This document shows, piece after piece, positions 1 through 64,000 of a stretch of DNA of 64,000 nucleotides. Numbering within the stretch: position 1 is the stretch's first letter; every line of letters starts with the position of its first letter. The DNA lies in IMG/VR virus record IMGVR_UViG_3300046776_000001, positions 939 through 64,938 of that record; one strand, given 5' to 3'. The translations under genes were made by a program, and so were the position numbers. A model generated the notes under the pieces. That model saw only the letters and a list, made by a program, of their open reading frames with translations, was not told the origin of the DNA and made no database searches. Source of the DNA: a virus (lineage: Duplodnaviria > Caudoviricetes).

Positions 1-9
1 TTTAAGATT

Positions 10-129
10 AAGTGAGTGCGTTACCGCTTTTTGTTGATACAAAGATACGGGTACTTTGTATTATTGTGGTAACTTTTATTGAATTATTTTCAAAAAAAAG
101 TGTTAAAGTTTTTTCAATTATTTCTGAAA
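10..129 (-). promoter_or_regulatory. Early promoter cassette: TATCTTTG (-7) at 40-47, TTTCA-N8-TGAAA at 112-129, leader hairpin plus CACTCACTT
   Basis: Bacteroidota -7 consensus TAnnTTTG on the minus strand; the cassette recurs about 7 times in the window. Confidence 0.8.
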
Positions 130-186
130 GATTTACAACTTAGTTGTGAGTGAATTTTGCCCGCTTTTACACGGGCGTTTTATTGT

Positions 187-402
187 TTAGTTTATTTCAA
201 ATCCATCTTTTATAAACCCGTCCCCAGAAATAACAAACTGTTTGCCGTCTTTCATTATTTTGGTATCGTATGTATCTTGCAAAACCTTTCCAAAATAGTT
301 TACTGTGATATTTACCATCTGAAAGGCAACTATACCCTTTTTCAATAGTTGCTTATCTGTGTTTTCAACTCTTTGTAACTTTTTGATAATTAAATTTTGC
401 AT
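187..402 (-). CDS. hypothetical phage protein
   Basis: 71-aa ORF directly behind a conserved hairpin/CACTCACTT leader. Confidence 0.7.
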   Translation of the reverse strand: MQNLIIKKLQRVENTDKQLLKKGIVAFQMVNITVNYFGKVLQDTYDTKIMKDGKQFVISGDGFIKDGFEIN

Positions 403-466
403 GATATTTATTTTTAAGTGAGTGAAATTTGCCCGCTTTTAGGCGGGCGTTTTGTGGGATATTGGC

Positions 467-673
467 TTAATTATATCTTTTAGATAGCCAATTTTCAAAA
501 CCAATTTTTTGGTCTTTTGCATCTAAATTGTTAAATTCTACAAATCTATTAGATACCCACTCATACAAAGTTTGCATTTCAGAAAAAGGCAAGCCGGTAG
601 ATTGCATTAGCCTATTAATAAAAACGTCGTAACAGTTTTTTAATGCTTGTGTAATTTCAATTGCAGTATTCAT
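467..673 (-). CDS. hypothetical phage protein
   Basis: 68-aa ORF behind the promoter cassette at 686-839. Confidence 0.7.
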   Translation of the reverse strand: MNTAIEITQALKNCYDVFINRLMQSTGLPFSEMQTLYEWVSNRFVEFNNLDAKDQKIGFENWLSKRYN

Positions 674-685
674 AATATTTTATTT

Positions 686-839
686 AAGTGAGTGAGTAAT
701 TAGTACGCTGTGCGTTTTTGATGATACAAAGATACGGTACTTAGTTATTAAAGTGGTAACAAAAAAGCAATTATTTTTCAAAAAATTACATTTTTATTTT
801 TCAATAACTTCTGAAAATAGACAAACGATTGATAATCAA
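686..839 (-). promoter_or_regulatory. Early promoter cassette (TATCTTTG 727-734; operator 799-816; TTGATAATCAA 829-839)
   Basis: Near-identical to the cassette at 2843-2990. Confidence 0.8.
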
Positions 840-840
840 T

Positions 841-871
841 AAAAAAGCCGCCCGATTTACAACGGAACGGC
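841..871 (-). terminator. Intrinsic terminator
   Basis: Minus strand GCCGTTCCG-TTGTAAAT-CGGGCGGC followed by a T-run; similar hairpin at 62443-62469. Confidence 0.65.
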
Positions 872-892
872 CAAAATTAAAAATAATCTCAC

Positions 893-1039
893 TTAATAAA
901 AATATAAAAATAAAATACAAAAACTCCAACCAAGTAAAGAGTGCATCTTAAAAATTGCATAAATTAGCATCCAAAAACAGGCACTAAAAATAAACGCATA
1001 CTTGCAACCCTTATTAAAACTTCCATTCTGCTCACTCAT
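893..1039 (-). CDS. small 2-TM membrane protein (48 aa, MSEQNGSF...; below track cutoff)
   Basis: ATG overlaps the upstream stop (TAATG); strongly hydrophobic. Confidence 0.55.
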   Translation of the reverse strand: MSEQNGSFNKGCKYAFIFSACFWMLIYAIFKMHSLLGWSFCILFLYFY

Positions 1040-1368
1040 TACGGCAATTTTTTAATGTACCTAATGAGTACATAACCCAGGACTAACGCGCCGCTGGTAC
1101 TAAACAGCGCAAACCGAATGCCCATAAAAGGAAATAACGATACAAGCAACCCGACCGCGCCGCAAATAACAAACGGGTAATCCATAATGCACAAATATAA
1201 AACAGATTTATTACCGTACCGCTTCTTTACCCAATCTGTTGCAAACCATAACGGGTATGTTATATCCCGCATCAATAACCATAATGCAGTACCGATACCC
1301 GCGCCGGATATGGCTGCCATTATCTGCATATAAAATATTAGGGTTAAATCCGTTGCTTGTTCGCTCAT
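1039..1368 (-). CDS. hypothetical membrane protein (about 3 TM)
   Basis: 109-aa hydrophobic ORF directly behind the promoter at 1385-1416. Confidence 0.7.
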   Translation of the reverse strand: MSEQATDLTLIFYMQIMAAISGAGIGTALWLLMRDITYPLWFATDWVKKRYGNKSVLYLCIMDYPFVICGAVGLLVSLFPFMGIRFALFSTSGALVLGYVLIRYIKKLP

Positions 1369-1379
1369 AGGCTATTTTT

Positions 1380-1416
1380 TTGCGCAAAGATATACGATAT
1401 TTTTTTATTTGCGCAA
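1380..1416 (-). promoter_or_regulatory. Promoter with TTGCGCAA palindrome at -33
   Basis: TTG-N21-TATCTTTG; TTGCGCAA at 1409-1416 and 1380-1387. Confidence 0.65.
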
Positions 1417-1425
1417 TGTTTTTAT

Positions 1426-1662
1426 TTACCGCCAAACATCTCCATTGACGTATGATTTTTGATATTCATCATCTAACCTTTGCTTAAATTCGCTCACCAG
1501 GTTTTCAACAGACTCTTTGCTTACTGGCTCAATTGCATGGAATTCAAGTCTTGCTCCTTTGTGCATTCCAGCGCGGAAAGCAATTTCTATTTGCTGTTTT
1601 ATGTAATCAGCAGAATACCATGTTTCGTATTCGCCGTTTCGTTCTATTATTAATGTATCCAT
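1426..1662 (-). CDS. hypothetical phage protein
   Basis: 78-aa ORF in a packed minus-strand array. Confidence 0.65.
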   Translation of the reverse strand: MDTLIIERNGEYETWYSADYIKQQIEIAFRAGMHKGARLEFHAIEPVSKESVENLVSEFKQRLDDEYQKSYVNGDVWR

Positions 1663-1685
1663 TTCATTGTGTTTGTAATTTATTT

Positions 1686-1988
1686 TTAAAAAGGTATTTC
1701 AGGATTATCATTATCCCTGTTAGCACGCAAGCAATTACCAAACCTTGCAGCGTAAAAACTTGGCTGATCGTAGCCGCGACTTGTAAGCACATTAAAATGC
1801 CACACCCCTCCATAATTAAGCATTTTTTGGCCTTTTCTGCACTCCATTAAAGTCCGATACATTCCCTGAGGGTATCTTGAGTGAGTATTAAAAGACCTGT
1901 AATTTATTAGCAGGTTTACTAACTTGATTTCTCGGTGGTCTTGATTTTTGTGCGCTCTAACAAACGCCTTGTATTGTTCTTTTGTCAT
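1686..1988 (-). CDS. hypothetical phage protein
   Basis: 100-aa ORF, ATGA-coupled to the upstream gene. Confidence 0.7.
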   Translation of the reverse strand: MTKEQYKAFVRAHKNQDHREIKLVNLLINYRSFNTHSRYPQGMYRTLMECRKGQKMLNYGGVWHFNVLTSRGYDQPSFYAARFGNCLRANRDNDNPEIPF

Positions 1989-2233
1989 AGAATTTTTATT
2001 AAATCGTTAGGGTTAAAATTCTCGTCAAATAAACTTACGCTTTTATACTTTGCTAAAATCTCACCACTGTGCGACATTCCTCGAAACGTAGAAACAATAA
2101 TTATTTCGGTATCTGTAAAATCTATCGAAGTCCTGAAACCGCCTCCGCATGGAAAGTTTTTAGACACAAAACTATCTAACGCCCTAAAATTTGCGTCATG
2201 CGTTTTTATTCGTTTTTTTTCTTTGTCCGTCAT
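1985..2233 (-). CDS. hypothetical phage protein (likely start MTDKEKK)
   Basis: ATG at 2233 overlaps the stop of 2230-2514. Confidence 0.65.
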   Translation of the reverse strand: MTDKEKKRIKTHDANFRALDSFVSKNFPCGGGFRTSIDFTDTEIIIVSTFRGMSHSGEILAKYKSVSLFDENFNPNDLIKIL

Positions 2234-2514
2234 GCTTTTATGTATTTTGCAAGAAAAGTAGTAACGGTTAAATCGTACTCGCAAAGTACCCCGTTAAAAA
2301 GTGCTTCGTGCTTAATAACGTACTTTTCTAGCCGCTCAAGTTCTGCCAGATTTTTTTGGTTTAATACTTCATATTCGTTTGCCTCCCAAACGTCCATTTC
2401 TTTGTAGTGTGGCAAAATTTCGGTGTTAAAATAATTTACCGCTGCTTTTGCTTTTAGTATTTGGCCAATCGCGCTATCTTGGTGCTGTGGCTTCAATTTT
2501 AAAGTATTTTGCAT
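2230..2514 (-). CDS. hypothetical phage protein
   Basis: 94-aa ORF behind a hairpin leader at 2530-2560. Confidence 0.7.
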   Translation of the reverse strand: MQNTLKLKPQHQDSAIGQILKAKAAVNYFNTEILPHYKEMDVWEANEYEVLNQKNLAELERLEKYVIKHEALFNGVLCEYDLTVTTFLAKYIKA

Positions 2515-2578
2515 TGTTTTATATTTTATTGAGTGAAATTTGCCCGTTTTTAGGCGGGCGTTTTGGTGGTTATTATTT

Positions 2579-2830
2579 TTAAGCCATTAGGCTCGATTGG
2601 GCGCAAAGTATCGCTATTTGCATAGATGGCGATTTATATGCCTTTTCTACGTCCGCCCAAGTCTTAAATTCTTTGCCTAATCCCTTGAATGGGTTATTAG
2701 TCTCCTTTCTTACTGATATATAATTTAATTTGCCATTAACCTGCAAAAAAGAAAACAAATTGCCGCCCGCCTTTACGGTAATGCTCTTATATTCTGAACC
2801 GTTTTGAATTGTGGTATTTACGTTTGACAT
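2579..2830 (-). CDS. hypothetical phage protein
   Basis: 83-aa ORF behind the promoter cassette at 2843-2990. Confidence 0.75.
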   Translation of the reverse strand: MSNVNTTIQNGSEYKSITVKAGGNLFSFLQVNGKLNYISVRKETNNPFKGLGKEFKTWADVEKAYKSPSMQIAILCAQSSLMA

Positions 2831-2842
2831 AATATTTTATTT

Positions 2843-2990
2843 AAGTGAGTGAGTAATTAGTACGCTGTGCGTTTTTGATAGGTCAAAGATACGCCCACTT
2901 CGCATTAAAGTGGTAACATTTAATAAACTTTTTTTCATTTTTATTTTTCAAAAACAATTGAAAGTTTATAACGCGCTAATAATCAATTAC
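2843..2990 (-). promoter_or_regulatory. Early promoter cassette (TATCTTTG 2884-2891; operator 2946-2963)
   Basis: Repeated cassette. Confidence 0.8.
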
Positions 2991-2993
2991 TTA

Positions 2994-3395
2994 CTAAACA
3001 AAATACCTAATACCGCCACGCCTTTTATTTTCCTGCCTTTTGATTAAACCCGCCTTAAAGGCACGGTACAAAATATTTCGTACCTTTTCGGGTGTACTGG
3101 CTATGCTGTCGGCTATCTCATTTGAGTACTCGAACCCGTTTTGCACCTGCTCAATAACTTGCATCATTTTGTCGGTCGGTTTTATTTGTCGTTTGCGCGG
3201 CGCGTATTTGCCCGTAACAAATATATGCCCGTGCGCTATCGTTGCAATGCCCATTTTTTCAGCGCGTTTAATGTCACGTTTTGTGATGTGGTGCGCTTTG
3301 GTGTAAGTTTGTAGCGGTACTGGCTCGCTTGTTAGGGCAAACTTACTGAGTGTTTCTTTTTGTGCTTCGTTCATATTATTTCCGTTCATGTCCAA
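2994..3395 (-). CDS. putative winged-helix DNA-binding protein
   Basis: C-terminal SNEIADSIASTPEKVRNILYRAFKAGLIKRQE...GGIRY resembles a wHTH. Confidence 0.5.
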   Translation of the reverse strand: MDMNGNNMNEAQKETLSKFALTSEPVPLQTYTKAHHITKRDIKRAEKMGIATIAHGHIFVTGKYAPRKRQIKPTDKMMQVIEQVQNGFEYSNEIADSIASTPEKVRNILYRAFKAGLIKRQENKRRGGIRYFV

Positions 3396-3930
3396 AATTA
3401 TAGTTACTCCCTACTGATAAAAATTCTCGCTCTTTTTTCAATTGAGACACACGCATCATTATTGCCCTTTGTATTCCGTCAAGTGCTTTCAATTGAGCCG
3501 CTACGACTTCATGGTGAGCCTGTGCAATTGCTTCAATCTGCATCATTTCCGCGCTTGCAATCTTTGCCTTTGCGTTAGCATCTGTAAAATTATCCCCACT
3601 GCTGCGTAATTTCATTTTTTCAACTGCATAACCAACCTCGCTATTAGTTTGCGCAACTCGCTTTTCTTGCGAAGCAAGACCTAATTCGTTTGTATATAAA
3701 AAGCAATAATAGGCCATTCCGTCTAATGCCTTTTGCAGCGTGTCCAAATCTTGGAAATCGGACGGTATTGAATTGTACCAGTCTGCAATTTTTGACGCTT
3801 CACTTATTGCACTGCCAACAGCGTAAATATTTACAATGTGCTGGCCGTCGGGTAGTGCCTCTACCAAATTGCGAATTACTGGCCTTGTTGCCTCTGTAAT
3901 TTGTCCGCGCTTTGTTTCTATTGTTATCAC
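3376..3930 (-). CDS. hypothetical helical protein (possibly UvsY-like)
   Basis: Long amphipathic helical C-terminal half; family call weak. Confidence 0.55.
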   Translation of the reverse strand: MITIETKRGQITEATRPVIRNLVEALPDGQHIVNIYAVGSAISEASKIADWYNSIPSDFQDLDTLQKALDGMAYYCFLYTNELGLASQEKRVAQTNSEVGYAVEKMKLRSSGDNFTDANAKAKIASAEMMQIEAIAQAHHEVVAAQLKALDGIQRAIMMRVSQLKKEREFLSVGSNYNFGHERK

Positions 3931-3987
3931 AATTTATATTTCACTTGATTTGCCGCCACCTAATCTAAATTAAGCGGCGGCAATGAT

Positions 3988-4191
3988 TTACACCCCTTTT
4001 TCTAGTAATTGCAAGCGCATATCTAGTATGTGCGTGTACTGCTGCATTGCAAGTACTTGCATAGAAAGTAAAAATTGATGATCCGTTGAAACCGAATCAA
4101 TACGATCCGAATTTTGGAACGCTTTCAATTTTTCAATCTTTTCATCTAATTGCGCCTTTTCCTCAATGACGCGTGTTTTAAAATCTGACAT
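3988..4191 (-). CDS. crAss001_48-related / Y16Q-like helical hairpin protein
   Basis: RVIEEKAQLDEKIEKLKAF...LL..Q..AM..Y..IL..R pattern, recognised from memory. Confidence 0.65.
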   Translation of the reverse strand: MSDFKTRVIEEKAQLDEKIEKLKAFQNSDRIDSVSTDHQFLLSMQVLAMQQYTHILDMRLQLLEKGV

Positions 4192-4325
4192 AAGTATGTG
4201 TGTTTGCGCGGTTTTAGCCGCTGCTTAAAAGTTATTCAAAAATTGCGTTAACGCCCAAAAGCGCAACAAATAAAAAAATTATTACCCATGCGGTTAACTC
4301 CCATGTTGTTGCTTTTAAATTTTCC

Positions 4326-4736
4326 TTATTCATATTTTTGTTGAATTATTTTGTTGTTTAGGTAGTCTTCTAAATATTGCAACCCGGTATGCACGTCCCA
4401 GCAAAAAACAGCGGCGTAACCCCTCATTTTCAGTTCATGCAATGCTTTATTTTGCGCCTCTACGTGTTCATTTTTTAGTAGTTCGGTGCTGTTTTTTTTG
4501 TAGGGGCTTTTTGATTTCCACTCGATCAACAATGCCCCGTAAATTTCGGACATTGCAAATATTGCCATATCCGGCTGCTTTAAATTGCTGCTCAGTTTAT
4601 TTGCCCTTTGTTGCTGCTGCATTGTTTTACCGATATGTGCCGCCGTATCTGAAAATACAATAACACTACCCTTGTATTTCATCTGCACCGCGCAAACAAA
4701 AGCGGCTTGCATTTTATATTCGTCCTGTTTTTTCAT
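4326..4736 (-). CDS. VRR-NUC / PD-(D/E)xK nuclease (resolvase-like)
   Basis: PD..I...YGALLIEWK and Q...L..L..RGY.A..C motifs. Confidence 0.7.
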   Translation of the reverse strand: MKKQDEYKMQAAFVCAVQMKYKGSVIVFSDTAAHIGKTMQQQQRANKLSSNLKQPDMAIFAMSEIYGALLIEWKSKSPYKKNSTELLKNEHVEAQNKALHELKMRGYAAVFCWDVHTGLQYLEDYLNNKIIQQKYE

Positions 4737-4977
4737 CTTTTTTGCTTAGTTTTAAATAATTATCGCAAATTTCAACGGCTCTATGATTTTCTTTGCCGTA
4801 AAAATACGCCCGCAATTTACGCACATAAAACAATCCTTTTGCAAGTTCGACACGTGGTCGGTATTGCTTACTGTTTAGGCTAAAATAGTACTCATTATCT
4901 TTGCCAAATGTGGCCTCGATTAAATGCAGTACGCTTTTTGTTGCCTCGCGTATTTCATTGGGTAGATTGTCAATCAT
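4714..4977 (-). CDS. hypothetical phage protein
   Basis: 87-aa ORF, coupled to neighbours. Confidence 0.65.
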   Translation of the reverse strand: MIDNLPNEIREATKSVLHLIEATFGKDNEYYFSLNSKQYRPRVELAKGLFYVRKLRAYFYGKENHRAVEICDNYLKLSKKDEKTGRI

Positions 4978-5333
4978 TCCGCAATAATTGAAACGTTATC
5001 ATAAAAACGGATTTGAAGCAAATTGCACAATGCTGCATCAAAAAAGCCGCCGCCCGCCCGGTCGTATCTGTACGAAAAATCAAGTACAATATAATTTTCG
5101 CCTTCTTCGCGCACATTTGCAAAATAGTTATTTGACATTGGATATAAATTAAAGCGGTCTAGCGTCGAACCATCTTTTTCTCTGCACCAATACCGACCAA
5201 AACGCTCCGGCTCTTCAATTTCCCTTTTGTCGGGAATGTACCCGCCCATTGCTGCCACTGCTGCAAGGTTTAAGACGGCGGTTAAATAATGCTCGAAAAG
5301 TTCTTGACTTTTGCCCGTAATTTTAATCTTCAT
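4974..5333 (-). CDS. hypothetical phage protein
   Basis: 119-aa ORF. Confidence 0.7.
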   Translation of the reverse strand: MKIKITGKSQELFEHYLTAVLNLAAVAAMGGYIPDKREIEEPERFGRYWCREKDGSTLDRFNLYPMSNNYFANVREEGENYIVLDFSYRYDRAGGGFFDAALCNLLQIRFYDNVSIIAE

Positions 5334-5435
5334 ATTTGCTATTTCTGTTTAAAAATGTGAGTAGTGCAATTGTGAAAACCGCACCTAGGCAAAAACATAG
5401 CATTCCGATTAATACCGTTCCGCCGCCGTTTGCTG

Positions 5436-5669
5436 TTATTTCTTGCATATTGTTTGTTCGCGTATTTTATTGATAAGAACTTCTAACTCGTTTGCTTTTA
5501 GGTTGGATTCTGTTAATCCGTCCTTAAATGTTTGTTGCTGTTTTGGAAAATTAACAAGCCTGTTAATCTCTCCTTGCATGTCGGATATGTCTTCTTTTAT
5601 ATCTTCGTGCTTTTCAGTAAGTAGATTTAAAAGCCAAATGCATTCCGATCTGGTTAGATCTATTTTCAT
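5436..5669 (-). CDS. hypothetical coiled-coil protein
   Basis: 77-aa ORF, ATGA-coupled. Confidence 0.65.
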   Translation of the reverse strand: MKIDLTRSECIWLLNLLTEKHEDIKEDISDMQGEINRLVNFPKQQQTFKDGLTESNLKANELEVLINKIREQTICKK

Positions 5670-6364
5670 GTTGTTTTATATTTTTCTAATAAATTTTTGC
5701 CCCATTGGTTCGCTATGGCATTGGCTATGCCTGGAAAGGTTTTGCTTCTTGTTTCCTTCCAGTCTTTTGCCGCTTTTGCGCCCCCAAAGCCTTTGGCCTG
5801 TGCAAACCAAAGAGGCTGTCTTTTTTGTTTCCCCTCTTTACTTACCCATTCGAACATTTCCCCTTTGCCAACATGGCTAACATTGCTATCAAAAAGATTA
5901 GCAGTTTTGTTGTGGTACAACGGGTCTAATCCTTTTAACCACAAACACGTTGTTTTTTGGAACTCATCACCAAAAAAATACGGCTGTATAATTTGCGGCT
6001 TTGGTAGCCTATTATTACCGTTCATTGCGCCCATTGGGTTTTCCATATAAACGTGATCGCAGATGCTGCAAACATACTCCCATAACTGTATTGTCCACTC
6101 CGTTGCCTCAATGCGTTCCTGGTGCTTTGGCTTTCCTTTTGCGTATGTGCGATTTCCAGATAAAGTCATTTTTGTACAGACTGGGTGCAATCCGATAAAG
6201 TCCCACTTTTTAAGCCGTAACGCCTGGAATATATCCATTTTTAAATGCCACTCAGGATGCCCTCCCGAACAATCTTTTAAGTCGCAACTAAAAGCATTTA
6301 TTCCTAATGCTCTTAATTCGATGGTTACGGTTTGGCTTTCCTCAAAGCCTATTAAAAAGTTCAT
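5666..6364 (-). CDS. phage DNA cytosine methyltransferase-like protein
   Basis: LIGFEESQ SAM-binding region, SCDL, HPVCT (catalytic PC-like), ENP, KTTCLW and RSKTFPGIA motifs. Confidence 0.75.
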   Translation of the reverse strand: MNFLIGFEESQTVTIELRALGINAFSCDLKDCSGGHPEWHLKMDIFQALRLKKWDFIGLHPVCTKMTLSGNRTYAKGKPKHQERIEATEWTIQLWEYVCSICDHVYMENPMGAMNGNNRLPKPQIIQPYFFGDEFQKTTCLWLKGLDPLYHNKTANLFDSNVSHVGKGEMFEWVSKEGKQKRQPLWFAQAKGFGGAKAAKDWKETRSKTFPGIANAIANQWGKNLLEKYKTT

Positions 6365-6365
6365 T

Positions 6366-6881
6366 TTAAAATAGTTTAGCCTGTTTTTTTCGCGTTTCTG
6401 CGTCAGGCGGTGTAAATTTATTTGATTTGTTCGCTTTTTTAGCCTCGTTACAATCGCTAAACATATGCCTAACGTGCTTATTGGGGTTATAAACCTTTTC
6501 GCCTTGCTGTACGCTGTCCGCTGCTATCGGTAGGCTTTTCCCGTCGCTTGTTAGCCAAACTATTTTTGTGCCGCAATGTACGCATGGTTTTGCGTCTGTA
6601 CGTTGCGATTTTGGTAGTTCTGCTTTTGCTGCAATAGTACCCTGTTTTGTGTTGAGCATATCCACCGCCTCGTTAAATGCCTCTTTGTACCCCTTAGAAA
6701 CTTCTTTATATCCTGCTTCGTCTCCAATTTGCCGCGCCACACTCATCGCCTTTAAGATATTCATAAAGGTAATTATTGGCTTTAGTCCGCCCTGCATTAT
6801 TAATTCTTCAATGATACGTGCCTCGGTGGTTGTTACCGCGTCCGTGCCGTTTAGGTTGTGTATTGTAATAACTTTACTCAT
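6366..6881 (-). CDS. hypothetical protein with C-terminal CxxC zinc-ribbon-like motif
   Basis: CVHCGTKIVWL...H..C; likely start MSKVIT. Confidence 0.6.
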   Translation of the reverse strand: MSKVITIHNLNGTDAVTTTEARIIEELIMQGGLKPIITFMNILKAMSVARQIGDEAGYKEVSKGYKEAFNEAVDMLNTKQGTIAAKAELPKSQRTDAKPCVHCGTKIVWLTSDGKSLPIAADSVQQGEKVYNPNKHVRHMFSDCNEAKKANKSNKFTPPDAETRKKQAKLF

Positions 6882-7077
6882 CTTGCTGCTCGTTAAATAG
6901 TTCGGTATTTTCAAGTTCAATTTTCTGCAATTGCTTTTTTATCTTGCTAGCATCCTGCTTTAAAATTGCCTTAAAAAGGCTTTCTAATCCAGCGTCGTGG
7001 AGTTCTATTGCGTTGCTTTGTGGTTGTTTGTTTTCGTCCTGGTCGTCTGCCATTGGTATTGGACTGTCATTTTTCAT
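6874..7077 (-). CDS. hypothetical phage protein
   Basis: 67-aa ORF. Confidence 0.55.
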   Translation of the reverse strand: MKNDSPIPMADDQDENKQPQSNAIELHDAGLESLFKAILKQDASKIKKQLQKIELENTELFNEQQDE

Positions 7078-7081
7078 AATT

Positions 7082-7357
7082 TTATGTTTTAGTTTTTAGT
7101 AAACAACATTTTTTGTACTTTAGTCCGCTTTCGCATTTTGGGCAAATGGCGTTCCTGTTTATTTTTGGCTCTGTGCGCACTGGTATGTCGGTTCCATATC
7201 TTTTTGTTTTTGGCAGATACATTTCAATTGGCGGTGGACTGAACAATGTAAACACATTGCCACTATCTGCTTCATTATTTATCAATGTCATTGCATGTTG
7301 CCTTCCACCTATTACCCCAATTTTACTATCGTTTGTTATGTCCATGGCTAAATCCAT
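7082..7357 (-). CDS. SEC-C motif protein
   Basis: C-terminal KINRNAICPKCESGLKYKKCC. Confidence 0.75.
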   Translation of the reverse strand: MDLAMDITNDSKIGVIGGRQHAMTLINNEADSGNVFTLFSPPPIEMYLPKTKRYGTDIPVRTEPKINRNAICPKCESGLKYKKCCLLKTKT

Positions 7358-7716
7358 TTGTTTTCGCCCTTTATTTGGCGAAGTTTGTTATATAATGTTT
7401 TGCCCTTCATGTAGTCTGTAAGTGCGTCCAACTTTTCAACAACGACCTTATAACTGTCATTGTGGTATATCGCAATTACCATATCATTGGTTTTTGCTTG
7501 CAATATGGTTACCTCGTTTACAAGGGCTTTTTTATTGTTTTTGCCGAACGATACACGTGTTGTGACGTGTACCCCGTCTATAAACGAATCAAAACCCTCA
7601 ATTAAAAGGTTGGTAAGGTATTCGTTTATTTTTTGCGGGTTTACTTTTGGAATTTCGTGTTGGTCAATGGTGAAAAGGTTTGAGTACTTTTTTTGCGTTT
7701 GTGTTTGCTGCTGCAT
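7348..7716 (-). CDS. hypothetical phage protein
   Basis: 122-aa ORF. Confidence 0.7.
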   Translation of the reverse strand: MQQQTQTQKKYSNLFTIDQHEIPKVNPQKINEYLTNLLIEGFDSFIDGVHVTTRVSFGKNNKKALVNEVTILQAKTNDMVIAIYHNDSYKVVVEKLDALTDYMKGKTLYNKLRQIKGENKWI

Positions 7717-7727
7717 ATTTATTTTTT

Positions 7728-8030
7728 TTAGTGTGAATTACCTGCTTGTTCAAAAAAATAAACAATACCTTCTATGTCCTGCCTAATGTTTTGGGGCAAC
7801 AAAAAAGACCCGTTTTTTATTTTGTGTTCAATGTCTATTTTTTTAATATCTTGTATTGTTTTTAGCATATCAAAACCAATACTTTTCCCAAGTGACAGAT
7901 GTATTTGAGTTGCCCTAGATAGCGGTACGCGATTATAAACAGTTTCAATATCTCCGTTTTCATTAAAGCAAGTAGTTACTATAATTACATTGCCGTCGCC
8001 GTCGGAGCAAGAATCAAAATTTTGCTGCAT
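7728..8030 (-). CDS. hypothetical phage protein
   Basis: 100-aa ORF. Confidence 0.65.
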   Translation of the reverse strand: MQQNFDSCSDGDGNVIIVTTCFNENGDIETVYNRVPLSRATQIHLSLGKSIGFDMLKTIQDIKKIDIEHKIKNGSFLLPQNIRQDIEGIVYFFEQAGNSH

Positions 8031-8046
8031 ATTTTTTTATTGTGCT

Positions 8047-8301
8047 TTAGTCGTGATATAATGGGGTGTATTTAACAATATCTAATGCCTGTTTGTTGGT
8101 TATTAATACGCCTTCTTGCTTACGTAGTTCCGACTCTGTTACATACATTTCAAGTTTTTGCATTATTACTACAAGGTTTTTTGTCTGCTCAACCCGTTCG
8201 CAAAACAGACGCAAGCAATCGCAGGCTGTTTTTGTGCCGTGAAGTCCACCCAAATCATCGATTACTTGCTTTGCGGTTTCTACTAATTCTTTGTTGCTCA
8301 T
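8047..8301 (-). CDS. hypothetical phage protein
   Basis: 84-aa ORF. Confidence 0.6.
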   Translation of the reverse strand: MSNKELVETAKQVIDDLGGLHGTKTACDCLRLFCERVEQTKNLVVIMQKLEMYVTESELRKQEGVLITNKQALDIVKYTPLYHD

Positions 8302-8381
8302 CGTTATTGCTTTTAGTGACTAAATAAGCAACTGCCACTATCTAATATTTACAAATAATAGCAGTTGCCTAAAGTGAAAAA

Positions 8382-8594
8382 TTAATATTGCTCTTTTGCC
8401 GGAACACTATCTACATCGCCATACTGCTCAAGTAGCGGCTCTACCTCCGTTTCAATATCGTAGCCTTTTTCAAGTAACGCAACCGCGTTATTTAATTGCC
8501 CTTCAATGAGCGGAACTATACCAACCCCAACACGTTTGATATTTGATAAATTGTACTTTGCATTTTGTAAAGCCTCTAAAATTGTTACTGCCAT
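8382..8594 (-). CDS. hypothetical phage protein
   Basis: 70-aa ORF. Confidence 0.65.
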   Translation of the reverse strand: MAVTILEALQNAKYNLSNIKRVGVGIVPLIEGQLNNAVALLEKGYDIETEVEPLLEQYGDVDSVPAKEQY

Positions 8595-8674
8595 TTTATT
8601 AAATTTTAAATGTAATTAATTATAAAAAAGTGATTAAATGTTTATTAATATACCGATGTGTTCGCGGCAAAATT

Positions 8675-9559
8675 TTAAGATATGCGGAAAACCCGCGATG
8701 TGGTTATAGTTTTATATTTCTTGAAAATTTCCGGCTGCTCTAATTCTAGTAACCTTGCATCTACTCCAATTTTGTCCTGTTCTTTCCAAGAAAACATTTT
8801 TGCGCCCATAAATGTAGCCGTTTCGTTTTCCATCATTGCAAGTTGTATAGCCTCTTTCAGTTCGTCGTTTGCCGCTTCTAGTTCCTTAATTTTTGCGCTG
8901 TTGCTTTTTATTTGACTGTGATAAATTGCTAAATCTTGATTTAACTCCTTATTTCCGCCGACCTTTGAAACGATCTTTAAAATGTCGTCTTTTTTTAGCG
9001 GTGGTGGTGCAATGTTTTGCAATACGTTTACCGTCCAAAATTGTGCAGCCTGCTCAATCATATCACTAAAAATATCTTCGTTAAATTCAATTTCTATCCA
9101 ATCAAAGTCAACACCGCGCGACAACCACGCAATATAGCCGCGCCGCTTTCCTGTTATACCTTGATACCATAAATTTTGAAAGTACCAGTTTAGTGGAATA
9201 TCGTCTTTGGTTGGCGTTTTTTGTGTCGTCTTTATTTCCAGTACCGCGTCCCCATTTTTGCCTTTTACAAATCGGTCAGGCGTGCCAATGCAAAACGTGT
9301 GTACTTCGTGTGAAAAATGCTGGTCACCTCCGCCGTAAAGTTCAAATCCTTGATCGGCAAACATTTGAGCAACAACTGGCTCTAAATAATTTCCAGCAAC
9401 CGTAAACTTATTTCCCTCAAAACTTGCAACGCGCCCCGTTTTTTGCTCCCAAAGAGCGTACGGCGTTTGATATGGATTAAGTCCAAGTACGCTTGTTATT
9501 TCGCTCCCTCCGATGCCTTTTGATCGGAGGGTATGCCATTCTTTTTTTTCACTAGTCAT
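8675..9559 (-). CDS. YqaJ-like viral recombinase exonuclease
   Basis: EWHTLRSKGIGGSE, TPYALWEQKTG, GNYLEP, GTPDR, LEIKT, Y.Q..WY motifs; adjacent to RecT. Confidence 0.9.
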   Translation of the reverse strand: MTSEKKEWHTLRSKGIGGSEITSVLGLNPYQTPYALWEQKTGRVASFEGNKFTVAGNYLEPVVAQMFADQGFELYGGGDQHFSHEVHTFCIGTPDRFVKGKNGDAVLEIKTTQKTPTKDDIPLNWYFQNLWYQGITGKRRGYIAWLSRGVDFDWIEIEFNEDIFSDMIEQAAQFWTVNVLQNIAPPPLKKDDILKIVSKVGGNKELNQDLAIYHSQIKSNSAKIKELEAANDELKEAIQLAMMENETATFMGAKMFSWKEQDKIGVDARLLELEQPEIFKKYKTITTSRVFRIS

Positions 9560-10511
9560 TGCGAGATATTTCGTTTTTGCGATTGTTAAAAATGGCCTTT
9601 ACATCTTCGCGGCTGCTCCATTCCGACGCGCCTTGATTCCAGTACCTTTGTAGTTCGTCATTATCGGAACACGCCTCAACGCCTTCGCGTATGTTTTTAA
9701 TGTCTGTCGCTTCAATAATTTCTGAATTTTCAGAAATCTCAATTGTCCCTGAAACGTTTCCCCCTTTAATGTCTTCTAATTTAATAGCGCGGTCGTCTGT
9801 TGCAATAGCAGAAATAGTTTGAGACGACAAAGGGACAATTTTCAAAAGATTACGAAGTGCGGTTTTTTTCCACATTTCATCGCCCCATTTTGCCCAAACT
9901 CCACCCGCTTCACCTTTTTGTGATGGCGATGCCATTCGCCTCTTTTCCACCTCTGTTTTCCCCATAACAACAAACTCCTTACCGCCGTTTTCAAACTCAA
10001 CAACCGCGTAAACGGCAAATGTTTCGCCCGTGTTTTCCAGTGCTGGTATATGCTTAATTCGCGGGGTTGTACCGCGTTCAAACTCAAAAACATCATTGCG
10101 GCGCACAACCTCGGCAAATACGCTTTTTACTTGCCCGCTACGATATGCAAGGGTAATTAAACCCTTGTAATCAATTTGGAATTGACAATCAATTTGCCCT
10201 GTCATTCCATTTTTGCGCGGTATAAAATGGCATTGACCAAGCGCGGTATTTAACCCAAGCAAAGAGGCATGAAGCACCGCACCAATTAGCGTCTGTACGC
10301 TACATTCTTTTAGTGCAGGATTAGTGGATATTTGAAATACAGCCGCCTGTATAATTGCGTCAGGTTTTCCGCCGTTGGGCATTGCCTTGGCTATCTGTGC
10401 GGCGTATGGCGCAAGTGTAGCCTCGATTGAAGTAGAATTAAATCCTACCATTGTTCCTGGTTTTGTTGCGCTTGCAAGTGCGGTTTTTGCTTTTTCTGCA
10501 ATATTACTCAT
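9552..10511 (-). CDS. recT: RecT family single-strand annealing protein
   Basis: GL..ALGQCHFIP, QFQIDYKGLITLAYRSG, AEVV..ND.F, EMWKKTALR motifs. Confidence 0.9.
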   Translation of the reverse strand: MSNIAEKAKTALASATKPGTMVGFNSTSIEATLAPYAAQIAKAMPNGGKPDAIIQAAVFQISTNPALKECSVQTLIGAVLHASLLGLNTALGQCHFIPRKNGMTGQIDCQFQIDYKGLITLAYRSGQVKSVFAEVVRRNDVFEFERGTTPRIKHIPALENTGETFAVYAVVEFENGGKEFVVMGKTEVEKRRMASPSQKGEAGGVWAKWGDEMWKKTALRNLLKIVPLSSQTISAIATDDRAIKLEDIKGGNVSGTIEISENSEIIEATDIKNIREGVEACSDNDELQRYWNQGASEWSSREDVKAIFNNRKNEISRND

Positions 10512-10592
10512 TTTTTATATTTTTTTTAAGTGGTAAAATGTCAGGGCGCAAAAGTTACGCCCCGACCGTATATAAATCAATCACCAAAAATG

Positions 10593-10994
10593 CTATGTTT
10601 CATCGCTTTCATAATTTGCCGCCGCTTCTAAACAGTAGTCTTTCACCTGCTCAATGAAGTCTTTAAGGTGCGGCTTGTCCGCACTATAAGCAAACTCCGT
10701 TTCAAAATCGGTATTTACTGCAATCCAAACGTTTACATTGTCAATATCTTGCTGTGTTAATTCCCTGCCAAATTCCTTGTAAGATTTCTGCAAAGACTCT
10801 GTGCTAACCTCATTAATACACATAAAGACATTTGAAAAGTGGAAATTTGTTTCGGATTGGTCGTCAATGTCGTTTGTTCCTTCGTAGTGGCCAATTTCGC
10901 ATTCACCCTTTACGGTTACGGTTACGCCCTCTGTTTGCGAATACATTACTGTATATGATTCGCTAAACTCGATAATAATTTGTTGATCTTGCAT
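10593..10994 (-). CDS. hypothetical acidic protein
   Basis: 133-aa acidic ORF behind the repeat promoter at 11014. Confidence 0.7.
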   Translation of the reverse strand: MQDQQIIIEFSESYTVMYSQTEGVTVTVKGECEIGHYEGTNDIDDQSETNFHFSNVFMCINEVSTESLQKSYKEFGRELTQQDIDNVNVWIAVNTDFETEFAYSADKPHLKDFIEQVKDYCLEAAANYESDET

Positions 10995-11013
10995 TTTTGA
11001 TAAGTTGTTTAAT

Positions 11014-11132
11014 GTGATACAAAGGTAGTTGTTAGGGCTAACCCGTGCAACACTTTTTTGATTATTAACAACTCGTTAACAAATGGTAAGATTAAAAACG
11101 CCCCGATGTTTTTTAGTCATCGGGGCGTTTTT
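11014..11132 (-). repeat. Direct repeat copy 1 (terminator plus promoter TACCTTTG)
   Basis: About 118 bp, near-identical to 12400-12517. Confidence 0.9.
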
Positions 11133-11140
11133 GTTTGTTG

Positions 11141-11881
11141 TTACGCGTTACGCAATTCATTATATTCCCTTTCAGCCGTTGCGGCCATTGCTGACCACCT
11201 CGGTCGGTCGTCGTCATTTGAAGTGTTTGCTTGCATTTCGCAATACTTAACCCATTCTCGCCACGCGCCTACATTTATTTCTGTAGCGTTTCCATTAATT
11301 AGCGCGGCAACTTCGCCGCACGTTTTGCGACGCGCAGAAACTGCCGGGTGTTCATCATCCTGCTTTGGGCGTGACAAATAGATGAGCGACGCTTTAAGCA
11401 TACCGCTATCAAGTGCGCTAAATTTTGAAGAACTGTTTTGTTCTAAAAATTGCCGAAAACTATTTGCCGTTGCAATTGCGCGACCTTCGGGCTGCAATGT
11501 TGTTTTTATTTTTTCTATTAGCATGATTTTATAAAATTGAAAATTAATATTCTGCTTTATGTTTTCAAAATGGCTATAATTACCCGGCGCATCTGTCTTA
11601 ATTTGCGTACCATCATTCATAATTTGAATGCAGCCTTTTCTTATAGGCTCTTTTAAATTTAAAATTGGCGCATTTGGCCTAATGCCATCTTGCCAGCCAA
11701 CACTATCGCGGCGCATTCCGCTATCTTGTTTATTTGCGCCGTAGTATGCATACTGCTCAAATGTGCCATTTTGGTATGCGTATTCATCCAAAATAATTTC
11801 TTTAATATTTTCATTTGGAATATTTGGCCTGTTTTTTTTAGCCATTTCTAATGCTTGTTTGCGCTGTTCAATTGTTAGCAT
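11141..11881 (-). CDS. hypothetical phage protein
   Basis: 246-aa ORF between the direct repeats. Confidence 0.8.
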   Translation of the reverse strand: MLTIEQRKQALEMAKKNRPNIPNENIKEIILDEYAYQNGTFEQYAYYGANKQDSGMRRDSVGWQDGIRPNAPILNLKEPIRKGCIQIMNDGTQIKTDAPGNYSHFENIKQNINFQFYKIMLIEKIKTTLQPEGRAIATANSFRQFLEQNSSSKFSALDSGMLKASLIYLSRPKQDDEHPAVSARRKTCGEVAALINGNATEINVGAWREWVKYCEMQANTSNDDDRPRWSAMAATAEREYNELRNA

Positions 11882-11884
11882 AAC

Positions 11885-12355
11885 TTAAAAGTTTTTGTTT
11901 TTTTGAAAATAAACACCAGTGCAAATGGCGTCAATATTATTTTCTTCCATGATGGCTTGTATTTCGTTTGTATTTGGGCGTACGTGCCTTAATATACCAA
12001 ATTCACTTTGCCTTTCATTCCTGCCAAAAACAAGAAATTTTTGGCCTACCATTTCAGGGTTAAAAAAATCAGACGCGCACCCTTCAAGTATTTCAAAAGT
12101 TTGCCAAACGCCCGATTTTTTAACCTCATAAATCATAGTAACTAACGGCAAATTTGTACACATGATTCGTTCATGGTTAAATCCTGTATCGCCTCCGTTT
12201 TTAGTTTCTCTACCCCTTCTTATAAAGTCTGCCGGAATTGAATAGCGCGGAATAAATTCATTTTGTATAAACTCAATCATATTTATATTTTCGCACTCAT
12301 CTATATTGCACAAATTTGATTTTAGATGATCTTGAGCCTTGTACTTGGTATTCAT
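11885..12355 (-). CDS. hypothetical phage protein (likely start MNTKYK)
   Basis: The track extension to 12505 runs through the promoter repeat. Confidence 0.75.
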   Translation of the reverse strand: MNTKYKAQDHLKSNLCNIDECENINMIEFIQNEFIPRYSIPADFIRRGRETKNGGDTGFNHERIMCTNLPLVTMIYEVKKSGVWQTFEILEGCASDFFNPEMVGQKFLVFGRNERQSEFGILRHVRPNTNEIQAIMEENNIDAICTGVYFQKNKNF

Positions 12356-12399
12356 AATATTTTTATTTAAGTGTGATTTGATACGCTTACCGCGTTTTA

Positions 12400-12517
12400 G
12401 TGATACAAAGGTAGTTGTTAAGGCTAACCCGTGCAACACTTTTTTGATTATTAACAACTTATTAACAAATGGTAAGATTAAAAACGCCCCGATGTTTTTT
12501 AGCATCGGGTCGTTTTT
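12400..12517 (-). repeat. Direct repeat copy 2 (terminator plus promoter TACCTTTG)
   Basis: Near-identical to 11014-11132. Confidence 0.9.
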
Positions 12518-13013
12518 TATTTCTTTCCCTCGCTTCTAATCATAATCGTATCGCCTTGCTTGGACACACGAAAGCGATCTTTTGCATCCTGTTCCATCCA
12601 ATCGCGAACATCATATGGCATTTCCGTATGACCATCAAGACGGGTGTATATTTCTTTCCCGTTTTTTATTTCGCCGGAGACGCGCCAAACGGCTCTACTT
12701 CGTAATTTAATACGTATTCAACTTCCCCATTAAAGTGAGATAAAATATCTTGGGTTTTGAAGAAAAACCGCGTACTAGCGTCTCTATACCCATAATCCCC
12801 TCTTTGTCCTTGAGAAGACTCTGAGCGAAAAGGCTTTAATTCTGGGTAGCCATCCACTCCATTTACTTGAAAGTGGATCTGTTCAATAAATGGTGTGCAT
12901 AAGCGGATTTTATCAGCGTTCATCAAGTCCCGCATTAGCCCCCTGAAAGGGGTTCTTTCTGGGAAATTGTAAATTCCGTTGGCATTTATGGTCAAAATAT
13001 ACTTTTCATTCAT
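12517..13013 (-). pseudogene. hypothetical gene apparently split by a frameshift near 12685
   Basis: ORF 12666-13013 overlaps a 66-codon open -1 frame (12717-12517) that has no early start. Confidence 0.5.
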
Positions 13014-13030
13014 AATTATATGTTTTTACT

Positions 13031-13165
13031 TAGTGAGTGATAGCGTTACCGCGTTTTAGTGATACAAAGATACTACCCTTTTGTATTAAAGTGGTAACAT
13101 TTATTCAATTATTTTTGATTTTTATTTTTCAAAAACTTCTGAAAGTAGGTAAACCATTCACAATC
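13031..13165 (-). promoter_or_regulatory. Early promoter cassette (TATCTTTG 13065-13072; operator 13127-13144)
   Basis: Repeated cassette. Confidence 0.8.
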
Positions 13166-13171
13166 AACACA

Positions 13172-14062
13172 CTACCTATTTACAGAATAGATAAGGGTGT
13201 TTTTCTTTGCTTCAATACATAAAGCAAGTTCCCCAACCGTAATACGATAATCCATATTTTTACGACTTCGCACGATACGACCGTCTGCCTTTTGCGTATA
13301 TCCGTCGAAAACACTGTTTAAATAGTACGCCGGATTATTTGCCCCTTCGTACAAAACAGCATCGTTACCGCGCCCTAAATTAGCAGGAGAAAACACAACC
13401 AAATAGAAATCTACCGCCCTTTCTATCTTTTTGCCTTTAGTGTGATAACGGACGTATTTATCTGTTAAATCCATAATCTGTGATATTTGCCCGTTTTTAC
13501 AATACTGCTTTACGTCTGCTAAACTTTCGGACGTTATACCCGATAACCCGATACTGGTAAATTGAATCCATCCCGCCGCAATACCGTCGCGGCGTATTGT
13601 GAGCGGTTTTAGGCTGCACTCTGATAGAGCAGTTTGGTATATATAGTGCGGCGGTATTTGTAGTTCCGCTGCAAGCAGCCTGGTTCTTTTTATAACCTCG
13701 TTTGATATGTAAGCAGGGTTTAAATCCATAATTCTACGCTCGAACGCCTCACTTATATTGTCGCTGCTTAACCCGTCGTATTGGCCATCATACACGGGCG
13801 TTTCAAACCGTTGCACAAAATCCGAAATTTCAGCACGAAAAAAAGAAACGGTATAACCTAATAATAGCATTACGCCAAATCTTTTTAAAAAACCGTGTCG
13901 GTCTTTGCCAAATAAGAATTTAACAGACACCTCCAAAAACTGGATTGTTATGCCCAATATTTTTAATGCCCAGTAAATTAGATAGCAAAGTGCTGTGCAG
14001 GTTAGTGCGCCGAATAGTCCGTCGTAAGATAGGGCAATTTGGAGCGCGTCTGTTATGTTCAT
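13172..14062 (-). CDS. membrane-anchored lytic transglycosylase (SLT/lysozyme-like)
   Basis: Two N-terminal hydrophobic segments; ALSECS (catalytic Glu), AAGWIQFT, DFYLVVFSP, AYYLN..FD motifs. Confidence 0.7.
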   Translation of the reverse strand: MNITDALQIALSYDGLFGALTCTALCYLIYWALKILGITIQFLEVSVKFLFGKDRHGFLKRFGVMLLLGYTVSFFRAEISDFVQRFETPVYDGQYDGLSSDNISEAFERRIMDLNPAYISNEVIKRTRLLAAELQIPPHYIYQTALSECSLKPLTIRRDGIAAGWIQFTSIGLSGITSESLADVKQYCKNGQISQIMDLTDKYVRYHTKGKKIERAVDFYLVVFSPANLGRGNDAVLYEGANNPAYYLNSVFDGYTQKADGRIVRSRKNMDYRITVGELALCIEAKKNTLIYSVNR

Positions 14063-14063
14063 T

Positions 14064-14264
14064 TTATTGCTTGTTTCTGCGACCCATTGATTTTTGAAAT
14101 ACCCTAACCCTTCTATCGTTCTTAATTTCTAAACCAAAGTCTAAAATTAAAAGAAACAAAAGCGAACATACGCCAACCGCTGTCAAAAATAAATCATCTA
14201 TATGCAACTCGTAAAGTGTTGCAAATGTCAAAAATGCGAATAACAAATTAAGTACTTTATTCAT
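14064..14264 (-). CDS. small 2-TM membrane protein
   Basis: Hydrophobic 66-aa ORF. Confidence 0.65.
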   Translation of the reverse strand: MNKVLNLLFAFLTFATLYELHIDDLFLTAVGVCSLLFLLILDFGLEIKNDRRVRVFQKSMGRRNKQ

Positions 14265-14294
14265 TTTTTAGTGTGTTTTATTGTGTTAAATATT

Positions 14295-14522
14295 TTAAAA
14301 TAAATCGTAGTCTCCAGAATTAGTTAGTTTTTTAGCAGTCGATTTTTTACAATAAATAATACCATTTTTTTCGTATAAATCGCCGCCATTGATCGCGCCC
14401 TTTATTAAAGACCAAAATTCCCTTTCTGCTGATATAGAAAACCTTTTGCACAAATCCTCAAAACTACAAGGACTTAACCACAACGAGGCAAATGCGTCTT
14501 TTTTTAAATCCGTTAGTGTCAT
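14295..14522 (-). CDS. hypothetical protein
   Basis: 75-aa ORF. Confidence 0.6.
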   Translation of the reverse strand: MTLTDLKKDAFASLWLSPCSFEDLCKRFSISAEREFWSLIKGAINGGDLYEKNGIIYCKKSTAKKLTNSGDYDLF

Positions 14523-14532
14523 TTTTCTTTTT

Positions 14533-15060
14533 TTATGTTGTTAAATATTTTAAAATATAAATAGTGCCACCCAATAAATCAACACCAAACACCCATTCAA
14601 CAACCTCGCACAAAACAAAAGCGGCCAAAAACAATTCAGCCGCCGCCATTCCAATACATACCGCCATAAAATCGAAAGGTATTGGCGCAATGAATACAGC
14701 CAAGCAAAAAGCAGATTTACCCAAAAAATCGGGCAAAAGAAAATAAAGCAAAAGTGATATAATAGAATTTGGAGCAGTAAACCATTCGGTATAACCGGAA
14801 CTACCTTGCGGCACTCTTTTCGATCTGAAACGCTGGAATAATCCGTGCGCTTTGCCCTCGATCAATCGAGCAGAAAAAAGCGGTATTTTTATCCATATTC
14901 TTATGGGAAAAGAAACGCCGCTTTTTTCTAGTATTGACTTGCTTATTTGCGCTTTTCGCTCAATCGGGTCTTTACTAATGCCAATTTTCCAAAGATACCA
15001 CTTCGATATGTTAAGCGGGTTTTCGTGTGACATTATGTAGATGCTTTTGATTTCTATCAT
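14533..15060 (-). CDS. T5orf172/MUG113 (GIY-YIG-like) domain protein with hydrophobic C-terminus
   Basis: IYIM, WKIGISKDPIER, E...H..F..FR, G.TEWF, then about 70 hydrophobic residues. Confidence 0.75.
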   Translation of the reverse strand: MIEIKSIYIMSHENPLNISKWYLWKIGISKDPIERKAQISKSILEKSGVSFPIRIWIKIPLFSARLIEGKAHGLFQRFRSKRVPQGSSGYTEWFTAPNSIISLLLYFLLPDFLGKSAFCLAVFIAPIPFDFMAVCIGMAAAELFLAAFVLCEVVEWVFGVDLLGGTIYILKYLTT

Positions 15061-15284
15061 TTCATTTCGCTACTTATTCGGTCGTATTCCTTTTTTGTTA
15101 CCCTTACTGTTTTTGTTATTATTAATTGTCCATGCCAAAAACCATAATAACTTGCCATCAAATTGGCAATAGAATCCTTTATTTGATCGTCTGTAAATAC
15201 GCCGCTTTTTGATTTAAATGTAAAAAAAGACACGTAATAGCCGCCAACAATTTGACAATGAAAAAATGCTACAAAATACTTCAT
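15057..15284 (-). CDS. hypothetical protein
   Basis: 75-aa ORF, ATGA-coupled. Confidence 0.6.
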   Translation of the reverse strand: MKYFVAFFHCQIVGGYYVSFFTFKSKSGVFTDDQIKDSIANLMASYYGFWHGQLIITKTVRVTKKEYDRISSEMK

Positions 15285-16127
15285 TTAGTTTCTGTTGTTT
15301 AATTGTTTGCGTTCGTATTCGTCGTTTCCGCCCTTATGTTTAAAAAACCCGCCGCTATTAGGTTTTGCATTAGGAATAACAAAAGAAGCAAGCCACGATA
15401 TTGCGTATACTAGTCCGTAAAATATTAAAACCTTTGCAGGTAATGGCATGTCCCACGCGCTTGCATCAAACAACCATTTAAGCAGGTAAAATGATGCAAC
15501 TATACTAACTATTATAAACAGCACAAAAGATGCGCCCCTTTGCATATGTAGCAAAACATTATCGTACCATTTACCCGTATGCTGGTGTTCTAATTTTGCA
15601 ATCATGCTCCAAAGTAGGGCAACAAAACCAATACTAAGTATAGGCCATAGCATGTATTCAAATAGGCCAAAAAAATAGCCCCACGCTGTGCCAAATGTTT
15701 TGGAAATATCGTCATACCCTTGTTTCACTCCGTCCGCACCTCGTTTCATCGTTGCGCTGTCTGCCATTGTCGCAAAAGTGCGGCGCGGTTTTTCATCACC
15801 AAAAAGCGGCTTTACCCCTTCCTTTGTTTCGGCGGTTGGCTGCGTTGCGCCTTGCACCGTCTTACCGTTCACTAAAATATATTTCAATTTTCCAAACGAC
15901 ACATCGTTTTGAAAAAAACCGCCGCTTTTAAGGATAGTTTCAAACGACTGATTACCCGCGCTTTTGCGGTTTATTTGACCGCCGTGGTAGTGAAATTCAA
16001 CCACGCCCGCTGGTTCGCAAAAGGCAGGAATACCGCCAAAATACTTTTGTAGTGCGTCTGTTTTGGACTGTGAAAAAATGGCGATGCTGCACATCATTGC
16101 AGCAATCAAGATTAAAATATTTTTCAT
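15285..16127 (-). CDS. signal-peptide protein with 3-4 C-terminal TM helices
   Basis: MKNILILIAAMMCSIAIFS|Q; hydrophobic helices in the C-terminal half. Confidence 0.75.
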   Translation of the reverse strand: MKNILILIAAMMCSIAIFSQSKTDALQKYFGGIPAFCEPAGVVEFHYHGGQINRKSAGNQSFETILKSGGFFQNDVSFGKLKYILVNGKTVQGATQPTAETKEGVKPLFGDEKPRRTFATMADSATMKRGADGVKQGYDDISKTFGTAWGYFFGLFEYMLWPILSIGFVALLWSMIAKLEHQHTGKWYDNVLLHMQRGASFVLFIIVSIVASFYLLKWLFDASAWDMPLPAKVLIFYGLVYAISWLASFVIPNAKPNSGGFFKHKGGNDEYERKQLNNRN

Positions 16128-16140
16128 TGTGTGTAAATTT

Positions 16141-16884
16141 TTATTTGTTATCCGATACGGTTTTTTGTGCTATTTTAGTTTGCGTTTCTGCATCACCTTC
16201 AAACATTTTCATTTTGAACATTGCGCCGTTGTCCCTCCACCCTTTTACAAAGTATGCAATATACCGGGCGTAATTTTCTTTTGTTTCAATCGCAAAATTA
16301 TAATCCGGTGCAACTATTTTTTGATCGTTTGGCAGGTCGCTTTCCCATGCCAAAACCGCCCTACTTCCTACCTTCGCATCTGCAAACGGGTGCAAATACA
16401 TAACAATAAACGGACTAAAACGCGCTATACCAATGACCCAATATGTTTTAGACGCTGCTTGCTTTGCTTGTTCTAAACGTGCCGTATATTCCTCTGCTGT
16501 TTCGCCGTCTTTTTGCACTATTAAGCAGTCATTTTGTAAAGATGCCGCAATACTGCCCACATCACCGATTGATAATTGATATTGCGACCGTATCATTTCA
16601 CGCTGCTCCATATTTTTGGAGTAGGTCAAAACCAAAACCTTAGACACAAACGACGTTATAATAAGGATTAACAGCGCGTTTACTGCCAACATTTGCGCCC
16701 TTACAATCAAATCCATTGTTTCCTGTGTTGCTGGATAAAACGGTGGCAATAGCAAAGTAAATACCACCTGCAACACAAACCACCATAGAAAACCAGGCAC
16801 TTTGGCTATTGGTTCGCCTAAACAAACGTGCATAACTGCACTTTTCTCAAATTTTAAGTATTCCCCTATCATTTTGATTATCAA
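16141..16884 (-). CDS. membrane protein (2-3 TM)
   Basis: Hydrophobic segments at about aa 30-50 and 62-85. Confidence 0.75.
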   Translation of the reverse strand: MIIKMIGEYLKFEKSAVMHVCLGEPIAKVPGFLWWFVLQVVFTLLLPPFYPATQETMDLIVRAQMLAVNALLILIITSFVSKVLVLTYSKNMEQREMIRSQYQLSIGDVGSIAASLQNDCLIVQKDGETAEEYTARLEQAKQAASKTYWVIGIARFSPFIVMYLHPFADAKVGSRAVLAWESDLPNDQKIVAPDYNFAIETKENYARYIAYFVKGWRDNGAMFKMKMFEGDAETQTKIAQKTVSDNK

Positions 16885-16902
16885 TTATTTAAAAGTGCAT
16901 TT

Positions 16903-17241
16903 TTAAAAATGCACTACGTTTTGCACTATTTTTGTTGTATTTTTTTTGGTTGGGAATAGGGTAGCGCGTATGGTTGCTAACACCCTGCTTTTATAGATGT
17001 TCATACGCTCTATTTCTGCGTTCGTTTTACCTTCCTGCATAAGCGTGTAAACCTCCGTACATTTCTTTACATTTATAGTCTTTGTGCCTAATTCCTTTTT
17101 GAGTGCCAGTATTTGCGCATCTGTCAACTTAGCATCAAAAGCGCGACCGACCGACTGAAAACCTTTGTCGTTCGCCTCGCTTATTGTTAGATGCGTGTCG
17201 TTTATAGCGTTGTCGTCTTTATATTGTGCTAGTATTAACAT
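16903..17241 (-). CDS. hypothetical protein
   Basis: 112-aa ORF. Confidence 0.65.
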   Translation of the reverse strand: MLILAQYKDDNAINDTHLTISEANDKGFQSVGRAFDAKLTDAQILALKKELGTKTINVKKCTEVYTLMQEGKTNAEIERMNIYKSRVLATIRATLFPTKKNTTKIVQNVVHF

Positions 17242-17419
17242 ATGTCAATCTATTTAAAGGTAATTTTTGGCCTGTTGTGGTAATTATCAAACAATCCCTA
17301 ACGCTATCAAATGGCTGCATATCTGCAAATACTTGCTTTATGCTATTATACCGTTTCCCGTAAAATGTTATTGAATGTACTTTAAATTTGTGGCTTGTTT
17401 TTACGTTGACAAATAACAC
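17219..17419 (-). CDS. hypothetical protein
   Basis: 66-aa ORF. Confidence 0.6.
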   Translation of the reverse strand: MLFVNVKTSHKFKVHSITFYGKRYNSIKQVFADMQPFDSVRDCLIITTTGQKLPLNRLTYVNTSTI

Positions 17420-17421
17420 TG

Positions 17422-18141
17422 TTAAGCATTTTGGTAATTATGTTCGCTTTTCTCTTTCGTTTCTGTTATGCTAACGAGTAACAAAACGATAGGCAATAAC
17501 GACGTACCAAGCCCAAACAAACAGGCTGTTATAATTGTATCCCAGCCGCCAGTGTTAAACATTAACCCCGTGTTAGTTAAAATTTTTTGGTAGTACATTG
17601 TTGAGTGGACGTACACTAACGCTAACTCGAAACCTATAAGCCAGTTAACCGCCATTTTTGCGCTTTCTAAGGATAACTCCCTTTTTGTGAGGCGTGAAGT
17701 GTTGAGCGCGAATATAGCGTAAAGGATAGCCGCGCCCGTCCCGATCAATCCATATTGCGAAATTAGTCCGTAAGCCGTTACTATACAAACGGTAACCATT
17801 GCCGCATCCGACGCAGAAAAACGCAACACGGGCGAAAAAATGCTACTCATTTGCGATTTTACAGGCTCTTGATCTACTGCAAAAACTGAATTGTTGACGG
17901 GTAGGTGAATTGTGGCCTGTTTTGCTGCTTTTGGCCGCTTCGCTGTTACTTCTTTTTGAGCGGGCGAAATACTGCTAACAGCCGCACTATCGGACAATAA
18001 CACTAATACCTCTTTTGGTATGTTAAAATGTTTTTTAACAGACACCTTTGTTATTAATCCCTTTTCAGCAGCTCGGTTAATTTTCATTCTAATAACCTGC
18101 ATTGCTTTTTCGCTTCCGTTAGTGTACTCGTTATACGTCAT
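17422..18141 (-). CDS. membrane protein (about 4 C-terminal TM helices)
   Basis: Soluble N-terminus, hydrophobic C-terminal half; first gene after the promoter at 18171. Confidence 0.75.
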   Translation of the reverse strand: MTYNEYTNGSEKAMQVIRMKINRAAEKGLITKVSVKKHFNIPKEVLVLLSDSAAVSSISPAQKEVTAKRPKAAKQATIHLPVNNSVFAVDQEPVKSQMSSIFSPVLRFSASDAAMVTVCIVTAYGLISQYGLIGTGAAILYAIFALNTSRLTKRELSLESAKMAVNWLIGFELALVYVHSTMYYQKILTNTGLMFNTGGWDTIITACLFGLGTSLLPIVLLLVSITETKEKSEHNYQNA

Positions 18142-18170
18142 CGTTATAAGTTATTTTTGTTAGTGCGCCA

Positions 18171-18201
18171 CAAAGGTATGTTAACCGTTTTTGTTGCGCA
18201 A
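18171..18201 (-). promoter_or_regulatory. Promoter with TTGCGCAA at -33
   Basis: TTG-N20-TACCTTTG. Confidence 0.7.
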
Positions 18202-18252
18202 CAATTTTCGTATTTTTTTTAACGGAAAATTTGGCGTTAACATTTTTGGCTG

Positions 18253-18530
18253 TTAGTTCGGGTGTCGATTACCTATAGGATACCTATATCCTTTCCGCTC
18301 AACAATGGTTTCGTGGCTAACAGTTTGCCTAAATCCATTAGGATGCGAAATGTGCGCATCTTTAGTTAGTGGATTATAAATTACATTTGCTCCCATGTCC
18401 ATGCAATCCAAAATTTGCTCAACAAAAGAGTTTATAATATTAGCGCAAATCCTTTCTTCTATTGTCGCGTGCTCGCTTACCTCAATTCGGCTTGGAAAAA
18501 CAGTACCAATCTGTCAGTATAATTTTCCAT
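18253..18530 (-). pseudogene. frameshifted hypothetical gene (MENYTD.../QIGTVFPSRIEV...)
   Basis: ATG at 18530 gives 17 aa; an 86-codon open -1 frame (18513-18253) fills the intergenic gap. Confidence 0.55.
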
Positions 18531-18542
18531 TGTATTGTTATT

Positions 18543-18905
18543 TTAAAAGTTGCCCGCGTTAACGGGCGTTTGTGATTTATTTAATTGTGTTTCAAGTGCC
18601 TCAATCGGTAAGTACTCTCTATTTTTCTGTTCGTCACTCATTTCTATTTCATTCTTGAAAGCCCTAACATTGTAAACTAACGTTTCAAGTATTGTAGGCT
18701 TGCCCTCTATCCTAATAAGGTTTACCGCCGGAATAACACTTCTACCCTTTTCAAATTCAGGCAAAGGCATTTTTATTGTTGGCCTATACTGTCCATACTC
18801 AAACCCCACAAATTCACTACTTGGAAAATTTTTTGTTATCCAGTCGGCAAACTCTCCTTTTTCATTAAAAACGTTTCTAGCGTGATAAAAAGTTAAGTGC
18901 ATCAT
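18543..18905 (-). CDS. hypothetical phage protein (likely start MMHLTF)
   Basis: Start abuts the stop of the upstream gene. Confidence 0.7.
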   Translation of the reverse strand: MMHLTFYHARNVFNEKGEFADWITKNFPSSEFVGFEYGQYRPTIKMPLPEFEKGRSVIPAVNLIRIEGKPTILETLVYNVRAFKNEIEMSDEQKNREYLPIEALETQLNKSQTPVNAGNF

Positions 18906-18906
18906 A

Positions 18907-19188
18907 TTAATCAAGTCTTTTAATGCAAAGTAATGGATTGTGTGCAAATTCGCCCAAAATAACGTGATAAGTGCCGCGTATGATTTGGCGGTACTCAATA
19001 TCAATTAAGTACATTTTTTCTTTGCGCATTCGATACGGGGAATTGTAGTTTAATTTAATGCCTAATGATTCGGCAATACGCAAAACACCCAATCTTGTGC
19101 AACTCATATTAACTGCTGTCCTTTGTTTTTCACCTTGGTCGTTATGCGATTCGATAACTACTGAAAACCTTAAATCTTCGTTTTTCAT
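18907..19188 (-). CDS. hypothetical phage protein
   Basis: 93-aa ORF behind a hairpin/CACTCACTT leader. Confidence 0.7.
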   Translation of the reverse strand: MKNEDLRFSVVIESHNDQGEKQRTAVNMSCTRLGVLRIAESLGIKLNYNSPYRMRKEKMYLIDIEYRQIIRGTYHVILGEFAHNPLLCIKRLD

Positions 19189-19241
19189 AATTTTATCTTT
19201 AAGTGAGTGAAAAGTTGCCCGCGTTAACGGGCGTTTTGTGA

Positions 19242-19607
19242 TTAGGCAATCGTTTTTAAATCACTTACAGACTGTTCCGCTAGCGATAAATAAAGATCAA
19301 TATACTCTTTGTAAATATTACAATCCCAAGGGTCATTTATGTTTTCGCCATTCTCTTTTATATCAAAGAATATGTTTAATTTTTCTTCGCTCAATACATT
19401 TATATTGTAATGGCAATGTTCATAAGGCAGTTTCCACCACGCCCGCCGTTTTGCAATCGCATACATCATTCTGCATGCCCACTTCTCGGCAATCGAGCAA
19501 TGTTGGTTAAACATATTCCTTTCGGTGTGAATCATTTGTATTGCTGGCAAATGCTGCAATATTTCTTTTGTGCTTTTGCAATTGATAAATAGTTCGCCTA
19601 CTTGCAT
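19242..19607 (-). CDS. hypothetical phage protein
   Basis: 121-aa ORF behind the leader at 19625-19650. Confidence 0.7.
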   Translation of the reverse strand: MQVGELFINCKSTKEILQHLPAIQMIHTERNMFNQHCSIAEKWACRMMYAIAKRRAWWKLPYEHCHYNINVLSEEKLNIFFDIKENGENINDPWDCNIYKEYIDLYLSLAEQSVSDLKTIA

Positions 19608-19655
19608 GGTGTTTTATATTTTACTTAGTGAGTGATAGCGTTACCGCTTTTTGTG

Positions 19656-19901
19656 TTAGTATATTTTGTCGTAATATTTTGGAGCGATAATTTCCGCTTG
19701 ATTGTTGGCGGTTTCCCAATCAATAATCTCGCCTTCAATGTCGTCAAATGTAGGCTCTACGACCCAGCACTCGCCGTACTTTGTCGCCATAAGCCTAATT
19801 TCCCTTTTAACATTGTTTATTGTTGGCTTTGTTCCTATCATAATGCAATACCTAACTGCGCTAAGTATTGCATGTTTATCAATTTGAATATCTACTTTCA
19901 T
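19656..19901 (-). CDS. hypothetical phage protein
   Basis: 81-aa ORF. Confidence 0.7.
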   Translation of the reverse strand: MKVDIQIDKHAILSAVRYCIMIGTKPTINNVKREIRLMATKYGECWVVEPTFDDIEGEIIDWETANNQAEIIAPKYYDKIY

Positions 19902-19914
19902 GTTTTTAATAATT

Positions 19915-20130
19915 TTATATATACATTGACCCTTTTTGGTTTTTTAGTTCGTGAAAATTATGATACTCTATGCATTCGACCAATGTATCTATTACGCTTT
20001 GTGGCGCAACAGACGAGAATTGCCTTAAATACCGTTGAGCCGTCCGGTATGCCGTTTGGCAGCATCTAATATTGCCGCCGTTCCAGTTTTTGCAAAATTT
20101 ACTTACCGTTTCTAGTGATGTATTTGCCAT
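19915..20130 (-). CDS. hypothetical phage protein
   Basis: 71-aa ORF behind a promoter cassette. Confidence 0.7.
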   Translation of the reverse strand: MANTSLETVSKFCKNWNGGNIRCCQTAYRTAQRYLRQFSSVAPQSVIDTLVECIEYHNFHELKNQKGSMYI

Positions 20131-20146
20131 GATCTTTAAAATTTAA

Positions 20147-20288
20147 AAGTGAGTGAATAAATACGCTTACCGCGTTTTGATAGGTCAAAGATAAGGGTGT
20201 TTTGTATTAAAGTGGTAACATTTAATCAATTATTTTTGATTTTTATTTTTCAGAAATAATTGAAAATTCACAAAGTATTGATAATGAA
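20147..20288 (-). promoter_or_regulatory. Early promoter cassette (TATCTTTG 20186-20193; operator 20248-20265; TTGATAATGAA 20278-20288)
   Basis: First about 47 bp identical to the cassette at 28400. Confidence 0.8.
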
Positions 20289-20362
20289 TAAAATGCCCGT
20301 CAACTTTACAGCGTCGGGGCATGATTGAAAAATCCAAATTCGATTTCTTTATTGGTGTGTTG

Positions 20363-20845
20363 TTATGAAAACTCTACTACTCCTTTGTGTTCAACCGCTG
20401 CCTTGAAAATATCGTGCCATTTTTCATATCGTTCACTCATTACGGCGTTGTCCGATTTTTTGGCCTTTTCTGCGTAAAGATCAAAGTCGCTCAATATTTT
20501 TTCTGATACCTCCCAGTCTAAGCACCCCTCATTGTCGGCAAAGTCTATTAGATCAAAAAACGGCAAACTATTTTCTGTGTATATTTTCTCATAGTCAACT
20601 TTGCCATCTTCACATAGCAAATCCTGCCTACCTGCAATACTCAAAAGAAAGCCCCTGAAAAGGCCATGAAATCCATAACCACAATCAATACCGACATTCT
20701 CAATAAATTCACCTTCATAGGCTTGATTGTAAATTAAGTTTTTTACTTTCCATTTCCAATTTTCACTTGCCACATAGGCCACAAAATTAGCATCTTCATC
20801 GCTGCATGGCTTTATGTTTTTATAAACAGATACTGATAATCCCAT
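20363..20845 (-). CDS. hypothetical phage protein
   Basis: 160-aa ORF. Confidence 0.75.
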   Translation of the reverse strand: MGLSVSVYKNIKPCSDEDANFVAYVASENWKWKVKNLIYNQAYEGEFIENVGIDCGYGFHGLFRGFLLSIAGRQDLLCEDGKVDYEKIYTENSLPFFDLIDFADNEGCLDWEVSEKILSDFDLYAEKAKKSDNAVMSERYEKWHDIFKAAVEHKGVVEFS

Positions 20846-20890
20846 TTTTTTTAAGTATTTAATTGTTATTGTTATTTTGTGCTGACTTAT

Positions 20891-21238
20891 TTATATATAC
20901 TCATACTCATTGTTATGAAAACTATTTTCAATTGATAGCCATGTACGCTCCCTAATAGTATGCCAAATTTCTCCATTAAATTCTTTCTCAACCGATATGA
21001 AAACTTTATTTGTTTTTATGTCAGCAGATAAAATCCTGTATGTTTCTGATTTGTCAAAACCGTTTGTGGATTTTCTAAATGGGGTGTTTATTTTTACGTC
21101 TTTCATTTCTTTTAAATAATTTGCTCGGATCTGAAACTCCGCTTTTGTTAGTGGTAGTATTTGCCCCGTTTCAACAAAGTAATACCGTATTTTTTTGTCT
21201 ATGTCTTTCATGCTTGTATTAACGGAATAAGGGGACAA
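20891..21238 (-). CDS. hypothetical phage protein (start uncertain)
   Basis: 106-115 aa ORF depending on the start codon. Confidence 0.65.
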   Translation of the reverse strand: MSPYSVNTSMKDIDKKIRYYFVETGQILPLTKAEFQIRANYLKEMKDVKINTPFRKSTNGFDKSETYRILSADIKTNKVFISVEKEFNGEIWHTIRERTWLSIENSFHNNEYEYI

Positions 21239-21318
21239 AACTACTTTGTACTGCTTATGGTTGACGGCGGCTGCCTTAGTCCCATCCCAATAAATACACT
21301 CTGTATTTTTTCATATTT

Positions 21319-21498
21319 TCAAGTGTGTTTTATTTGCTGATCTTCAATAACTAAACTTGCAGCATCTTGCAAATTAGCCTTTGCCTCTGCTTTATTTAAG
21401 CCCTTAATTTTTCGGTTCATTATTGCCTCAATCAAGGCTTTGTCTTTTGCTTCATCTGCTTTCGATTGAAGTTTTTCTCCTGTTTTTGTGTTTTTCAT
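21319..21498 (-). CDS. hypothetical phage protein
   Basis: Likely start MKNTKT. Confidence 0.55.
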   Translation of the reverse strand: MKNTKTGEKLQSKADEAKDKALIEAIMNRKIKGLNKAEAKANLQDAASLVIEDQQIKHT

Positions 21499-21500
21499 AA

Positions 21501-21707
21501 TTAAGTACTTTTTACTGGATCGTATTTTGAACAAGATGCCATATTGCATTTTATTTTCAGTAACCCGTTTTCAGTACGATTACTTGACCTAACGCCGCAA
21601 TATTGAATAATGCTACCGCCGCACTTCCATCTTTGCCTGTGCTTGCAGGTTCGGCACGTGGTTTTGATTTCGTGGGTTTTGGTGTCGAAAAGTGTTAGAT
21701 TTTCCAT
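21501..21707 (-). CDS. small Cys-rich (zinc-binding) protein
   Basis: CRTCKH...C...C...C..C pattern. Confidence 0.7.
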   Translation of the reverse strand: MENLTLFDTKTHEIKTTCRTCKHRQRWKCGGSIIQYCGVRSSNRTENGLLKIKCNMASCSKYDPVKST

Positions 21708-21722
21708 ATGCTTTATGTCTAT

Positions 21723-21965
21723 TTATCTCCAAACACCATCTACAACCACGCCCGATAAAACCGTGTCGCGGTCTTTAATTATTAAATGAGTATCGCCATT
21801 TTTTAAGTAGTTGCTCCTAAAACTGTATTCAATACCCGTTTTTGTGGTGGTTATAGTTATTTCGGTGTGCTGCTTTACGTTATACATAATTATTACTAAA
21901 AAAGCACAAACAGCACCTAAAAAGGCAAATATAATTATTGCGGTTTTGTTAAATTCTTTTTCCAT
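21723..21965 (-). CDS. small membrane protein
   Basis: N-terminal TM helix. Confidence 0.65.
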   Translation of the reverse strand: MEKEFNKTAIIIFAFLGAVCAFLVIIMYNVKQHTEITITTTKTGIEYSFRSNYLKNGDTHLIIKDRDTVLSGVVVDGVWR

Positions 21966-22015
21966 GTTTTTGTTAGATGTGGGCAGTGTTTGGCCGCCCG
22001 GGTGAGTGAGTAGGT

Positions 22016-22324
22016 TTATGCAATATTTTCTAAAATAGATAAAAGTTTTTCTGCTTGCAGTATAGCCGTATCATCCGAGTTATCAATCTGGTCGAAACTT
22101 TCTGGGTTATCAAGAAACTCTTTGTTGTATATCTTAAAGGCTTCAATTAATTGTTGTTTTGTAAAGCAAAAACTATCGAAATTCAAATCTTCTATTTTAA
22201 CACCATAATCTTCAATTTGCGTAGGTATAGGTTTAAAATCATTGTTTTTTAAAAAATCACTTAAAGTGCTACCTGCACTTAGTATTGATTCATTATTTTC
22301 TGATACATCAAAATTCTTGTTCAT
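22016..22324 (-). CDS. hypothetical phage protein
   Basis: 102-aa ORF. Confidence 0.65.
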   Translation of the reverse strand: MNKNFDVSENNESILSAGSTLSDFLKNNDFKPIPTQIEDYGVKIEDLNFDSFCFTKQQLIEAFKIYNKEFLDNPESFDQIDNSDDTAILQAEKLLSILENIA

Positions 22325-22328
22325 AATT

Positions 22329-22556
22329 TTATTGTGTTTTAATTAGTGAGTAACTAGCGTATTTTACACGCCCGTAATAAATCATTGTAGTTTGAATATT
22401 ATGCCCTTTTTTTCTAATGTCACTTATTCGAGCCGCCAATCGCTCGCAGTCACATATTTGTCTTGCTATTTTTGTGGTTATTGTTTGGCCGCTTTGCAAA
22501 TGCTCTAAAATAATGGAGCATTGCGATTTTGTGACTTCGTTTTTTAATGTAGCCAT
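22329..22556 (-). CDS. winged HTH protein (HTH_39-like)
   Basis: Q...ILEHLQSG.TIT...A.......RLAARI.DIR..G..I.T motif. Confidence 0.75.
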   Translation of the reverse strand: MATLKNEVTKSQCSIILEHLQSGQTITTKIARQICDCERLAARISDIRKKGHNIQTTMIYYGRVKYASYSLIKTQ

Positions 22557-22561
22557 TTTTT

Positions 22562-23395
22562 TTAAGTTCGTTTTGATTCACCAGGCATTTGAGTAGATGT
22601 AACCATTGCACATAACCTGTCGTATGCCTGCTGAGATAATGCACCCGCTGCAAAGTCGGGGCTAAAATTTGATACAAATAAAGACTTTTGGCCGCTACTA
22701 TTAAAGCGAGGGTAACGCCGTGCGATTAAATCCTCGTTTGGGTTGTACGTGTTGCCAAATTCTTTTTTATCCTCGGTGTGCTTTAAAAACTCATCGAAGC
22801 ATCGGTAATCGTACTGCATACCCTGTGATATTTCGATGTTTTGCTTTATAGAGTTATTGTACTCCAAAGACCAATCCACAAAATGAAAGGCTTTTGAAAG
22901 GTGCTTATCATTAACCTTTTGCGTTAATGAAAACTTGGAAATAATTTTCATTATTTCGGTTTTAAACACCCCAACGCCACCCCACAACCAAACGCCCTTA
23001 CTAAGCGGTAAAGTTGAACTACTGTCATTTATTACCCATTTTACAAGGCTTTCGATAACCGCCGCTTGATCGGGCGAAAATTCTATTTTGTAGTTGCTTA
23101 ACCCTTTTATTGCTGCGATTTCTGCACCCCTGCGAAGTACCATCCTACCAACTGCCAACCTTGCTTCTGAATATTCCATTTCCTGTGCGTATGAAATTAC
23201 TGGGCTACAATTTTGCGGTTTTGGATTCCAAATATTTTTTAAGTAGTCTTTCCCGTAATCCGATACCTCTAATACAAAACCTTCATCATTTGCGCCGCCC
23301 TTCATTCTCTTTGCCAGTCGCTCCATAGATTCGCGCAATTGCGAAAGGTCACGACCGCCCGAAAGTTCTAACGCTTGCTTTTCTATGTCTGTCAT
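22562..23395 (-). CDS. DnaC-like P-loop ATPase / helicase loader
   Basis: KGVWLWGGVGVFKT (Walker A variant), CFDE (Walker B), SN and YDRL motifs; directly after the initiator gene. Confidence 0.75.
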   Translation of the reverse strand: MTDIEKQALELSGGRDLSQLRESMERLAKRMKGGANDEGFVLEVSDYGKDYLKNIWNPKPQNCSPVISYAQEMEYSEARLAVGRMVLRRGAEIAAIKGLSNYKIEFSPDQAAVIESLVKWVINDSSSTLPLSKGVWLWGGVGVFKTEIMKIISKFSLTQKVNDKHLSKAFHFVDWSLEYNNSIKQNIEISQGMQYDYRCFDEFLKHTEDKKEFGNTYNPNEDLIARRYPRFNSSGQKSLFVSNFSPDFAAGALSQQAYDRLCAMVTSTQMPGESKRT

Positions 23396-23398
23396 AAA

Positions 23399-24334
23399 TT
23401 AGAATGTTTTTCTTACTCCGACCTGTGGAGCGTCGTTAATAAATGAACTTTTCTTTTGTTGCGGTTGTGCCGTCTGCTCAAAACTTGACCTTTTGCCGCC
23501 GCCCGTACTTTTATCGCATTTAATTAGCCACCCTAAAAAACCGTTCTTAAAAAAACTTAACGGGTCGCGTCGGCACTGGTGCATACTGCTTTCTTTTTCG
23601 CGCTGGTAATAAGAGAAAAACGCGGCAATTTCCTGTACCGTCCTTTCAGTTGTCCACCCTGTTATCTTTGCAATATTAAACCAGTAACTTACCTGCTCAA
23701 TATTTTCCTTTACAAACTTGGTTGACACGTCAATGGCGTTTGTTAGGTCGTCAACTACGACGGGCGCGGTGGGGAGGGTCGGCGGAACTGGTGGGGCTTT
23801 TTGATCTACGGGCTTTTGAAAAAAAGAAACATTATTTTCTTTGTTTTTTTCGAGTGCGCTATATAATAAACTATAACTATTATTACAATAATTATAACCT
23901 ACCTTATATGAGTCGCCCGTTTGGGCAAATGGAATTGCCCGTTTGGGCAAATGGAATTGCCCGTTTAGGCAAATGGATTTTACTTTTTGGGCAAATGCAT
24001 TTGCCCGTTTGGGCAAATGGCCATTTTTCATCAAAAACAATCCATTTGTAGTCACAAAATACGACTTAGTTCTGTCGTAACCACCGCCTTTAATTGACTG
24101 AATAACGCCCGTTTCCTCTAATTTGTCAACCTCTGTCCGTATCTGCTTAATTGTCAAATATGAGTAAGTAGATGCCAACGCTGCAACACTTCGCGATACT
24201 GGTGCGCTTGCAAAATCGGTATTATTATTCTTTGCCGCCTCCCTGTTTAGGAAGTGGAAATGCTGCAATAATATTGCGCCAATTACACCGACTTCCTCGG
24301 CTACTGAAACGCTAAAAGAATGGCTTTCGCTCAT
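23399..24334 (-). CDS. replication initiator (lambda O-like) carrying the origin internally
   Basis: N-terminal wHTH (YLTIKQIRT..KL...G.I); internal iterons; followed by a DnaC-like ATPase. Confidence 0.8.
   Translation of the reverse strand: MSESHSFSVSVAEEVGVIGAILLQHFHFLNREAAKNNNTDFASAPVSRSVAALASTYSYLTIKQIRTEVDKLEETGVIQSIKGGGYDRTKSYFVTTNGLFLMKNGHLPKRANAFAQKVKSICLNGQFHLPKRAIPFAQTGDSYKVGYNYCNNSYSLLYSALEKNKENNVSFFQKPVDQKAPPVPPTLPTAPVVVDDLTNAIDVSTKFVKENIEQVSYWFNIAKITGWTTERTVQEIAAFFSYYQREKESSMHQCRRDPLSFFKNGFLGWLIKCDKSTGGGKRSSFEQTAQPQQKKSSFINDAPQVGVRKTF
23913..24022. repeat. Replication origin iterons: five tandem 22-bp repeats, TTGCCCGTTTGGGCAAATGGAA
   Basis: Exact 22-bp period (23913, 23935, 23957, 23979, 24001); AT-rich stretch at about 23820-23910. 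Confidence 0.85.
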
Positions 24335-24339
24335 AGTGA

Positions 24340-24615
24340 TTAGTTATTAAATAGTTGATCTTCGTTTATTTGGCCTTGCAAATATTGGTCAATCTTTTGG
24401 ATTTTTTCTTTGTGTTCGTTGTCGCTTTGAAACTCGTAAAAACCCAAAAACCTACTTTTTTCATTTGAAACATCAAACGGCTGCCAAAACACCGTAAAAA
24501 AGACGCTTTGCGTTCCGTCATTTTGAGTAGTAAAGGATAGCGACACCTTACGCTCCTTTGCTTTTTTCATTGCCATTTTTTTAGTAATAGCAATTGTTAT
24601 TTTGTGTAAATCCAT
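24340..24615 (-). CDS. hypothetical phage protein (start MDLHK)
   Basis: Start abuts the upstream stop. Confidence 0.65.
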   Translation of the reverse strand: MDLHKITIAITKKMAMKKAKERKVSLSFTTQNDGTQSVFFTVFWQPFDVSNEKSRFLGFYEFQSDNEHKEKIQKIDQYLQGQINEDQLFNN

Positions 24616-24616
24616 A

Positions 24617-24724
24617 TTATTTGATCGGTAAAATGCCCCACGCTTGCAATAGAAGCGCAACGCAAAGGCCAAAGAATATCCATACCGCTACGTACTGAGC
24701 GGCAATTTTAAAATCTTTTTCCAT
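24617..24724 (-). CDS. small single-TM protein (MEKDFK..., 35 aa)
   Basis: Hydrophobic; first ORF after the C4-like leader. Confidence 0.55.
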   Translation of the reverse strand: MEKDFKIAAQYVAVWIFFGLCVALLLQAWGILPIK

Positions 24725-24737
24725 GTAAAAATGTGAA

Positions 24738-24825
24738 TAAAAAAAGCCCGATATACTTTGGAGCGGTGGCTTAGACAGGCCATTGGAGGATACAAACCCC
24801 AAACCGCTCCGAAATATTCGGGCTT
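24738..24825 (-). ncRNA. C4/CI-like antisense RNA cloverleaf ending in a U-tract
   Basis: Long stem with two apical hairpins whose loops (TTTGTAT, CTGTCTAA) complement upstream GATACA and TTAGACA. Confidence 0.6.
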
Positions 24826-24966
24826 AATATAAATTTTGTGCGTGTATCTATTTGATAGCAGCAAAGGTGTCTAATTTTTGCTTTTTTATCGCGACCAAAT
24901 AACCTTACAAAGGTAAAAAATTTATTCCAATATTTACAACTATTGCGCAAATATTTTTTATGTTTT

Positions 24967-25263
24967 TTAGTGTTTGCTAAATTCCGACATTTGCTTAATC
25001 GTTAAAATACGTGCTAAGTCCTGTAACGCTTCATTGGGCGTTGCGCCTTTTCCAATCGCGTATTTTTTACAATCTCCATTTTCGTCCCAAAACATCATTT
25101 CGTCCGTGTCGTCACTGCCAACCTCGTCCGGCTGGTCGCCTGCAAATAGGTTAAACGCTAAGTATTGCGCCCCACTATATGTGCCGCCGTAACGATCTGC
25201 AACTATTGTAAGTGGGTAAATTTCGCTTGGTACTACATTGTATTTTGTTGATTCTTTTTGCAT
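24967..25263 (-). CDS. hypothetical phage protein (start MQKES)
   Basis: IVADRYGGTYSG...G.G.TP.EA..DL pattern. Confidence 0.7.
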   Translation of the reverse strand: MQKESTKYNVVPSEIYPLTIVADRYGGTYSGAQYLAFNLFAGDQPDEVGSDDTDEMMFWDENGDCKKYAIGKGATPNEALQDLARILTIKQMSEFSKH

Positions 25264-25270
25264 ATTTTTT

Positions 25271-25513
25271 TTATTTTTTACCCATTTTTTCAACTTCAAT
25301 TTTCGCCTTCTTAACAAGATTATAAGCGGTCATAATTATTTCCGCCGCGTCCCGTCCGTTTTTAGGCTGAACACCCGACAAGCACCGCGATACCTTGCAC
25401 CGAGTAAAACCCGTTATTTCGGCAATACGCGCCTGTTTAATATTGTAGTGTTTCAAATTTTCGTTTAGTTGTACTAAATTTAAAAGCCGTTTTAATTCCG
25501 TTGCTTTACCCAT
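25271..25513 (-). CDS. XRE/Cro-like HTH regulator
   Basis: LKHYNIKQARIAEITGFTRCKVSRCLSG. Confidence 0.7.
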   Translation of the reverse strand: MGKATELKRLLNLVQLNENLKHYNIKQARIAEITGFTRCKVSRCLSGVQPKNGRDAAEIIMTAYNLVKKAKIEVEKMGKK

Positions 25514-25591
25514 ATTTGCCCTTACTGCTTTTTTATTGCGCAATAAACGGGGCAAATGTACGTGAATTAAAAATAATTGGAGGCGGTTAAA

Positions 25592-25873
25592 TTAGTCTGT
25601 TAGTGATTTTAGGTATTCTCCAACTGATTTTTTACCGTCTTTATATCCTTTTATCAGTCCAGACTGTTGCGCTTCTTGACACAAAAGACCAATAACAAAA
25701 GATATTGTTACGTCGTTTTTGTTTGGAATCCTAACTTCAAATTTTTTATCAAGCATCTCATAGGTAATGCTTGCAAATATAAAATTAGGCTCTGTTTGAT
25801 TTGTACCAGTAGTTTGAGTGAAAACAAACCCAATTTCTAGCATTGCGTCGTGCAATTCTTTTGATATGTTCAT
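25592..25873 (-). CDS. hypothetical phage protein
   Basis: 93-aa ORF. Confidence 0.65.
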   Translation of the reverse strand: MNISKELHDAMLEIGFVFTQTTGTNQTEPNFIFASITYEMLDKKFEVRIPNKNDVTISFVIGLLCQEAQQSGLIKGYKDGKKSVGEYLKSLTD

Positions 25874-25892
25874 GCTTTTTTTGTTATTTTTA

Positions 25893-26055
25893 TTTGTGAA
25901 TAGTAAAAAGTCCCGTATATTTGCGCTTCAAAAGTTCATAGAACACATTTTTAACCAAATCTAATTATTATGAAATAGTCAAAAAACATTCCTGCGATTC
26001 GCGGGCGCAATTTTAAGAATTTTATAAAGCCTAATCGTTTTGATTAGGCTTTTTT
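25893..26055 (+). ncRNA. putative standalone sRNA / minigene transcript
   Basis: TTTG-N19-TATATTTG promoter, ATG AAA TAG at 25970-25978, terminator hairpin at 26026-26055. Confidence 0.5.
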
Positions 26056-26058
26056 GTT

Positions 26059-26433
26059 TTATGTATTTTTGAATGTTGATAGTGCCTCTAATCGTACTTT
26101 TTGCATTCGTAACAACTGCAATAATTCCGCATCTTCAAAACTAAAATCTTCTCGATCACGCTGCCAAATGTCCATCTGCAATTCAATTGCGTAACAAATG
26201 GCTTTGTGTGCTACTAAGTTGGCCGCTGTCCCTTCATGCTCCCACGGTATCCACTTTTCGCCGTCCCATTTTTTGCCTAAAGTTGGCATGAGTATTGCCA
26301 GTCCGTCATTTAAAATGTCTGATTTTTTAACGCCTTTGAGCATTCGAAATGTCTCTTTGGTCACCTTTACGGCAATCCTAGTATCTTTTTTTGCCTCCGT
26401 TTTGAATGGCCTACCTTTCTTTTTTTGTGTCAT
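26059..26433 (-). CDS. putative DNA-binding protein (start MTQKKKGRP)
   Basis: KKGRPF...KKDTRIAVKV, typical of a ribbon-helix-helix-like N-terminus. Confidence 0.55.
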   Translation of the reverse strand: MTQKKKGRPFKTEAKKDTRIAVKVTKETFRMLKGVKKSDILNDGLAILMPTLGKKWDGEKWIPWEHEGTAANLVAHKAICYAIELQMDIWQRDREDFSFEDAELLQLLRMQKVRLEALSTFKNT

Positions 26434-26453
26434 GTGTGTTGTGTGTTTAGTGT

Positions 26454-27287
26454 TTATTTTTGTGACCAAAGAGTTGGCCATGTTTTTTCTAATTCCGCTT
26501 TTGCAAACCCAAACTCTTCAATATCTTTTTTGATCTGCAATTCCGATTCAATCCATTTTTTTGCGCCGTCGTAAAAATTCTTTTTGATTTCAAAGGCATA
26601 CGGTTTTCTGTTTAACCGCAATGCCGCCACAACAGTAGAGCCGCTACCAGCAACCGGATCAATAACAACGTCGCCTTCGTCGGTGAAAATTTCTATTAGG
26701 GTTTTGAGCAGTTCAACTGGTTTTTGTGTCGGGTGTATTTTTTCGCTTTCATTATCACGTGGCCAATCCATGCAATTGAAAATCATTTTGCCTTTATTTC
26801 TAAATTTTGGCAATTTGTCGCGGTAAAGAATTAGGCCGTACTCACAATTACCGACAACCTTCATGTTTGCCTTTAGCACTTGCGCTGAAAAGTTTTTTCT
26901 AAAAACTAGATTAATATAGTTGTTTAGTCCGTATCTTTTACCTAGTTCAATAAGGCTCATTTGCTGATCGAACGCGCAAAATATAATCATGCATGGCGCG
27001 TCGCTTTTCTGCCTTGCAACGCCATCCTGTTTATCTTTTTTTTGTTCAGCGCGTAACATTGTGCTGCAAAAGTGCATAAATTCAGCAGGGCGAAAATCGT
27101 TATCAGTATCAAAAAATGTTTTTCCGGCAAGATCACTTTCGCCGTTTTTATTGTCACCATCTTGATACCATGCTGGATTAGAGGCGTATGCATTATTGCC
27201 TAAATTGTATGGAATGTCTGCAATTATTAGTTGCGCCTTTGGCACTAAGTACCGTTTATAATTTTGGAAATGGTCTCTATAAATCAT
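26454..27287 (-). CDS. DNA N6-adenine/N4-cytosine methyltransferase (beta class)
   Basis: IIADIPY, HPTQKP, DPVAGSGST motifs. Confidence 0.9.
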   Translation of the reverse strand: MIYRDHFQNYKRYLVPKAQLIIADIPYNLGNNAYASNPAWYQDGDNKNGESDLAGKTFFDTDNDFRPAEFMHFCSTMLRAEQKKDKQDGVARQKSDAPCMIIFCAFDQQMSLIELGKRYGLNNYINLVFRKNFSAQVLKANMKVVGNCEYGLILYRDKLPKFRNKGKMIFNCMDWPRDNESEKIHPTQKPVELLKTLIEIFTDEGDVVIDPVAGSGSTVVAALRLNRKPYAFEIKKNFYDGAKKWIESELQIKKDIEEFGFAKAELEKTWPTLWSQK

Positions 27288-27297
27288 TTAAGTGTGA

Positions 27298-27528
27298 TTA
27301 TTTTTTGCGCGTAACTTTTACCGCGCTTGGTGTGTGCTGGTTACTGATCGTAAACAAATAACCGCCGCCTTTTAGCGTGCTTGTTTGTTCGTCTATATCT
27401 GAAATTTTAGCGCGTTTCATCGCGGATAAAACGCGGCGTTTTATTGCGGGTGTTGCGTTTTTTACTTGCAAAACTTGTTGAGGCGCATTTTCTGTGGCTG
27501 GAATAATCCAGTAGTGCGTGTTTTTCAT
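27298..27528 (-). CDS. hypothetical phage protein
   Basis: Likely start MKNTHYW. Confidence 0.6.
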   Translation of the reverse strand: MKNTHYWIIPATENAPQQVLQVKNATPAIKRRVLSAMKRAKISDIDEQTSTLKGGGYLFTISNQHTPSAVKVTRKK

Positions 27529-27538
27529 ATAAATATTA

Positions 27539-28057
27539 TTAAAACATATCATAGTCATGCTTACTTGCATGAGTTAAGTTTTCAATGTTTATGTATTTTA
27601 TTGTGTGATTTTTCACACCTTCTTTAAACGATCTCCATTGGGATTCAAGATTTGCTCCCTCGTGGAAGTACAGAAGTTCGTTAGATATAACATAAAACGG
27701 ATCGCCGGGAGCGATTTCCACGCCATTTGGGTTTGGGTGAAAAACTCCGTCTATATTTATTGCTGGAATATAGACGGTGGTGGTCTTTGACCCTGCAGTA
27801 GGGCATAATGCAGGGTACACTCCACAATCGGGCATGTGATACGATGTGGTCATTATCTTCCAAACAACCTCACCGTCTTCTGAAACTATTTTAACACACA
27901 CATCGCCATTAAAATAAAAAAGACAATTTTTGCCATTTTTATCTATTCCTATTGTGGTGATGTACGACAAATTTACGGGCGGTTTCCCGTTTTTAAAATC
28001 ACATTCTACAAATATCTTTCCTTTGTGTGTAGTCGAAACCTTTAGTACTCCATTCAT
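27539..28057 (-). CDS. hypothetical phage protein
   Basis: 172-aa ORF behind a hairpin leader. Confidence 0.7.
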   Translation of the reverse strand: MNGVLKVSTTHKGKIFVECDFKNGKPPVNLSYITTIGIDKNGKNCLFYFNGDVCVKIVSEDGEVVWKIMTTSYHMPDCGVYPALCPTAGSKTTTVYIPAINIDGVFHPNPNGVEIAPGDPFYVISNELLYFHEGANLESQWRSFKEGVKNHTIKYINIENLTHASKHDYDMF

Positions 28058-28136
28058 TGTTTTTATATTTTAAGTTTTAAAATTCCTTCCCGCTTTTACA
28101 CGGGGCATTCCCTATGGTTCGATTAAAAAAGTGTAA

Positions 28137-28385
28137 TTATATTGCTACATACTGAATTTCCGTGCTTTCACTTGTCATTGAGCCATTGCCCCAAACAGCA
28201 CACAAAACACCATCTATTTCAGCAGTAGCAAACCAACTTTCGGGATGACTGGTATCGCCGTCAAATCCTTCGTGACTTGTTAGTGTGTCAATCGCTACCT
28301 GTGGATTGTATTGGTCAATAAATTCAACATCATTCCATTGTATTAGAAATGATGCCTTTGTGCAGTTTAAATCAAATTTTGCCAT
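28137..28385 (-). CDS. hypothetical acidic protein
   Basis: 82-aa ORF behind a promoter cassette. Confidence 0.7.
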   Translation of the reverse strand: MAKFDLNCTKASFLIQWNDVEFIDQYNPQVAIDTLTSHEGFDGDTSHPESWFATAEIDGVLCAVWGNGSMTSESTEIQYVAI

Positions 28386-28399
28386 GATATTTAAATTTT

Positions 28400-28515
28400 A
28401 AGTGAGTGAATAAATACGCTTACCGCGTTTTGATAGGTCAAAGATACTACGCTACTACATTACGGTGGTAACATTTAATCATTTATTTTTCAAAAAAAGT
28501 GTTAAAGTTTTTTCT
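28400..28515 (-). promoter_or_regulatory. Early promoter cassette (TATCTTTG 28439-28446; operator degenerate)
   Basis: Repeated cassette. Confidence 0.75.
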
Positions 28516-28527
28516 ATTATTTTTATT

Positions 28528-28953
28528 TTAAATAAAAAAATCATTTAATGTAAACCCTGACATAGCCAACCAATTGTCTCTGTGCAAAGTTTCCCCGTAA
28601 AACACTCCATTATAAACTTTACCTAAAGCATTAGGTAAAACCTCTATTGTTTTTATAGAGATTTCATTTGCCTTGAGCAAAGCATTTAATGGAATGTGTT
28701 CATACCCTATAAAGGTGTCAGCGACAACCTTGTTGATTGGCTGTTTTAAACCTTTAAAATAAGTCCAATCATTTTTTTGCGCACATTGATGCGCGGCAGC
28801 GCAAAACTCTTGGTATTTTGCCTCTTTAATCCAATCTTGGAAAGTCCCTGTAATTTCAGACTTGAAATACAGTTCAGCAGTTTTGAATAAATACCCTTCC
28901 TGCTTACCATTAACGTAATATGGTATTTCGTACTCAATTACTAATTTTTTCAT
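28528..28953 (-). CDS. hypothetical phage protein
   Basis: 141-aa ORF behind a promoter cassette. Confidence 0.75.
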   Translation of the reverse strand: MKKLVIEYEIPYYVNGKQEGYLFKTAELYFKSEITGTFQDWIKEAKYQEFCAAAHQCAQKNDWTYFKGLKQPINKVVADTFIGYEHIPLNALLKANEISIKTIEVLPNALGKVYNGVFYGETLHRDNWLAMSGFTLNDFFI

Positions 28954-28967
28954 ATTATACTTTATAT

Positions 28968-29110
28968 TTAAGTTTGATTTGATGCGCTTACCGCGTTTTG
29001 TTAAGACAAAGGTAATATCCTTTTGTATTAAAGTGGTAACAAAAACAAAACTATTTTCAGTTTTTATTTTTCAGAAAATAATGAAAGTTTGTAAGTGATT
29101 GATAATGAAC
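28968..29110 (-). promoter_or_regulatory. Early promoter cassette (TACCTTTG 29007-29014; operator 29069-29086)
   Basis: Repeated cassette. Confidence 0.8.
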
Positions 29111-29213
29111 TAAATAAAAAAAGCGCAATGAAAATAATTTTTATTAAAAATGTTTGCGCAATGAAATTGATTGCAATTATTTACCTTTGTGCTATTAATT
29201 AAAACTACATTTT

Positions 29214-29522
29214 ATGGATTTTAAAGAACTGAAAAATGAATTTGCTATTGAGAATGGCTATGTGGGCTGACATGAAATTGAAGACGATCACAAATTGGGT
29301 GATGTGTGCGAAGATTTTGCCCAATTTTGCTTAATTGCGAAAGATGAACATTTGGGCGAATTAGGGCAAATTGTCGATAAAATAGACAATTTGAACCGCG
29401 CATTGATAATGCCAATGAACTCACAATTTCAGGTAGATCAAATAAAAGCGCAACTTTTAGAACTATCAAAGAAGGTAAAAAATATTTATACACAATTAGG
29501 TGGCGAAGATGTTTGGGACTAG
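29214..29522 (+). pseudogene. plus-strand gene with an in-frame TGA at codon 19 (29268-29270)
   Basis: MDFKELKNEFAIENGYVG*HEIEDDHKLGDVCEDF...; own promoter TACCTTTG at 29182-29189 and terminator at 29528-29562. Confidence 0.6.
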
Positions 29523-29527
29523 CAAAT

Positions 29528-29562
29528 AAAAAAGCGCAAAGGTTTGCACCCCGCGCTTTTTT
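29528..29562. terminator. Bidirectional intrinsic terminator between the late operon and the plus-strand gene
   Basis: AAAAAAGCGC...GCGCTTTTTT. Confidence 0.7.
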
Positions 29563-29592
29563 GGATTAAAATTTCTGTCTTATGCTTAATAT

Positions 29593-31047
29593 CTAATTTT
29601 TTGGAAAGTGCCGCAACTGGTCATTTGTCCATGTTACTACATTGCCGTTACTGTCGCTTCCTGTTATTCGAGTGACGTTAATATTTAACTTTGTCTTATA
29701 CTGCGTATAGACTAGCAATTCTGCAAAGTAGGCCGACCAGTACAGCGCGTCCGCAAAGTCCGAACCCTGAGCAAGTACAAGCCCCCTGTTGGCAAATACA
29801 AGCGTACTAAACGCATCGGTAATTCTTTTGCGCTCTACGTCTGCATTGGTATTGCTATTTACAGATAGTTCAATTTCGGAAATTGTCACAAATTTGGTAC
29901 TATTCGCCTTGATTGTTTTACTGCTTAGTCTTTGTATTTGCGGTATGGCAGACGGCACTTGCTTCCTAGGTAGCGGCGTACTAGGTAACGGTATATTTTC
30001 GCCCCAATACATTTTATAGTCGTTTTTAAAACCTAGCGTGTAAATTCGTATTGGGCGCACCGGATCGCCCGGTGGTGTTGGCGGTGGCGTTGGCGGTACA
30101 ACCGTGCCGGGTCTAGTATTTAAAACCGCCTCTATTAGTGCGATACCGTACCCAGTACCGTTATCTTTGCCCGTCGGTGCTATGTCCCTAGAAACAGCCG
30201 CTAAATACGTTTTAACCGCCGTGTAATTAGACAATAAATCACCCCATTTAGATATTGCAATAGCGACCACGCCCGACAAAAAAGGCGTTGCCATGCTTGT
30301 ACCGCTTATTGTAGCGTATTGATTATTTAACCAGCAACTTTGAATACTTCGCCCCGGCTGCGCGTTCCACACCTGTACGCCTTGTGTGCTGTATGACGAA
30401 CGACCGCCTGATTGATCGAGCGAAGCGCACGTAATTGAGTACTGAGACGAACCCGGGTATTGTACGCCTTCGCCGCCTGTATTACCCGCTGCAATGCAGT
30501 ACACGCCGCCCAAATCTGTTATTGCTTTCATTGCCGCCTCCACGTTACCAATAGCCGCCGTGTTGCCGCCAAACGAGCCTGAAACAACCGTGCGTATTCC
30601 TGCTGCTTTTCTTGCTCTATCTTTCGAAAGTTGATCTACCTCGCACAACCTAAACCACTCGAAAGAGCCGCCGCCCGTTGCCCCTAAAATCTGGTCAAAC
30701 TCGAAAGTAAGAACGCCCGACTTTACAAGGTCGAACGCAATGCCAAAATCCTGCGCAAAGATAATTCCGCCCACGTGCGTACCGTGTCCGTTGCGATCAA
30801 TGCCCCGAGCATCGGTGGTGTAATTAAACCCCGCCTGTTTGCCCTGCTGCAATTGCGCGTGGTCGGTATCCATTGCGGTATCAACTACCCTAATATGTAC
30901 CTTGTTTTTGCATTCCGCTGCAATGCGATTACGGAGCGCGTTTAGTTTGTGCTGTTCCGCACCCCAATTCGATACTAATACCCGTGTGCCGTCCCGTTTA
31001 GTTACACCGCTTTCGATGTTTTGCGGAAATTCACCGGGCTGGGGCAA
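29593..31047 (-). CDS. S8 subtilisin-family serine protease (frame open upstream to 31197)
   Basis: VVDTAMD, NGHGTHVGGII, AAGN, ISGTSMATP catalytic motifs; Pro-rich linker and C-terminal domain. Confidence 0.9.
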   Translation of the reverse strand: MPQPGEFPQNIESGVTKRDGTRVLVSNWGAEQHKLNALRNRIAAECKNKVHIRVVDTAMDTDHAQLQQGKQAGFNYTTDARGIDRNGHGTHVGGIIFAQDFGIAFDLVKSGVLTFEFDQILGATGGGSFEWFRLCEVDQLSKDRARKAAGIRTVVSGSFGGNTAAIGNVEAAMKAITDLGGVYCIAAGNTGGEGVQYPGSSQYSITCASLDQSGGRSSYSTQGVQVWNAQPGRSIQSCWLNNQYATISGTSMATPFLSGVVAIAISKWGDLLSNYTAVKTYLAAVSRDIAPTGKDNGTGYGIALIEAVLNTRPGTVVPPTPPPTPPGDPVRPIRIYTLGFKNDYKMYWGENIPLPSTPLPRKQVPSAIPQIQRLSSKTIKANSTKFVTISEIELSVNSNTNADVERKRITDAFSTLVFANRGLVLAQGSDFADALYWSAYFAELLVYTQYKTKLNINVTRITGSDSNGNVVTWTNDQLRHFPKN

Positions 31048-31124
31048 AATCTCGAAAGTATCCTTTTCAAGTTGCTGAACCTGCTCTATGTACGCGCTCC
31101 GTAAATTCCTGTTAGTCTGCCCGC

Positions 31125-31580
31125 TTAAATTAGGGCAAAAAAAAACAGTACAAAAATTGTCGTAACTGCTGCGGGCGTTTTGGGTAGTTGCGCGTTTTTA
31201 AACACGTTCCACAAAATTGTAGCCAAACTTATTAACGCTGTTAAAATTCCCTGCCAGTTACCGCCAATTCCGGCTTCTATCGCCGCCCGTAACGCTGTAA
31301 AAACATCGGGCGTTAAAACAGGGAACAGTGCAATAAAGATAGTAGAAAGGTAGTTCCACGTGTTAGAATTTTGTATCCATTTAACGGGCGAAAACTCTGC
31401 CGTTTTAAAGAATACTCGAAACGCGCCCACGCTACCAATTAAGGTAAACAAAGACGCAACGACCTTTTCTGCTTCGCCTTTTGGAAAACCTACGAATAGG
31501 CCACCGATCAAAAGCTTTAATGTTTCGCCCGTTAGTGGGGTTTTTACGGGCGTTGCTCCGCCTCTTTTTTTGTCTGTCAT
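31125..31580 (-). CDS. holin-like multi-TM protein
   Basis: 4-5 hydrophobic helices; lies in the lysis cassette. Confidence 0.55.
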   Translation of the reverse strand: MTDKKRGGATPVKTPLTGETLKLLIGGLFVGFPKGEAEKVVASLFTLIGSVGAFRVFFKTAEFSPVKWIQNSNTWNYLSTIFIALFPVLTPDVFTALRAAIEAGIGGNWQGILTALISLATILWNVFKNAQLPKTPAAVTTIFVLFFFALI

Positions 31581-31584
31581 AATA

Positions 31585-31845
31585 TTATTTAGATTTTTTC
31601 CTACTTTTCGCAGGCTGTGAAAAACTTTCTAGTGTTGCCTGCATTTCCGCTACCTGTATTGATAGGTTTAGGCGGTCGCTTTCGCATATATGCAAGCGGT
31701 TAGCAACTAACTGTATTTCAGACCTCAATTCCGTCTTTTGTTCTTTTAGTTGCTCGTTTAAATACCAAACTAAAGCACATAGCAGCACCACTATAATACT
31801 TTGTTCTAATATCTTTTTTTGTAATTCCGTCATTAGTTGAATCAT
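31585..31845 (-). CDS. single-TM coiled-coil lysis-cassette protein (holin/i-spanin-like)
   Basis: N-terminal TM followed by a coiled coil. Confidence 0.5.
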   Translation of the reverse strand: MIQLMTELQKKILEQSIIVVLLCALVWYLNEQLKEQKTELRSEIQLVANRLHICESDRLNLSIQVAEMQATLESFSQPAKSRKKSK

Positions 31846-31898
31846 TACAGCACGGTCGTTTTATTACTTACTGTAATATAAAAACCGTGCCAAATTTT

Positions 31899-32231
31899 TT
31901 ATTTAACTTCTAAGTGCTTGACTTGTTCGCGCAAATTAGCCGCAACAATGTTGCGTAATTTAATCGCGCCTTTGAATTTAAACTTTAGACAATCCTTCTT
32001 TATCACTTCTTTTCCGTTTGTGACATACCTGCGACCTATGCAAGCCGCAAGACGGAACGTTCCTATGTCGTCAAGGACAACGGCGTTAACGCCTTTGCCC
32101 GCCGCCTCGGCAATGTTCTGAAACGCTAAATTTATAACGTCGCGCAAAACATCCTCGTCAAGTCCTGTTTGGCTTTCGAGGCGTTTTGCTAGGTCGGTTA
32201 AATCATAATAACCTTTTACTAATTCACTCAT
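31899..32231 (-). CDS. HU/IHF-family DNA-binding protein
   Basis: V.L..IGTF.L....GRRY......I.....LKFK....L pattern. Confidence 0.7.
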   Translation of the reverse strand: MSELVKGYYDLTDLAKRLESQTGLDEDVLRDVINLAFQNIAEAAGKGVNAVVLDDIGTFRLAACIGRRYVTNGKEVIKKDCLKFKFKGAIKLRNIVAANLREQVKHLEVK

Positions 32232-32236
32232 AATAG

Positions 32237-32710
32237 TTATTTTTTATTGTTATTTAATCTTGTGTATTTTGCGCTTCCGTCTTTGCGCCTTGTTGCAATT
32301 ATCGCGCTTTGTCGGTTTTTGCGGCGTGTTGTGTACGAAATATGTACCCAATCGTCAAACTCCTGTATGACTTGATCGAACACGATACCCGATGCAAGTA
32401 TAAATTCAAACAATTGTTGCGGCGTGTAACCTTTTGCGTGTATGTCTGCTGCCTCACCTCGTAAATGCTGCGAATTTGGCGCACCCCTTATTTCTTTATG
32501 CGAATTTAACGCCCTACACCTAAACCCGCTCGAAATCCGAACAGGTACGCCCAACTTGTCGCGTAAGGGCTGTAAAACGTTTTTGCATAAAGCGGTTAAA
32601 GCGGCTAATTGTTTTTCGTTTGGGACGTTTTCTATTCCTTCACGTGCTGCAATGTCGCTATGTATCATTTCGCGCAAACTGAAATTTGCGGTAATCATTA
32701 TGTCTGTCAT
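32237..32710 (-). CDS. endolysin, peptidase M15 family
   Basis: NFSL.E, SGFRC..LN, SQH..GEAADI, DQVIQE..WVHISY. Confidence 0.9.
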   Translation of the reverse strand: MTDIMITANFSLREMIHSDIAAREGIENVPNEKQLAALTALCKNVLQPLRDKLGVPVRISSGFRCRALNSHKEIRGAPNSQHLRGEAADIHAKGYTPQQLFEFILASGIVFDQVIQEFDDWVHISYTTRRKNRQSAIIATRRKDGSAKYTRLNNNKK

Positions 32711-32715
32711 AGTCT

Positions 32716-34272
32716 TTATTTGCTGAAAATTATAACTACATACCCAGCACCGCCATTTCCGCCGCGACCCGATGCAAACCCGTTAACGGATGCCGCTCCG
32801 CCGCCGCCGCCGCCGCCCTGCGTAGCATCTCCACCCCTGCCAGCCGCCGCTACTGCATTAGATCCGCCGCCGCCCGCGCCTGGTCTTGCGTACGAAAAGC
32901 CTGTTGACGCGCTCGGTAAACCGTCGTTTGTCCCTGACGCACCGCCAAGTCCGCCTACTTGCTGAGCCGCGTTACAAGAGCCACCGTTGCCGCCAGCCGC
33001 CGACGCATTAAAGGTCGATATGCCACCACCAGAGCCGCCGCCGCTTGCTCCAATTGCACTTACCGCCGCTGCTGGATTGCCTGATAATCCGGTTGTATTT
33101 GCCGCCGCGCCAGCACCGCCAGCAAACATTCCTATTGTTCCTGCCGCACCTGCTGATCCCGCCGACGTTGTTCCGCCGCTACCGCCTGAGCCGCCAATTG
33201 CAGATATAAAAATATTTGAAACGCCGCTCGACGTTGCAATAAAACTTGATCCGCCGCCCGCTCCCGAAAGTCCGTTGCTTGAAATTGTTGCTTGTGCTGC
33301 ACCGCCAGTACCACCAACCCCAACCCTAACAAAAAAAGACGTAGGGTTTCCAAGCATAGAAAGAGAAAAAGTTCCAAATGAAAGCGCGCCGCCGCCGCCG
33401 CCGCCGCCGCCGCACCTAGCACTACCCGCTAATCCTTGCCTACCAGAACCGCCGCCGCCGCCGCCGCCTACTACATAGGTAGTTGCTTTTTTTGCCCATG
33501 TCGGCACTGTTATTTCTGTTTCCGTTACTGCTGTGCTTAATATAATTGTTGTGTCTGTTATGCCGCCGCCGCCGCCCGTGCTTGTTACCGTTGCCACCCC
33601 TGCCGTCGTAGAAACTGAAATTCCAGAACCCGCCGCAATACTAATAATTGGTATCGTTACACCCGTGCCGCCTGAAATTCCTAAAGCCTGACCTGTTAAA
33701 GATAGGTTTTGATTAGTATTAGGCGCGGTATTTGATATTACATTAAAATCTGAAATTTCGATGCCGCTACCAGCCGTGTAAGACGCTCCACCGCCTGTAT
33801 TTGTTATTGTGCTTGTATTGTTTGTCGTAGAAACGGAAATTCCGCTACCCGCCACAATTGAAACAATTGGCAACGCCTGTTGTATATTTAATTGCAGTGT
33901 GCTATCTTCTACCCATGCCCCTATCTTTTGCAAAAAGTTTGCAGTCGGCTTTGTGGCCGTAAATGTGCCGCCTGTTCCTAAAAAATAGTCTTTGCCTTTT
34001 TCGAGCGCAAACCCTTGTAGTGTGCCGCCGTACGATACCTGTATTGTGTCATTCGCAGCAAACGCCGTATCTATTGCAATAGCGACCGCCGCGCTGTCTA
34101 TTTTTGTATTGCTTGCTCTCCATGCCTTGCCCGCTGTAATCCTAACAAGCGTCCAATTAGGGATTGCTTCGCCCGCCAAAATGGTTGTGACGTTGTTTGC
34201 CCCAATGATGCGTCTTTGTGCCGTTACCGAAAAGCAGCAAAAAAGAGCCAAAATAATAATGATGTACTTCAT
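32716..34272 (-). CDS. glycine-rich fibre-like protein with N-terminal signal peptide
   Basis: MKYIIIILALFCCFSVTA|Q; Gly-rich C-terminal domain ending GGAGYVVIIFSK. Confidence 0.75.
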   Translation of the reverse strand: MKYIIIILALFCCFSVTAQRRIIGANNVTTILAGEAIPNWTLVRITAGKAWRASNTKIDSAAVAIAIDTAFAANDTIQVSYGGTLQGFALEKGKDYFLGTGGTFTATKPTANFLQKIGAWVEDSTLQLNIQQALPIVSIVAGSGISVSTTNNTSTITNTGGGASYTAGSGIEISDFNVISNTAPNTNQNLSLTGQALGISGGTGVTIPIISIAAGSGISVSTTAGVATVTSTGGGGGITDTTIILSTAVTETEITVPTWAKKATTYVVGGGGGGGSGRQGLAGSARCGGGGGGGGALSFGTFSLSMLGNPTSFFVRVGVGGTGGAAQATISSNGLSGAGGGSSFIATSSGVSNIFISAIGGSGGSGGTTSAGSAGAAGTIGMFAGGAGAAANTTGLSGNPAAAVSAIGASGGGSGGGISTFNASAAGGNGGSCNAAQQVGGLGGASGTNDGLPSASTGFSYARPGAGGGGSNAVAAAGRGGDATQGGGGGGGAASVNGFASGRGGNGGAGYVVIIFSK

Positions 34273-34276
34273 GTCT

Positions 34277-35050
34277 TTAATTTCGTATGTAGTAATAAGC
34301 GGCACTTTTTGAAATGGCAGACGCGGCAAACGAAATGCCAAAATCTACTGCATAGTGCCACCATTTTTGATTTGCTTTTGCACCTCCAATGCCTAATGTT
34401 ATGCCGCCTGTTATATATCCAACTTTGCGCGTGTCGTCGGCAAAATGATAAAAATCATTTGCGCCCGTCCATTTTATAAAACCCGACTTAAATCCCTTTT
34501 CGGGATCGCCGCCCACATAAACAGATCGCCAACTTTCAGAACCCCAAAAACCTGTTTTACTTGCGTTCCATTTGCGCTCAAATGATGTGCGCCCGTCGTG
34601 TAGGTATCCCTCTAGTAATCCATCAAACGCGCTACCGACCGCAACCAATGACCAGCCTACTATTTTTGTACGGGTTATTTTGTATGTGCTTGCAACCGTT
34701 CGCAATTTGCGGACATCTTGCGGTTTTTGCTGTGGTGTAAGATCGCGGTAACCGTTCGGGTGAAAAGTGCGCGTTTCGGCTGTGATAAATAGGTCACGAC
34801 CGCCAACGCTTAAAGGCGTGTTCATTATATAACCGCCCGTAATTCTAGGCAATTCGCCTATGTAAACTAAACAGGTATCGCAATTCCAGTTTTCCGAAAG
34901 AACACCCGTACCGCCTTGTACTGTGTTGGTTTTACTGGTAACGACAATCGTGTCGTTACCAAAATAAACGCCGCCAAAAATTGGTTTTAATTCTTGCCCC
35001 TGTGCAGATGGGCTGCACAACAAAATAAGTATTGTTATGTATTTTTTCAT
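34277..35050 (-). CDS. signal-peptide protein with hydrophobic C-terminal segments
   Basis: MKKYITILILLCSPSAQG|Q; the track extension to 35176 overlaps the upstream gene. Confidence 0.7.
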   Translation of the reverse strand: MKKYITILILLCSPSAQGQELKPIFGGVYFGNDTIVVTSKTNTVQGGTGVLSENWNCDTCLVYIGELPRITGGYIMNTPLSVGGRDLFITAETRTFHPNGYRDLTPQQKPQDVRKLRTVASTYKITRTKIVGWSLVAVGSAFDGLLEGYLHDGRTSFERKWNASKTGFWGSESWRSVYVGGDPEKGFKSGFIKWTGANDFYHFADDTRKVGYITGGITLGIGGAKANQKWWHYAVDFGISFAASAISKSAAYYYIRN

Positions 35051-35051
35051 C

Positions 35052-36500
35052 TTAATAAAATGCGTTCCATGTTGTGCCGTCCCATCCTTCGTGCTTTCCC
35101 GTGTCTGTATTAAAGCCCCACGGGTATTCGCCGCTTGCTGGTGCTGGGCGTGTTGCTGTTGTCCAGACTGTTGCAAGTTGCTTTAACTTGTTTACGGTAT
35201 TTACGTCGGTTATTGCCTGTCCGTTACCTTTTATTTGCTCAGAATTGTCGTTATCATATAAAAGCCCACCCGCGCCGGATGGAGCATGTACATTAATAAA
35301 AATATCGTCTTTTATCCTACTTATCCCATATCTACCATTTATAGCCTCATTTGTAAAATCTGTATAAAGCGAAAATTCCCCAACATTTGCTTTTATATTA
35401 GACGTTCCGGTAATCTTATTTGTAGATATTGAAATTCCGTTTTCTGGATCATTTAAGAAAAAATACCCTTGCGGGTTGCCGTCTTTATCTGACTTTTCCC
35501 CCGAAACTGAATAAATAGCCCCTTCTGACGAAAAAAGACAACTTTGCGCTTCTGTAATTACACTTGTTGATATATTAAACCCGTTCGTTGACATTAAAAA
35601 AAGGCAGTTTGATACTCCTGTTTCCTCGCTAAGAAAAGATTGCTCTATTTGAGGAGGGGCAAATACTAATTCGTATTTTTGCCTATTACTTGAGCTTGCG
35701 TAATCCGCACCGTCAAAATCGTTAATTACAAAACTGTTGGATGTTTTTACGGTTGTGCCATTTGGCGAAGTGCCGCTACCGCCGTAAATTCCGCCTGGCG
35801 GCAATGTTACCGTGTTGCCGCTTGATATTTCCAAGTCTAAACCTGACAAAGAAAGGTTTTGCAGTTCATTTGAGGCGTTGCTGTCTCCGTCGTTAACATT
35901 TATATTTACCGTGCCGCCGCCGCTGCTTAGTGTAATATTCCCAGCGTTCCCATTTGTACTGAGCGTTTGTATTTCATTTGTAGGACTTGCGTCCGCGTCA
36001 TTTACGTTTAGGTTTAGTGTACCGCCTCCGTTCGATAAAGTGATATTCCCAGCCGCGCCGCTTGTACTAATTGTTTGGTTCACATTAGGCGCGGTATTAG
36101 AAATTACATTTGTTCCCGATATAGCAATACCGGTGCCAGCCGTATAAGTTGCTCCGCCGCCACCGTTTAACAATTTCCACGCCGCGCCATTCCAGTAGTA
36201 AAATTCCGGTTCTGTACAACCATTTACTACAAAATAGGCATTGTGAATTGTAGGCGTATAGGCAGGTGCGGCGCAACCGCTAATGCGTTGGATACGATCA
36301 CCGCTTTGAACCCAACTTGTGCCGCTTACCCATTCGTACCACCTAAACGTAGCGCGATCAACCGCAAATCGTGCGCCGCTTGCACCGGGGTTTGTTGTCG
36401 GTGCGCCATTCGTCCAAATAAAAGTACCCGTTTGCGCTTTGCAATCCTTTGCGCCCAATAAATTTACGATCAAAAAAATTGATAAAAAAAGTAATCTCAT
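35052..36500 (-). CDS. fibre-like protein with signal peptide and NEIQ/NELQ repeats
   Basis: MRLLFLSIFLIVNLLGAKDCKA|Q; C-terminal WTTATRP...GFNTDTGKHEGWDGTTW fibre motif. Confidence 0.75.
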   Translation of the reverse strand: MRLLFLSIFLIVNLLGAKDCKAQTGTFIWTNGAPTTNPGASGARFAVDRATFRWYEWVSGTSWVQSGDRIQRISGCAAPAYTPTIHNAYFVVNGCTEPEFYYWNGAAWKLLNGGGGATYTAGTGIAISGTNVISNTAPNVNQTISTSGAAGNITLSNGGGTLNLNVNDADASPTNEIQTLSTNGNAGNITLSSGGGTVNINVNDGDSNASNELQNLSLSGLDLEISSGNTVTLPPGGIYGGSGTSPNGTTVKTSNSFVINDFDGADYASSSNRQKYELVFAPPQIEQSFLSEETGVSNCLFLMSTNGFNISTSVITEAQSCLFSSEGAIYSVSGEKSDKDGNPQGYFFLNDPENGISISTNKITGTSNIKANVGEFSLYTDFTNEAINGRYGISRIKDDIFINVHAPSGAGGLLYDNDNSEQIKGNGQAITDVNTVNKLKQLATVWTTATRPAPASGEYPWGFNTDTGKHEGWDGTTWNAFY

Positions 36501-36504
36501 ATTT

Positions 36505-39102
36505 TTAGTTTCTTATTATTATGTTTAGTTTATAGGTTTGCCCTGCTGTTAGTGTGCCGTTTGCGCGTATGGTGTAACTACCCGTCGTTTGGGTATCTAC
36601 ATAAAATTTCGTTATCTCCGATGCGGTTAATTGGTTGGCTGCTGAAAAAACAACCGTCGGGGCAACGCTCCACGTATTTGGAAAAGTTCGCGTGTAAATA
36701 ACCGCGTTTGCCGTTGGTGCTGTGCCAACCAATAGCGTTACCGTGTATGCCATTTCCGCCCCGTTATTTACTGTTATTATAGGCGTTGATCCTAGTGCGC
36801 CGCCCGCTGTTAAAGAAACGCTTTGTGAACTATTAAGAACGTGCCAGTTTGCGCTTGCTGTCCTTGTTTCTAATCCAAACATACTACTATTGTATCTTAA
36901 CCACCTTAACGCGCTTGTAGGTCTGTTTCCTGTATTGCCGCTGCTTAATGCTATTCCGTCAGTCGTGTTGTCCATATCAATGGATGCCAATGGCGCTTCT
37001 TTATTTATGCCAAATTTTCCATCTGTTGTTATTGATAGCCCTGTTGCTCCGTCACCTAATTGGGCAAAAGGCTGCAATTTAAAACTGTTACCCTCTGATG
37101 AATTGTCAATACCGTGAATCCATTTTGTAGTCGCGCCTACCAAATTATATTGTACAGCCGGATCGCCACCAGCCGCCGCCGTGTTTACTTGTAAAATAGT
37201 GCTACCTGTTCCGCTGTTTTCTAATCTGTTTAGGTAGTTTGTCGTAGTTATGCCCGTTGTGCTGCCTGTTATATCAAGCCCATAAATAGTTTCACCAGCT
37301 GCCGCCGTTGCCGTTGCTTGTATTGTGCTCCCGAAACTTGGTAAAGTACCCGCGTTTACTTGTAATCCTACACTTGTGCTATTACCTGTAACATTTAAGC
37401 GACCCGCGCCCGGCGTTGCCGTGCCAACTGATAAATTAGATCCGTCAAATGCAAAATTATTTGTTGCTGTTATTGCATTTGTTCCGCTCCAATATGCTAC
37501 CTTATTTGCTATGCCTGTGCCTGTTACTGTGCCTGTTGCCGTGCTGCTTAGTGTGCCGCCCGACAAAGATAAACCCGCGCCTATTGTTGCGTTTGAAATA
37601 TCTCCGCTTGCATTTCGTAGCATTAAAGACGTGCCAGTACCGCTACTGCCTGTTATCCTTGCCGCGCCTTCAACGTGAAATAATTGAGCAGGGCTTAATG
37701 TTCCAATTCCAAAATTACCGTTTCCTAATATAACTGCTCTTTTGCTGCTATTCGTGCAAAAGAAAAACGGATTATTCCCATACTGAAAAATTGCACCGCC
37801 TGTACCCGTGCCTCCAAATAGCGAACTTTCTGCACCAAAAATAAAATTATTTGTACCGTCTTTTCTGAATTGAATGTATGAGCCATCTCCACCCGCACCA
37901 TTCCCGCCGTTTAGTATTAATCCCGCCAAAGACGCGTTATTTACCGTAAATCTACTACTACCTGTAACAGTTTTTGTTCCTGTAAAAAATGTTACTTGAT
38001 CGCCTGTTCCGCTGCCTGTTATATCGCCCTGCGGAATAGCAACCGAACCGCCACCGCCAGATAAAGAAAGGTTTGGTGCGGAATAGGAAAGAGTTTGATT
38101 ACCCGTATTTGTTCCGCTCAAATTTGCACCTGTAACGTTGCCAGATGCTGCTACTGATGTGGGTGTAATTGCGCCTAATCCTATGCTGATGTTGGGCGTT
38201 GTTGTGGCGTTTGCCACGCTTGCGGTAACGCCCTGCGTTGGCGTTACTGATACGCTCGTTACCGTGCCTTGCGGGATATTGAAAGACCCGCCGCTATTGG
38301 ATAGCGTTACCGTTGGCGCACTGTATGATATGGTTTGTATTTCGTTTGTAGGGTTTGCGTCCGCGTCGTTCACGTTCAAATTTAGCGTACCACCTCCATT
38401 GCTCAAAGTGATATTCCCAGACGCGCCCGTGGTACTGATAGTTTGGTTAATGTTAGGGGCAGTATTGGTTATTGTCAAATCCGTACCAGTTGCGGCCAAA
38501 GAAATAGATGCGCCAGCCACAAAATTAACATCCGTACCCGTTGAACTATTAAGCGTTACGGGTGAACTTGTACCTGTAAATGATAAGTTTGTGCCACCTG
38601 ACGCGCTAGGTGAAGTAATAATGTACTTTTGTGTAAGTGTATCAAAAAATACCGTTGTGCCACCCCTGCCTACAATCTTAATAGTGTCTAAGTAATTTAT
38701 TGCTGTTGTTCGTAAACTATCCGACGCAAAAAATGAAAAGTCAACATTTGCGCCCGCACAAAAAGTAGAATCAATAAAACCTGAAATTGTAGAAAATCCT
38801 GTTTGATTTAACGGTATAGTTATACGGTCGGGGTTTGTTCCGGTCTGCTCAATAAATTCTACCGAATTACCGGGGCGCAAACGGATTAAATACGGTTCAT
38901 CTATCCACCTATTAAAAACGCCTAAACGGTAAACCATTAGGCCATTAAAAGACCTGCTTTGAAAACTTGTACCGACGCAAATATCACAACTATCGCCTGT
39001 CATATTTGCATTGCTAAAACATTCAAATTCAAAAATAGGACTTTGCGCCTTTGCGCTCAATCCTAAAAAAATGACTATTAATGTAGTTACTATAAATCTC
39101 AT
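36505..39102 (-). CDS. long fibre/adhesin-like protein with signal peptide
   Basis: MRFIVTTLIVIFLGLSAKA|Q; GNFGIGT.SP...LHV repeats; SSGNTGNRP...LRYN motif. Confidence 0.8.
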   Translation of the reverse strand: MRFIVTTLIVIFLGLSAKAQSPIFEFECFSNANMTGDSCDICVGTSFQSRSFNGLMVYRLGVFNRWIDEPYLIRLRPGNSVEFIEQTGTNPDRITIPLNQTGFSTISGFIDSTFCAGANVDFSFFASDSLRTTAINYLDTIKIVGRGGTTVFFDTLTQKYIITSPSASGGTNLSFTGTSSPVTLNSSTGTDVNFVAGASISLAATGTDLTITNTAPNINQTISTTGASGNITLSNGGGTLNLNVNDADANPTNEIQTISYSAPTVTLSNSGGSFNIPQGTVTSVSVTPTQGVTASVANATTTPNISIGLGAITPTSVAASGNVTGANLSGTNTGNQTLSYSAPNLSLSGGGGSVAIPQGDITGSGTGDQVTFFTGTKTVTGSSRFTVNNASLAGLILNGGNGAGGDGSYIQFRKDGTNNFIFGAESSLFGGTGTGGAIFQYGNNPFFFCTNSSKRAVILGNGNFGIGTLSPAQLFHVEGAARITGSSGTGTSLMLRNASGDISNATIGAGLSLSGGTLSSTATGTVTGTGIANKVAYWSGTNAITATNNFAFDGSNLSVGTATPGAGRLNVTGNSTSVGLQVNAGTLPSFGSTIQATATAAAGETIYGLDITGSTTGITTTNYLNRLENSGTGSTILQVNTAAAGGDPAVQYNLVGATTKWIHGIDNSSEGNSFKLQPFAQLGDGATGLSITTDGKFGINKEAPLASIDMDNTTDGIALSSGNTGNRPTSALRWLRYNSSMFGLETRTASANWHVLNSSQSVSLTAGGALGSTPIITVNNGAEMAYTVTLLVGTAPTANAVIYTRTFPNTWSVAPTVVFSAANQLTASEITKFYVDTQTTGSYTIRANGTLTAGQTYKLNIIIRN

Positions 39103-39103
39103 T

Positions 39104-39727
39104 TTATACTATTGTTACTCGTTTTAAGAAACCGGGCAAGCCCGCCGTGCTGCTTTCGTTATGCCAAAACGGATCGTGATAAGATAGCCCGTCATCAATT
39201 GCGCTTTCGTCGCTGTCATACTCGGGTAGCGAATTTAATGCCTCGATTATTTGCGCGTCGGTTGGCGGTATGTACGCGTTTACTTGCACCTCTATTGTAG
39301 TTTCAGGAACTTCGACAATTAAATCACTTTCGCCGCTCCAAAAATTACCGCAACCGCCTCCGCAATCGGACGGCGTTGTACTTGCAAGCACAAAACAAAA
39401 TTGAACAAATGCCCGTCGTTCGTCATCTGTATCTGTTACCCACAAAGTGCCAAATACTTGCACGTCACCGCGACTATCAAACACAAGTGTATCACCCTCG
39501 ATGCCTAATAAAATAGAACCATTCGCCGCGCTAATTACTGTTATACCGTCACCAACCGACAAAGACTGAATAACAACACCGCCCGCCGTAATAATATCCA
39601 TATCAAAATCATAACCCGCAATATTTACAGGTAATGAATTTTGTGTGATAATTACAGGCAAAGGAATATCCGTACCCTGTAACGATCTTATTTTGACCTT
39701 TTGCGGTGCTATGTTTATAGTAGGCAT
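39104..39727 (-). CDS. baseplate/fibre adaptor protein (BppU-like N-terminal domain)
   Basis: Start MPTINIAP; Ig-like N-terminus; C-terminal LPEYDSD..A...GL motif; no signal peptide. Confidence 0.55.
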   Translation of the reverse strand: MPTINIAPQKVKIRSLQGTDIPLPVIITQNSLPVNIAGYDFDMDIITAGGVVIQSLSVGDGITVISAANGSILLGIEGDTLVFDSRGDVQVFGTLWVTDTDDERRAFVQFCFVLASTTPSDCGGGCGNFWSGESDLIVEVPETTIEVQVNAYIPPTDAQIIEALNSLPEYDSDESAIDDGLSYHDPFWHNESSTAGLPGFLKRVTIV

Positions 39728-39811
39728 ACTGGTATTTTTAAAACAAAAACCCCCGAACCCCAAAAAGCAATGAGGCGCGGGGGAGCAATGAACTACATTT
39801 TTTTATCCTAA

Positions 39812-40519
39812 TTAGGCAGCAACAAAATCAACCCGGCAATTTGTCGGTGATAATAGTGTACCAGTCCAGCGAATGTCGCTTTCTTGCGCTGCTGTGATAG
39901 TCACGGTGTAAAGCGTAGATGTTGACGAACCCGTTGAGGTTGTAACAACTGTTGCGTGGCGAACCGCTCCTGCTGTAAGTGCAGCCGTTACGCTTGTAGT
40001 GATTTGGCTTGTCGTGGTAGTACCAGGTACAATGTCAATAATTGCAGTAGTTACGCCGTTTGCAGTTACTGACTGACCAGTCAACGCGCCAAACGCAGAA
40101 CGCACATAAGTACATACGCCCTCTTGTACACAAGTTTTTGTAAATGCAGCCGCGCCGCCTGACGCTGTAAGGCTTACCAACTCTACGTCTGAGTAAGACG
40201 TAACTACAAAGTTTGTGCTTACCGCTGCAATTGTAAGGCTTTCCAATCCGTCTGCATAATCTTCGTAACCGTTTGCCGCTAGTGCTGCGATAACAGCCGC
40301 TTTGACAGCCGCCGCACCGGACACCGACGCAAAAGTTAAGGTTTGATTATTGCCGTCTCGATCTTTGATAATCAATCCCGTGACGGTATTGGCCGCTACA
40401 TACGTTGCTACATATTTGCACATCGTAGTCCCGTCGCCGCAGCATGGAGAGTCTGATTCATGGATTTTTATGGTATTATCCGCGTTTTGGTCTGCGACCA
40501 ATAAAGTCTTAAAACTCAT
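39812..40519 (-). CDS. virion structural protein
   Basis: Ala/Thr/Val-rich beta protein in the structural operon. Confidence 0.6.
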   Translation of the reverse strand: MSFKTLLVADQNADNTIKIHESDSPCCGDGTTMCKYVATYVAANTVTGLIIKDRDGNNQTLTFASVSGAAAVKAAVIAALAANGYEDYADGLESLTIAAVSTNFVVTSYSDVELVSLTASGGAAAFTKTCVQEGVCTYVRSAFGALTGQSVTANGVTTAIIDIVPGTTTTSQITTSVTAALTAGAVRHATVVTTSTGSSTSTLYTVTITAAQESDIRWTGTLLSPTNCRVDFVAA

Positions 40520-40531
40520 ATTATTACTTTT

Positions 40532-40837
40532 TTAGTTTGTTATGATTAACGGCAAACCGTCGATTTCTCTATATTTGTTTGCTATTTCAGCGTCATTCCA
40601 TTTACCACGCGGGCAATGCGTCACTTCATAGCGCAATTTTTTAGGATTAAGATTTATTTCGCACTCTGTTTTTACTTCTAGGTAGCAGCCGCAATCTTTA
40701 CACTTTAAGTTTTTAGCATTAAAGTTATCGCAACCCCTACAAATTTGCATCCTGTTTTCTGCAACCTCGATACTAACTTTTTTTGTTTCTAGTGCCGCTT
40801 TTGCCCCTGCCTTTAATAGTTCATCAATTAAACTCAT
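40532..40837 (-). CDS. Cys-rich DUF6171-like protein (start MSLIDE)
   Basis: R..IC..C......C..CGC....K......CP..KW; ATGA overlap with the upstream stop. Confidence 0.65.
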   Translation of the reverse strand: MSLIDELLKAGAKAALETKKVSIEVAENRMQICRGCDNFNAKNLKCKDCGCYLEVKTECEINLNPKKLRYEVTHCPRGKWNDAEIANKYREIDGLPLIITN

Positions 40838-41508
40838 GTCCAGTCTGTATTTATTACCGTTGCGCCTGTTCTGAAATTCCAACGCCGTGACGTTTTGCCC
40901 GTTGTTTTGCATCCGTTTGTAGTACAAATAAAAGGCAAAGGCAGGTTGTTTGTTGCCGCCGTATTTTCCAACCACTCAATCATGTTTGTAGTTGTGCGCT
41001 CAATGTCTTTCTGAATGTCACCCCTAAATCGTTGTATCTCATCCATTTTGCCTGACCTAAATCCTGTACCGTCACCCGTGTTTGGCGTTACGCCGCCGCT
41101 TGTTACTCGCAAAGTTGTACGCGCTAAAGTAGCATCAAAGACCTTCATTGCTAAAATGTTTACTAAATACGCGTCCCACAATTCGTTGCAATCCACGTCT
41201 GTAAACATTTGAAACTCGCTCCAATCGTCGGTATAACTTGGCTCTGTTGCGTTATTGTCGTTTAACGATGTGAACAATGTGCCGTAATAGTCCACCGTAT
41301 CGCCATCCATGTACACGTCGTTTTTATTCCATGGCACTACGTCCGATGGTACGGGCGTTAATTTCGTTTTAAGATAGTCCCACAAATCCGAGCCTAAGCA
41401 CGTGCGTACAAATTCCTGCTCAATCTGCGGAATTAGTTTGCAAAATAGCGCGGTTGGGTAGTCCCTACTTGCGCCACTATTAGTTAGAACCTGAAACGGG
41501 GTTATCAT
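40834..41508 (-). CDS. head-tail adaptor-like protein with CBM5/12-like insert
   Basis: Directly after the portal; W....VY..GD.V.Y.G....S..DNN..EP...DDW insert. Confidence 0.55.
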   Translation of the reverse strand: MITPFQVLTNSGASRDYPTALFCKLIPQIEQEFVRTCLGSDLWDYLKTKLTPVPSDVVPWNKNDVYMDGDTVDYYGTLFTSLNDNNATEPSYTDDWSEFQMFTDVDCNELWDAYLVNILAMKVFDATLARTTLRVTSGGVTPNTGDGTGFRSGKMDEIQRFRGDIQKDIERTTTNMIEWLENTAATNNLPLPFICTTNGCKTTGKTSRRWNFRTGATVINTDWT

Positions 41509-42874
41509 TGCTTTGCGTGTTATCTACTCCGGTTTGCTGCATTTTGAAAAGATCAATCATGCTTTGAATAGGATTGTCAAAAGTTATTGAATATCTTTTC
41601 ATATCTTGCATGTTTAAAATGTCCCAACCTGCATTAATAATTTGATTTGTAAACGTTACAATAGTTTCCCTAAGGCTGTTTATTGTCGGCTCTACGTTTG
41701 TAAGGTAGTCCATCAAATAGGCGTTATCTGAAAAACCATTAGATGATTCTTTGCCTATAAAACGCGGCGTTACTTGGTGCGCTCTTGTTATGTGTCCAAT
41801 TGCTATTTCGCCCGTAACGTCGTACCAATTCTCAGCCGTGTTTGGTTTTACTTGAAAAACAAACATTTCACCTGACCCGTATGGCCGCTCCGTAATCAGT
41901 ACGCTTTGCGGCTTATCTGCTTTCATCGAAAAGTTATGCTCAAATCTATGTGCAAAATCTTCAAATCCAGCACCTTGCGCGCCCTCGTTATCAATTGCGT
42001 CCGATTCCTGACCGCCCTCAACTTCGATAATCAATTGCCCTGAAAAGTTGCCCGCTGCTTGCTTTGTAAGATAGATACTATCCTGCACCTCCCTATAAGC
42101 GTACACCGTCCCGTTTTCAGATTTTGGCCGCCCGTGGTAGTCAAGTTCTCCCGATTTTAAAACAAACATTGTGCGGTTAACGCCGTTTTCGTCTGCTGTA
42201 AATTCCGGGTATCCTGTCACTAATCGAGGCGGGTTTTTCCTTAAATACTCGTCATTCCATTTTTTAGAAACGCCGTATATTTCGTACTCCGTATCCGTCT
42301 TTGCGGGTAAAACGTGTTTTTCCTTATGCACGTTTATGTTTATGCGTGTTTGTCCGTTTACTGTTGAATACGACAATTCGACATAAGCCTCACCGACTGA
42401 CTGATAAAAGGTGCTTATTAAAGCGTGTGCGTTTTGTAGTCCTTGCTCAAATGTAAAAAATGTATCTACGTTAGTAGAATACAAAATTTGCTCTTGTAAA
42501 GAAACCTCGGTGCTTTCAGTAGGCAAATTCCAAACAGGGTTAACCGCGTTTATAATTTTTGTCCGACCTCCGACCGCGTACTCCGTCTTTTTAGAAATAC
42601 AAGTGCCGTGTGTCGGGCTTAGTTTTCTAAGCATTATAAACAGGTCTAGCAATCCGTGTGAACTGTTTAACATAGAACCAGCATAGGGAACAAACGGCCA
42701 TTTCTTAAAAAAATCACCTAACTCTTTGCTGTCTGTTACCTCGGATTCAAGCGGGTTTCTAATGTCGAACATAGACATAGATCGTGTGCCGCTCTTGCGA
42801 CCCCACAAGTCTTTTTTAGGATTAGTTGGGGTATGTTCACCGCAACAATCTATGTCTATTGTTCTTTCACTCAT
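41480..42874 (-). CDS. portal protein
   Basis: 464 aa; LSPTHGTCISKK, G.AY.E, I..AH.VTP..IG motifs typical of portals. Confidence 0.8.
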   Translation of the reverse strand: MSERTIDIDCCGEHTPTNPKKDLWGRKSGTRSMSMFDIRNPLESEVTDSKELGDFFKKWPFVPYAGSMLNSSHGLLDLFIMLRKLSPTHGTCISKKTEYAVGGRTKIINAVNPVWNLPTESTEVSLQEQILYSTNVDTFFTFEQGLQNAHALISTFYQSVGEAYVELSYSTVNGQTRININVHKEKHVLPAKTDTEYEIYGVSKKWNDEYLRKNPPRLVTGYPEFTADENGVNRTMFVLKSGELDYHGRPKSENGTVYAYREVQDSIYLTKQAAGNFSGQLIIEVEGGQESDAIDNEGAQGAGFEDFAHRFEHNFSMKADKPQSVLITERPYGSGEMFVFQVKPNTAENWYDVTGEIAIGHITRAHQVTPRFIGKESSNGFSDNAYLMDYLTNVEPTINSLRETIVTFTNQIINAGWDILNMQDMKRYSITFDNPIQSMIDLFKMQQTGVDNTQSNDNPVSGSN

Positions 42875-43113
42875 TATTTGCTATTTTCCGCTGCTGCTGA
42901 TTCGATTATAAACGGGTGACCTTGCTTAAAAAGGTATGCAAAATCTGCTTGCGTTGCCGACTTTGCAATTCTTTTAGTTGGCGGTGCGTCTGCTGTGCCG
43001 GGCATTTCTACTGTAACGTCCGTACCCATTAAATTAACAGGCTTGCCCGCTTCATTAAGGCAAATAGATACCGGAAACATTGCCAAAACTTCGTGCTTTA
43101 CTTCGTACTTCAT
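42874..43113 (-). CDS. hypothetical structural protein
   Basis: 79-aa ORF in the structural operon. Confidence 0.6.
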   Translation of the reverse strand: MKYEVKHEVLAMFPVSICLNEAGKPVNLMGTDVTVEMPGTADAPPTKRIAKSATQADFAYLFKQGHPFIIESAAAENSK

Positions 43114-43114
43114 A

Positions 43115-43669
43115 TTACAGTGCTAAAATTGCGGAATCGGTTAATGATGTTGCTGGTGCAAGTGAAAAGGTAGTGCCTTCTATAAGCATTTCCAAACGCG
43201 CTTGGTTTGCGCCCGTGTCCGACATTGCAGACGGGATAACCCGCGTATCTGTTTTGCTGCCTACAAAACCGCCGACGGCGGTTGCGTCGATCTCAATGCC
43301 TTGCACAAAACGAGTACCATTGTTAAGCACGTGGATAACCACGACGTTACAACAATCCTTCATGTTATTTGCGGCAATTGTGTACGCACTTGACAATCCT
43401 TTGAATTTAAGGAATGCGGTTTGTGTTGCAATATATGGCGCGCCCGCGTTTGCGCGTGCGCCAACTTGGTTAAAGTAAGCCGTGTCGTCTTTGTCATATG
43501 CAAGTGCTTTCCAAAGACCTGTTGAGGCCATTGTTAGACCCGAAATAACGCCCGACGTAAGGGTAACGGCTGTAATATCTGCAAGGTTACAAATAAACGA
43601 ACGAGCAATACCGCCGCCGTCATTTGTACACGTTGCTACGCTATTTAAAGCGGCTAATGAACAAGGCAT
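43115..43669 (-). CDS. major tail (tube) protein
   Basis: 184 aa after the capsid gene; C...GGI N-terminus and acidic/Gly beta-sandwich composition. Confidence 0.65.
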   Translation of the reverse strand: MPCSLAALNSVATCTNDGGGIARSFICNLADITAVTLTSGVISGLTMASTGLWKALAYDKDDTAYFNQVGARANAGAPYIATQTAFLKFKGLSSAYTIAANNMKDCCNVVVIHVLNNGTRFVQGIEIDATAVGGFVGSKTDTRVIPSAMSDTGANQARLEMLIEGTTFSLAPATSLTDSAILAL

Positions 43670-43702
43670 ATTTTTTCTTTTTTAATAGTTAAAAGTTAAG
43701 CC

Positions 43703-44923
43703 TTAGGCCGGAACGGGACGTAAAATATGTGATGCCATTACGCACATTTTAGGGTCTGCAATTGCCGCGCCCCAGCGGAATGTAGTCGACATAAATACCT
43801 TGCCTTTATCCTCAAGGCTTGTTGACTGTTGAACAACCAATCCAGCACCAGAAAACAAGCGGTTTGAAACATCTTCCACGTTTGAAAGTACACCCCATGA
43901 ACCAGGCGTTACAATTGCAGCGCGGTGCGACTTAACGCCCGTAATTGCGTCAAACTCGGTGTTAGCCTCCCATGTAATAACAGGAAGCCCTTCCCAATCC
44001 ATTACATTTTTAGATATGCGTGTTGTGCCGTCCGACATTTCGATCAAGTAACGGTACGCCAACTCATTGGTTGGAGCCATGTCCTTAATATACTTTTTGT
44101 AGGCGTTAAATTCAGCGGTTGTAACCAAGATTACAGGCTTTAACATACGCCCGTCAACATTTACGCCCCGATTGATAGCGATTTTCAACTCGGGCGAAGC
44201 AGCATCAACAAGTGCTTCAAAAAGTTCTGTAATGTCGCCAACATATTTATCCGTTGCAATATCAATACCGCTTGCACCTGTTGCTATAACTAGGTTGTAG
44301 TACTGATTGTATAGGTCATCTTCTTTGAGCGCGTCCAATTGCGTGACTAAACCGCCGCAATCGCCGGACATTTGCTGACCGTAATAGTCAACCCATTCTT
44401 GCGTATCTACGGCATAAGTTCCGGTTGTGTTCACCTGCTCAATGATAGGGTGGTTTGCGAAGTTGTAAAGGTTAAAGAATGAATTACCTAAACCTAGGTA
44501 AATACGCTCTAGCATTAGACCCAAAACCTGTTGCGCCTCTGCACTATCTGTCAAAGGTGTTTGACTGCCCGGTGTAAACAAACGCTCAAAACAAGTGCCA
44601 TAGAAAGCGTCCGGACATTGTTCGCCGTCATACTCCACCGGACACGTCGGGAACTCGGAAATATTTAAACGGACACCGCCTTTAGGATTCCATGTACAAC
44701 CGTTTGAACGTGCGCCCAATAGGTGTTTTGGTGTTGTAAAGGACGCAAAACGCCCCTTTAAATCGCGTCCTAAATTGACCTCTGCATAGAGACCTAAGTC
44801 CCTTGCATCTTGGTCAAGATTTTTAACCGCAAAGTTTTGAAAAAAGCGCAACGCGCTTTCGGTTTGTAGTGTAATTTGTGGACCACTAGCCGATGTAATA
44901 GAAAAACCTCCCTCGAGTATCAT
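43703..44923 (-). CDS. major capsid protein
   Basis: 406 aa following protease and scaffold. Confidence 0.8.
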   Translation of the reverse strand: MILEGGFSITSASGPQITLQTESALRFFQNFAVKNLDQDARDLGLYAEVNLGRDLKGRFASFTTPKHLLGARSNGCTWNPKGGVRLNISEFPTCPVEYDGEQCPDAFYGTCFERLFTPGSQTPLTDSAEAQQVLGLMLERIYLGLGNSFFNLYNFANHPIIEQVNTTGTYAVDTQEWVDYYGQQMSGDCGGLVTQLDALKEDDLYNQYYNLVIATGASGIDIATDKYVGDITELFEALVDAASPELKIAINRGVNVDGRMLKPVILVTTAEFNAYKKYIKDMAPTNELAYRYLIEMSDGTTRISKNVMDWEGLPVITWEANTEFDAITGVKSHRAAIVTPGSWGVLSNVEDVSNRLFSGAGLVVQQSTSLEDKGKVFMSTTFRWGAAIADPKMCVMASHILRPVPA

Positions 44924-44946
44924 GCTATATATCTTTTTTAAAGTTA

Positions 44947-45477
44947 TTAATTAGTTGCCTTTTGTGCAATGCCCAAATGTTTAGCCAAGCGGCTGTCCAA
45001 AATTGGGGTTATTTTGCTTTGCGTTTGGTCTGCATCTTTGAGTGCAGGCACGGGCGCATCTTCCTGTTTTGGTATTCCAGTACCCGCCTTTAGGCTTGCA
45101 ATTGTAGCAGACAGCGACGCAATTTGCGTACTGTGTGACTTGTTAGCAGTTTCAATTTGAGCGGTCAATGCGGCAATACTTTCATCGCGGTTGTTTATTT
45201 CCGTTTGTGATGCCGTAATTTGATCCGTCATTGACTGTATAGTCGTGTCACGGTCTGCAAGTTGCTGCGTAAGGTCGTCAAGATTTGCTTGAAAACCGTT
45301 TAGGCGTTCGGTCATTTGCGCAACCTGTGCCGTAAGTGCGTCAACACCCGCGTTGCTCAAAATTTCGGGCAATGTTTGTTTTTGCTCCGAAAGAATATTA
45401 TCAATTTCGGCCTCAGTCGCTTCCGGCTTTCCGAAAAATTGGCGTAAGCCGCTTAAAATAGAATCGTAAAATTTCAT
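44947..45477 (-). CDS. scaffolding protein
   Basis: Long coiled coil between protease and capsid genes. Confidence 0.7.
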   Translation of the reverse strand: MKFYDSILSGLRQFFGKPEATEAEIDNILSEQKQTLPEILSNAGVDALTAQVAQMTERLNGFQANLDDLTQQLADRDTTIQSMTDQITASQTEINNRDESIAALTAQIETANKSHSTQIASLSATIASLKAGTGIPKQEDAPVPALKDADQTQSKITPILDSRLAKHLGIAQKATN

Positions 45478-45486
45478 ACTGTTGTA

Positions 45487-46383
45487 TTATTTTGTCATTT
45501 TTTTAGCGCGCTTCATTGCGTATTGGAAATTTCCTATACTGTCAATTAAACCGCGTTGTTTTGCTTCGTTTGCCGGGAACATTGCACCCGATAATGTTTT
45601 GCCTATATTGCTTGCACTGCCTGTTAAACGACGTGCGCTTTTTACTTCGTTGTGGAATTGCGTAGTAAGTTGGTCAATGTATTCTTGCAATTTGCTGCTA
45701 TCGCCATCAATTAACGCCCTTTGTCCGCCGTTCTTTTCAGGCGTTTGTGTGGAATAAATAAACTGGTAACGTTCGCGGTATTCCTGCAATACGGCTTTGT
45801 CGATTGGAATAAACGTGCCAAGACTGCCAAATTCCGCCGCTTCTCCCGATGCGATCTTTTCATCTACGCCAACAAGTCCGCGATATGCCGCCGACGCTTC
45901 CATATGCGACCAACTAATTACAGGTTTGTTTCTTTCTGATATTGCAACCTGCAACTTTGCCCCTGCTATGCTTTCACCGCCGCCGCTTTCGCTTTCGATA
46001 ATAATGCTGTCAATATTCGGGTTTTCGTATGCGTCACGTAGCCAACCCGTAAATGTGTCCATTCCGTAACTACTAATGCCATCCTGCGAACGCATAACGC
46101 CCTGTAATTTCAGTAAAGCAGTTGATCCGCGTGGTATAGCGTCGTTTCTTTGTAGGTTCATTGCGCTAACGAGTGCGCTTTGTGGCGTAACAATTTGCGG
46201 CAAAGATTTTTCGCGACGTTTTGATATGCCCAATTCAGCAAAAGGAACGCCCGCCTGTAACATTGCTAATTCAGAAAAATAGCCGTTTAAAGCCGTCCAT
46301 CCAAACGCCTCGTTTACCTCCCATACCTGTACGGATGAAAGTGCTAATTCAATCGCGTTATTTAAAAATTGTCGCTGCTCCAT
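45487..46383 (-). CDS. prohead protease, S49 family
   Basis: ESESGGGE, ASAAY, GSLG, GAMF.A.EA..RGLIDSIG. Confidence 0.85.
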   Translation of the reverse strand: MEQRQFLNNAIELALSSVQVWEVNEAFGWTALNGYFSELAMLQAGVPFAELGISKRREKSLPQIVTPQSALVSAMNLQRNDAIPRGSTALLKLQGVMRSQDGISSYGMDTFTGWLRDAYENPNIDSIIIESESGGGESIAGAKLQVAISERNKPVISWSHMEASAAYRGLVGVDEKIASGEAAEFGSLGTFIPIDKAVLQEYRERYQFIYSTQTPEKNGGQRALIDGDSSKLQEYIDQLTTQFHNEVKSARRLTGSASNIGKTLSGAMFPANEAKQRGLIDSIGNFQYAMKRAKKMTK

Positions 46384-46396
46384 GTTTTTATAGGGG

Positions 46397-46404
46397 CAAA
46401 GTTA
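46397..46404 (-). promoter_or_regulatory. Head-operon promoter -7 box TAACTTTG
   Basis: Consensus -7 box 14 nt upstream of the protease ATG; same octamer at 59216-59223. Confidence 0.55.
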
Positions 46405-46518
46405 TTGCCAAACACTACCTATAATTATTTTTTTGGCTCTTTGTGTGAATTGCTGTACATTGTTTTTAAATAATGCGTATATTTGCAGTGGAATTAATAA
46501 CAAACTAAAATAAAAAAT

Positions 46519-46770
46519 ATGGCTTGTATCGTAGGATTGCCGCCTTTAGAAAATTGCGACAAAAGCATAAAGATTACATTTTCGGTATTGCGTGGAATTG
46601 TATCCGATGTTCTATACTTAGAAAATACAGTATCTTTTAAGGTCGGCCAACACGGGCAAATTGTAACGGTATATAATTATATTGGCGAACAATGGCTCAA
46701 AAATGGCATGATAGTAGAAGTTGATTTTGACCAAAAAGAAATTACGGAGTTAATTAACGAACAAGATTAA
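46519..46770 (+). CDS. hypothetical protein (plus-strand moron)
   Basis: Own promoter TATATTTG at 46478-46485. Confidence 0.7.
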   Translation: MACIVGLPPLENCDKSIKITFSVLRGIVSDVLYLENTVSFKVGQHGQIVTVYNYIGEQWLKNGMIVEVDFDQKEITELINEQD

Positions 46771-46792
46771 CGCCCTAAAAAGTAAATAAATT

Positions 46793-47014
46793 ATGATATT
46801 TAAAGTACAGGAAATTGACGTAAGAATACCGGAAATTTATTTTTTCACCAATCGCGTTCAAAATGCGCGCGTAATTCACACCGTTGTACTTCATTGCGCT
46901 GAAAACGACACACATATAAACTTAAAATTTGCAGACCAAAACGATGAAGTTTTGCAAAAGTACAGAAAGGCGTATTTTGAAAACAAAGATATTATTGTTG
47001 ATATAAAAATTTAA
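46793..47014 (+). CDS. hypothetical protein (plus-strand moron)
   Basis: 73-aa ORF. Confidence 0.7.
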   Translation: MIFKVQEIDVRIPEIYFFTNRVQNARVIHTVVLHCAENDTHINLKFADQNDEVLQKYRKAYFENKDIIVDIKI

Positions 47015-47019
47015 AAGGC

Positions 47020-47397
47020 ATGAATAAAGACGTTGCTATAAAAAATTTTTCCGCCGCGCAAAGAGAAAAAACAATAAAGGCTATTGGTTTGCTAAATTAT
47101 AACAGCAATTTCATAGCCGAAAAAATGAACACCGATTATATTTTTGCTCAATTTTGCGAAGACAAGGTATCTGTTTTGCGTCACATTATTGAAACAATAG
47201 AAAACAGGGTATCAACTGACGATGATTGGCGGCAATTAACTATTGAGCAAATGCAGGGCAATGAGGTATCAATGGTAAAAAAAGAGGAAATTTACTATAA
47301 GCAAAAGCACGTCGGCACGATAACATTTAGAATGGAAAACTTTACGGCTCATTTTGATTTTGTGCCAGCGCAAAATAATGATAATCAAGCCCCATAA
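47020..47397 (+). CDS. hypothetical protein (plus-strand moron)
   Basis: 125-aa ORF. Confidence 0.7.
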   Translation: MNKDVAIKNFSAAQREKTIKAIGLLNYNSNFIAEKMNTDYIFAQFCEDKVSVLRHIIETIENRVSTDDDWRQLTIEQMQGNEVSMVKKEEIYYKQKHVGTITFRMENFTAHFDFVPAQNNDNQAP

Positions 47398-47894
47398 ACC
47401 CACTTATAAACCGTCCGATAAGCAACCCCATACTTAACCGCAATTTTGGATATATTTACGGGCGTATCGCTTTGCATATCTGAAATAATAAGCGGGCGTA
47501 CAATTGCGCTATACGGCAAACTAAGTAGTTGCTCTTTTATGTAGTTGGGCAAATCGCAAAACTTTTTTGCATCACTCATGCCAAAACGATTAGCATAAAT
47601 AACAATATTTTTCTTTTGTCGGTCAATATCAACAACGCGAAGTGTAACAGCATTGCGCCGCTTTTCAGTATCAAAAGGCGCAACCGTTATAAATGTTCTA
47701 CCAAAATCACCTTCAAAATAGTATCCTGTTCGATCTTGTGTTACGCTTTCAATTACGCCGTTCGATAACAGACATCCAAAAATATCAGTAGGTAGAATTA
47801 AAATACCTTCGCCCGTGTGTACGCGCTGCCTAAATTCGCCCTCTGTTAAGTTTACATACATCTCAATCCATTCTTTTGCCTTTTCTACGTTCAT
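47385..47894 (-). CDS. protein with C-terminal HTH
   Basis: ISKIAVKYGVAYRTVYKWV. Confidence 0.6.
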   Translation of the reverse strand: MNVEKAKEWIEMYVNLTEGEFRQRVHTGEGILILPTDIFGCLLSNGVIESVTQDRTGYYFEGDFGRTFITVAPFDTEKRRNAVTLRVVDIDRQKKNIVIYANRFGMSDAKKFCDLPNYIKEQLLSLPYSAIVRPLIISDMQSDTPVNISKIAVKYGVAYRTVYKWVYGA

Positions 47895-48598
47895 ATTTTG
47901 TCGTTTTCATATGCCCATTTAAACCACTTAATAATAGGTGCTTCATTGCAGCAATATTGATTAGGGGATATTTTAAGGTCATTGTGTAGTTTCATTAACG
48001 CGCCCCACCTTTGCGCTAAATACAACGTGCGTGCTTGTTTTTTCTGCTCCGTCGTTAGTTTGTCAAAATCCCACATAGGTATCTGTATTTTGTGATCTAA
48101 TAAGGCAAATGGACACGCGTCGGCCTTAACGCTAAACTGTTGCAAAACAAACGCTTTGCAATCCTCTATAATGTTTTCGTACTTGCTTTTAGAGTAAAAA
48201 GTAAAATCAAAATCACTTATATCCTTTTCCGCTTTACCCAATTCTTTACGCATATACCGTACGCTAAAAAGCGAATTACCATCTATATAATCACCATTAA
48301 CCCGCGATCCAGTGGCGTATATTTGTACGCCGGGAAAGTGATCGGCAATAGCCAAATAAACGGCCTTTGTGCTTTCTGGAAATTGGTCAAAAGATAAGAC
48401 CTTTCTGCTGTCTCTAATTTTAATTGCAGATTCGGACGGCTTGGCATCTATTTCAATGCCCGTAACTCTTCTTTTTGATTCTTTTATTGCCCATTTCCAA
48501 TACGATAAACTATTATCATCTGTGACAAAATGGGATATGCTTTTAGGATACAATGCCTTGTATTCATCAAAAATTTGTCTTGCTTCTTGTTCTGTCAT
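47891..48598 (-). CDS. Pol-beta-like nucleotidyltransferase domain protein
   Basis: IYATGSRVNGDY...SDFDF (GS...DxD). Confidence 0.65.
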   Translation of the reverse strand: MTEQEARQIFDEYKALYPKSISHFVTDDNSLSYWKWAIKESKRRVTGIEIDAKPSESAIKIRDSRKVLSFDQFPESTKAVYLAIADHFPGVQIYATGSRVNGDYIDGNSLFSVRYMRKELGKAEKDISDFDFTFYSKSKYENIIEDCKAFVLQQFSVKADACPFALLDHKIQIPMWDFDKLTTEQKKQARTLYLAQRWGALMKLHNDLKISPNQYCCNEAPIIKWFKWAYENDKI

Positions 48599-48608
48599 AA
48601 ATGTAGTT

Positions 48609-51320
48609 TTAATACTCGGTTGTTATTGTGCAGTTTTCCGGCTCGCTATACGTTTCACCTCCGTAGCCAAACGCGCTGAAACCCGATCCGAACCACGTCT
48701 GCTGCTGTATGCTTTCGGTGTATCTGTAAATTACCTCTGTTGCGTTTGATATTTCGATTATAAAACCTTGACAAACTGGCTTTTTAATTGTAAAAAACCT
48801 CGCACCTTTTACGGGATCTAATCTATACGCATACTCAAAAGACATATAAGGCGCACCGACACTATTCAATGTGTCAACTAGGTTTGAAACATACGGTTTA
48901 CCTAAAATATTTATTATGCGAATAACACCAAAACCGACCGGGTCAGTAATTGCACTAACTCCGTCAACCTCAAACTTTGTTATTGTTAGCGCGTCAAGTG
49001 TAGTCTGTCTCAAAAATTGCCCAAAATCTTGGTAGTATTCGCACTTAGAAAACTGACAACCGCACGGCAATTCGCAGCACTCACTTTCCGTTGGTGGTAT
49101 AAAAAATGTGGCTGGTGTTGGTATATTTGAGCAACCCACAAAGTCGCGTATTTGCGTCATAGGGGCATTGATCGGCCTACCTCTAAACATAAACCTATAA
49201 TTGCGTCTAAAGTCAACTGCATTGTAAAAATTCATGCTCATTAACATTAGTAAATCAATCTCAAAACCGCCCTTTAATTCGTTAGATATGTTTAGGTAAA
49301 AAGTATTAAACATATCCGTATCGCTGTTTGGCGTAAACGGCACGTTATACACTTGCTTTTCAAATACCAAATTTCCGTAAAAATCTGGTGCAGGCTCTAA
49401 CACCCGCGTCGGTAACATAGATGCGTACGCAAATTGATTAATTAATCCTACATTTGTCGGGCTTGGTTTTGTAGTAAAAAAGAACGAGGCAAATTCATCT
49501 AAAAAATTAGTAACGTTTGGATTTTTCTGCTTTACTGAACCATAGGCATAAAACAGGCGCGGCGCAATCCTAAACGATCTTTGCCGCTGGTCATTGTCCC
49601 ATAGCCTAGGGAATACCGCACTTGATCCGACTTTCCCTGGTCCAAAAATCTCAAAACCATCATGCAATAAGTCATCTACACCCTCCAAGGTTGGCTCAAA
49701 AACAGGGTTATATATTTCCGTTGTTTCATCGGGCAACAAATTACTGTTTAGTATTTTACGGCGGTACGGCTCTTTTGTAAGTTTTAGCGAATCAATGTAA
49801 CTATCTGTGCTATCCTTAAATCCTACCTCTAAAAATCTTCTTTGTTCACCGTTAACCGCCTTTGGTTGTTCGCTACCCTGTACAACAAGTTCAGATATAT
49901 CAACACTTGGCTGTTCATCTAACAAAAACCCTGCTACGTTTGTGCCGAACACATTAACCCCGTTCTTTGGGTATAGTGTAACGGTTTTTGTTACTTCGTC
50001 TGTTGCGGCTTGTGATCTTGTTAGGTGACAAAACGCCTTGAAATAGTCAAGCAAAAAGCGTTCATTTTCTACTGCTTTTTGTATGTTTATTGTTTGCCCG
50101 GTATAAAAACTTTTGTCATCAGGATATACGCGACCGCGTGAACCTGCTTTAATTGTTAGTGATAGCGTGTCTAGTTCCGGCAAACGAATAGCGGCTTTTT
50201 GCCCCGGCTGCAACGTTACGGTAATTCTAACAAAACATTCTTTTTCACTACCCGCCGGAATGCTTACCGTTACATCTTCGCCAATTATTTCACCTGTAAA
50301 AATTCCGCTTGTTCCGGAGTCTAATTCAGCAACATGGAAAGTAATATTTTGAGCAGACCCGCTTGGACTTGACACAACACCCGCAAACTCAAATGTATAT
50401 TGATATGCAATGCCTAATGTGTTTTGTATGCCCGCTAAAAATATAATACCGCCCAAAACAAGGTTATCCATGTTTGAGAAATCCAAAGTATTAAACGGTA
50501 TGCCGGAAAATTGCAAGAAACCGCCCGAACCTACAATATCAACAGTTTGTAGTGTTGACACGGCTTTTTGCGAACCCGCTTTATAGTACTCCTCATTTAG
50601 AATATAAACATAAAGACCTGCGACTAAATCACTATCAAATATTAACCCGTCAAGCGTCCAGCCTATTTCACAAAACCCTTGCTTTAAAAGGTATGGAAGC
50701 GATATAAGCGGGCGTAAATCTTCTAATGCTAACGCCTTAAATCTAGTCGTTTGGCTATCATTTACAGGTAGCGATCTGTCGCACCAGTTACCGTAATCCA
50801 TCGGTGGCCATATCCAAACCGCGTCACCATTTTGATTTTTCCATTTGCTTAGCAACCAGTTTGCGTCAATATTTTCTTTTGTCAGTTCAAATGTACCGTA
50901 ATCAATTGTGTTAACTTTTTTTGTTCCTGCCAACTCTATCCAGTGATCGGGAGCGCGGCGCAACTCTAAAGACCACTCGCCGCCCTGCGTTTTTGGTATT
51001 CCGGTGACAACCAACCGTGTGTACTGCAATGGGTGACCCGCAATCCTTACACGCACTTCATAATATTGCCGCCTGTTATCCACCACATTAGGCGTTAAGA
51101 ACTCTACAAAAATAGCATCGTTAGTCGGGTTTGATGGTGCGCTAAACGGTTGCGCCCCGTCTGTTTTTAGTTTATTCGCATTGGTTAATGCCTCTACATT
51201 TTTTGTTAAACGTATAGCCTCGTTGTTTGTAATATCTAACAATACGCTGGTAACTCCTAGCCTGTTACGGGTCGTTGCTGGTAAGTTGTAAAACTCTATT
51301 TCGATGCAGTTATTTCTCAT
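48609..51320 (-). CDS. tail tip / baseplate hub protein
   Basis: 903 aa, second gene after the tape measure. Confidence 0.7.
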   Translation of the reverse strand: MRNNCIEIEFYNLPATTRNRLGVTSVLLDITNNEAIRLTKNVEALTNANKLKTDGAQPFSAPSNPTNDAIFVEFLTPNVVDNRRQYYEVRVRIAGHPLQYTRLVVTGIPKTQGGEWSLELRRAPDHWIELAGTKKVNTIDYGTFELTKENIDANWLLSKWKNQNGDAVWIWPPMDYGNWCDRSLPVNDSQTTRFKALALEDLRPLISLPYLLKQGFCEIGWTLDGLIFDSDLVAGLYVYILNEEYYKAGSQKAVSTLQTVDIVGSGGFLQFSGIPFNTLDFSNMDNLVLGGIIFLAGIQNTLGIAYQYTFEFAGVVSSPSGSAQNITFHVAELDSGTSGIFTGEIIGEDVTVSIPAGSEKECFVRITVTLQPGQKAAIRLPELDTLSLTIKAGSRGRVYPDDKSFYTGQTINIQKAVENERFLLDYFKAFCHLTRSQAATDEVTKTVTLYPKNGVNVFGTNVAGFLLDEQPSVDISELVVQGSEQPKAVNGEQRRFLEVGFKDSTDSYIDSLKLTKEPYRRKILNSNLLPDETTEIYNPVFEPTLEGVDDLLHDGFEIFGPGKVGSSAVFPRLWDNDQRQRSFRIAPRLFYAYGSVKQKNPNVTNFLDEFASFFFTTKPSPTNVGLINQFAYASMLPTRVLEPAPDFYGNLVFEKQVYNVPFTPNSDTDMFNTFYLNISNELKGGFEIDLLMLMSMNFYNAVDFRRNYRFMFRGRPINAPMTQIRDFVGCSNIPTPATFFIPPTESECCELPCGCQFSKCEYYQDFGQFLRQTTLDALTITKFEVDGVSAITDPVGFGVIRIINILGKPYVSNLVDTLNSVGAPYMSFEYAYRLDPVKGARFFTIKKPVCQGFIIEISNATEVIYRYTESIQQQTWFGSGFSAFGYGGETYSEPENCTITTEY

Positions 51321-51326
51321 TTTCCG

Positions 51327-53030
51327 TTATTGGTTTGCGGGGTTTTGTACCGATATGTCAGACAAATATACCGTTGCTGTCATTTCTGCAAATTCGCCCG
51401 CTGAACTTATTTGAACCGTACCGGGGTCAATTATTATTTTCCTTGCAAATTCTACATCTCCGTTTACCTCTTTGATAAATTTAACAGGCGACAAAATAAA
51501 ATCTTGAAACCAATCAATGCTTTCTTTGCTATTGCTTAGTGCAGACGCTCTAATCGTTTTTGTTTCGTAGTTGCGAAGGTTTACAAGTGTGCGACCGCCC
51601 TGCTTGTTTGTTTTATCAAAGTCCCAAGCGCACGGAACGTATAAGTTAACCTCCGTACCTTCACGTGTAACGGATTGATCTACCACATCAACTACCATTG
51701 TGCTATACCCGCCCTGTGGTGTTAAAAAATATACGTCTGTTGACTTGTTGCAATCACAATTAATTGGAACGTATTTTAAAATTTCGGTTACGGACGCAAT
51801 CGGGTTATCTTCAAAATCTGTTAGTATTACCCTTACTGTGTAGTAATCATAAACACTAACGCCCGTAATATCCTCTACGTGACCGGGTGACGTATTGAAG
51901 CATATAGGATAAAACCACCTGTTAGGGTCGGTATTAGAATCCATTATAACGACATTGTCTGCTGCTTCAATTTCGCCCTCAAAATACACGGTAAAGGTTG
52001 CAGCCAATTTGTAATCTTCGCCAAACGTTTCAGAAAAATTATTAGTTAGCCACAACCACGAATAACTATCTTTGCATATCCTAATGCCGGACGGTTGCGA
52101 GGTTAAAAACTTTTGAAGTGTTTGTCCTTCCGGGTATCCGTCGGGGTGATTAAACCAGTAGCGACGCATTGCAAAAGGGTCATTTTTAGGGAATGCAGCG
52201 TTAATGCCTACCACATAAGCGGATCGCATAAAAGTACCAGAACGTGCCACACAATTATCCCTGTAAATCCAACCGTAATTTAGTTGGAAAACCTTCATTA
52301 AACTTTGCGCGTTATCTTCTATACTTACAAAAGAATCTATCGAAAGTTCGGGTAAAATAGTGTATAGTTGCCCCTCTATGTCGGTTCTGTAATCTATGCA
52401 AACAGGCGCAACAGAATCACAAAGGCGGTCAACCTCATGGCCTTCAAATTCCGTTACTGATAGCGGCGTATTTAGGTCGTTGTTATAAATTAACTGAGTA
52501 ACAACCTTAACGCCTGCTACATAAACAGGAGAAACGCCGTTTTCATACCCAACCGTTGCGCCTGCATCCTCGACCGCTGCCAAATCCATTGCCGCTACTG
52601 TAAAGTTTGCTTGCTCCCTGCAATCGTTCCACGTTATTGTTACCGTGTACGCGCTGCCATTGAAAGTTATAGTTTGCCGTGTTGCCCTAGCAAAAAACAG
52701 GTTACCGCGTATCATGTTTAAAAAATTCTCGGACGTTGTTTTGCCTGACGTTGTTGTCCTGAATGAATTACCCGTGAACGCAACGGAATTATTAATCGTA
52801 AAATCGTAGCCCCATATTTTAAACTCCGTACCCGGTGATACTACAATCGTGCTTAACGGGAACGTAGCAATTACAACCGCGTTTTCGCCCGCTGTTGTTA
52901 CCGCGTCTGCGTCGTCAAGTTGCAAGCACCACGTAAAACAATCCGATACCGGAACGGGTACGCCTTTAGGGTCGTCACTTGCAATTGCATCAATCGGGGT
53001 GCTTTGCGGTTCTGTTAGTACTGTTATCAT
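51327..53030 (-). CDS. tail protein (distal tail-like)
   Basis: 567 aa directly after the tape measure; DVYFLTPQGGY motif. Confidence 0.65.
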   Translation of the reverse strand: MITVLTEPQSTPIDAIASDDPKGVPVPVSDCFTWCLQLDDADAVTTAGENAVVIATFPLSTIVVSPGTEFKIWGYDFTINNSVAFTGNSFRTTTSGKTTSENFLNMIRGNLFFARATRQTITFNGSAYTVTITWNDCREQANFTVAAMDLAAVEDAGATVGYENGVSPVYVAGVKVVTQLIYNNDLNTPLSVTEFEGHEVDRLCDSVAPVCIDYRTDIEGQLYTILPELSIDSFVSIEDNAQSLMKVFQLNYGWIYRDNCVARSGTFMRSAYVVGINAAFPKNDPFAMRRYWFNHPDGYPEGQTLQKFLTSQPSGIRICKDSYSWLWLTNNFSETFGEDYKLAATFTVYFEGEIEAADNVVIMDSNTDPNRWFYPICFNTSPGHVEDITGVSVYDYYTVRVILTDFEDNPIASVTEILKYVPINCDCNKSTDVYFLTPQGGYSTMVVDVVDQSVTREGTEVNLYVPCAWDFDKTNKQGGRTLVNLRNYETKTIRASALSNSKESIDWFQDFILSPVKFIKEVNGDVEFARKIIIDPGTVQISSAGEFAEMTATVYLSDISVQNPANQ

Positions 53031-56000
53031 ATTTCAGTTAATTGTATTAGTTGTTGTTTGCGTTCGTTTGTTCTGTCTGCGTCATTTAGCCCCTGTGCAA
53101 TTGCGGAGTATGTTTCTTTCGCCACCTGTTCGGCAATAAAATAAACGCTTTCTTTGTCAATTGACGCTTTCGCCTCTATGTTTAAACTGCTTTGCGCCCT
53201 GCTTTGTGATGTGCTTAATGAAATGCCTGGTGCAGTAGAAAAACCGCCCGTTGCATATCCTGTGCCTGTTGACGCGCCGCGCTTTGTTCGCAGCCTGTCT
53301 AATTCCTTAAACAAACTAGGGAACATTTGAACCTGTGAACGCGGGGCAACATATTCATCTTCATGCAATTTTGCATCAACAACCCTTTCGCCCGTTTCAT
53401 CAACATACGCGCCTTTGCCTGTAAAACCACCGACAGCAAATTTTTTAGACGCAATTAATGCCGTAGTTGCCGCCGCCGCAATACCGGTTGCAATTGCTAA
53501 AGGGGGACTGTAAAGCACCCTAGCAACAGATAGTAAACCGTTTATTGTTGATTCAATCAATGCAATCCGTTTGCGTTCCCGTGCGGCCTCTTTTTCAATT
53601 TCATCCTTTTTAGTTGCGTATTCTTTGTCTATTGCCTCAAGTGCTTGCGCGTTGCCCTGTGCAAGTTCCCTTTTTTTCTCATACTCCTCATCTAGTGCGC
53701 TTAATTCTTTGTCTTTTTCGTCGTCAACTTTTCGCGCCTGTTCGCTTGCAATAGATTGTGTTAGTGCTATTGCGCTGTCAAACGCCGCGTTAATAAATGC
53801 CTCCCTTATTTCCTGTTTGCGCTTTTCAGCCTCCTCTTCAATTTTTAACTGTGCATCTACTTGCTCCTTTGTTAGTTCAATTTTCTGTTGATTAGCCGCC
53901 CTTATTAACTGATTTTTTATTTCCTCCGTTTCGGCTGTTGTCTCAATATCAAATTGAGAAAATTCGACCGCTGCTTCACGTTGCGCGTCCGTCAACTCCT
54001 TTATTTTTGCCTCGTCAGGTACACCCAATTCTACCGCCGCCTGTTTGCTGCCTGCTTCAATTTGTTGCTGATCGGTTAACGGTGCGGCTCTTAACCTATC
54101 AATACTATCCTGTAATGTTTTTAGTTCCTTTTCCGCTTGTGTTAGGTTGCCCAAAATCTTGGGTATTTGGTCAGGCTTTGCGGCTTCCAGTGACGCTTTT
54201 AAATCGCTTACTTTTTTCTCTAAAAAGTCAATACTACCAATTGCCGCGTCACGCTCTTTTTTTACCTTAATTTCAGACTTACTAAGTCCGTCGTTGTTTG
54301 CAATTATATCCTTTTGCGTTTTTGCAATAACCCTATTACTGTCTGCAAATTGGCGGCGGCGGTCTAGTTCATCCTGCTCTATGTCTGATAAATTATTTTC
54401 CCTATTGTTTGTAATAGCGGTAAAGTTTGCATCAACTTGTTTTAACTTATTTTCAAGTGCTGCAATATCGCCCTCAACTTGCGACCTTAAGGACTTGCGC
54501 GCCGCCTGTATTTCATCTACCTCAATAAGCCCCACATCCTTTGCAACACGCGCAACTTCGCCAAAAGTTAATTCACGAACAAAAGCCCGATCCGGCGTTG
54601 CGTCTAGTTGCACCTGCCTTACTTTCCTGTCTAGTATTTCTTGCTCAATTGCCGCTTTTGCTTGTATTTTTGACCGCTCAATTACTTGATCGCGTAACGT
54701 ATTTGTTAGGTCTTTTTGCAGTATAGTTAATTGTCCAATGCTTGCCTTTTCAAGTTCCTGTTGCGTTAATACGTCTGGGTATATTTTTAGCAAATTTGAT
54801 ATTGCTTGGTTGCGCTGGTCGCGGCTCGCTTTGTCGTTTTTTAGTACATTAAAGTTTTTTTCGGTATTGATTGTCTCTACTGCTAATTGCTTATTTGCAT
54901 CTTCTAACGACGTAGAAAGTATTTCATTCGCCGCGCTCAATCCTGTTGTTTTGCCCGAAAGGTTAAATATCTTATCTGTTGCAACTGCTACGCCGCCCAC
55001 AAATTCAGCAAGCAAATTGATGGCCTCACCTAATGATGAACTAAGTCGGCTATTTGTAAAAAGCGCGTTAAATGAATTAGATAACTTATCTATGCTTGCG
55101 CCAAACGTTGCGTTTTTCTTTTGGAACTCCTGCGTTATTGAATCGGTGTTACCTAGTGCCGTACCTGCTTGCGTTACGCGCTTACTAAGCAAATCCATAT
55201 TTTCGCCCAACTTACCTACGACCTCACTAACGCCCGCGCCGTCAACATCTAATGTTTTGAGCGTTTGAGATAGCGCGGTGTTGCTTAATTCCTTTGAATT
55301 TAATTTTGTGATAAATAACTGTAACGCGCCAAAAATGTCATCATTTACCAACTGTTTAAAATCCTGTGCAGGTTCATCTATTGCCGCCGCAAACGCCTCC
55401 GGTGCTGTTGCAAGTCGTTGTAATAGTCTAACAGATGCGGTACTGCCTCTTTCTGCATTAATGCCTAATTCGTCAAGTGTTGCAGATAGTCCGATTATTT
55501 TATTAGAGGTAACGCCCAAAGGCTGCGCCGCCCCTGCAATACGACCCGCAAAGTCTGCTGTTGCTGACGCACTCGACGCGCCTTGTGCTTCCAAAAAGTT
55601 GAGCGCGTTACCTATTCTTAAAATATCTTCACTAATCTTTTCGCTCTTAATGTCAGTAAGCACGTTGCGAAGTTTGCCTATTACCTCGGTCGTCTGTTCT
55701 GCACTACCTCCAAACTGGTCACCTAGTGCAACATTAAGCGTATCTACGCTTTCTGTAAAATCAAATAGTTCCGCTTTTGCAACCCCTAACTTACCGCCAA
55801 TTTCTGCAATACCTAGTTGATCTACTAAAGATGTTCGTGTGTTGCGCTGCTCTAAAAGGTCTGCAAGTGCCTGTATTTCCGGTATGGACGCGTCAGCCGC
55901 CTTTGCCACGTCCGCTATTCCGTCAGATGTTTTTGCATTTACATCATTAAATTTTGCAAACGCGCCCGTAACCGCTCCAATTGCTGCTGTTACGCCTAAA

Positions 56001-56443
56001 GCCCCAAAAACGCCATCGAATGCGCTTTTGTAATTGCCGACGTTACCAGTAAAACGCCCGATGCTTTGCTCTATTCCGTCAATCTGCTTTTTTAGGTTTG
56101 CCGCGTTCTTTATAAGGCTTTGCCCTAAAATGCTTTTTCTTTGAACCTCGTCAAGTTTCGATATTTCAACGGCCAATTTTGAATACTGCAACCGCAACCC
56201 GGCCAAAGAATCGGTAGGAACTTTTAACGCTTTCAATTCAGCGTTAAGTTTCTTTTGTTGCTCAGTTAGGTCATTGATAGCAAGTTTTGCATTAACAGCC
56301 GCCTGTCTTAATAATTTTTGCCCTTCACTCCCCTCCTCAACCTTTTTAAGTTCCTTGTTTATTGCCTTTAGCGCGTCACGTTGCTTTGCAAGTTCCGTGG
56401 CGACATTAACGTCATTTGCTACTAATTCAAATATTAACTTCAT
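53027..56443 (-). CDS. tape measure protein
   Basis: 1138 aa helical; TP901-type core; C-terminal KFAVGGFTG...LHEDEYV. Confidence 0.9.
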   Translation of the reverse strand: MKLIFELVANDVNVATELAKQRDALKAINKELKKVEEGSEGQKLLRQAAVNAKLAINDLTEQQKKLNAELKALKVPTDSLAGLRLQYSKLAVEISKLDEVQRKSILGQSLIKNAANLKKQIDGIEQSIGRFTGNVGNYKSAFDGVFGALGVTAAIGAVTGAFAKFNDVNAKTSDGIADVAKAADASIPEIQALADLLEQRNTRTSLVDQLGIAEIGGKLGVAKAELFDFTESVDTLNVALGDQFGGSAEQTTEVIGKLRNVLTDIKSEKISEDILRIGNALNFLEAQGASSASATADFAGRIAGAAQPLGVTSNKIIGLSATLDELGINAERGSTASVRLLQRLATAPEAFAAAIDEPAQDFKQLVNDDIFGALQLFITKLNSKELSNTALSQTLKTLDVDGAGVSEVVGKLGENMDLLSKRVTQAGTALGNTDSITQEFQKKNATFGASIDKLSNSFNALFTNSRLSSSLGEAINLLAEFVGGVAVATDKIFNLSGKTTGLSAANEILSTSLEDANKQLAVETINTEKNFNVLKNDKASRDQRNQAISNLLKIYPDVLTQQELEKASIGQLTILQKDLTNTLRDQVIERSKIQAKAAIEQEILDRKVRQVQLDATPDRAFVRELTFGEVARVAKDVGLIEVDEIQAARKSLRSQVEGDIAALENKLKQVDANFTAITNNRENNLSDIEQDELDRRRQFADSNRVIAKTQKDIIANNDGLSKSEIKVKKERDAAIGSIDFLEKKVSDLKASLEAAKPDQIPKILGNLTQAEKELKTLQDSIDRLRAAPLTDQQQIEAGSKQAAVELGVPDEAKIKELTDAQREAAVEFSQFDIETTAETEEIKNQLIRAANQQKIELTKEQVDAQLKIEEEAEKRKQEIREAFINAAFDSAIALTQSIASEQARKVDDEKDKELSALDEEYEKKRELAQGNAQALEAIDKEYATKKDEIEKEAARERKRIALIESTINGLLSVARVLYSPPLAIATGIAAAATTALIASKKFAVGGFTGKGAYVDETGERVVDAKLHEDEYVAPRSQVQMFPSLFKELDRLRTKRGASTGTGYATGGFSTAPGISLSTSQSRAQSSLNIEAKASIDKESVYFIAEQVAKETYSAIAQGLNDADRTNERKQQLIQLTEI

Positions 56444-56982
56444 TGTTGCAGTATTAAGTTTTCAAAACCTTTGAATGTCTCTGAAAAAAGAAACTGTATT
56501 TTAATCCCAAATTCCTTTTCTATTTTTTCACTTATGCTTTTTACTTCATTGTCTAAGACGGTTTTTATAAACCCCGTGCGTTCTCCTGTCTTTGAAAACC
56601 TGGCACTTGCACGGCTTGGCATTCCTTCGCGGGCGTGAACGTGTGCCGTTGCAAATGCCGCTCCAATTGCTTCACGCCCCGACAAGCCGCGCTTTTCAAA
56701 AAAGGAAATAAGCCCTTGTATGTATTGCGAAGTACCACCGCGACCGCGACTACCTGAAAATGGTATCCTATTTGCCTTAACGCCAAATTCCACAAACACG
56801 CCGTAATTTTCCATTTCCATTTTTGCCGTTATCGTACCGTTGCCCTTAGTGGTAGTGTAGTCTATAGAATCACGTAATTTGCCCGTCAATGTGTGGCCTT
56901 GGTCATCCTGCGAATCCCTAAGTTTGCCGCGTAAATCAAACATAACTGCGTTAATTATTTCGTCAAATCCTAAATCTAGCAT
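56440..56982 (-). CDS. tail completion / neck protein (HK97 gp10-like)
   Basis: TGKLRDSI...YGVFVEFG. Confidence 0.65.
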   Translation of the reverse strand: MLDLGFDEIINAVMFDLRGKLRDSQDDQGHTLTGKLRDSIDYTTTKGNGTITAKMEMENYGVFVEFGVKANRIPFSGSRGRGGTSQYIQGLISFFEKRGLSGREAIGAAFATAHVHAREGMPSRASARFSKTGERTGFIKTVLDNEVKSISEKIEKEFGIKIQFLFSETFKGFENLILQQ

Positions 56983-57719
56983 CCCTGAAACTGATTAATA
57001 GGGTCAACACAATTAACGCCGCCAAATTCAACATCTAAGCACCAATCAACTCGAGCCTTAACGCGTATTTTAGTGCCGTACGTGTTTGTTGCTCCCATCT
57101 CTACATGCGTTGTACGTACCTCTTTATTATCTGATTGAAAAGCGTCCCCAATATCGTAATATGTATCATACTGCTCAATTTCGCCACTACTTAACAAACG
57201 GTCTAATATTGTCCGATTGTAAACACCTGTAACGTCCCCAACACGTGCAATTATTGACGCGCTTATGTAGTTGATAGCGTTTAATAATATAGCCTTTGTG
57301 TCCCTGAATATGTGGTTAATGGTTCTGCTTTCGCACCTGCCAACTTTGCCGTCGCACTCATTTTTAAAAGAATCCAGTACCGCAATTTCCAAAAAGCAAT
57401 ACTCTCTCATGCTTTTTTCTATAATGCCACGGGTAAAATCACTCGACAACTCGAACGCCGTTAATACCGGATAATCTGCTACGATATTGTTAGGTGTAAA
57501 CTTTTTGCGCTCCCATGCCCTAGAGTAAAAGTACGGCGTGTCTTTATCGGACAAGGTCGCACCCATTGCAGGGGTTTGTAGTTCTGCTCCGTGATCTAAT
57601 TGCAGCACCCGGAATGTTTGCGGCTGCTTACAATCGTATCCAACCGTAGCAGGGTATCTGCGTACAGCGTCCAATAAAATGCTGTAATATGTTTCTAATG
57701 TAATATCGCTGTATGTCAT
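56976..57719 (-). CDS. putative tail terminator / structural protein
   Basis: 247 aa in the tail module. Confidence 0.55.
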   Translation of the reverse strand: MTYSDITLETYYSILLDAVRRYPATVGYDCKQPQTFRVLQLDHGAELQTPAMGATLSDKDTPYFYSRAWERKKFTPNNIVADYPVLTAFELSSDFTRGIIEKSMREYCFLEIAVLDSFKNECDGKVGRCESRTINHIFRDTKAILLNAINYISASIIARVGDVTGVYNRTILDRLLSSGEIEQYDTYYDIGDAFQSDNKEVRTTHVEMGATNTYGTKIRVKARVDWCLDVEFGGVNCVDPINQFQGC

Positions 57720-57721
57720 TT

Positions 57722-58698
57722 TTAACTTAGTGCGTTTTCAATACTTAGCAATCTTACCGCTGTTTGAAAATTAGCGGTATAAACTGCTTCTATTTTCGTT
57801 TTCGTGCTTGTTTCAAAGAATCCCTTATCAATAAGCGTCGGGATGAGCGACCGCCATCCGATCCGTTTAAAGACTTCTTCGCTGTGATCTTTAGCGGCTG
57901 CCCGCGCTTTGGCCGCTGCTTTAAAGTCACCAATGCCGCTATCGTTAGGGATTGGAGGTACAAAAAAGTAACGACATTGCGGCTGCTCTTTAAGCGACCT
58001 GAAAAAGCGGTTAAAAAAAAATCGGTGTCTATTGCCGCCCCTGCACTTATTACTTCACCGTCAACGCCGCCAAAATGGTTGGCACGCTCTAAAATAAAGT
58101 TTTCTCGATCTACATCGTCAGTCGGTAATGCTTCGCCGTCTTTCCTGCAAAGAATAGCAAGCAATCGCAAATATTTTGCAAATGCTTGGCTTCCTGTTTC
58201 GTCATCATCGACTAACATCTCAAATGCCCTGTTGGCTTCTAACGCCTCAATGCTTTCTATTACTGTCAAATTTGGCAATACCTCGCTAATTCCAGACGCT
58301 AAAACCTTAGTAGCAATAATGGGTATGTTATACCGTTGTCCACAAAAGTCAAAATACGGCTCTATTGTATTAATCTTTGGCGTTGCTGCAATTTCCCGTA
58401 AATGTTTATCAATCAAATTTGCGGCGTACCCATGCAATTGCGCTACCGTGTTTAACTCAAAAGTTTCTTTGTCTTTTTCCGTCTCATACACTCCGTTAAA
58501 AACGTCCGAAAGGTCAACGCCATAAAACGCGCTTACCGCTTTTGCGTGTTGCAGCAAATAGTTGTCCGGTGTTGAATTACCTACATCAATAAGAAAATCA
58601 ATATACCGATTTAAAGGCACTTCATAAAGCGTTTCCGGTACGTCAAATTCCGCTATTGTTTCGCCTTGTGCGGTTTGTACTCTACCCCTTGCTTTCAT
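57722..58698 (-). CDS. tail assembly chaperone-like gene; 0-frame product ends 57790, -1 frameshift product (T9 at 58013-58021) ends 57722
   Basis: Both frames are open after GAT TTT TTT TTA; the -1 frame (…FKRIGWRSLI…) stops 2 nt before the next ATG. Confidence 0.6.
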
Positions 58699-59191
58699 CT
58701 GCTTTCAATTTTGCGGCTATTGCCTTTATTATCTGTTTGCTGTTCATTGCGTCGGCAATTGTTGCTCCTATATTTTTTGCATGTTCCAGTAAATGATCTT
58801 TGCTATATTTTTCACTTACCGCCGTTATCGACATTATTTGAATGTCTGCTTCAATATTGCTACCCTCCACAACAACCGCCGCGCCGCTTTGGTCTGCTTC
58901 GTTGTCCAGTGGTTGCGGTGCTACTGCTTGTGATTGTTGCGCTGTCGTTTTGGTTGGGCGGTGTGCGAAAGTTGCGCTCCATGCTTCCGCGCCCGTCTGC
59001 TTTCCCGCGTCGGTTGGTTGCGCTTGAAAATTAGCGACAACTATCCTGCCTTCTTTTGCTCTTTGCCCTGTAAGCAAAAAAGACTTAAACTGCCTAAACG
59101 GTGAACTATTGCCGCCGTACGCTTTGTGATACGCCTGCAATAAATTTGCCTCTAATTCCGGCAATTGTTCGTAAATCTCTTTGTTAATCAT
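58682..59191 (-). CDS. hypothetical late protein
   Basis: 169 aa behind promoter TAACTTTG at 59216-59223. Confidence 0.7.
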   Translation of the reverse strand: MINKEIYEQLPELEANLLQAYHKAYGGNSSPFRQFKSFLLTGQRAKEGRIVVANFQAQPTDAGKQTGAEAWSATFAHRPTKTTAQQSQAVAPQPLDNEADQSGAAVVVEGSNIEADIQIMSITAVSEKYSKDHLLEHAKNIGATIADAMNSKQIIKAIAAKLKADESKG

Positions 59192-59215
59192 ATGTGTATG
59201 TAGTTAATTACGTTG

Positions 59216-59256
59216 CAAAGTTACTGAAAGTTTTGTATTTTCAAAAAATAATGAAA
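59216..59256 (-). promoter_or_regulatory. Tail-operon promoter overlapped by a TTTCA-N8-TGAAA operator (59239-59256)
   Basis: -7 box TAACTTTG; the operator sits over the expected -33 position. Confidence 0.55.
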
Positions 59257-60678
59257 CTAAACGACACTACGAGTATGTTTTTTTGCGCGTGGCCGTATGT
59301 CATAGAATTTTTTCATTATCAAAAGGTCTGCAAAATCGGGGCTTCTGCCTATTGCCTGCTTAACTTCGTCTTTAGGTATTAGCCTTAGTTTTTCAATACC
59401 GGGCATTCGTTTAAGTTGCCTTAGTTCATCTGATAACATTTCAGTATCGTTTTCATCTTTTACCCCCTCTAAATATAACCCGTACTCATTTATCTGATCC
59501 GCCAACAAAAACGCACATTGAGAGCGAAGGTTAAAAAACTGTTTGTAGTCTTTGCCGTGTTCTGCTGGTGATGCGTTACCATTGAAAGGTATTGCGCCCG
59601 GTATAAAACCACCCTTGCTACCAATGAACGCGCCCACGCCGTCCGCATCATAAACAATTGCCGACGCTGGTATATTGTATTTATTTCTGAAACGGTGTAT
59701 TAAGTCCAATACCTGTTTGCCGCCGCTCTTTTCCATTTTACTATGTTCGACCAGCACATCGCCCTCAAAGTACGCGACCCGGTATAAATCGCTGCCGTGC
59801 ATTGCTACGTCACAAATCAAACATTTACGCTTTGCGTCGCGCTCAATAAAGGAATTAGAATATAGGTCTGTTATTGCGTCGTTGTCAGTTAGTTGATTAG
59901 GGTCATCTTCGTACTCCCAATTCCCTAAAAATAAACGTTCACGGCTTGCGCCCTTTAATCCGTCCAACCGTTCTTTGTAGCCCGGTTCACTAAATGTATT
60001 ATCACCGATCAAAGATTGAACAAAGGCATATTTACCGCTCAGTGATCCGTCGCGGTATGGCTTATAAAACTCCGTGTATGTCCAGTTCTTTGCAGGGTTT
60101 GCCGTTATTAGTAATTTACCCTTAATGCTATGCTCTTTATTCAAGTGCCTGCCTATACGGATTTTTAGTATCTCATAGGCTTTTACGCTTACGCCTCCCG
60201 CCTCCTCAATCCAACCGCCCGTGTACTCAGTAGAACCAAAATTATTAAAGTCCGGGTCGCCGGGTTTGTACATCAAATCCAGCCCCTCAATTACCGACCC
60301 GTTATCAAAAACAAAACGAACAGCCATTTCATTATAACGGTATGAATCGGACGGAATGCCATGCTTTTTGAACACCTTATTCATTGTTACTACCGTGGAC
60401 TTTCTTACCTCGCTCAAGTGTTTACGACCAATAAACCACCTAGTTCCGGGATAGGCCAAACAATTCCATAGCAACCACTCGCATCCGAGATAACTTTTTC
60501 CGCCGCCCGCCGCTCCGCCAAACAATATCTCCTCTTTGTACGAATCGCATAAAAACGACATAGCCGCTAATTGCCTATCGTGCAACCTTAGCGGCTTGTA
60601 AAATCCTGCCTTAAACGCCTCGATCTTTGTGTTAATTATATCAGTGGGCGTTATGGAATTAAGTATATCAATCCCCAT
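59257..60678 (-). CDS. terL: terminase large subunit
   Basis: FGGAAGGGKS Walker A, WIEEA Walker B, TANP, CDVA nuclease motif, SPDFAD. Confidence 0.95.
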   Translation of the reverse strand: MGIDILNSITPTDIINTKIEAFKAGFYKPLRLHDRQLAAMSFLCDSYKEEILFGGAAGGGKSYLGCEWLLWNCLAYPGTRWFIGRKHLSEVRKSTVVTMNKVFKKHGIPSDSYRYNEMAVRFVFDNGSVIEGLDLMYKPGDPDFNNFGSTEYTGGWIEEAGGVSVKAYEILKIRIGRHLNKEHSIKGKLLITANPAKNWTYTEFYKPYRDGSLSGKYAFVQSLIGDNTFSEPGYKERLDGLKGASRERLFLGNWEYEDDPNQLTDNDAITDLYSNSFIERDAKRKCLICDVAMHGSDLYRVAYFEGDVLVEHSKMEKSGGKQVLDLIHRFRNKYNIPASAIVYDADGVGAFIGSKGGFIPGAIPFNGNASPAEHGKDYKQFFNLRSQCAFLLADQINEYGLYLEGVKDENDTEMLSDELRQLKRMPGIEKLRLIPKDEVKQAIGRSPDFADLLIMKKFYDIRPRAKKHTRSVV

Positions 60679-61138
60679 CTTTTGCGGTGTCGCTTTCGCT
60701 TTCTAGTATTTCGAGTATGGCCATTCTTTTTTCTAGGCTCATATTTGCAAATGGAGTATTAAGGCTTTCGCCTTTACTAGTATGGTCAATTTTTGTCTTT
60801 ACTGGGTCGGTGTGGTCAAAAATCATCTTTGCGGCTCGCTGCCTAATGTTTGGGTCATCGTCTGCATAAGCATCTACCACTAAACGTATTGCAATTGCCG
60901 TCTTTTTATCCACTTCAATCACTTCGTTAGTTTCAGGGTCTTCCATGTTTATTTTTGCCGCCAATATTTCTTTGAATATTTTCTTTACAGATTTGCCCTT
61001 TGGCCTACCTACGTTTTCACGCTTTGCCCATCGTTCGGGGTCGTCTCCTTTTTTAAACGGCTTTAAGTTATCCCAACTTGGATTTCTTTTTGCCTTTTCT
61101 TGGTCGTCCCCATCTATTGTGTCCGTTAAATTCTCCAT
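60668..61138 (-). CDS. terS: terminase small subunit
   Basis: NLKPFKKG...N..GRPKG N-terminus; directly upstream of terL. Confidence 0.75.
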   Translation of the reverse strand: MENLTDTIDGDDQEKAKRNPSWDNLKPFKKGDDPERWAKRENVGRPKGKSVKKIFKEILAAKINMEDPETNEVIEVDKKTAIAIRLVVDAYADDDPNIRQRAAKMIFDHTDPVKTKIDHTSKGESLNTPFANMSLEKRMAILEILESESDTAKDGD

Positions 61139-61321
61139 ATTTTACCCTTATTTTATTAACGCATGATTAACGCCTTAAAACGGTGCAATTGTATTGGGTT
61201 TTGCATACTCAAAATTTCTACTAGGCTTTCTTTTAGATGCGGGCGTTTTGCTATTTGCCAGTTTCTTGTACTTGTCCCTAACCTTTGTTTTTTTATCACT
61301 CATAATGTTATTATTTAATAA

Positions 61322-62023
61322 TCAATTTGCTGTACTATCAATAGGATTTATTACATCCCAGAGTTTTGATTTTCTAAGTGGCTTTTGTAGGGTCTTGCAC
61401 TTTTCGGCAATATCAATCATTATTTCTTGATAAAACTCATAAAGCCCTTTGTTGAACTCGATTGTAAATTGCTCTACATTGCCACTACTTCGAAGATTTA
61501 CAGAGCCGTGCATTGCAATGTGCTTACCGCAATGCGTCTCTATGTTTATTATCTTCATGTGCGTATCTGCAAAAGCAACCTGCAACTCGCACTTATCCGT
61601 TCCAATTGTATTGTAAGTGTATGGCACTAACTTATCTGGAAATCGCTCCCAGCCGTAAAATTCAGCCGATGCGATTATAGTTAGTTTATCTACAAAGTTG
61701 CCATGAACCAAGTTTTTTAAACTATCCACATTGTTTTGATTGTATCCCAGCGTGGATATAGTCAACTCTTTAACGTGAAAATTATTGTGTACTATATACG
61801 CCTCGATAAAATCGCCAAAAATAAAAGTTCCGTTTACGACGCAATGATAAACGCCGTTTTCTTCGTAAAGTATTTCCGATGCCAAATCTTGCGCGTTTTT
61901 ATACTTAACGCGCCTTTCAGATAGTGAGGCGTATTTCCTAGGTCGAGAATACGACGTATTTACGCCCATCATATTTTTGTTTGACGGGTTTACTGTTTTT
62001 TTAATTGTAAGTACTTTGGTCAT
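61322..62023 (-). CDS. phospholipase D-like (HxK) domain protein
   Basis: THMKII....HIAMHGSVNLRSSGNVEQ. Confidence 0.7.
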   Translation of the reverse strand: MTKVLTIKKTVNPSNKNMMGVNTSYSRPRKYASLSERRVKYKNAQDLASEILYEENGVYHCVVNGTFIFGDFIEAYIVHNNFHVKELTISTLGYNQNNVDSLKNLVHGNFVDKLTIIASAEFYGWERFPDKLVPYTYNTIGTDKCELQVAFADTHMKIINIETHCGKHIAMHGSVNLRSSGNVEQFTIEFNKGLYEFYQEIMIDIAEKCKTLQKPLRKSKLWDVINPIDSTAN

Positions 62024-62140
62024 TTTTAATGTATTCTATATTTTAAGTGTTATTATCTTATTTTACACTACCACCCAACAACGGCAAAAATCAAGCCGAA
62101 ATACAGCAAAACGCTGCAAGTAATAGCAAGTATTATAAAT

Positions 62141-62374
62141 TTATTTTTGTGCTTCATTTATTATTTTATTGCATAACGCTTGCGCTTCATCAATATCTTT
62201 GCAATACCCTAATACCACGCGCCCCATATGCAATCCTTTGCTTTTGGCCGCGTGTGAAATATTCCCATTATTGCCAACATAAACAACCTGAATATCATTT
62301 ACATCTCTTATTAGTTGCTCAAAATCCACGTGTCTTTGCTGGTTAATAATATTATCACTAAAACTGCTTATCAT
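62141..62374 (-). CDS. hypothetical phage protein
   Basis: 77-aa ORF behind the promoter at 62398-62429. Confidence 0.65.
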   Translation of the reverse strand: MISSFSDNIINQQRHVDFEQLIRDVNDIQVVYVGNNGNISHAAKSKGLHMGRVVLGYCKDIDEAQALCNKIINEAQK

Positions 62375-62397
62375 AATTTTTTGTTTACAAAGTTACG

Positions 62398-62429
62398 CAA
62401 AGATATTGAATAAAAATTAAATTGCGCAA
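62398..62429 (-). promoter_or_regulatory. Promoter with TTGCGCAA at -33
   Basis: TTG-N21-TATCTTTG; terminator hairpin 62443-62469 just upstream. Confidence 0.65.
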
Positions 62430-62684
62430 ATAAAATAAAAAAAGCCGCCCATCTTACAACGGAGCGGCAAAGTTAAAAATTGAAAAACCATATTTTACAA
62501 AAACTCACATCTTTTCGATTGATACAAGGCACTGGTAAAAACCTTAAATTTACATCTAAGGTTTTTTAAGCAATGCAATTCTTTATACGTGTTTCTTTGT
62601 TTCTTGGTCTTGGGTAACCGTCCCGATTTACACCAGGACGGAAAACCCCAAAAAACCAAATGAAAACAATCTTTGTCTTAATTG

Positions 62685-62785
62685 TTGATCGGAATGGATT
62701 CGAACCATTAACCTCTTGCGTTAAATACCCAAAAAAGAGCCATAACAACAAGTGTGCTACACTGCCATCGCTACACCACCGATCA
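62685..62785 (-). ncRNA. tRNA-like element with an elongated anticodon arm
   Basis: Acceptor TGATCGG/CCGATCA, D stem GTGT/GCAC, T arm AATGG-TTCGAAT-CCATT; 28-nt insert instead of a 7-nt anticodon loop. Confidence 0.7.
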
Positions 62786-62994
62786 TCCGCTACTACCCCA
62801 AAATTTTGCACATTTTATACCGATTAGTATAAAGTAAGTGTTTGGGCAAGGTTTTGTCTGCCGGTTTCTATTATGGGCTAGTTTGCTCACAATAATTGCT
62901 TTTAAAGAGTCTGGCTGCAATTTACTCTTGATCTTTGAACCAGCCGCATCTAATCACGGCTGTTGGATAGGCTAAAAATGTCCTATCTTAATTG

Positions 62995-63067
62995 TGGCGG
63001 GTGCAGGACTTGAACCTGCGGCCTTCGGGTTATGAGCCCGACGAGATACCAACTTCTCCAACCCGCA
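62995..63067 (-). tRNA. initiator tRNA-fMet (CAT)
   Basis: Canonical cloverleaf; TCGGG-CTCATAA-CCCGA with three G-C pairs; 1:72 mismatch; CCA not encoded. Confidence 0.92.
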
Positions 63068-63139
63068 ATTTTTTAAAAGCCGCTCATATTCCTACAATTG
63101 GCCTAGTTTACCCATAAACAACTTATATTCAATTTTCTG

Positions 63140-63206
63140 TGGAGGCATGGGAATCGAACCCAAAAATAAAGCCTAATTAATCAAAATTATACTTTCCTAG
63201 ACCCCC
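63140..63206 (-). ncRNA. truncated tRNA-like element (acceptor plus T arm)
   Basis: GGGGGT/GCCTCC-A acceptor, TGGG-TTCGATT-CCCA T arm, AT-rich degenerate middle. Confidence 0.55.
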
Positions 63207-63327
63207 GTTTTAAATAGCCGCCAACTCTCTTTTGAATTGACGGCATCTCATGTATATAATCTCATGAAAAGTGGTAGTGCAAAGATAGGGTTTATTTTTC
63301 AATTTGCAATAGCGTTAACATTTGGCG

Positions 63328-63525
63328 TTAAAAGACGGTGCGAATATCCACCAACTCAACCGACTTTATGTTGGTAGGCTGTTTTTCTAAATGGCCGTTA
63401 TATGTGCCGTAATTTTTGCGGCTGTCTTTTTCGGGCTTTAGCCATTTTTCGCCGTCCCAATATAAAATCTTTTTTGTGCCGTTTATTCGGTAATATTCGC
63501 CTATTTCTAGTTTTGATAAATCCAT
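63328..63525 (-). CDS. hypothetical phage protein
   Basis: 65-aa ORF. Confidence 0.7.
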   Translation of the reverse strand: MDLSKLEIGEYYRINGTKKILYWDGEKWLKPEKDSRKNYGTYNGHLEKQPTNIKSVELVDIRTVF

Positions 63526-63631
63526 TTTATAAAAGTTTAAATAGTGATATACCGATTGATATTAGTATTGCGCCTGCTACAATAGCAAGCATTAATACTA
63601 TTAGCGTGTATTTGTCGGGTTTTTTCATTGT

Positions 63632-63853
63632 TTATGTAAAATATGCAATTCTTTGCGTTCTTTTATCGTACCAAACTGCTACATTTGAATTGTACTTAAA
63701 ACTAATACCCATCCATCGAAAAGGCTGTTTGTCTTTTACTTTTTGTTGTATTCTTACAGGGACTACAATACCAACGTTTTCGGATTCCTCCGTAAATAAA
63801 TTAAGTAACATCCGTATATTTTTAAGTGTGATTTTTAAAAGCACCCCAGCCAA
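63632..63853 (-). CDS. hypothetical phage protein (start uncertain)
   Basis: 59-73 aa ORF depending on the start codon. Confidence 0.55.
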   Translation of the reverse strand: MAGVLLKITLKNIRMLLNLFTEESENVGIVVPVRIQQKVKDKQPFRWMGISFKYNSNVAVWYDKRTQRIAYFT

Positions 63854-64000
63854 CTTTATGACCGGAGTGCCTGTGTCTCATAAGCGTTAGTTTTTAAAGA
63901 TAATCCTTGCATTCGCTACAAATTTCAGCCGCAGCCGATTTAAAGTCGGACTTAAACCAGTTATAATGGTCGTTGCCGCCCGAAACTATAACCTTTGAAC

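What the first reader, a model, noticed from the sequence alone, without database searches (positions are those of the whole stretch)
13172..18201. Five-kb membrane operon with a muralytic enzyme and a membrane-tailed nuclease, far from the lysis genes
Seen: one TTGCGCAA-class promoter (18171-18201) precedes ten tightly packed genes. Six of them have TM or signal segments: a 4-TM protein, a 2-3 TM protein, a signal-peptide protein with several TMs, a T5orf172 domain with a TM tail, a 2-TM protein, and a TM-anchored lytic transglycosylase. The usual lysis cassette (M15 endolysin, holin-like genes) is elsewhere, at 31-32.7 kb. Inference: a dedicated envelope complex combining cell-wall opening with DNA cleavage at the membrane, for example superinfection exclusion that destroys incoming DNA, or a trans-envelope DNA or protein conduit. 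I do not recognise this gene set as a described system.
Basis: partly seen in the sequence, partly recalled or inferred. Interest (0 to 1): 0.7.

Follow-up and report, generated by a model that had tools for sequence, protein, structure and literature searches.

The report
Conserved phage inner-membrane wall-cutter/nuclease module
This uncultured Bacteroidota phage carries a five-gene membrane module, conserved and still undescribed, that pairs a membrane-anchored cell-wall-cutting enzyme facing the periplasm with a membrane-anchored DNA-cutting enzyme facing the cytoplasm; it most plausibly destroys DNA entering the infected cell, but its function is untested.

Summary
A Bacteroidota-type promoter (-7 box at 18178) precedes ten tightly packed minus-strand ORFs (13172-18141), and six of them have hydrophobic segments. 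P7 is a T5orf172/GIY-YIG domain with a C-terminal TM hairpin. P10 has two TM helices plus a lytic-transglycosylase-like domain (profile vs PDB 9udh, E 7e-8). The M15 endolysin is at 32237-32710.

- **Only five genes are conserved.** They recur in the same order in at least 12 divergent IMG/VR phages and in about 28 metagenome contigs: a variable multi-TM protein (the P1 slot), P3, P4+P5, P7 and P10.
- **P4 and P5 are two halves of one protein.** In most relatives they form a single ~520-600-aa, 6-TM protein. P5's "signal peptide" is that protein's third TM helix. The split is natural and recurs in other lineages.
- **P2, P6, P8 and P9 are swappable inserts.**
- **There is a cellular version.** One Saprospiraceae genus-level group has adjacent P10-like and P5-like genes in a non-phage setting, without the nuclease.

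No module protein other than P7 matches Pfam, and none matches PADLOC. The P4/P5 models found no convincing known fold. The closest functional precedent for P7 is SNIPE, a membrane-bound GIY-YIG nuclease that cleaves injected phage DNA.

My best reading is exclusion of incoming DNA at the entry site (confidence about 0.35). An accessory lysis role and envelope remodelling remain open.

The parts
18171..18201 (-). Promoter: TTGCGCAA (-33 region), 15 nt, TACCTTTG (-7 box, first base at 18178)
   Evidence: The same architecture occurs at -7 boxes 62405 and 1392.
17422..18141 (-). P1, 239 aa: soluble N-terminal part of ~110 aa plus 3-4 TM helices. This is the variable first slot of the module.
   Evidence: Close relatives of 44-93% identity lie on the same contigs as P7 and P10 relatives. 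Proteins in this slot in distant phages have the same architecture, but homology to P1 is not demonstrable.
17219..17419 (-). P2, 66-aa ORF with a GTG start; not conserved, coding status uncertain
   Evidence: No family hit. The exact sequence is not in the protein collection.
16903..17241 (-). P3, 112-aa soluble core protein of unknown fold
   Evidence: Iterated search finds it directly upstream of the fused P4/P5 gene in L005, L009, L010, L012, L013, L016 and L017. Its 90% cluster has 23 members. Alignment A8.
16141..16884 (-). P4, 247 aa (probable start 16872): TM hairpin plus a cytoplasmic alpha/beta domain. It is the N-terminal half of the 6-TM core protein.
   Evidence: AlphaFold2 model mf3e8bee18bae has mean pLDDT 80.6, above 90 over residues 120-230.
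15285..16127 (-). P5, 280 aa: signal-like TM helix, small periplasmic beta domain, 3-TM bundle, basic cytoplasmic tail. It is the C-terminal half of the core protein.
   Evidence: In the fused-homologue model the beta domain and the 3-TM bundle have pLDDT above 90.
15057..15284 (-). P6, 75-aa insert, absent from the nearest relative L003
   Evidence: Its 90% cluster has 4 members.
14533..15060 (-). P7, 175 aa: N-terminal T5orf172/GIY-YIG domain plus a C-terminal TM hairpin with an invariant P-x-P-x-D turn
   Evidence: Pfam PF10544. Alignment A4 has invariant K25, G27, R35, E68, H72, G89, T91, E92, N98, P126, P128 and D130. Found in 15 of 19 phage sequences, counting the window.
14295..14522 (-). 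P8, 75-aa variable insert
   Evidence: In L003 a different 131-aa ORF takes the place of P8 and P9.
14064..14264 (-). P9, 66-aa variable insert with two TM helices
13172..14062 (-). P10, 296 aa: two TM helices with a basic loop between them, then a periplasmic lytic-transglycosylase-like domain (~residues 120-265)
   Evidence: Profile vs PDB 9udh, E 7.4e-8. phrog_196. E148, R157, D159 and the AAGWIQ-T motif (A162-Q167, T169; F168 nearly invariant) are invariant in 37 sequences.
13046..13140 (-). Next promoter on this strand (-7 box TATCTTTG from 13072) with its upstream inverted repeat; it marks the downstream end of the unit
   Evidence: It belongs to a seven-copy promoter family (-7 boxes at 47, 734, 2891, 13072, 20193, 28446, 29014).

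Best explanation
The region is one transcription unit built around a mobile five-gene inner-membrane module of siphoviruses that infect Bacteroidota (probably Saprospiraceae-like hosts). The five genes are a variable multi-TM protein (P1), a small soluble protein (P3), a 6-TM protein here split into P4 and P5, a GIY-YIG/T5orf172 nuclease held at the cytoplasmic face by a C-terminal TM hairpin (P7), and a lytic-transglycosylase-like enzyme held at the periplasmic face by an N-terminal TM hairpin (P10).

**Shown:** co-conservation and gene order; the domain assignments; conservation of the presumed catalytic residues; the natural split of P4/P5.

**Inferred:** the proteins assemble in the inner membrane of the infected cell and act at sites of DNA entry. 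P5 and P10 engage the cell wall and periplasm. P1 and P4/P5 act as scaffold or sensor. P7 cuts DNA that arrives through the membrane. The result would be exclusion of superinfecting phages or other incoming DNA, in the manner of the bacterial membrane nuclease SNIPE but built from several proteins and encoded by a phage.
For: - **Co-conservation and order.**. A search started from P7 recovers only P10-bearing contigs, 9 of 9.
- **Own transcription unit.** A Bacteroidota-type promoter lies directly before the first module gene here and in L008, L009 and L016.
- **P7 looks like a working nuclease.** It keeps the GIY-YIG set: Y8 nearly invariant; G27, R35, E92 and N98 invariant. Its domain has no signal peptide and precedes the TM hairpin, so it should face the cytoplasm.
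- **P10 looks like a working, periplasm-facing enzyme.** It keeps an invariant Glu in an E-C/S context plus a G-W-I-Q motif, and it matches a solved lytic transglycosidase. The basic loop between its two TM helices puts the enzyme domain in the periplasm.
- **Precedent.** SNIPE is a membrane-bound GIY-YIG nuclease that cleaves phage DNA during injection and is harmless to resident DNA (PMC13190303).
- **Accessory, fast-changing behaviour, as expected for exclusion genes.**
  - It is absent from 9 of 9 complete genomes whose TerL is 37-41% identical to this one, yet present in phages with other backgrounds.
  - The TM domain of P5 is swapped between this phage and its 88-95% identical relative L003.
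  - The P1 slot is not alignable between subgroups.
- **Host capture.** A host lineage has kept the P10-P5 pair.
Against: - No function was tested.
- No described superinfection-exclusion system needs a wall-cutting enzyme, and the role proposed for P10 is a guess.
- P7 lacks SNIPE's DUF4041 and has the opposite domain order. No PADLOC model matches any of the ten proteins.
- The cellular P10-P5 pair lacks the nuclease, so the pair must have a function that does not involve DNA cutting.
- In five relatives the module adjoins the lysis genes. Here its promoter type is shared with the packaging operon. Both points fit a late or egress role equally well.
- No integrase was seen in the ORFs scanned, so prophage-type exclusion is unlikely; exclusion during lytic growth remains possible.
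Confidence: 0.35

Rival explanations
1. Accessory lysis or egress module. P10 is a membrane-tethered endolysin-like transglycosylase. It is released or activated by the polytopic membrane proteins (P1, P4/P5) acting as holin or antiholin-like regulators. P7 degrades host DNA late in infection.
For: - The module lies directly after the M15 endolysin and holin-like genes on the same strand in L005 and L016, and next to them in L004, L008 and L009.
- In seven other loci it lies directly upstream of terS/TerL.
- Here its TTGCGCAA promoter type is shared with the packaging operon.
- Lambda R is a transglycosylase endolysin and SAR endolysins are membrane-tethered (established knowledge).
Against: - The phage already has an M15 endolysin with holin-like neighbours.
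- P10 has two well-conserved TM helices with a basic loop, not a single weakly hydrophobic SAR helix.
- A membrane-anchored nuclease and the P3 and P4 cytoplasmic domains have no place in known lysis cassettes.
- A bacterial lineage keeps the P10-P5 pair in a stable chromosomal site, which is odd for lysis genes.
- In this genome the module sits among replication and recombination genes.
Confidence: 0.2
2. Envelope remodelling or a trans-envelope device not aimed at incoming DNA. The phage brings its own version of a host P10-P5 envelope system and extends it with cytoplasmic parts. Its purpose could be to reshape wall and membrane for replication or assembly sites, or to move DNA or protein across the envelope.
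For: - The P10-like and P5-like genes are adjacent in chromosomes of one Saprospiraceae genus-level group, often followed by an Omp85/POTRA outer-membrane protein.
- Cellular P5-like proteins carry a long Pro-rich periplasmic linker, reminiscent of periplasm-spanning proteins.
- Wall-cutting enzymes typically accompany envelope-spanning machines such as VirB1, FlgJ and EtgA (established knowledge).
Against: - No ATPase, secretin, pilin or channel family was found in the ten ORFs.
- The Omp85 neighbour is not constant.
- Nothing indicates a substrate.
Confidence: 0.2
3. There is no common function: the region is a chance mosaic of unrelated small early genes (morons).
For: P2, P6, P8 and P9 are not conserved and are exchanged even between near-identical phages. 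This region of the genome is mosaic.
Against: Five genes keep the same order at 30-40% protein identity across many phages with different flanks. Two of them also travel together in bacteria.
Confidence: 0.05

Closest known systems
SNIPE (Saxton et al., Nature 2026, PMC13190303): a bacterial inner-membrane GIY-YIG nuclease that cleaves phage DNA during injection
   Same: A GIY-YIG-class nuclease domain is tethered to the inner membrane and faces the cytoplasm. The idea is to tell foreign DNA from resident DNA by location.
   Different: SNIPE is a single protein with an N-terminal TM helix, DUF4041 and a C-terminal nuclease. P7 has an N-terminal nuclease and a C-terminal TM hairpin, no DUF4041 and no PADLOC match. 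P7 is phage-encoded and always accompanied by three to four other membrane or soluble proteins, including a wall-cutting enzyme.
Multi-component membrane defence systems Zorya and Kiwa (as summarised in PMC13190303)
   Same: Several proteins; a membrane or wall-facing sensor part plus a DNA-targeting effector; action at the entry site.
   Different: No sequence relationship was found (PADLOC). There is no MotAB-like stator and no KwaB-type domain. The module is phage-borne.
Phage superinfection-exclusion proteins: T4 Imm/Sp, P22 SieA, HK97 gp15 (from established knowledge)
   Same: Small phage-encoded inner-membrane proteins that act on incoming DNA or on the incoming phage's wall-cutting enzyme.
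   Different: Those are one or two small proteins with no enzyme domains. No homology was detected.
PDB 9udh 'lytic transglycosidase' and PHROG 196 (C-terminal domain of a baseplate hub)
   Same: The P10 enzyme domain (~residues 124-257) aligns with the presumed catalytic Glu and the G-x-I-Q-F motif.
   Different: P10 is not a virion protein by context. It has an N-terminal TM hairpin and a ~50-aa conserved linker. No Pfam SLT model matches it.
SAR endolysins (P1 Lyz, phage 21 R) and the lambda R transglycosylase
   Same: A muralytic enzyme of a phage, tethered to the membrane through its N-terminus.
   Different: P10 has two TM helices with a conserved basic loop; it stands apart from the canonical endolysin of the same genome; and it has a conserved partner, P5, also in bacteria.

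Membership tests
T5orf172 / GIY-YIG nuclease superfamily (P7) | Match to Pfam PF10544 above the gathering score | tested here: met
   E 1.1e-5, 26.3 bits against a cut-off of 20. Close relatives also carry precomputed PF10544.
T5orf172 / GIY-YIG nuclease superfamily (P7) | Conserved catalytic constellation: Tyr of GIY, Gly of YIG, Arg, Glu, Asn | tested here: met
   Y8 is nearly invariant; G27, R35, E92 and N98 are invariant in 13 sequences of 21-91% identity. The mapping onto I-TevI residues rests on my own knowledge.
T5orf172 / GIY-YIG nuclease superfamily (P7) | Nuclease activity | not testable with these tools
   Needs purified protein.
SNIPE defence family | DUF4041 domain between the membrane anchor and the nuclease | tested here: not met
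   Pfam scan of P7 finds only T5orf172 and MUG113. The protein has 175 aa, which leaves no room for DUF4041.
SNIPE defence family | N-terminal TM anchor with C-terminal nuclease | tested here: not met
   The order is reversed: nuclease at residues 1-100, hydrophobic hairpin at 107-151.
SNIPE defence family | Match to a defence-system HMM | tested here: not met
   No PADLOC family at E <= 0.1 for any of the ten proteins. This library dates from 2023 and may not hold a SNIPE model.
GH23-type lytic transglycosylase (P10) | Sequence relationship to a solved or annotated lytic transglycosylase | tested here: met
   Profile A1 vs PDB 9udh, E 7.4e-8 over residues 124-257. phrog_196, E 3.9e-7.
GH23-type lytic transglycosylase (P10) | Catalytic Glu followed by Ser/Cys, then a G-x-x-Q motif | tested here: met
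   E148-C149 and G164-W-I-Q167 are invariant in 37 sequences.
GH23-type lytic transglycosylase (P10) | Match to a Pfam SLT or lysozyme-like model | tested here: not met
   No such family at E <= 1 for any of 17 members.
GH23-type lytic transglycosylase (P10) | Formation of 1,6-anhydro-muropeptides | not testable with these tools
   Needs an enzyme assay.
Holin / SAR-endolysin lysis cassette | A single weakly hydrophobic N-terminal SAR helix on the enzyme | tested here: not met
   Two hydrophobic segments separated by a basic loop are conserved across the family.
Holin / SAR-endolysin lysis cassette | Adjacency to the phage's other lysis genes | tested here: inconclusive
   Adjacent in L004, L005, L008, L009 and L016. 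About 13 kb away in the window, and next to terS/TerL in seven other loci.
Type IV secretion / conjugation apparatus | VirB4/VirD4-type ATPase and VirB6/8/9/10-type components beside the VirB1-like enzyme | tested here: not met
   No such Pfam, NCBIfam or PHROG family in the ten ORFs or in the fused homologues.

The most novel reading that the evidence does not exclude
The module is a phage-built, multi-protein envelope sentinel. A periplasmic pair (the P10 transglycosylase and P5) monitors or acts on the cell wall at sites where another phage breaches it. It signals through the 6-TM protein to release a membrane-parked GIY-YIG nuclease onto the entering DNA. The wall-facing pair was later captured and kept by a Saprospiraceae lineage for its own envelope biology. 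This would be a new class of multi-component entry-site immunity, of phage origin.
Probability: 0.15. Interest if true: 0.8.

Novelty: new variant of a known kind. Interest (0 to 1): 0.6.

Why it matters
**Why it would matter.** Membrane-localised destruction of incoming DNA was demonstrated only recently, for the bacterial single-protein system SNIPE. A phage-encoded system with several proteins would show two things: that phages use the same spatial logic against competitors, and that wall-facing components can be part of it.

**What stands regardless of function.**
- The work defines four protein families with no annotation: P3, P4/P5 (271 clusters at 50% identity among 1.84 billion representatives), the P7 subtype and the P10 subtype.
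- It shows that P4/P5 exists in both fused and naturally split forms.
- It documents a probable gene exchange between phage and host, with a stable chromosomal copy in one bacterial group.

**Limit.** Phage and host are uncultured, so tests need a surrogate Bacteroidota host.

Tried and rejected
- **blastn of the 5-kb region against the GenBank phage collection:** no match.
- **The look-up of encoding contigs:** The 46-61-kb contigs that carry the 69-91% identical relatives could not be read.
- **Complex prediction for P5 with P10:** score 0.00, no verdict either way.
- **Fold searches with the fused-homologue model and the P4 model:**
  - Foldseek against PDB put DUF820/Uma2-type putative PD-(D/E)XK nucleases on top for both models (E 0.07-0.3, prob 0.8-0.99).
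  - The VIA second look did not list them, and the best match to the domain had Z 4.6. No (D/E)xK motif is conserved. I treat a nuclease-like fold for P4 as an unconfirmed lead.
  - The wide VIA searches returned only generic helical bundles.
  - BFVD gave nothing.
- **ESM Atlas for P5 and P1:** nothing usable.
- **Profile searches of P3, P5 and P7 against PDB sequences:** nothing meaningful.
- **Pfam on P3 family members:** nothing.
- **PADLOC:** nothing.
- **Homology between P1-slot proteins of different subgroups:** not demonstrable by iterated search or hhalign.
- **Mre operon idea:** I considered and rejected that the cellular neighbours were an mreBCD-PBP2 operon. Pfam shows a TIM-barrel isomerase and an Omp85 protein instead.
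- **Alignment-based locus searches with the fused family:** failed for lack of a conserved 7-10-residue stretch.

Full report
**Setting.** The window is almost the whole of a 64.9-kb IMG/VR virus record (98% complete by CheckV). Nearly all genes are on the minus strand.
- It is a siphovirus-type phage. PHROGs finds a tape-measure protein, TerL, a minor tail protein and an S8 protease, plus a head maturation protease.
- Pfam finds RecT, a YqaJ-type recombinase, a DnaC-like ATPase, DNA methylases and an M15 endolysin.
- The promoters have the Bacteroidota form TTG-N(~20)-TAnnTTTG.

**The observation.** The promoter, the ten tightly packed ORFs and the six proteins with hydrophobic segments are all present as described.
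- The promoter (TTGCGCAA, 15 nt, TACCTTTG) shares its layout with only two others in the genome. One of them precedes the packaging genes.
- The next repeated promoter starts about 90 nt after P10. A single unit is plausible, but transcription was not measured.
- P7 is a T5orf172 domain above Pfam's threshold.
- P10 has no Pfam hit. A profile of its family matches the solved 'lytic transglycosidase' 9udh at E 7.4e-8, aligned over the presumed catalytic Glu. It also matches the C-terminal domain of PHROG 196.

**Conservation.** I collected P10 relatives from three sources.
- The protein database gave 18 clusters of 36-96% identity.
- IMG/VR gave 18 loci.
- JGI metagenomes gave 75 loci.

ORF maps of these loci show one recurring order:
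1. a multi-TM protein with a soluble N-terminal part;
2. a ~110-aa soluble protein (the P3 family);
3. a 520-600-aa protein with six TM helices;
4. a ~160-aa T5orf172 protein with a TM hairpin (P7);
5. a few variable small ORFs;
6. P10.

Further points on conservation:
- The 6-TM protein matches both P4 and P5.
- Iterated searches place P3 in 7 phage loci and P7 in 14, besides the window. The loci that lack them are mostly cut off by a contig end.
- A search started from P7 alone returned nine contigs, and all nine had already been found through P10.
- Close relatives of P1, P7 and P10 share contig lengths (60,696; 46,224; 15,288; 6,687 bases and others), so they co-occur there too.
- P2, P6, P8 and P9 are not conserved. 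In L003, which is 88-95% identical to the window in its flanks, P6 is missing and P8/P9 are replaced by another ORF.

**P4 and P5 are one protein in two pieces.**
- The alignment shows that P4 ends and P5 begins exactly before the third TM helix of the fused form. In all members that helix ends in a signal-peptidase-like A-x-Q|K motif.
- TM positions of P4+P5 coincide with those of the 535-aa homologue in L008.
- The two ORFs are in different frames, 13 nt apart.
- A profile search of 1.84 billion representatives found 271 clusters. Most are fused, but many are free N-halves (~280-315 aa) or free C-halves (~260-300 aa) that start at that same helix. L084, L132 and L145 are further split examples.
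- The split is therefore natural and recurrent, not a broken gene.

**Predicted structure of P4/P5.** AlphaFold2 models of the L008 homologue (mean pLDDT 83) and of P4 (80.6) show four parts:
- a TM hairpin;
- a confident cytoplasmic alpha/beta domain;
- a small periplasmic beta domain;
- a three-helix TM bundle.

No convincing known fold was found for any of these.

**Topology.** This comes from hydropathy and charge distribution and is inference.
- *Cytoplasmic:* the N-terminal part of P1, P3, the P4 domain and the P7 nuclease.
- *Periplasmic:* the P5 beta domain and the P10 enzyme. P10 has a short acidic N-terminus, a first TM helix, a loop with five Lys/Arg, a second TM helix and then the enzyme domain.

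**Catalytic residues.**
- P7 keeps the GIY-YIG set across 21-91% identity. It also has an invariant P-x-P-x-D turn inside its TM hairpin.
- P10 keeps E148, R157, D159 and the AAGWIQ-T motif (A162-Q167, T169; F168 nearly invariant) in all 37 sequences, cellular ones included.

**A cellular counterpart.** A scan of one genome per GTDB species found 53 loci, almost all in Saprospiraceae, Lewinellaceae or Chitinophagales MAGs, some on contigs of up to 1 Mb.
- In 28 of these genome loci a P10-like gene (~332 aa) is directly followed by a full-length P5-like gene (~320 aa). That gene has a signal peptide, the same beta domain, a long Pro-rich linker and three TM helices.
- The neighbours are not phage genes: a TIM-barrel isomerase, a Na/H exchanger, a cytochrome c peroxidase, CorC and often an Omp85/POTRA protein.
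- None of the 38 cell-type loci (28 genome, 10 metagenome) has P3, the P4 domain or P7 upstream.
- Full-length P10 homologues were found in 27 of 61 genomes of one genus-level group. Outside the query genome they were found in none of 120 other family-level and none of 150 other order-level genomes sampled.
- In a quick maximum-likelihood tree the cellular sequences form a compact group set among long-branched phage sequences. The careful search did not finish and the tree is midpoint-rooted. This fits a single exchange between phage and host, but the direction is not established.

**Distribution among phages.**
- The module is present in phages whose TerL is more than 50% identical to this one.
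- It is absent from nine complete genomes whose TerL is 37-41% identical.
- It is present in phages with other backgrounds.
- Its position varies. It lies just upstream of terS/TerL in seven loci. It lies just after or beside the endolysin and holin-like genes in five. Here it lies among replication and recombination genes.

**Function.** Nothing was measured.
- The closest precedent for P7 is SNIPE, a membrane-bound GIY-YIG nuclease that cuts phage DNA during injection while sparing resident DNA.
- P7 is not a SNIPE family member. Its domain order is reversed, it has no DUF4041, and no PADLOC model matches it.
- Three things make exclusion of incoming DNA my best reading, at about 0.35:
  - the combination of a cytoplasm-facing membrane nuclease, polytopic membrane proteins and a wall-facing enzyme;
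  - the accessory distribution;
  - the fast turnover of P1 and of the P5 TM domain.
- An accessory lysis role (0.2) and envelope remodelling or a trans-envelope device (0.2) are not excluded. The lysis reading has the better positional evidence. A chance mosaic is unlikely (0.05).

Noticed in passing
L026:9935-13980 (likewise L029, L063 and about 25 other genome loci): Chromosomal gene pair in one Saprospiraceae genus-level group: a P10-like transglycosylase with two TM helices, directly followed by a P5-like membrane protein with a long Pro-rich periplasmic linker, and often by an Omp85/POTRA protein. There are no phage genes around it. It may be an undescribed envelope system of these bacteria.
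   Followed up: partly
window 62390-62450 and 1375-1425 (minus strand): Two further promoters with the layout TTGCGCAA-N16-TAnnTTTG. One lies ahead of the packaging genes and one ahead of the ORF at 1039-1368. The palindromic 8-mer could be a regulator site shared with the module.
   Followed up: partly
L003, L004, L006, L007, L015, L018, L019, L020, L212; G323: Eight of 18 IMG/VR contigs with P10 end within 2 kb upstream of it, inside the module. So does the contig behind L212, found through TerL (P10 from base 1581). The contig whose TerL is 99% identical to the window's (G323) lacks exactly window 10.5-21.8 kb, with both of its ends there. This suggests strain-level variation that breaks assemblies at this region.
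   Followed up: partly
window 15285-15709 versus L003:264-676: Between two phages that are 88-95% identical in the flanks, the part of P5 that encodes its three TM helices is not alignable at DNA level (P5's C-terminal 186 aa are 55% identical to L003 at the protein level). The periplasmic part is nearly identical. This is an allele swap with a junction inside the gene.
   Followed up: partly
L004:3106-5091 (minus strand): A single 661-aa ORF matches both the window's holin-like protein (31125-31580, 33%) and its S8 protease (29593-31047, 41%). A fused form of these two neighbouring window genes therefore exists in a relative. This bears on the separate note about a T9 slippery run at 31137-31145.
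   Followed up: no
window 10985-11108 and 12370-12494 (minus strand): A ~95-nt promoter-plus-leader segment occurs twice, nearly identical (-7 boxes at 11027 and 12413). One stretch of L003 matches both copies.
   Followed up: no
window 18551-18568 and 19216-19233: The same GC-rich hairpin (TGCCCGCGTTAACGGGCG) occurs twice, 665 nt apart, each near the end of a small minus-strand ORF.
   Followed up: no

Follow-up and report, generated by a model that had tools for sequence, protein, structure and literature searches.

The 64,938-bp genome examined here, that of a phage of Bacteroidota, carries on its minus strand a compact cassette of four genes, coding for 865, 482, 257 and 518 aa, and each product begins with an N-terminal leader ending directly before a glutamine. 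With a probability of roughly 55%, we read the cassette as coding for three modular receptor-binding proteins and an accessory membrane protein that would be exported as preproteins, the fibres attaching late, at lysis. The coordinates below refer to the window, the whole stretch of 64,000 nucleotides that was analysed, and are given in descending order.

39104-39763, minus strand: upstream neighbour without a leader, 219 aa from TTG or 207 aa from the ATG at 39727, with a weak match to phrog_1084, a family of unknown function
36505-39102, minus strand: fibre-like protein, 865 aa; leader residues 1-19 (39046-39102), predicted cleavage AKA|Q
35052-36500, minus strand: fibre-like protein, 482 aa; leader residues 1-22 (36435-36500), predicted cleavage CKA|Q
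34277-35050, minus strand: putative membrane protein, 257 aa from ATG; leader residues 1-18 (34997-35050), predicted cleavage AQG|Q
32716-34272, minus strand: fibre-like protein, 518 aa from ATG; leader residues 1-18 (34219-34272), predicted cleavage VTA|Q
32237-32710, minus strand: endolysin, M15 peptidase without a leader, marking the end of the fibre cassette
31125-31580, minus strand: holin-like protein with multiple transmembrane (TM) segments
29593-31047, minus strand: S8 subtilase, whose relatives are exported or membrane-anchored

The cassette lies in the late structural region, with head-completion genes on one side and the endolysin on the other, and each of its ATG codons follows the preceding stop by 1-5 nt. 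An earlier note on this DNA had described four consecutive genes with these N-termini and lengths, and all four open reading frames were recovered on the minus strand, while its naming of the upstream gene as a baseplate adaptor is not borne out by the phrog_1084 match. The endolysin has no leader and so needs a holin. Relatives of the S8 protease carry a leader and Gln in one locus (L022) and are fused to the TM protein in another (L010). A scan for promoters and terminators gave hits no commoner than in shuffled sequence.

All four N-termini start with MR or MK(K) followed by 12-15 hydrophobic residues, and the residues at -3, -1 and +1 are A/A/Q in the 865-aa, C/A/Q in the 482-aa, A/G/Q in the 257-aa and V/A/Q in the 518-aa protein. 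When a simple leader heuristic was applied to every minus-strand open reading frame of the genome (64,938 bp), it picked out these four consecutively along with few other genuine gene starts. The 865-aa and 482-aa genes have no alternative start upstream. True starts further downstream, part of what the earlier note had named as refuting its proposal, are unlikely because the next in-frame ATG lies at codon 34 of the 865-aa gene and beyond codon 110 in the 482-, 257- and 518-aa genes.

The survey of homologues for conserved signal peptides that had been suggested earlier was carried out, and leaders were retained in 107/120, 54/62 and 25/26 members of the homologue sets. The second of these sets is the 865-type family, where leader and Gln are kept together and the remaining eight members are truncated gene calls or distant hits; the third comprises the viral loci found by the N-domain profile, in which the gene starts with leader and Gln. 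The pattern is not a product of chance: in the 482-type N-domain family (n=66), Gln occupies +1 in 65/66 sequences and Ala, Ser or Gly occupies -1 in 63/66. Column identity is 43% in the leader as opposed to 61% in the mature domain for the 482-type, and 42% as opposed to 71% for the 865-type. The Q-rule for Sec/signal peptidase I (SPase I) substrates of Bacteroidota has been published (Bochtler et al. 2018, PMC5837995; also PMC10653852), and the cassette proteins resemble such substrates in their n-h-c leader, the small residues at -3 and -1 and the Gln at +1; they differ in that known substrates are proteins of the cell itself, located in the periplasm or outer membrane or belonging to the T9SS, whereas the cargo here is tail-fibre-like. 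Conservation over hundreds of homologues and at least five phage lineages thus strongly supports the suggestion of the earlier note that these are real Sec/SPase I signals following the Bacteroidota Q-rule, and export of the cassette proteins by this route is well supported by inference. Two other types of signal were considered and rejected. A lipoprotein (SPase II) signal does not fit, as the Cys residues that the leaders contain (AKDC, ILLC, LFCC) lack the required small -1 residue and the lipobox context [LVI][ASTVI][GAS]C. Nor do the proteins look like cargo of the T9SS, as searches with Pfam and NCBIfam gave no match to a sorting domain at the C-terminus (Por_Secre_tail / TIGR04183 or type B), even at E<=1; nor was a T9SS sorting domain found in the analogous Cellulophaga phage proteins described below.

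Hydrophobic N-termini could also serve a purpose other than Sec export, by tethering the proteins to the membrane on its cytoplasmic side while assembly proceeds, by being removed by a phage protease, or by giving rise to two forms of which only the leaderless one enters the virion. Such a role would agree with the textbook view that all tailed phages studied assemble in the cytoplasm, with the two proteases encoded by the phage (S49 and S8), and with the in-frame ATG at codon 34 of the 865-aa gene, at which some database gene calls begin. However, the residues at +1 and -1 form a specific signature of Bacteroidota SPase I that a mere tether would not need, and the other three genes offer no internal ATG within 110 codons. 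Moreover, if the N-terminus of a signal peptide lies inside the cell, the part downstream of the peptide would be translocated, and the conserved, even-numbered Cys residues fit an oxidising compartment. We therefore regard this explanation as improbable.

The mature parts look fibre-like in three of the four cases. The N-domain of the 865-aa protein has the pattern Q..F.FEC..(x)GDSCDIC..SRSFNGL and four conserved Cys (28, 39, 42, 115), whose columns are 92-100% conserved in the 865-type family; the protein carries NEIQ repeats, and its C-terminal 400 aa share 66% identity with a leader-bearing 771-aa protein of L006/L009. In the 482-aa protein, the conserved N-domain spans about 115 aa (..YTNGAPT.., ISGC.AP.YTP, NGC), with Cys76 and Cys95 present in 97% of the family; the protein also has NEIQ/NELQ repeats and, at its C-terminus, the motif T.RP..GFNTDTG..W, which in its longer form, T.RP...GFNTDTG..EGWDG..W, can be aligned with a motif common at the C-terminus of homologues. 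Homologues of the 482-aa protein carry S74, collagen, C1q, GDSL or, according to precomputed tags, PTL_trimer (PF26696) domains; the 865- and 482-aa proteins themselves gave no family match. The 518-aa protein ends in a Gly-rich tip (PF21722, E=1.8e-7; phrog_754 minor tail, E=5.7e-8), and its N-domain is 87-90% identical to that of 289-aa proteins of L009/L010, whose C-termini are unrelated. Among 147 representatives of the Gly-rich tip, 46 have a leader of the Bacteroidota type and 97 have no hydrophobic leader, some of the latter opening in the manner of minor tail proteins from actinophages. The AlphaFold2 model of the 482-aa protein is too poor (mean pLDDT 38.8) to confirm a fibre fold or disulfide geometry, sequence and profile searches of solved structures returned nothing meaningful for the cassette proteins, and a search of the ESM Atlas with the fibre N-domain gave weak leads only, with scores <0.9.

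The O-glycosylation motif D-[ST]-[AILVMT] occurs five times in the 518-aa protein against 0.87 expected (p about 0.0005), four times against 3.1 expected in the 865-aa protein, once in the 257-aa protein and not at all in the 482-aa protein. A general enrichment across the cassette was rejected, as the family-wide ratio of observed to expected is 0.51 for the 482-type and 1.09 for the 865-type and is raised just for the 518-type N-domain (3.3).

The fibre motifs, the NEIQ/NELQ repeats and the Gly-rich tip that had been noticed earlier are all present, and the designation of tail-fibre-like holds for the 865-, 482- and 518-aa proteins. It does not hold for the 257-aa protein, in which the leader is followed by a variable segment of about 100 aa and a conserved C-terminal module of 135 aa, modelled at low confidence as three long helices (AlphaFold2, pLDDT 45.4). 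Shorter versions of 153 aa follow the fibre gene in L009, L012, L015, L016 and L017. The protein appears to be a helical membrane protein with a leader, whose gene accompanies the fibre gene. A function as holin was discarded, as in L012-L017 the gene is placed after the fibre gene, far from any endolysin.

In related loci, the leader-bearing genes follow the tape measure and a Dit-like gene (L018, L024, L029, L006) or stand between the tail-terminator and tail-tube genes (L012-L017, L021), and in L018 and L006 the gene directly upstream of the leader-bearing fibre codes for a phrog_1084 protein. In the locus L004, whose tail module is homologous to that of the window, the corresponding position behind a phrog_1084 gene is occupied by a collagen-like tail fibre that has no leader (phrog_6320, E=2.5e-101); a pairwise comparison of the 219-aa protein of the window with the 114-aa protein of L004 was not significant. 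The DNA of L001 is 93-95% identical over the head and tail genes and this similarity breaks up within the cassette, and some homologues share 96-97% identity over only the first 28% of the protein. As far as these alignments go, the evolution of the cassette is mosaic, with a conserved N-terminal anchor and swappable distal parts. Among 185,579 bacterial species genomes, the N-domain pattern was found in one 3.3-kb contig only, and the N-domain thus appears to be phage-specific; distant leader-bearing homologues do occur on megabase Bacteroidota contigs. When the cassette, three of its four proteins and the major capsid protein were compared with INPHARED phages by tblastn and blastn, no match was obtained.

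These data also bear on the question of whether the proteins, once exported, belong to the virion at all. They might instead act on the envelope of the infected or lysogenic cell, by masking or destroying receptors (superinfection exclusion), as adhesins, or by dismantling the envelope together with an exported S8 protease. Consistent with such a role, the cassette includes a membrane protein, adjoins the lysis genes and a protease with exported relatives, and moves as a unit among phages with unrelated tails in the manner of accessory cargo, and the distant homologues on megabase contigs fit it as well. In prophages of Porphyromonas, proteins of unknown function whose leaders follow the Q-rule have been interpreted as modifying the envelope (PMC10367356). 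The restriction of the N-domains practically to phage-sized contigs argues against this role, as do the position of the genes within structural operons, the classic leaderless fibre that takes their place in L004, the detection of analogous Cellulophaga proteins in virions, and distal domains that are the same as those of leaderless tail proteins elsewhere. Taken together, we consider an envelope role unlikely.

The tail module of the window already contains two large leaderless proteins of 567 and 903 aa, which favours the envelope role and was also counted against late attachment, as they could serve as receptor-binding proteins; owing to them, the phage may not depend on the exported proteins.

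Under the favoured reading of export followed by late attachment, the cassette proteins would be made as preproteins whose leader is cleaved before Gln by the Sec/SPase I system, and the host glutaminyl cyclase would convert the exposed Gln to pyroglutamate. Given that all four preproteins carry what appear to be genuine Sec/SPase I leaders, they would fold in the periplasm, probably forming disulfides, and the fibre-like proteins and the membrane protein probably mature there. Heads and tails would meanwhile be assembled in the cytoplasm, until lysis by holin and endolysin merges the compartments; most likely the fibres would join the finished particles only then, via their conserved N-domain. 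Extracytoplasmic maturation has not been described for tailed phages, whose particles are built in the cytoplasm; every tailed phage studied, to our knowledge, assembles all virion parts there, and we know of no precedent for fibre attachment after lysis. A literature search found no paper describing export signals on tailed-phage fibres.

A wider proposition, for which we would give slightly less than even odds, is that many tailed phages of Bacteroidota (siphoviruses here) send their receptor-binding fibres through the host Sec system and attach them as the last assembly step, outside the cytoplasm, at or after lysis. Conserved secretion signals on host-recognition proteins would imply an extracytoplasmic step of maturation or attachment. 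If this is true, the fibres would benefit from the chemistry of the periplasm, with pyroglutamate caps, disulfides and, for some families, O-glycosylation, and it would become clear by what route periplasmic modifications of the host could reach phage fibres. Expression and engineering of receptor-binding proteins of Bacteroidota phages, including those relevant to the gut and aquaculture, would change as well, as removal or retention of the leader must then be deliberate. Annotation pipelines that use a signal peptide as evidence against a structural role in phages would mis-sort such genes.

Among the closest known parallels are Cellulophaga phages, whose cultured phage-host pairs make the question of fibre export directly testable. 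In the siphovirus phi10:1 (KC821618), gp091-095 all have a leader and Gln, and gp091-094 bear the GenBank note "structural protein, experimental MS/MS proteomics"; gp085-087 of phi18:3 (KC821620) have a leader and Gln and are likewise MS/MS structural proteins according to their GenBank notes. As in the cassette, the host belongs to the Bacteroidota, the basic-hydrophobic leaders end in ..A/G/S|Q, and the genes are consecutive, either preceding the lysis genes or, in phi10:1, following those for the tape measure and the Dit-like protein. The tape measure, gp088 and tail tube of phi10:1 have distant homologues in L018, L021 and L024, which carry the 482-type N-domain, and gp094 is similar to the C-terminal part of the L029 fibre (E=6e-6), but the leader-bearing proteins themselves have no detectable sequence similarity to the four of the window. 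By this analogy, membership of the cassette proteins in the virion gains indirect support. The MS/MS detection in gradient-purified Cellulophaga virions could reflect co-purifying membrane vesicles, which was counted against it. In the literature, no paper commenting on the leaders of these structural proteins was found.

Leaderless fibres and minor tail proteins (PF21722 Gly_rich_2 / phrog_754) share tip or enzyme domains, mosaic evolution and gene neighbourhood with the proteins described here, but have no leader and are assembled in the cytoplasm. One of them, the MS/MS structural protein gp052 of the myovirus phi4:1, carries the enzyme domain of gp093 (49% identity) behind a leaderless N-terminus. 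The tail-fibre-like proteins PblA and PblB of the Streptococcus mitis phage SM1 are reportedly also found on the bacterial surface as adhesins; they are said to have no signal peptide and to reach the surface of this Gram-positive host through permeabilisation by holin and lysin.

The mosaic adhesive trimer (MAT) fibres of Bdellovibrio bacteriovorus (Caulton et al. 2024, PMC10769870) resemble the cassette proteins in having a signal peptide, a conserved beta-rich N-domain of about 130 aa and variable, phage-tail-fibre-like trimeric stalks. They often carry an S74 chaperone (PMC10769870), a module likewise present in homologues of the 482-aa protein, besides collagen and C1q. Although MATs are cellular proteins that a predatory bacterium makes for its own surface, they demonstrate that phage-tail-fibre-like trimers can fold after export (PMC10769870).

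The phage genome has a total of 64,938 bp, nearly all of which is covered by the window, and almost every gene of the window is carried on the minus strand. The features referred to below are:

59257-60678, minus strand: large terminase
53027-56443, minus strand: tape measure
After the tape measure in minus-strand order: two large conserved tail proteins (567 and 903 aa)
Before the major capsid protein in minus-strand order: S49 prohead protease, then a scaffold-like protein
43703-44923, minus strand: major capsid protein
Between the major capsid protein and the 219-aa gene: several small head/neck genes
Directly before the cassette in minus-strand order: 219-aa protein with a weak phrog_1084 match
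36505-39102, 35052-36500, 34277-35050 and 32716-34272, minus strand: the cassette (865, 482, 257 and 518 aa)
32237-32710, minus strand, directly after the cassette: M15 endolysin without a leader
After the endolysin in minus-strand order: HU-like gene, holin-like multi-TM protein, S8 subtilase

The phage belongs to a siphovirus lineage. No phage resembling this one was found among deposited phages, and its relatives are uncultured viral contigs only (compared here as loci L001-L033).

The four open reading frames were present with exactly the N-termini that the earlier note had claimed, and the observation of leader-bearing fibre-like genes is confirmed. Each leader, a predicted Sec/signal peptidase I (SPase I) signal, comprises 1-2 basic and 12-15 hydrophobic residues, small residues at -3 and -1, and Gln at +1; Gln at this last position is the published rule for Bacteroidota SPase I substrates (PMC5837995). 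The ATG codons each lie 1-5 nt past the stop codon of the preceding gene, an upstream start is impossible for the 865- and 482-aa genes, and the next in-frame ATG inside the gene comes only at codon 34 (865 aa) or after codon 110 (482, 257 and 518 aa), so that the leaders stand at real N-termini. A crude leader heuristic applied to all minus-strand ORFs flagged the four consecutive cassette genes and few other genuine starts. A fifth leader-like N-terminus (MKNILILIAAMMCSIA...) belongs to a 280-aa protein at 15285-16127 in the early membrane-protein operon, with a predicted +1 residue other than Gln. Neither a T9SS sorting domain nor a lipobox was found in the cassette proteins.

The homologue survey for conserved signal peptides proposed in the earlier note was carried out. 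The search with the 482-aa protein yielded 419 homologues; of the 120 best, 107 begin with a leader-like sequence. Among the 66 sequences sharing its N-domain, the conserved Cys-containing domain right after the leader, Gln stands at +1 in 65 and Ala, Ser or Gly at -1 in 63, whereas identity is 43% in the leader columns as opposed to 61% over the next 93 residues; the leader property is kept while its sequence drifts. In the 865-type family, leader and Gln are retained in 54/62 members, the remaining eight being either distant matches or genes called too short, from an internal Met codon, with identities of 42% (leader) and 71% (mature domain). Of the viral loci recovered with the N-domain profile, 25/26 have a gene starting with leader and Gln; the sole exception, L033, matched through the repeat region only, and its fibre has no leader and belongs to a myovirus-like baseplate cluster. 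This conservation shows that the leaders are more than chance. The even-numbered, nearly invariant cysteines of both N-domains (Cys76 and Cys95 at 97% in the 482-type; Cys28, Cys39, Cys42 and Cys115 at 92-100% in the 865-type) fit folding in an oxidising compartment, although this is no proof. That the leaders serve a role other than export is unlikely, because the residues at -1 and +1 are specific to SPase I. Export and cleavage of the cassette proteins are considered very likely.

Three of the proteins are modular and fibre-like, as had been proposed, while the 257-aa protein differs. The 482-aa homologues join the same leader and N-domain to S74 chaperone, collagen, C1q, GDSL esterase or PTL_trimer modules. 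At the C-terminus of the 518-aa protein is a Gly-rich domain (PF21722; phrog_754 "minor tail protein"), for which the full-library search gave 2,068 representatives. Among the best 147 of these, 46 have a Bacteroidota-type leader and Gln, some with a 482-type or 865-type N-domain, and 97 are without a hydrophobic leader, some of them starting in a manner that we take to be that of actinophage minor tail proteins. The D-[ST]-[AILVMT] O-glycosylation motif occurs at 3.3 times expectation in the 518-type N-domain family, the only cassette family enriched, and is depleted in the 482-type family (0.51 times). The conserved C-terminal 135 residues of the 257-aa protein, modelled with low confidence as three long helices, recur in 153-aa leader-bearing proteins directly 3' of a fibre gene at five further loci. 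In the Atlas, the entries closest to the 257-aa protein are uncharacterised proteins of phages and Bacteroidota. A holin was ruled out, since the type lies far from any endolysin in L012-L017, and the protein is regarded as a fibre accessory.

In L018, L024, L029 and L006/L007, leader-bearing genes come after the tape measure and a Dit-like protein (phrog_33803); in L012-L017 and L021 they are flanked by the tail-terminator and tail-tube genes, and in L026, L027 and the window they are preceded by head genes. They occupy classic fibre positions across unrelated tail backgrounds. L004, whose capsid and tail module is homologous to that of the window, has in the same place, after a phrog_1084 gene, a collagen-like tail fibre of the classic leaderless kind (phrog_6320, E=2.5e-101). 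L001 DNA is 93-95% identical over the head and tail genes, but collinearity breaks off at position 38334, within the 865-aa gene, and the match beyond this point is patchy. From the fibres as far as the S8 protease, the proteins are 85-95% identical to those of L009/L010, whose unrelated tail module consists of a tape measure and an 859-aa phrog_33803-like protein. This entire block at 29593-36500 (fibres, endolysin, HU-like, holin-like, S8 protease) seems to have been swapped between lineages of phages, and the cassette evolves in the manner of receptor-binding modules. As the search of 185,579 bacterial species genomes found the N-domain pattern on a single 3.3-kb contig and the 865-type family occurs solely on contigs of at most 135 kb, the two N-domains look phage-specific, as expected of virion anchors.

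The HU-like DNA-binding gene (window 31899-32231; L012:4203-4517; L026:14071-14388; L030:10618-10947) adjoins the cassette in several otherwise different lineages, even where the cassette lies between tail genes. A leader-bearing family of about 205 aa, with a mature start like Q..D(S/T)T(W/Y)..G.F(F/Y), is absent from the window, and lies directly 3' of the 482-type fibre gene in many loci (L012, L016, L017, L021, L022, L024, L027, L029, L030), among them that of the 99% capsid relative L001 (20215-20949); a role as partner or chaperone of the fibres in the periplasm is possible. After the leader-bearing fibres of L002, also a capsid relative, comes a 178-aa protein with a leader of its own (20034-20570), a possible exported nuclease, whose DGDSYKL motif resembles that of staphylococcal nuclease. 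Relatives of the S8 subtilase are, by their sequences, predicted to be extracytoplasmic: a 522-aa protein in L022 (173-1741) has leader and Gln, and a 679-aa ORF in L010 (15560-17599) fuses a holin-like multi-TM protein to the protease. Both support the view that the window protease (29593-31580 region) could be produced as a fusion anchored in the membrane (cf. the T9 run at 31137-31145).

Such relatives of an adjoining gene also favour the main rival explanation, in which the exported proteins work on the cell envelope only, as do a membrane protein in the cassette and the two large leaderless proteins that the tail module has of its own. We judge it the less likely of the two fates. The best support for virion incorporation comes, by analogy, from cultured Cellulophaga phages. 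In siphovirus phi10:1, the tape measure (gp087), a phrog_33803 protein (gp088) and two small genes are followed by gp091-gp095, all five starting with a leader that ends in A/G/S before Gln, and gp091-gp094 are annotated "structural protein" from experimental MS/MS proteomics. The same applies to gp085-gp087 of phi18:3. The enzyme domain of gp093 recurs with 49% identity in gp052 of myovirus phi4:1, an MS/MS structural protein with a leaderless N-terminus. L018, L021 and L024, which carry the 482-type N-domain of the window, have distant homologues of the phi10:1 tape measure, gp088 and tail tube, and gp094 is similar to the C-terminal part of the L029 fibre. Sequence similarity between the Cellulophaga phage proteins and the four of the window was not detectable, and membrane vesicles can co-purify with virions. 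Runs of leader and Gln genes are shared with the window; the MS/MS annotation belongs to the Cellulophaga phage proteins. In the reading we prefer, at a probability of roughly 55%, the cassette proteins would be exported by Sec, lose their leaders and attach late to virions outside the cytoplasm. The earlier proposal of exported fibres that join particles or decorate the cell is supported in part: the leaders are conserved, and incorporation into virions would be expected by analogy with the Cellulophaga phages. The cassette is regarded as tail-fibre modules with an export route.

In the literature search, no paper on leader-bearing tail fibres of tailed phages was found, and one paper reads the absence of signal peptides in DGR targets as a mark of their phage origin (PMC6199706). 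Q-rule proteins of Porphyromonas prophages, whose function is not known, have been read as envelope modifiers (PMC10367356). Already known are the Bacteroidota Q-rule itself (PMC5837995) and, in a cellular setting, an architecture like this one: the MAT fibres of Bdellovibrio combine a signal peptide, a conserved beta-rich N-domain and a tail-fibre-like trimer (PMC10769870).
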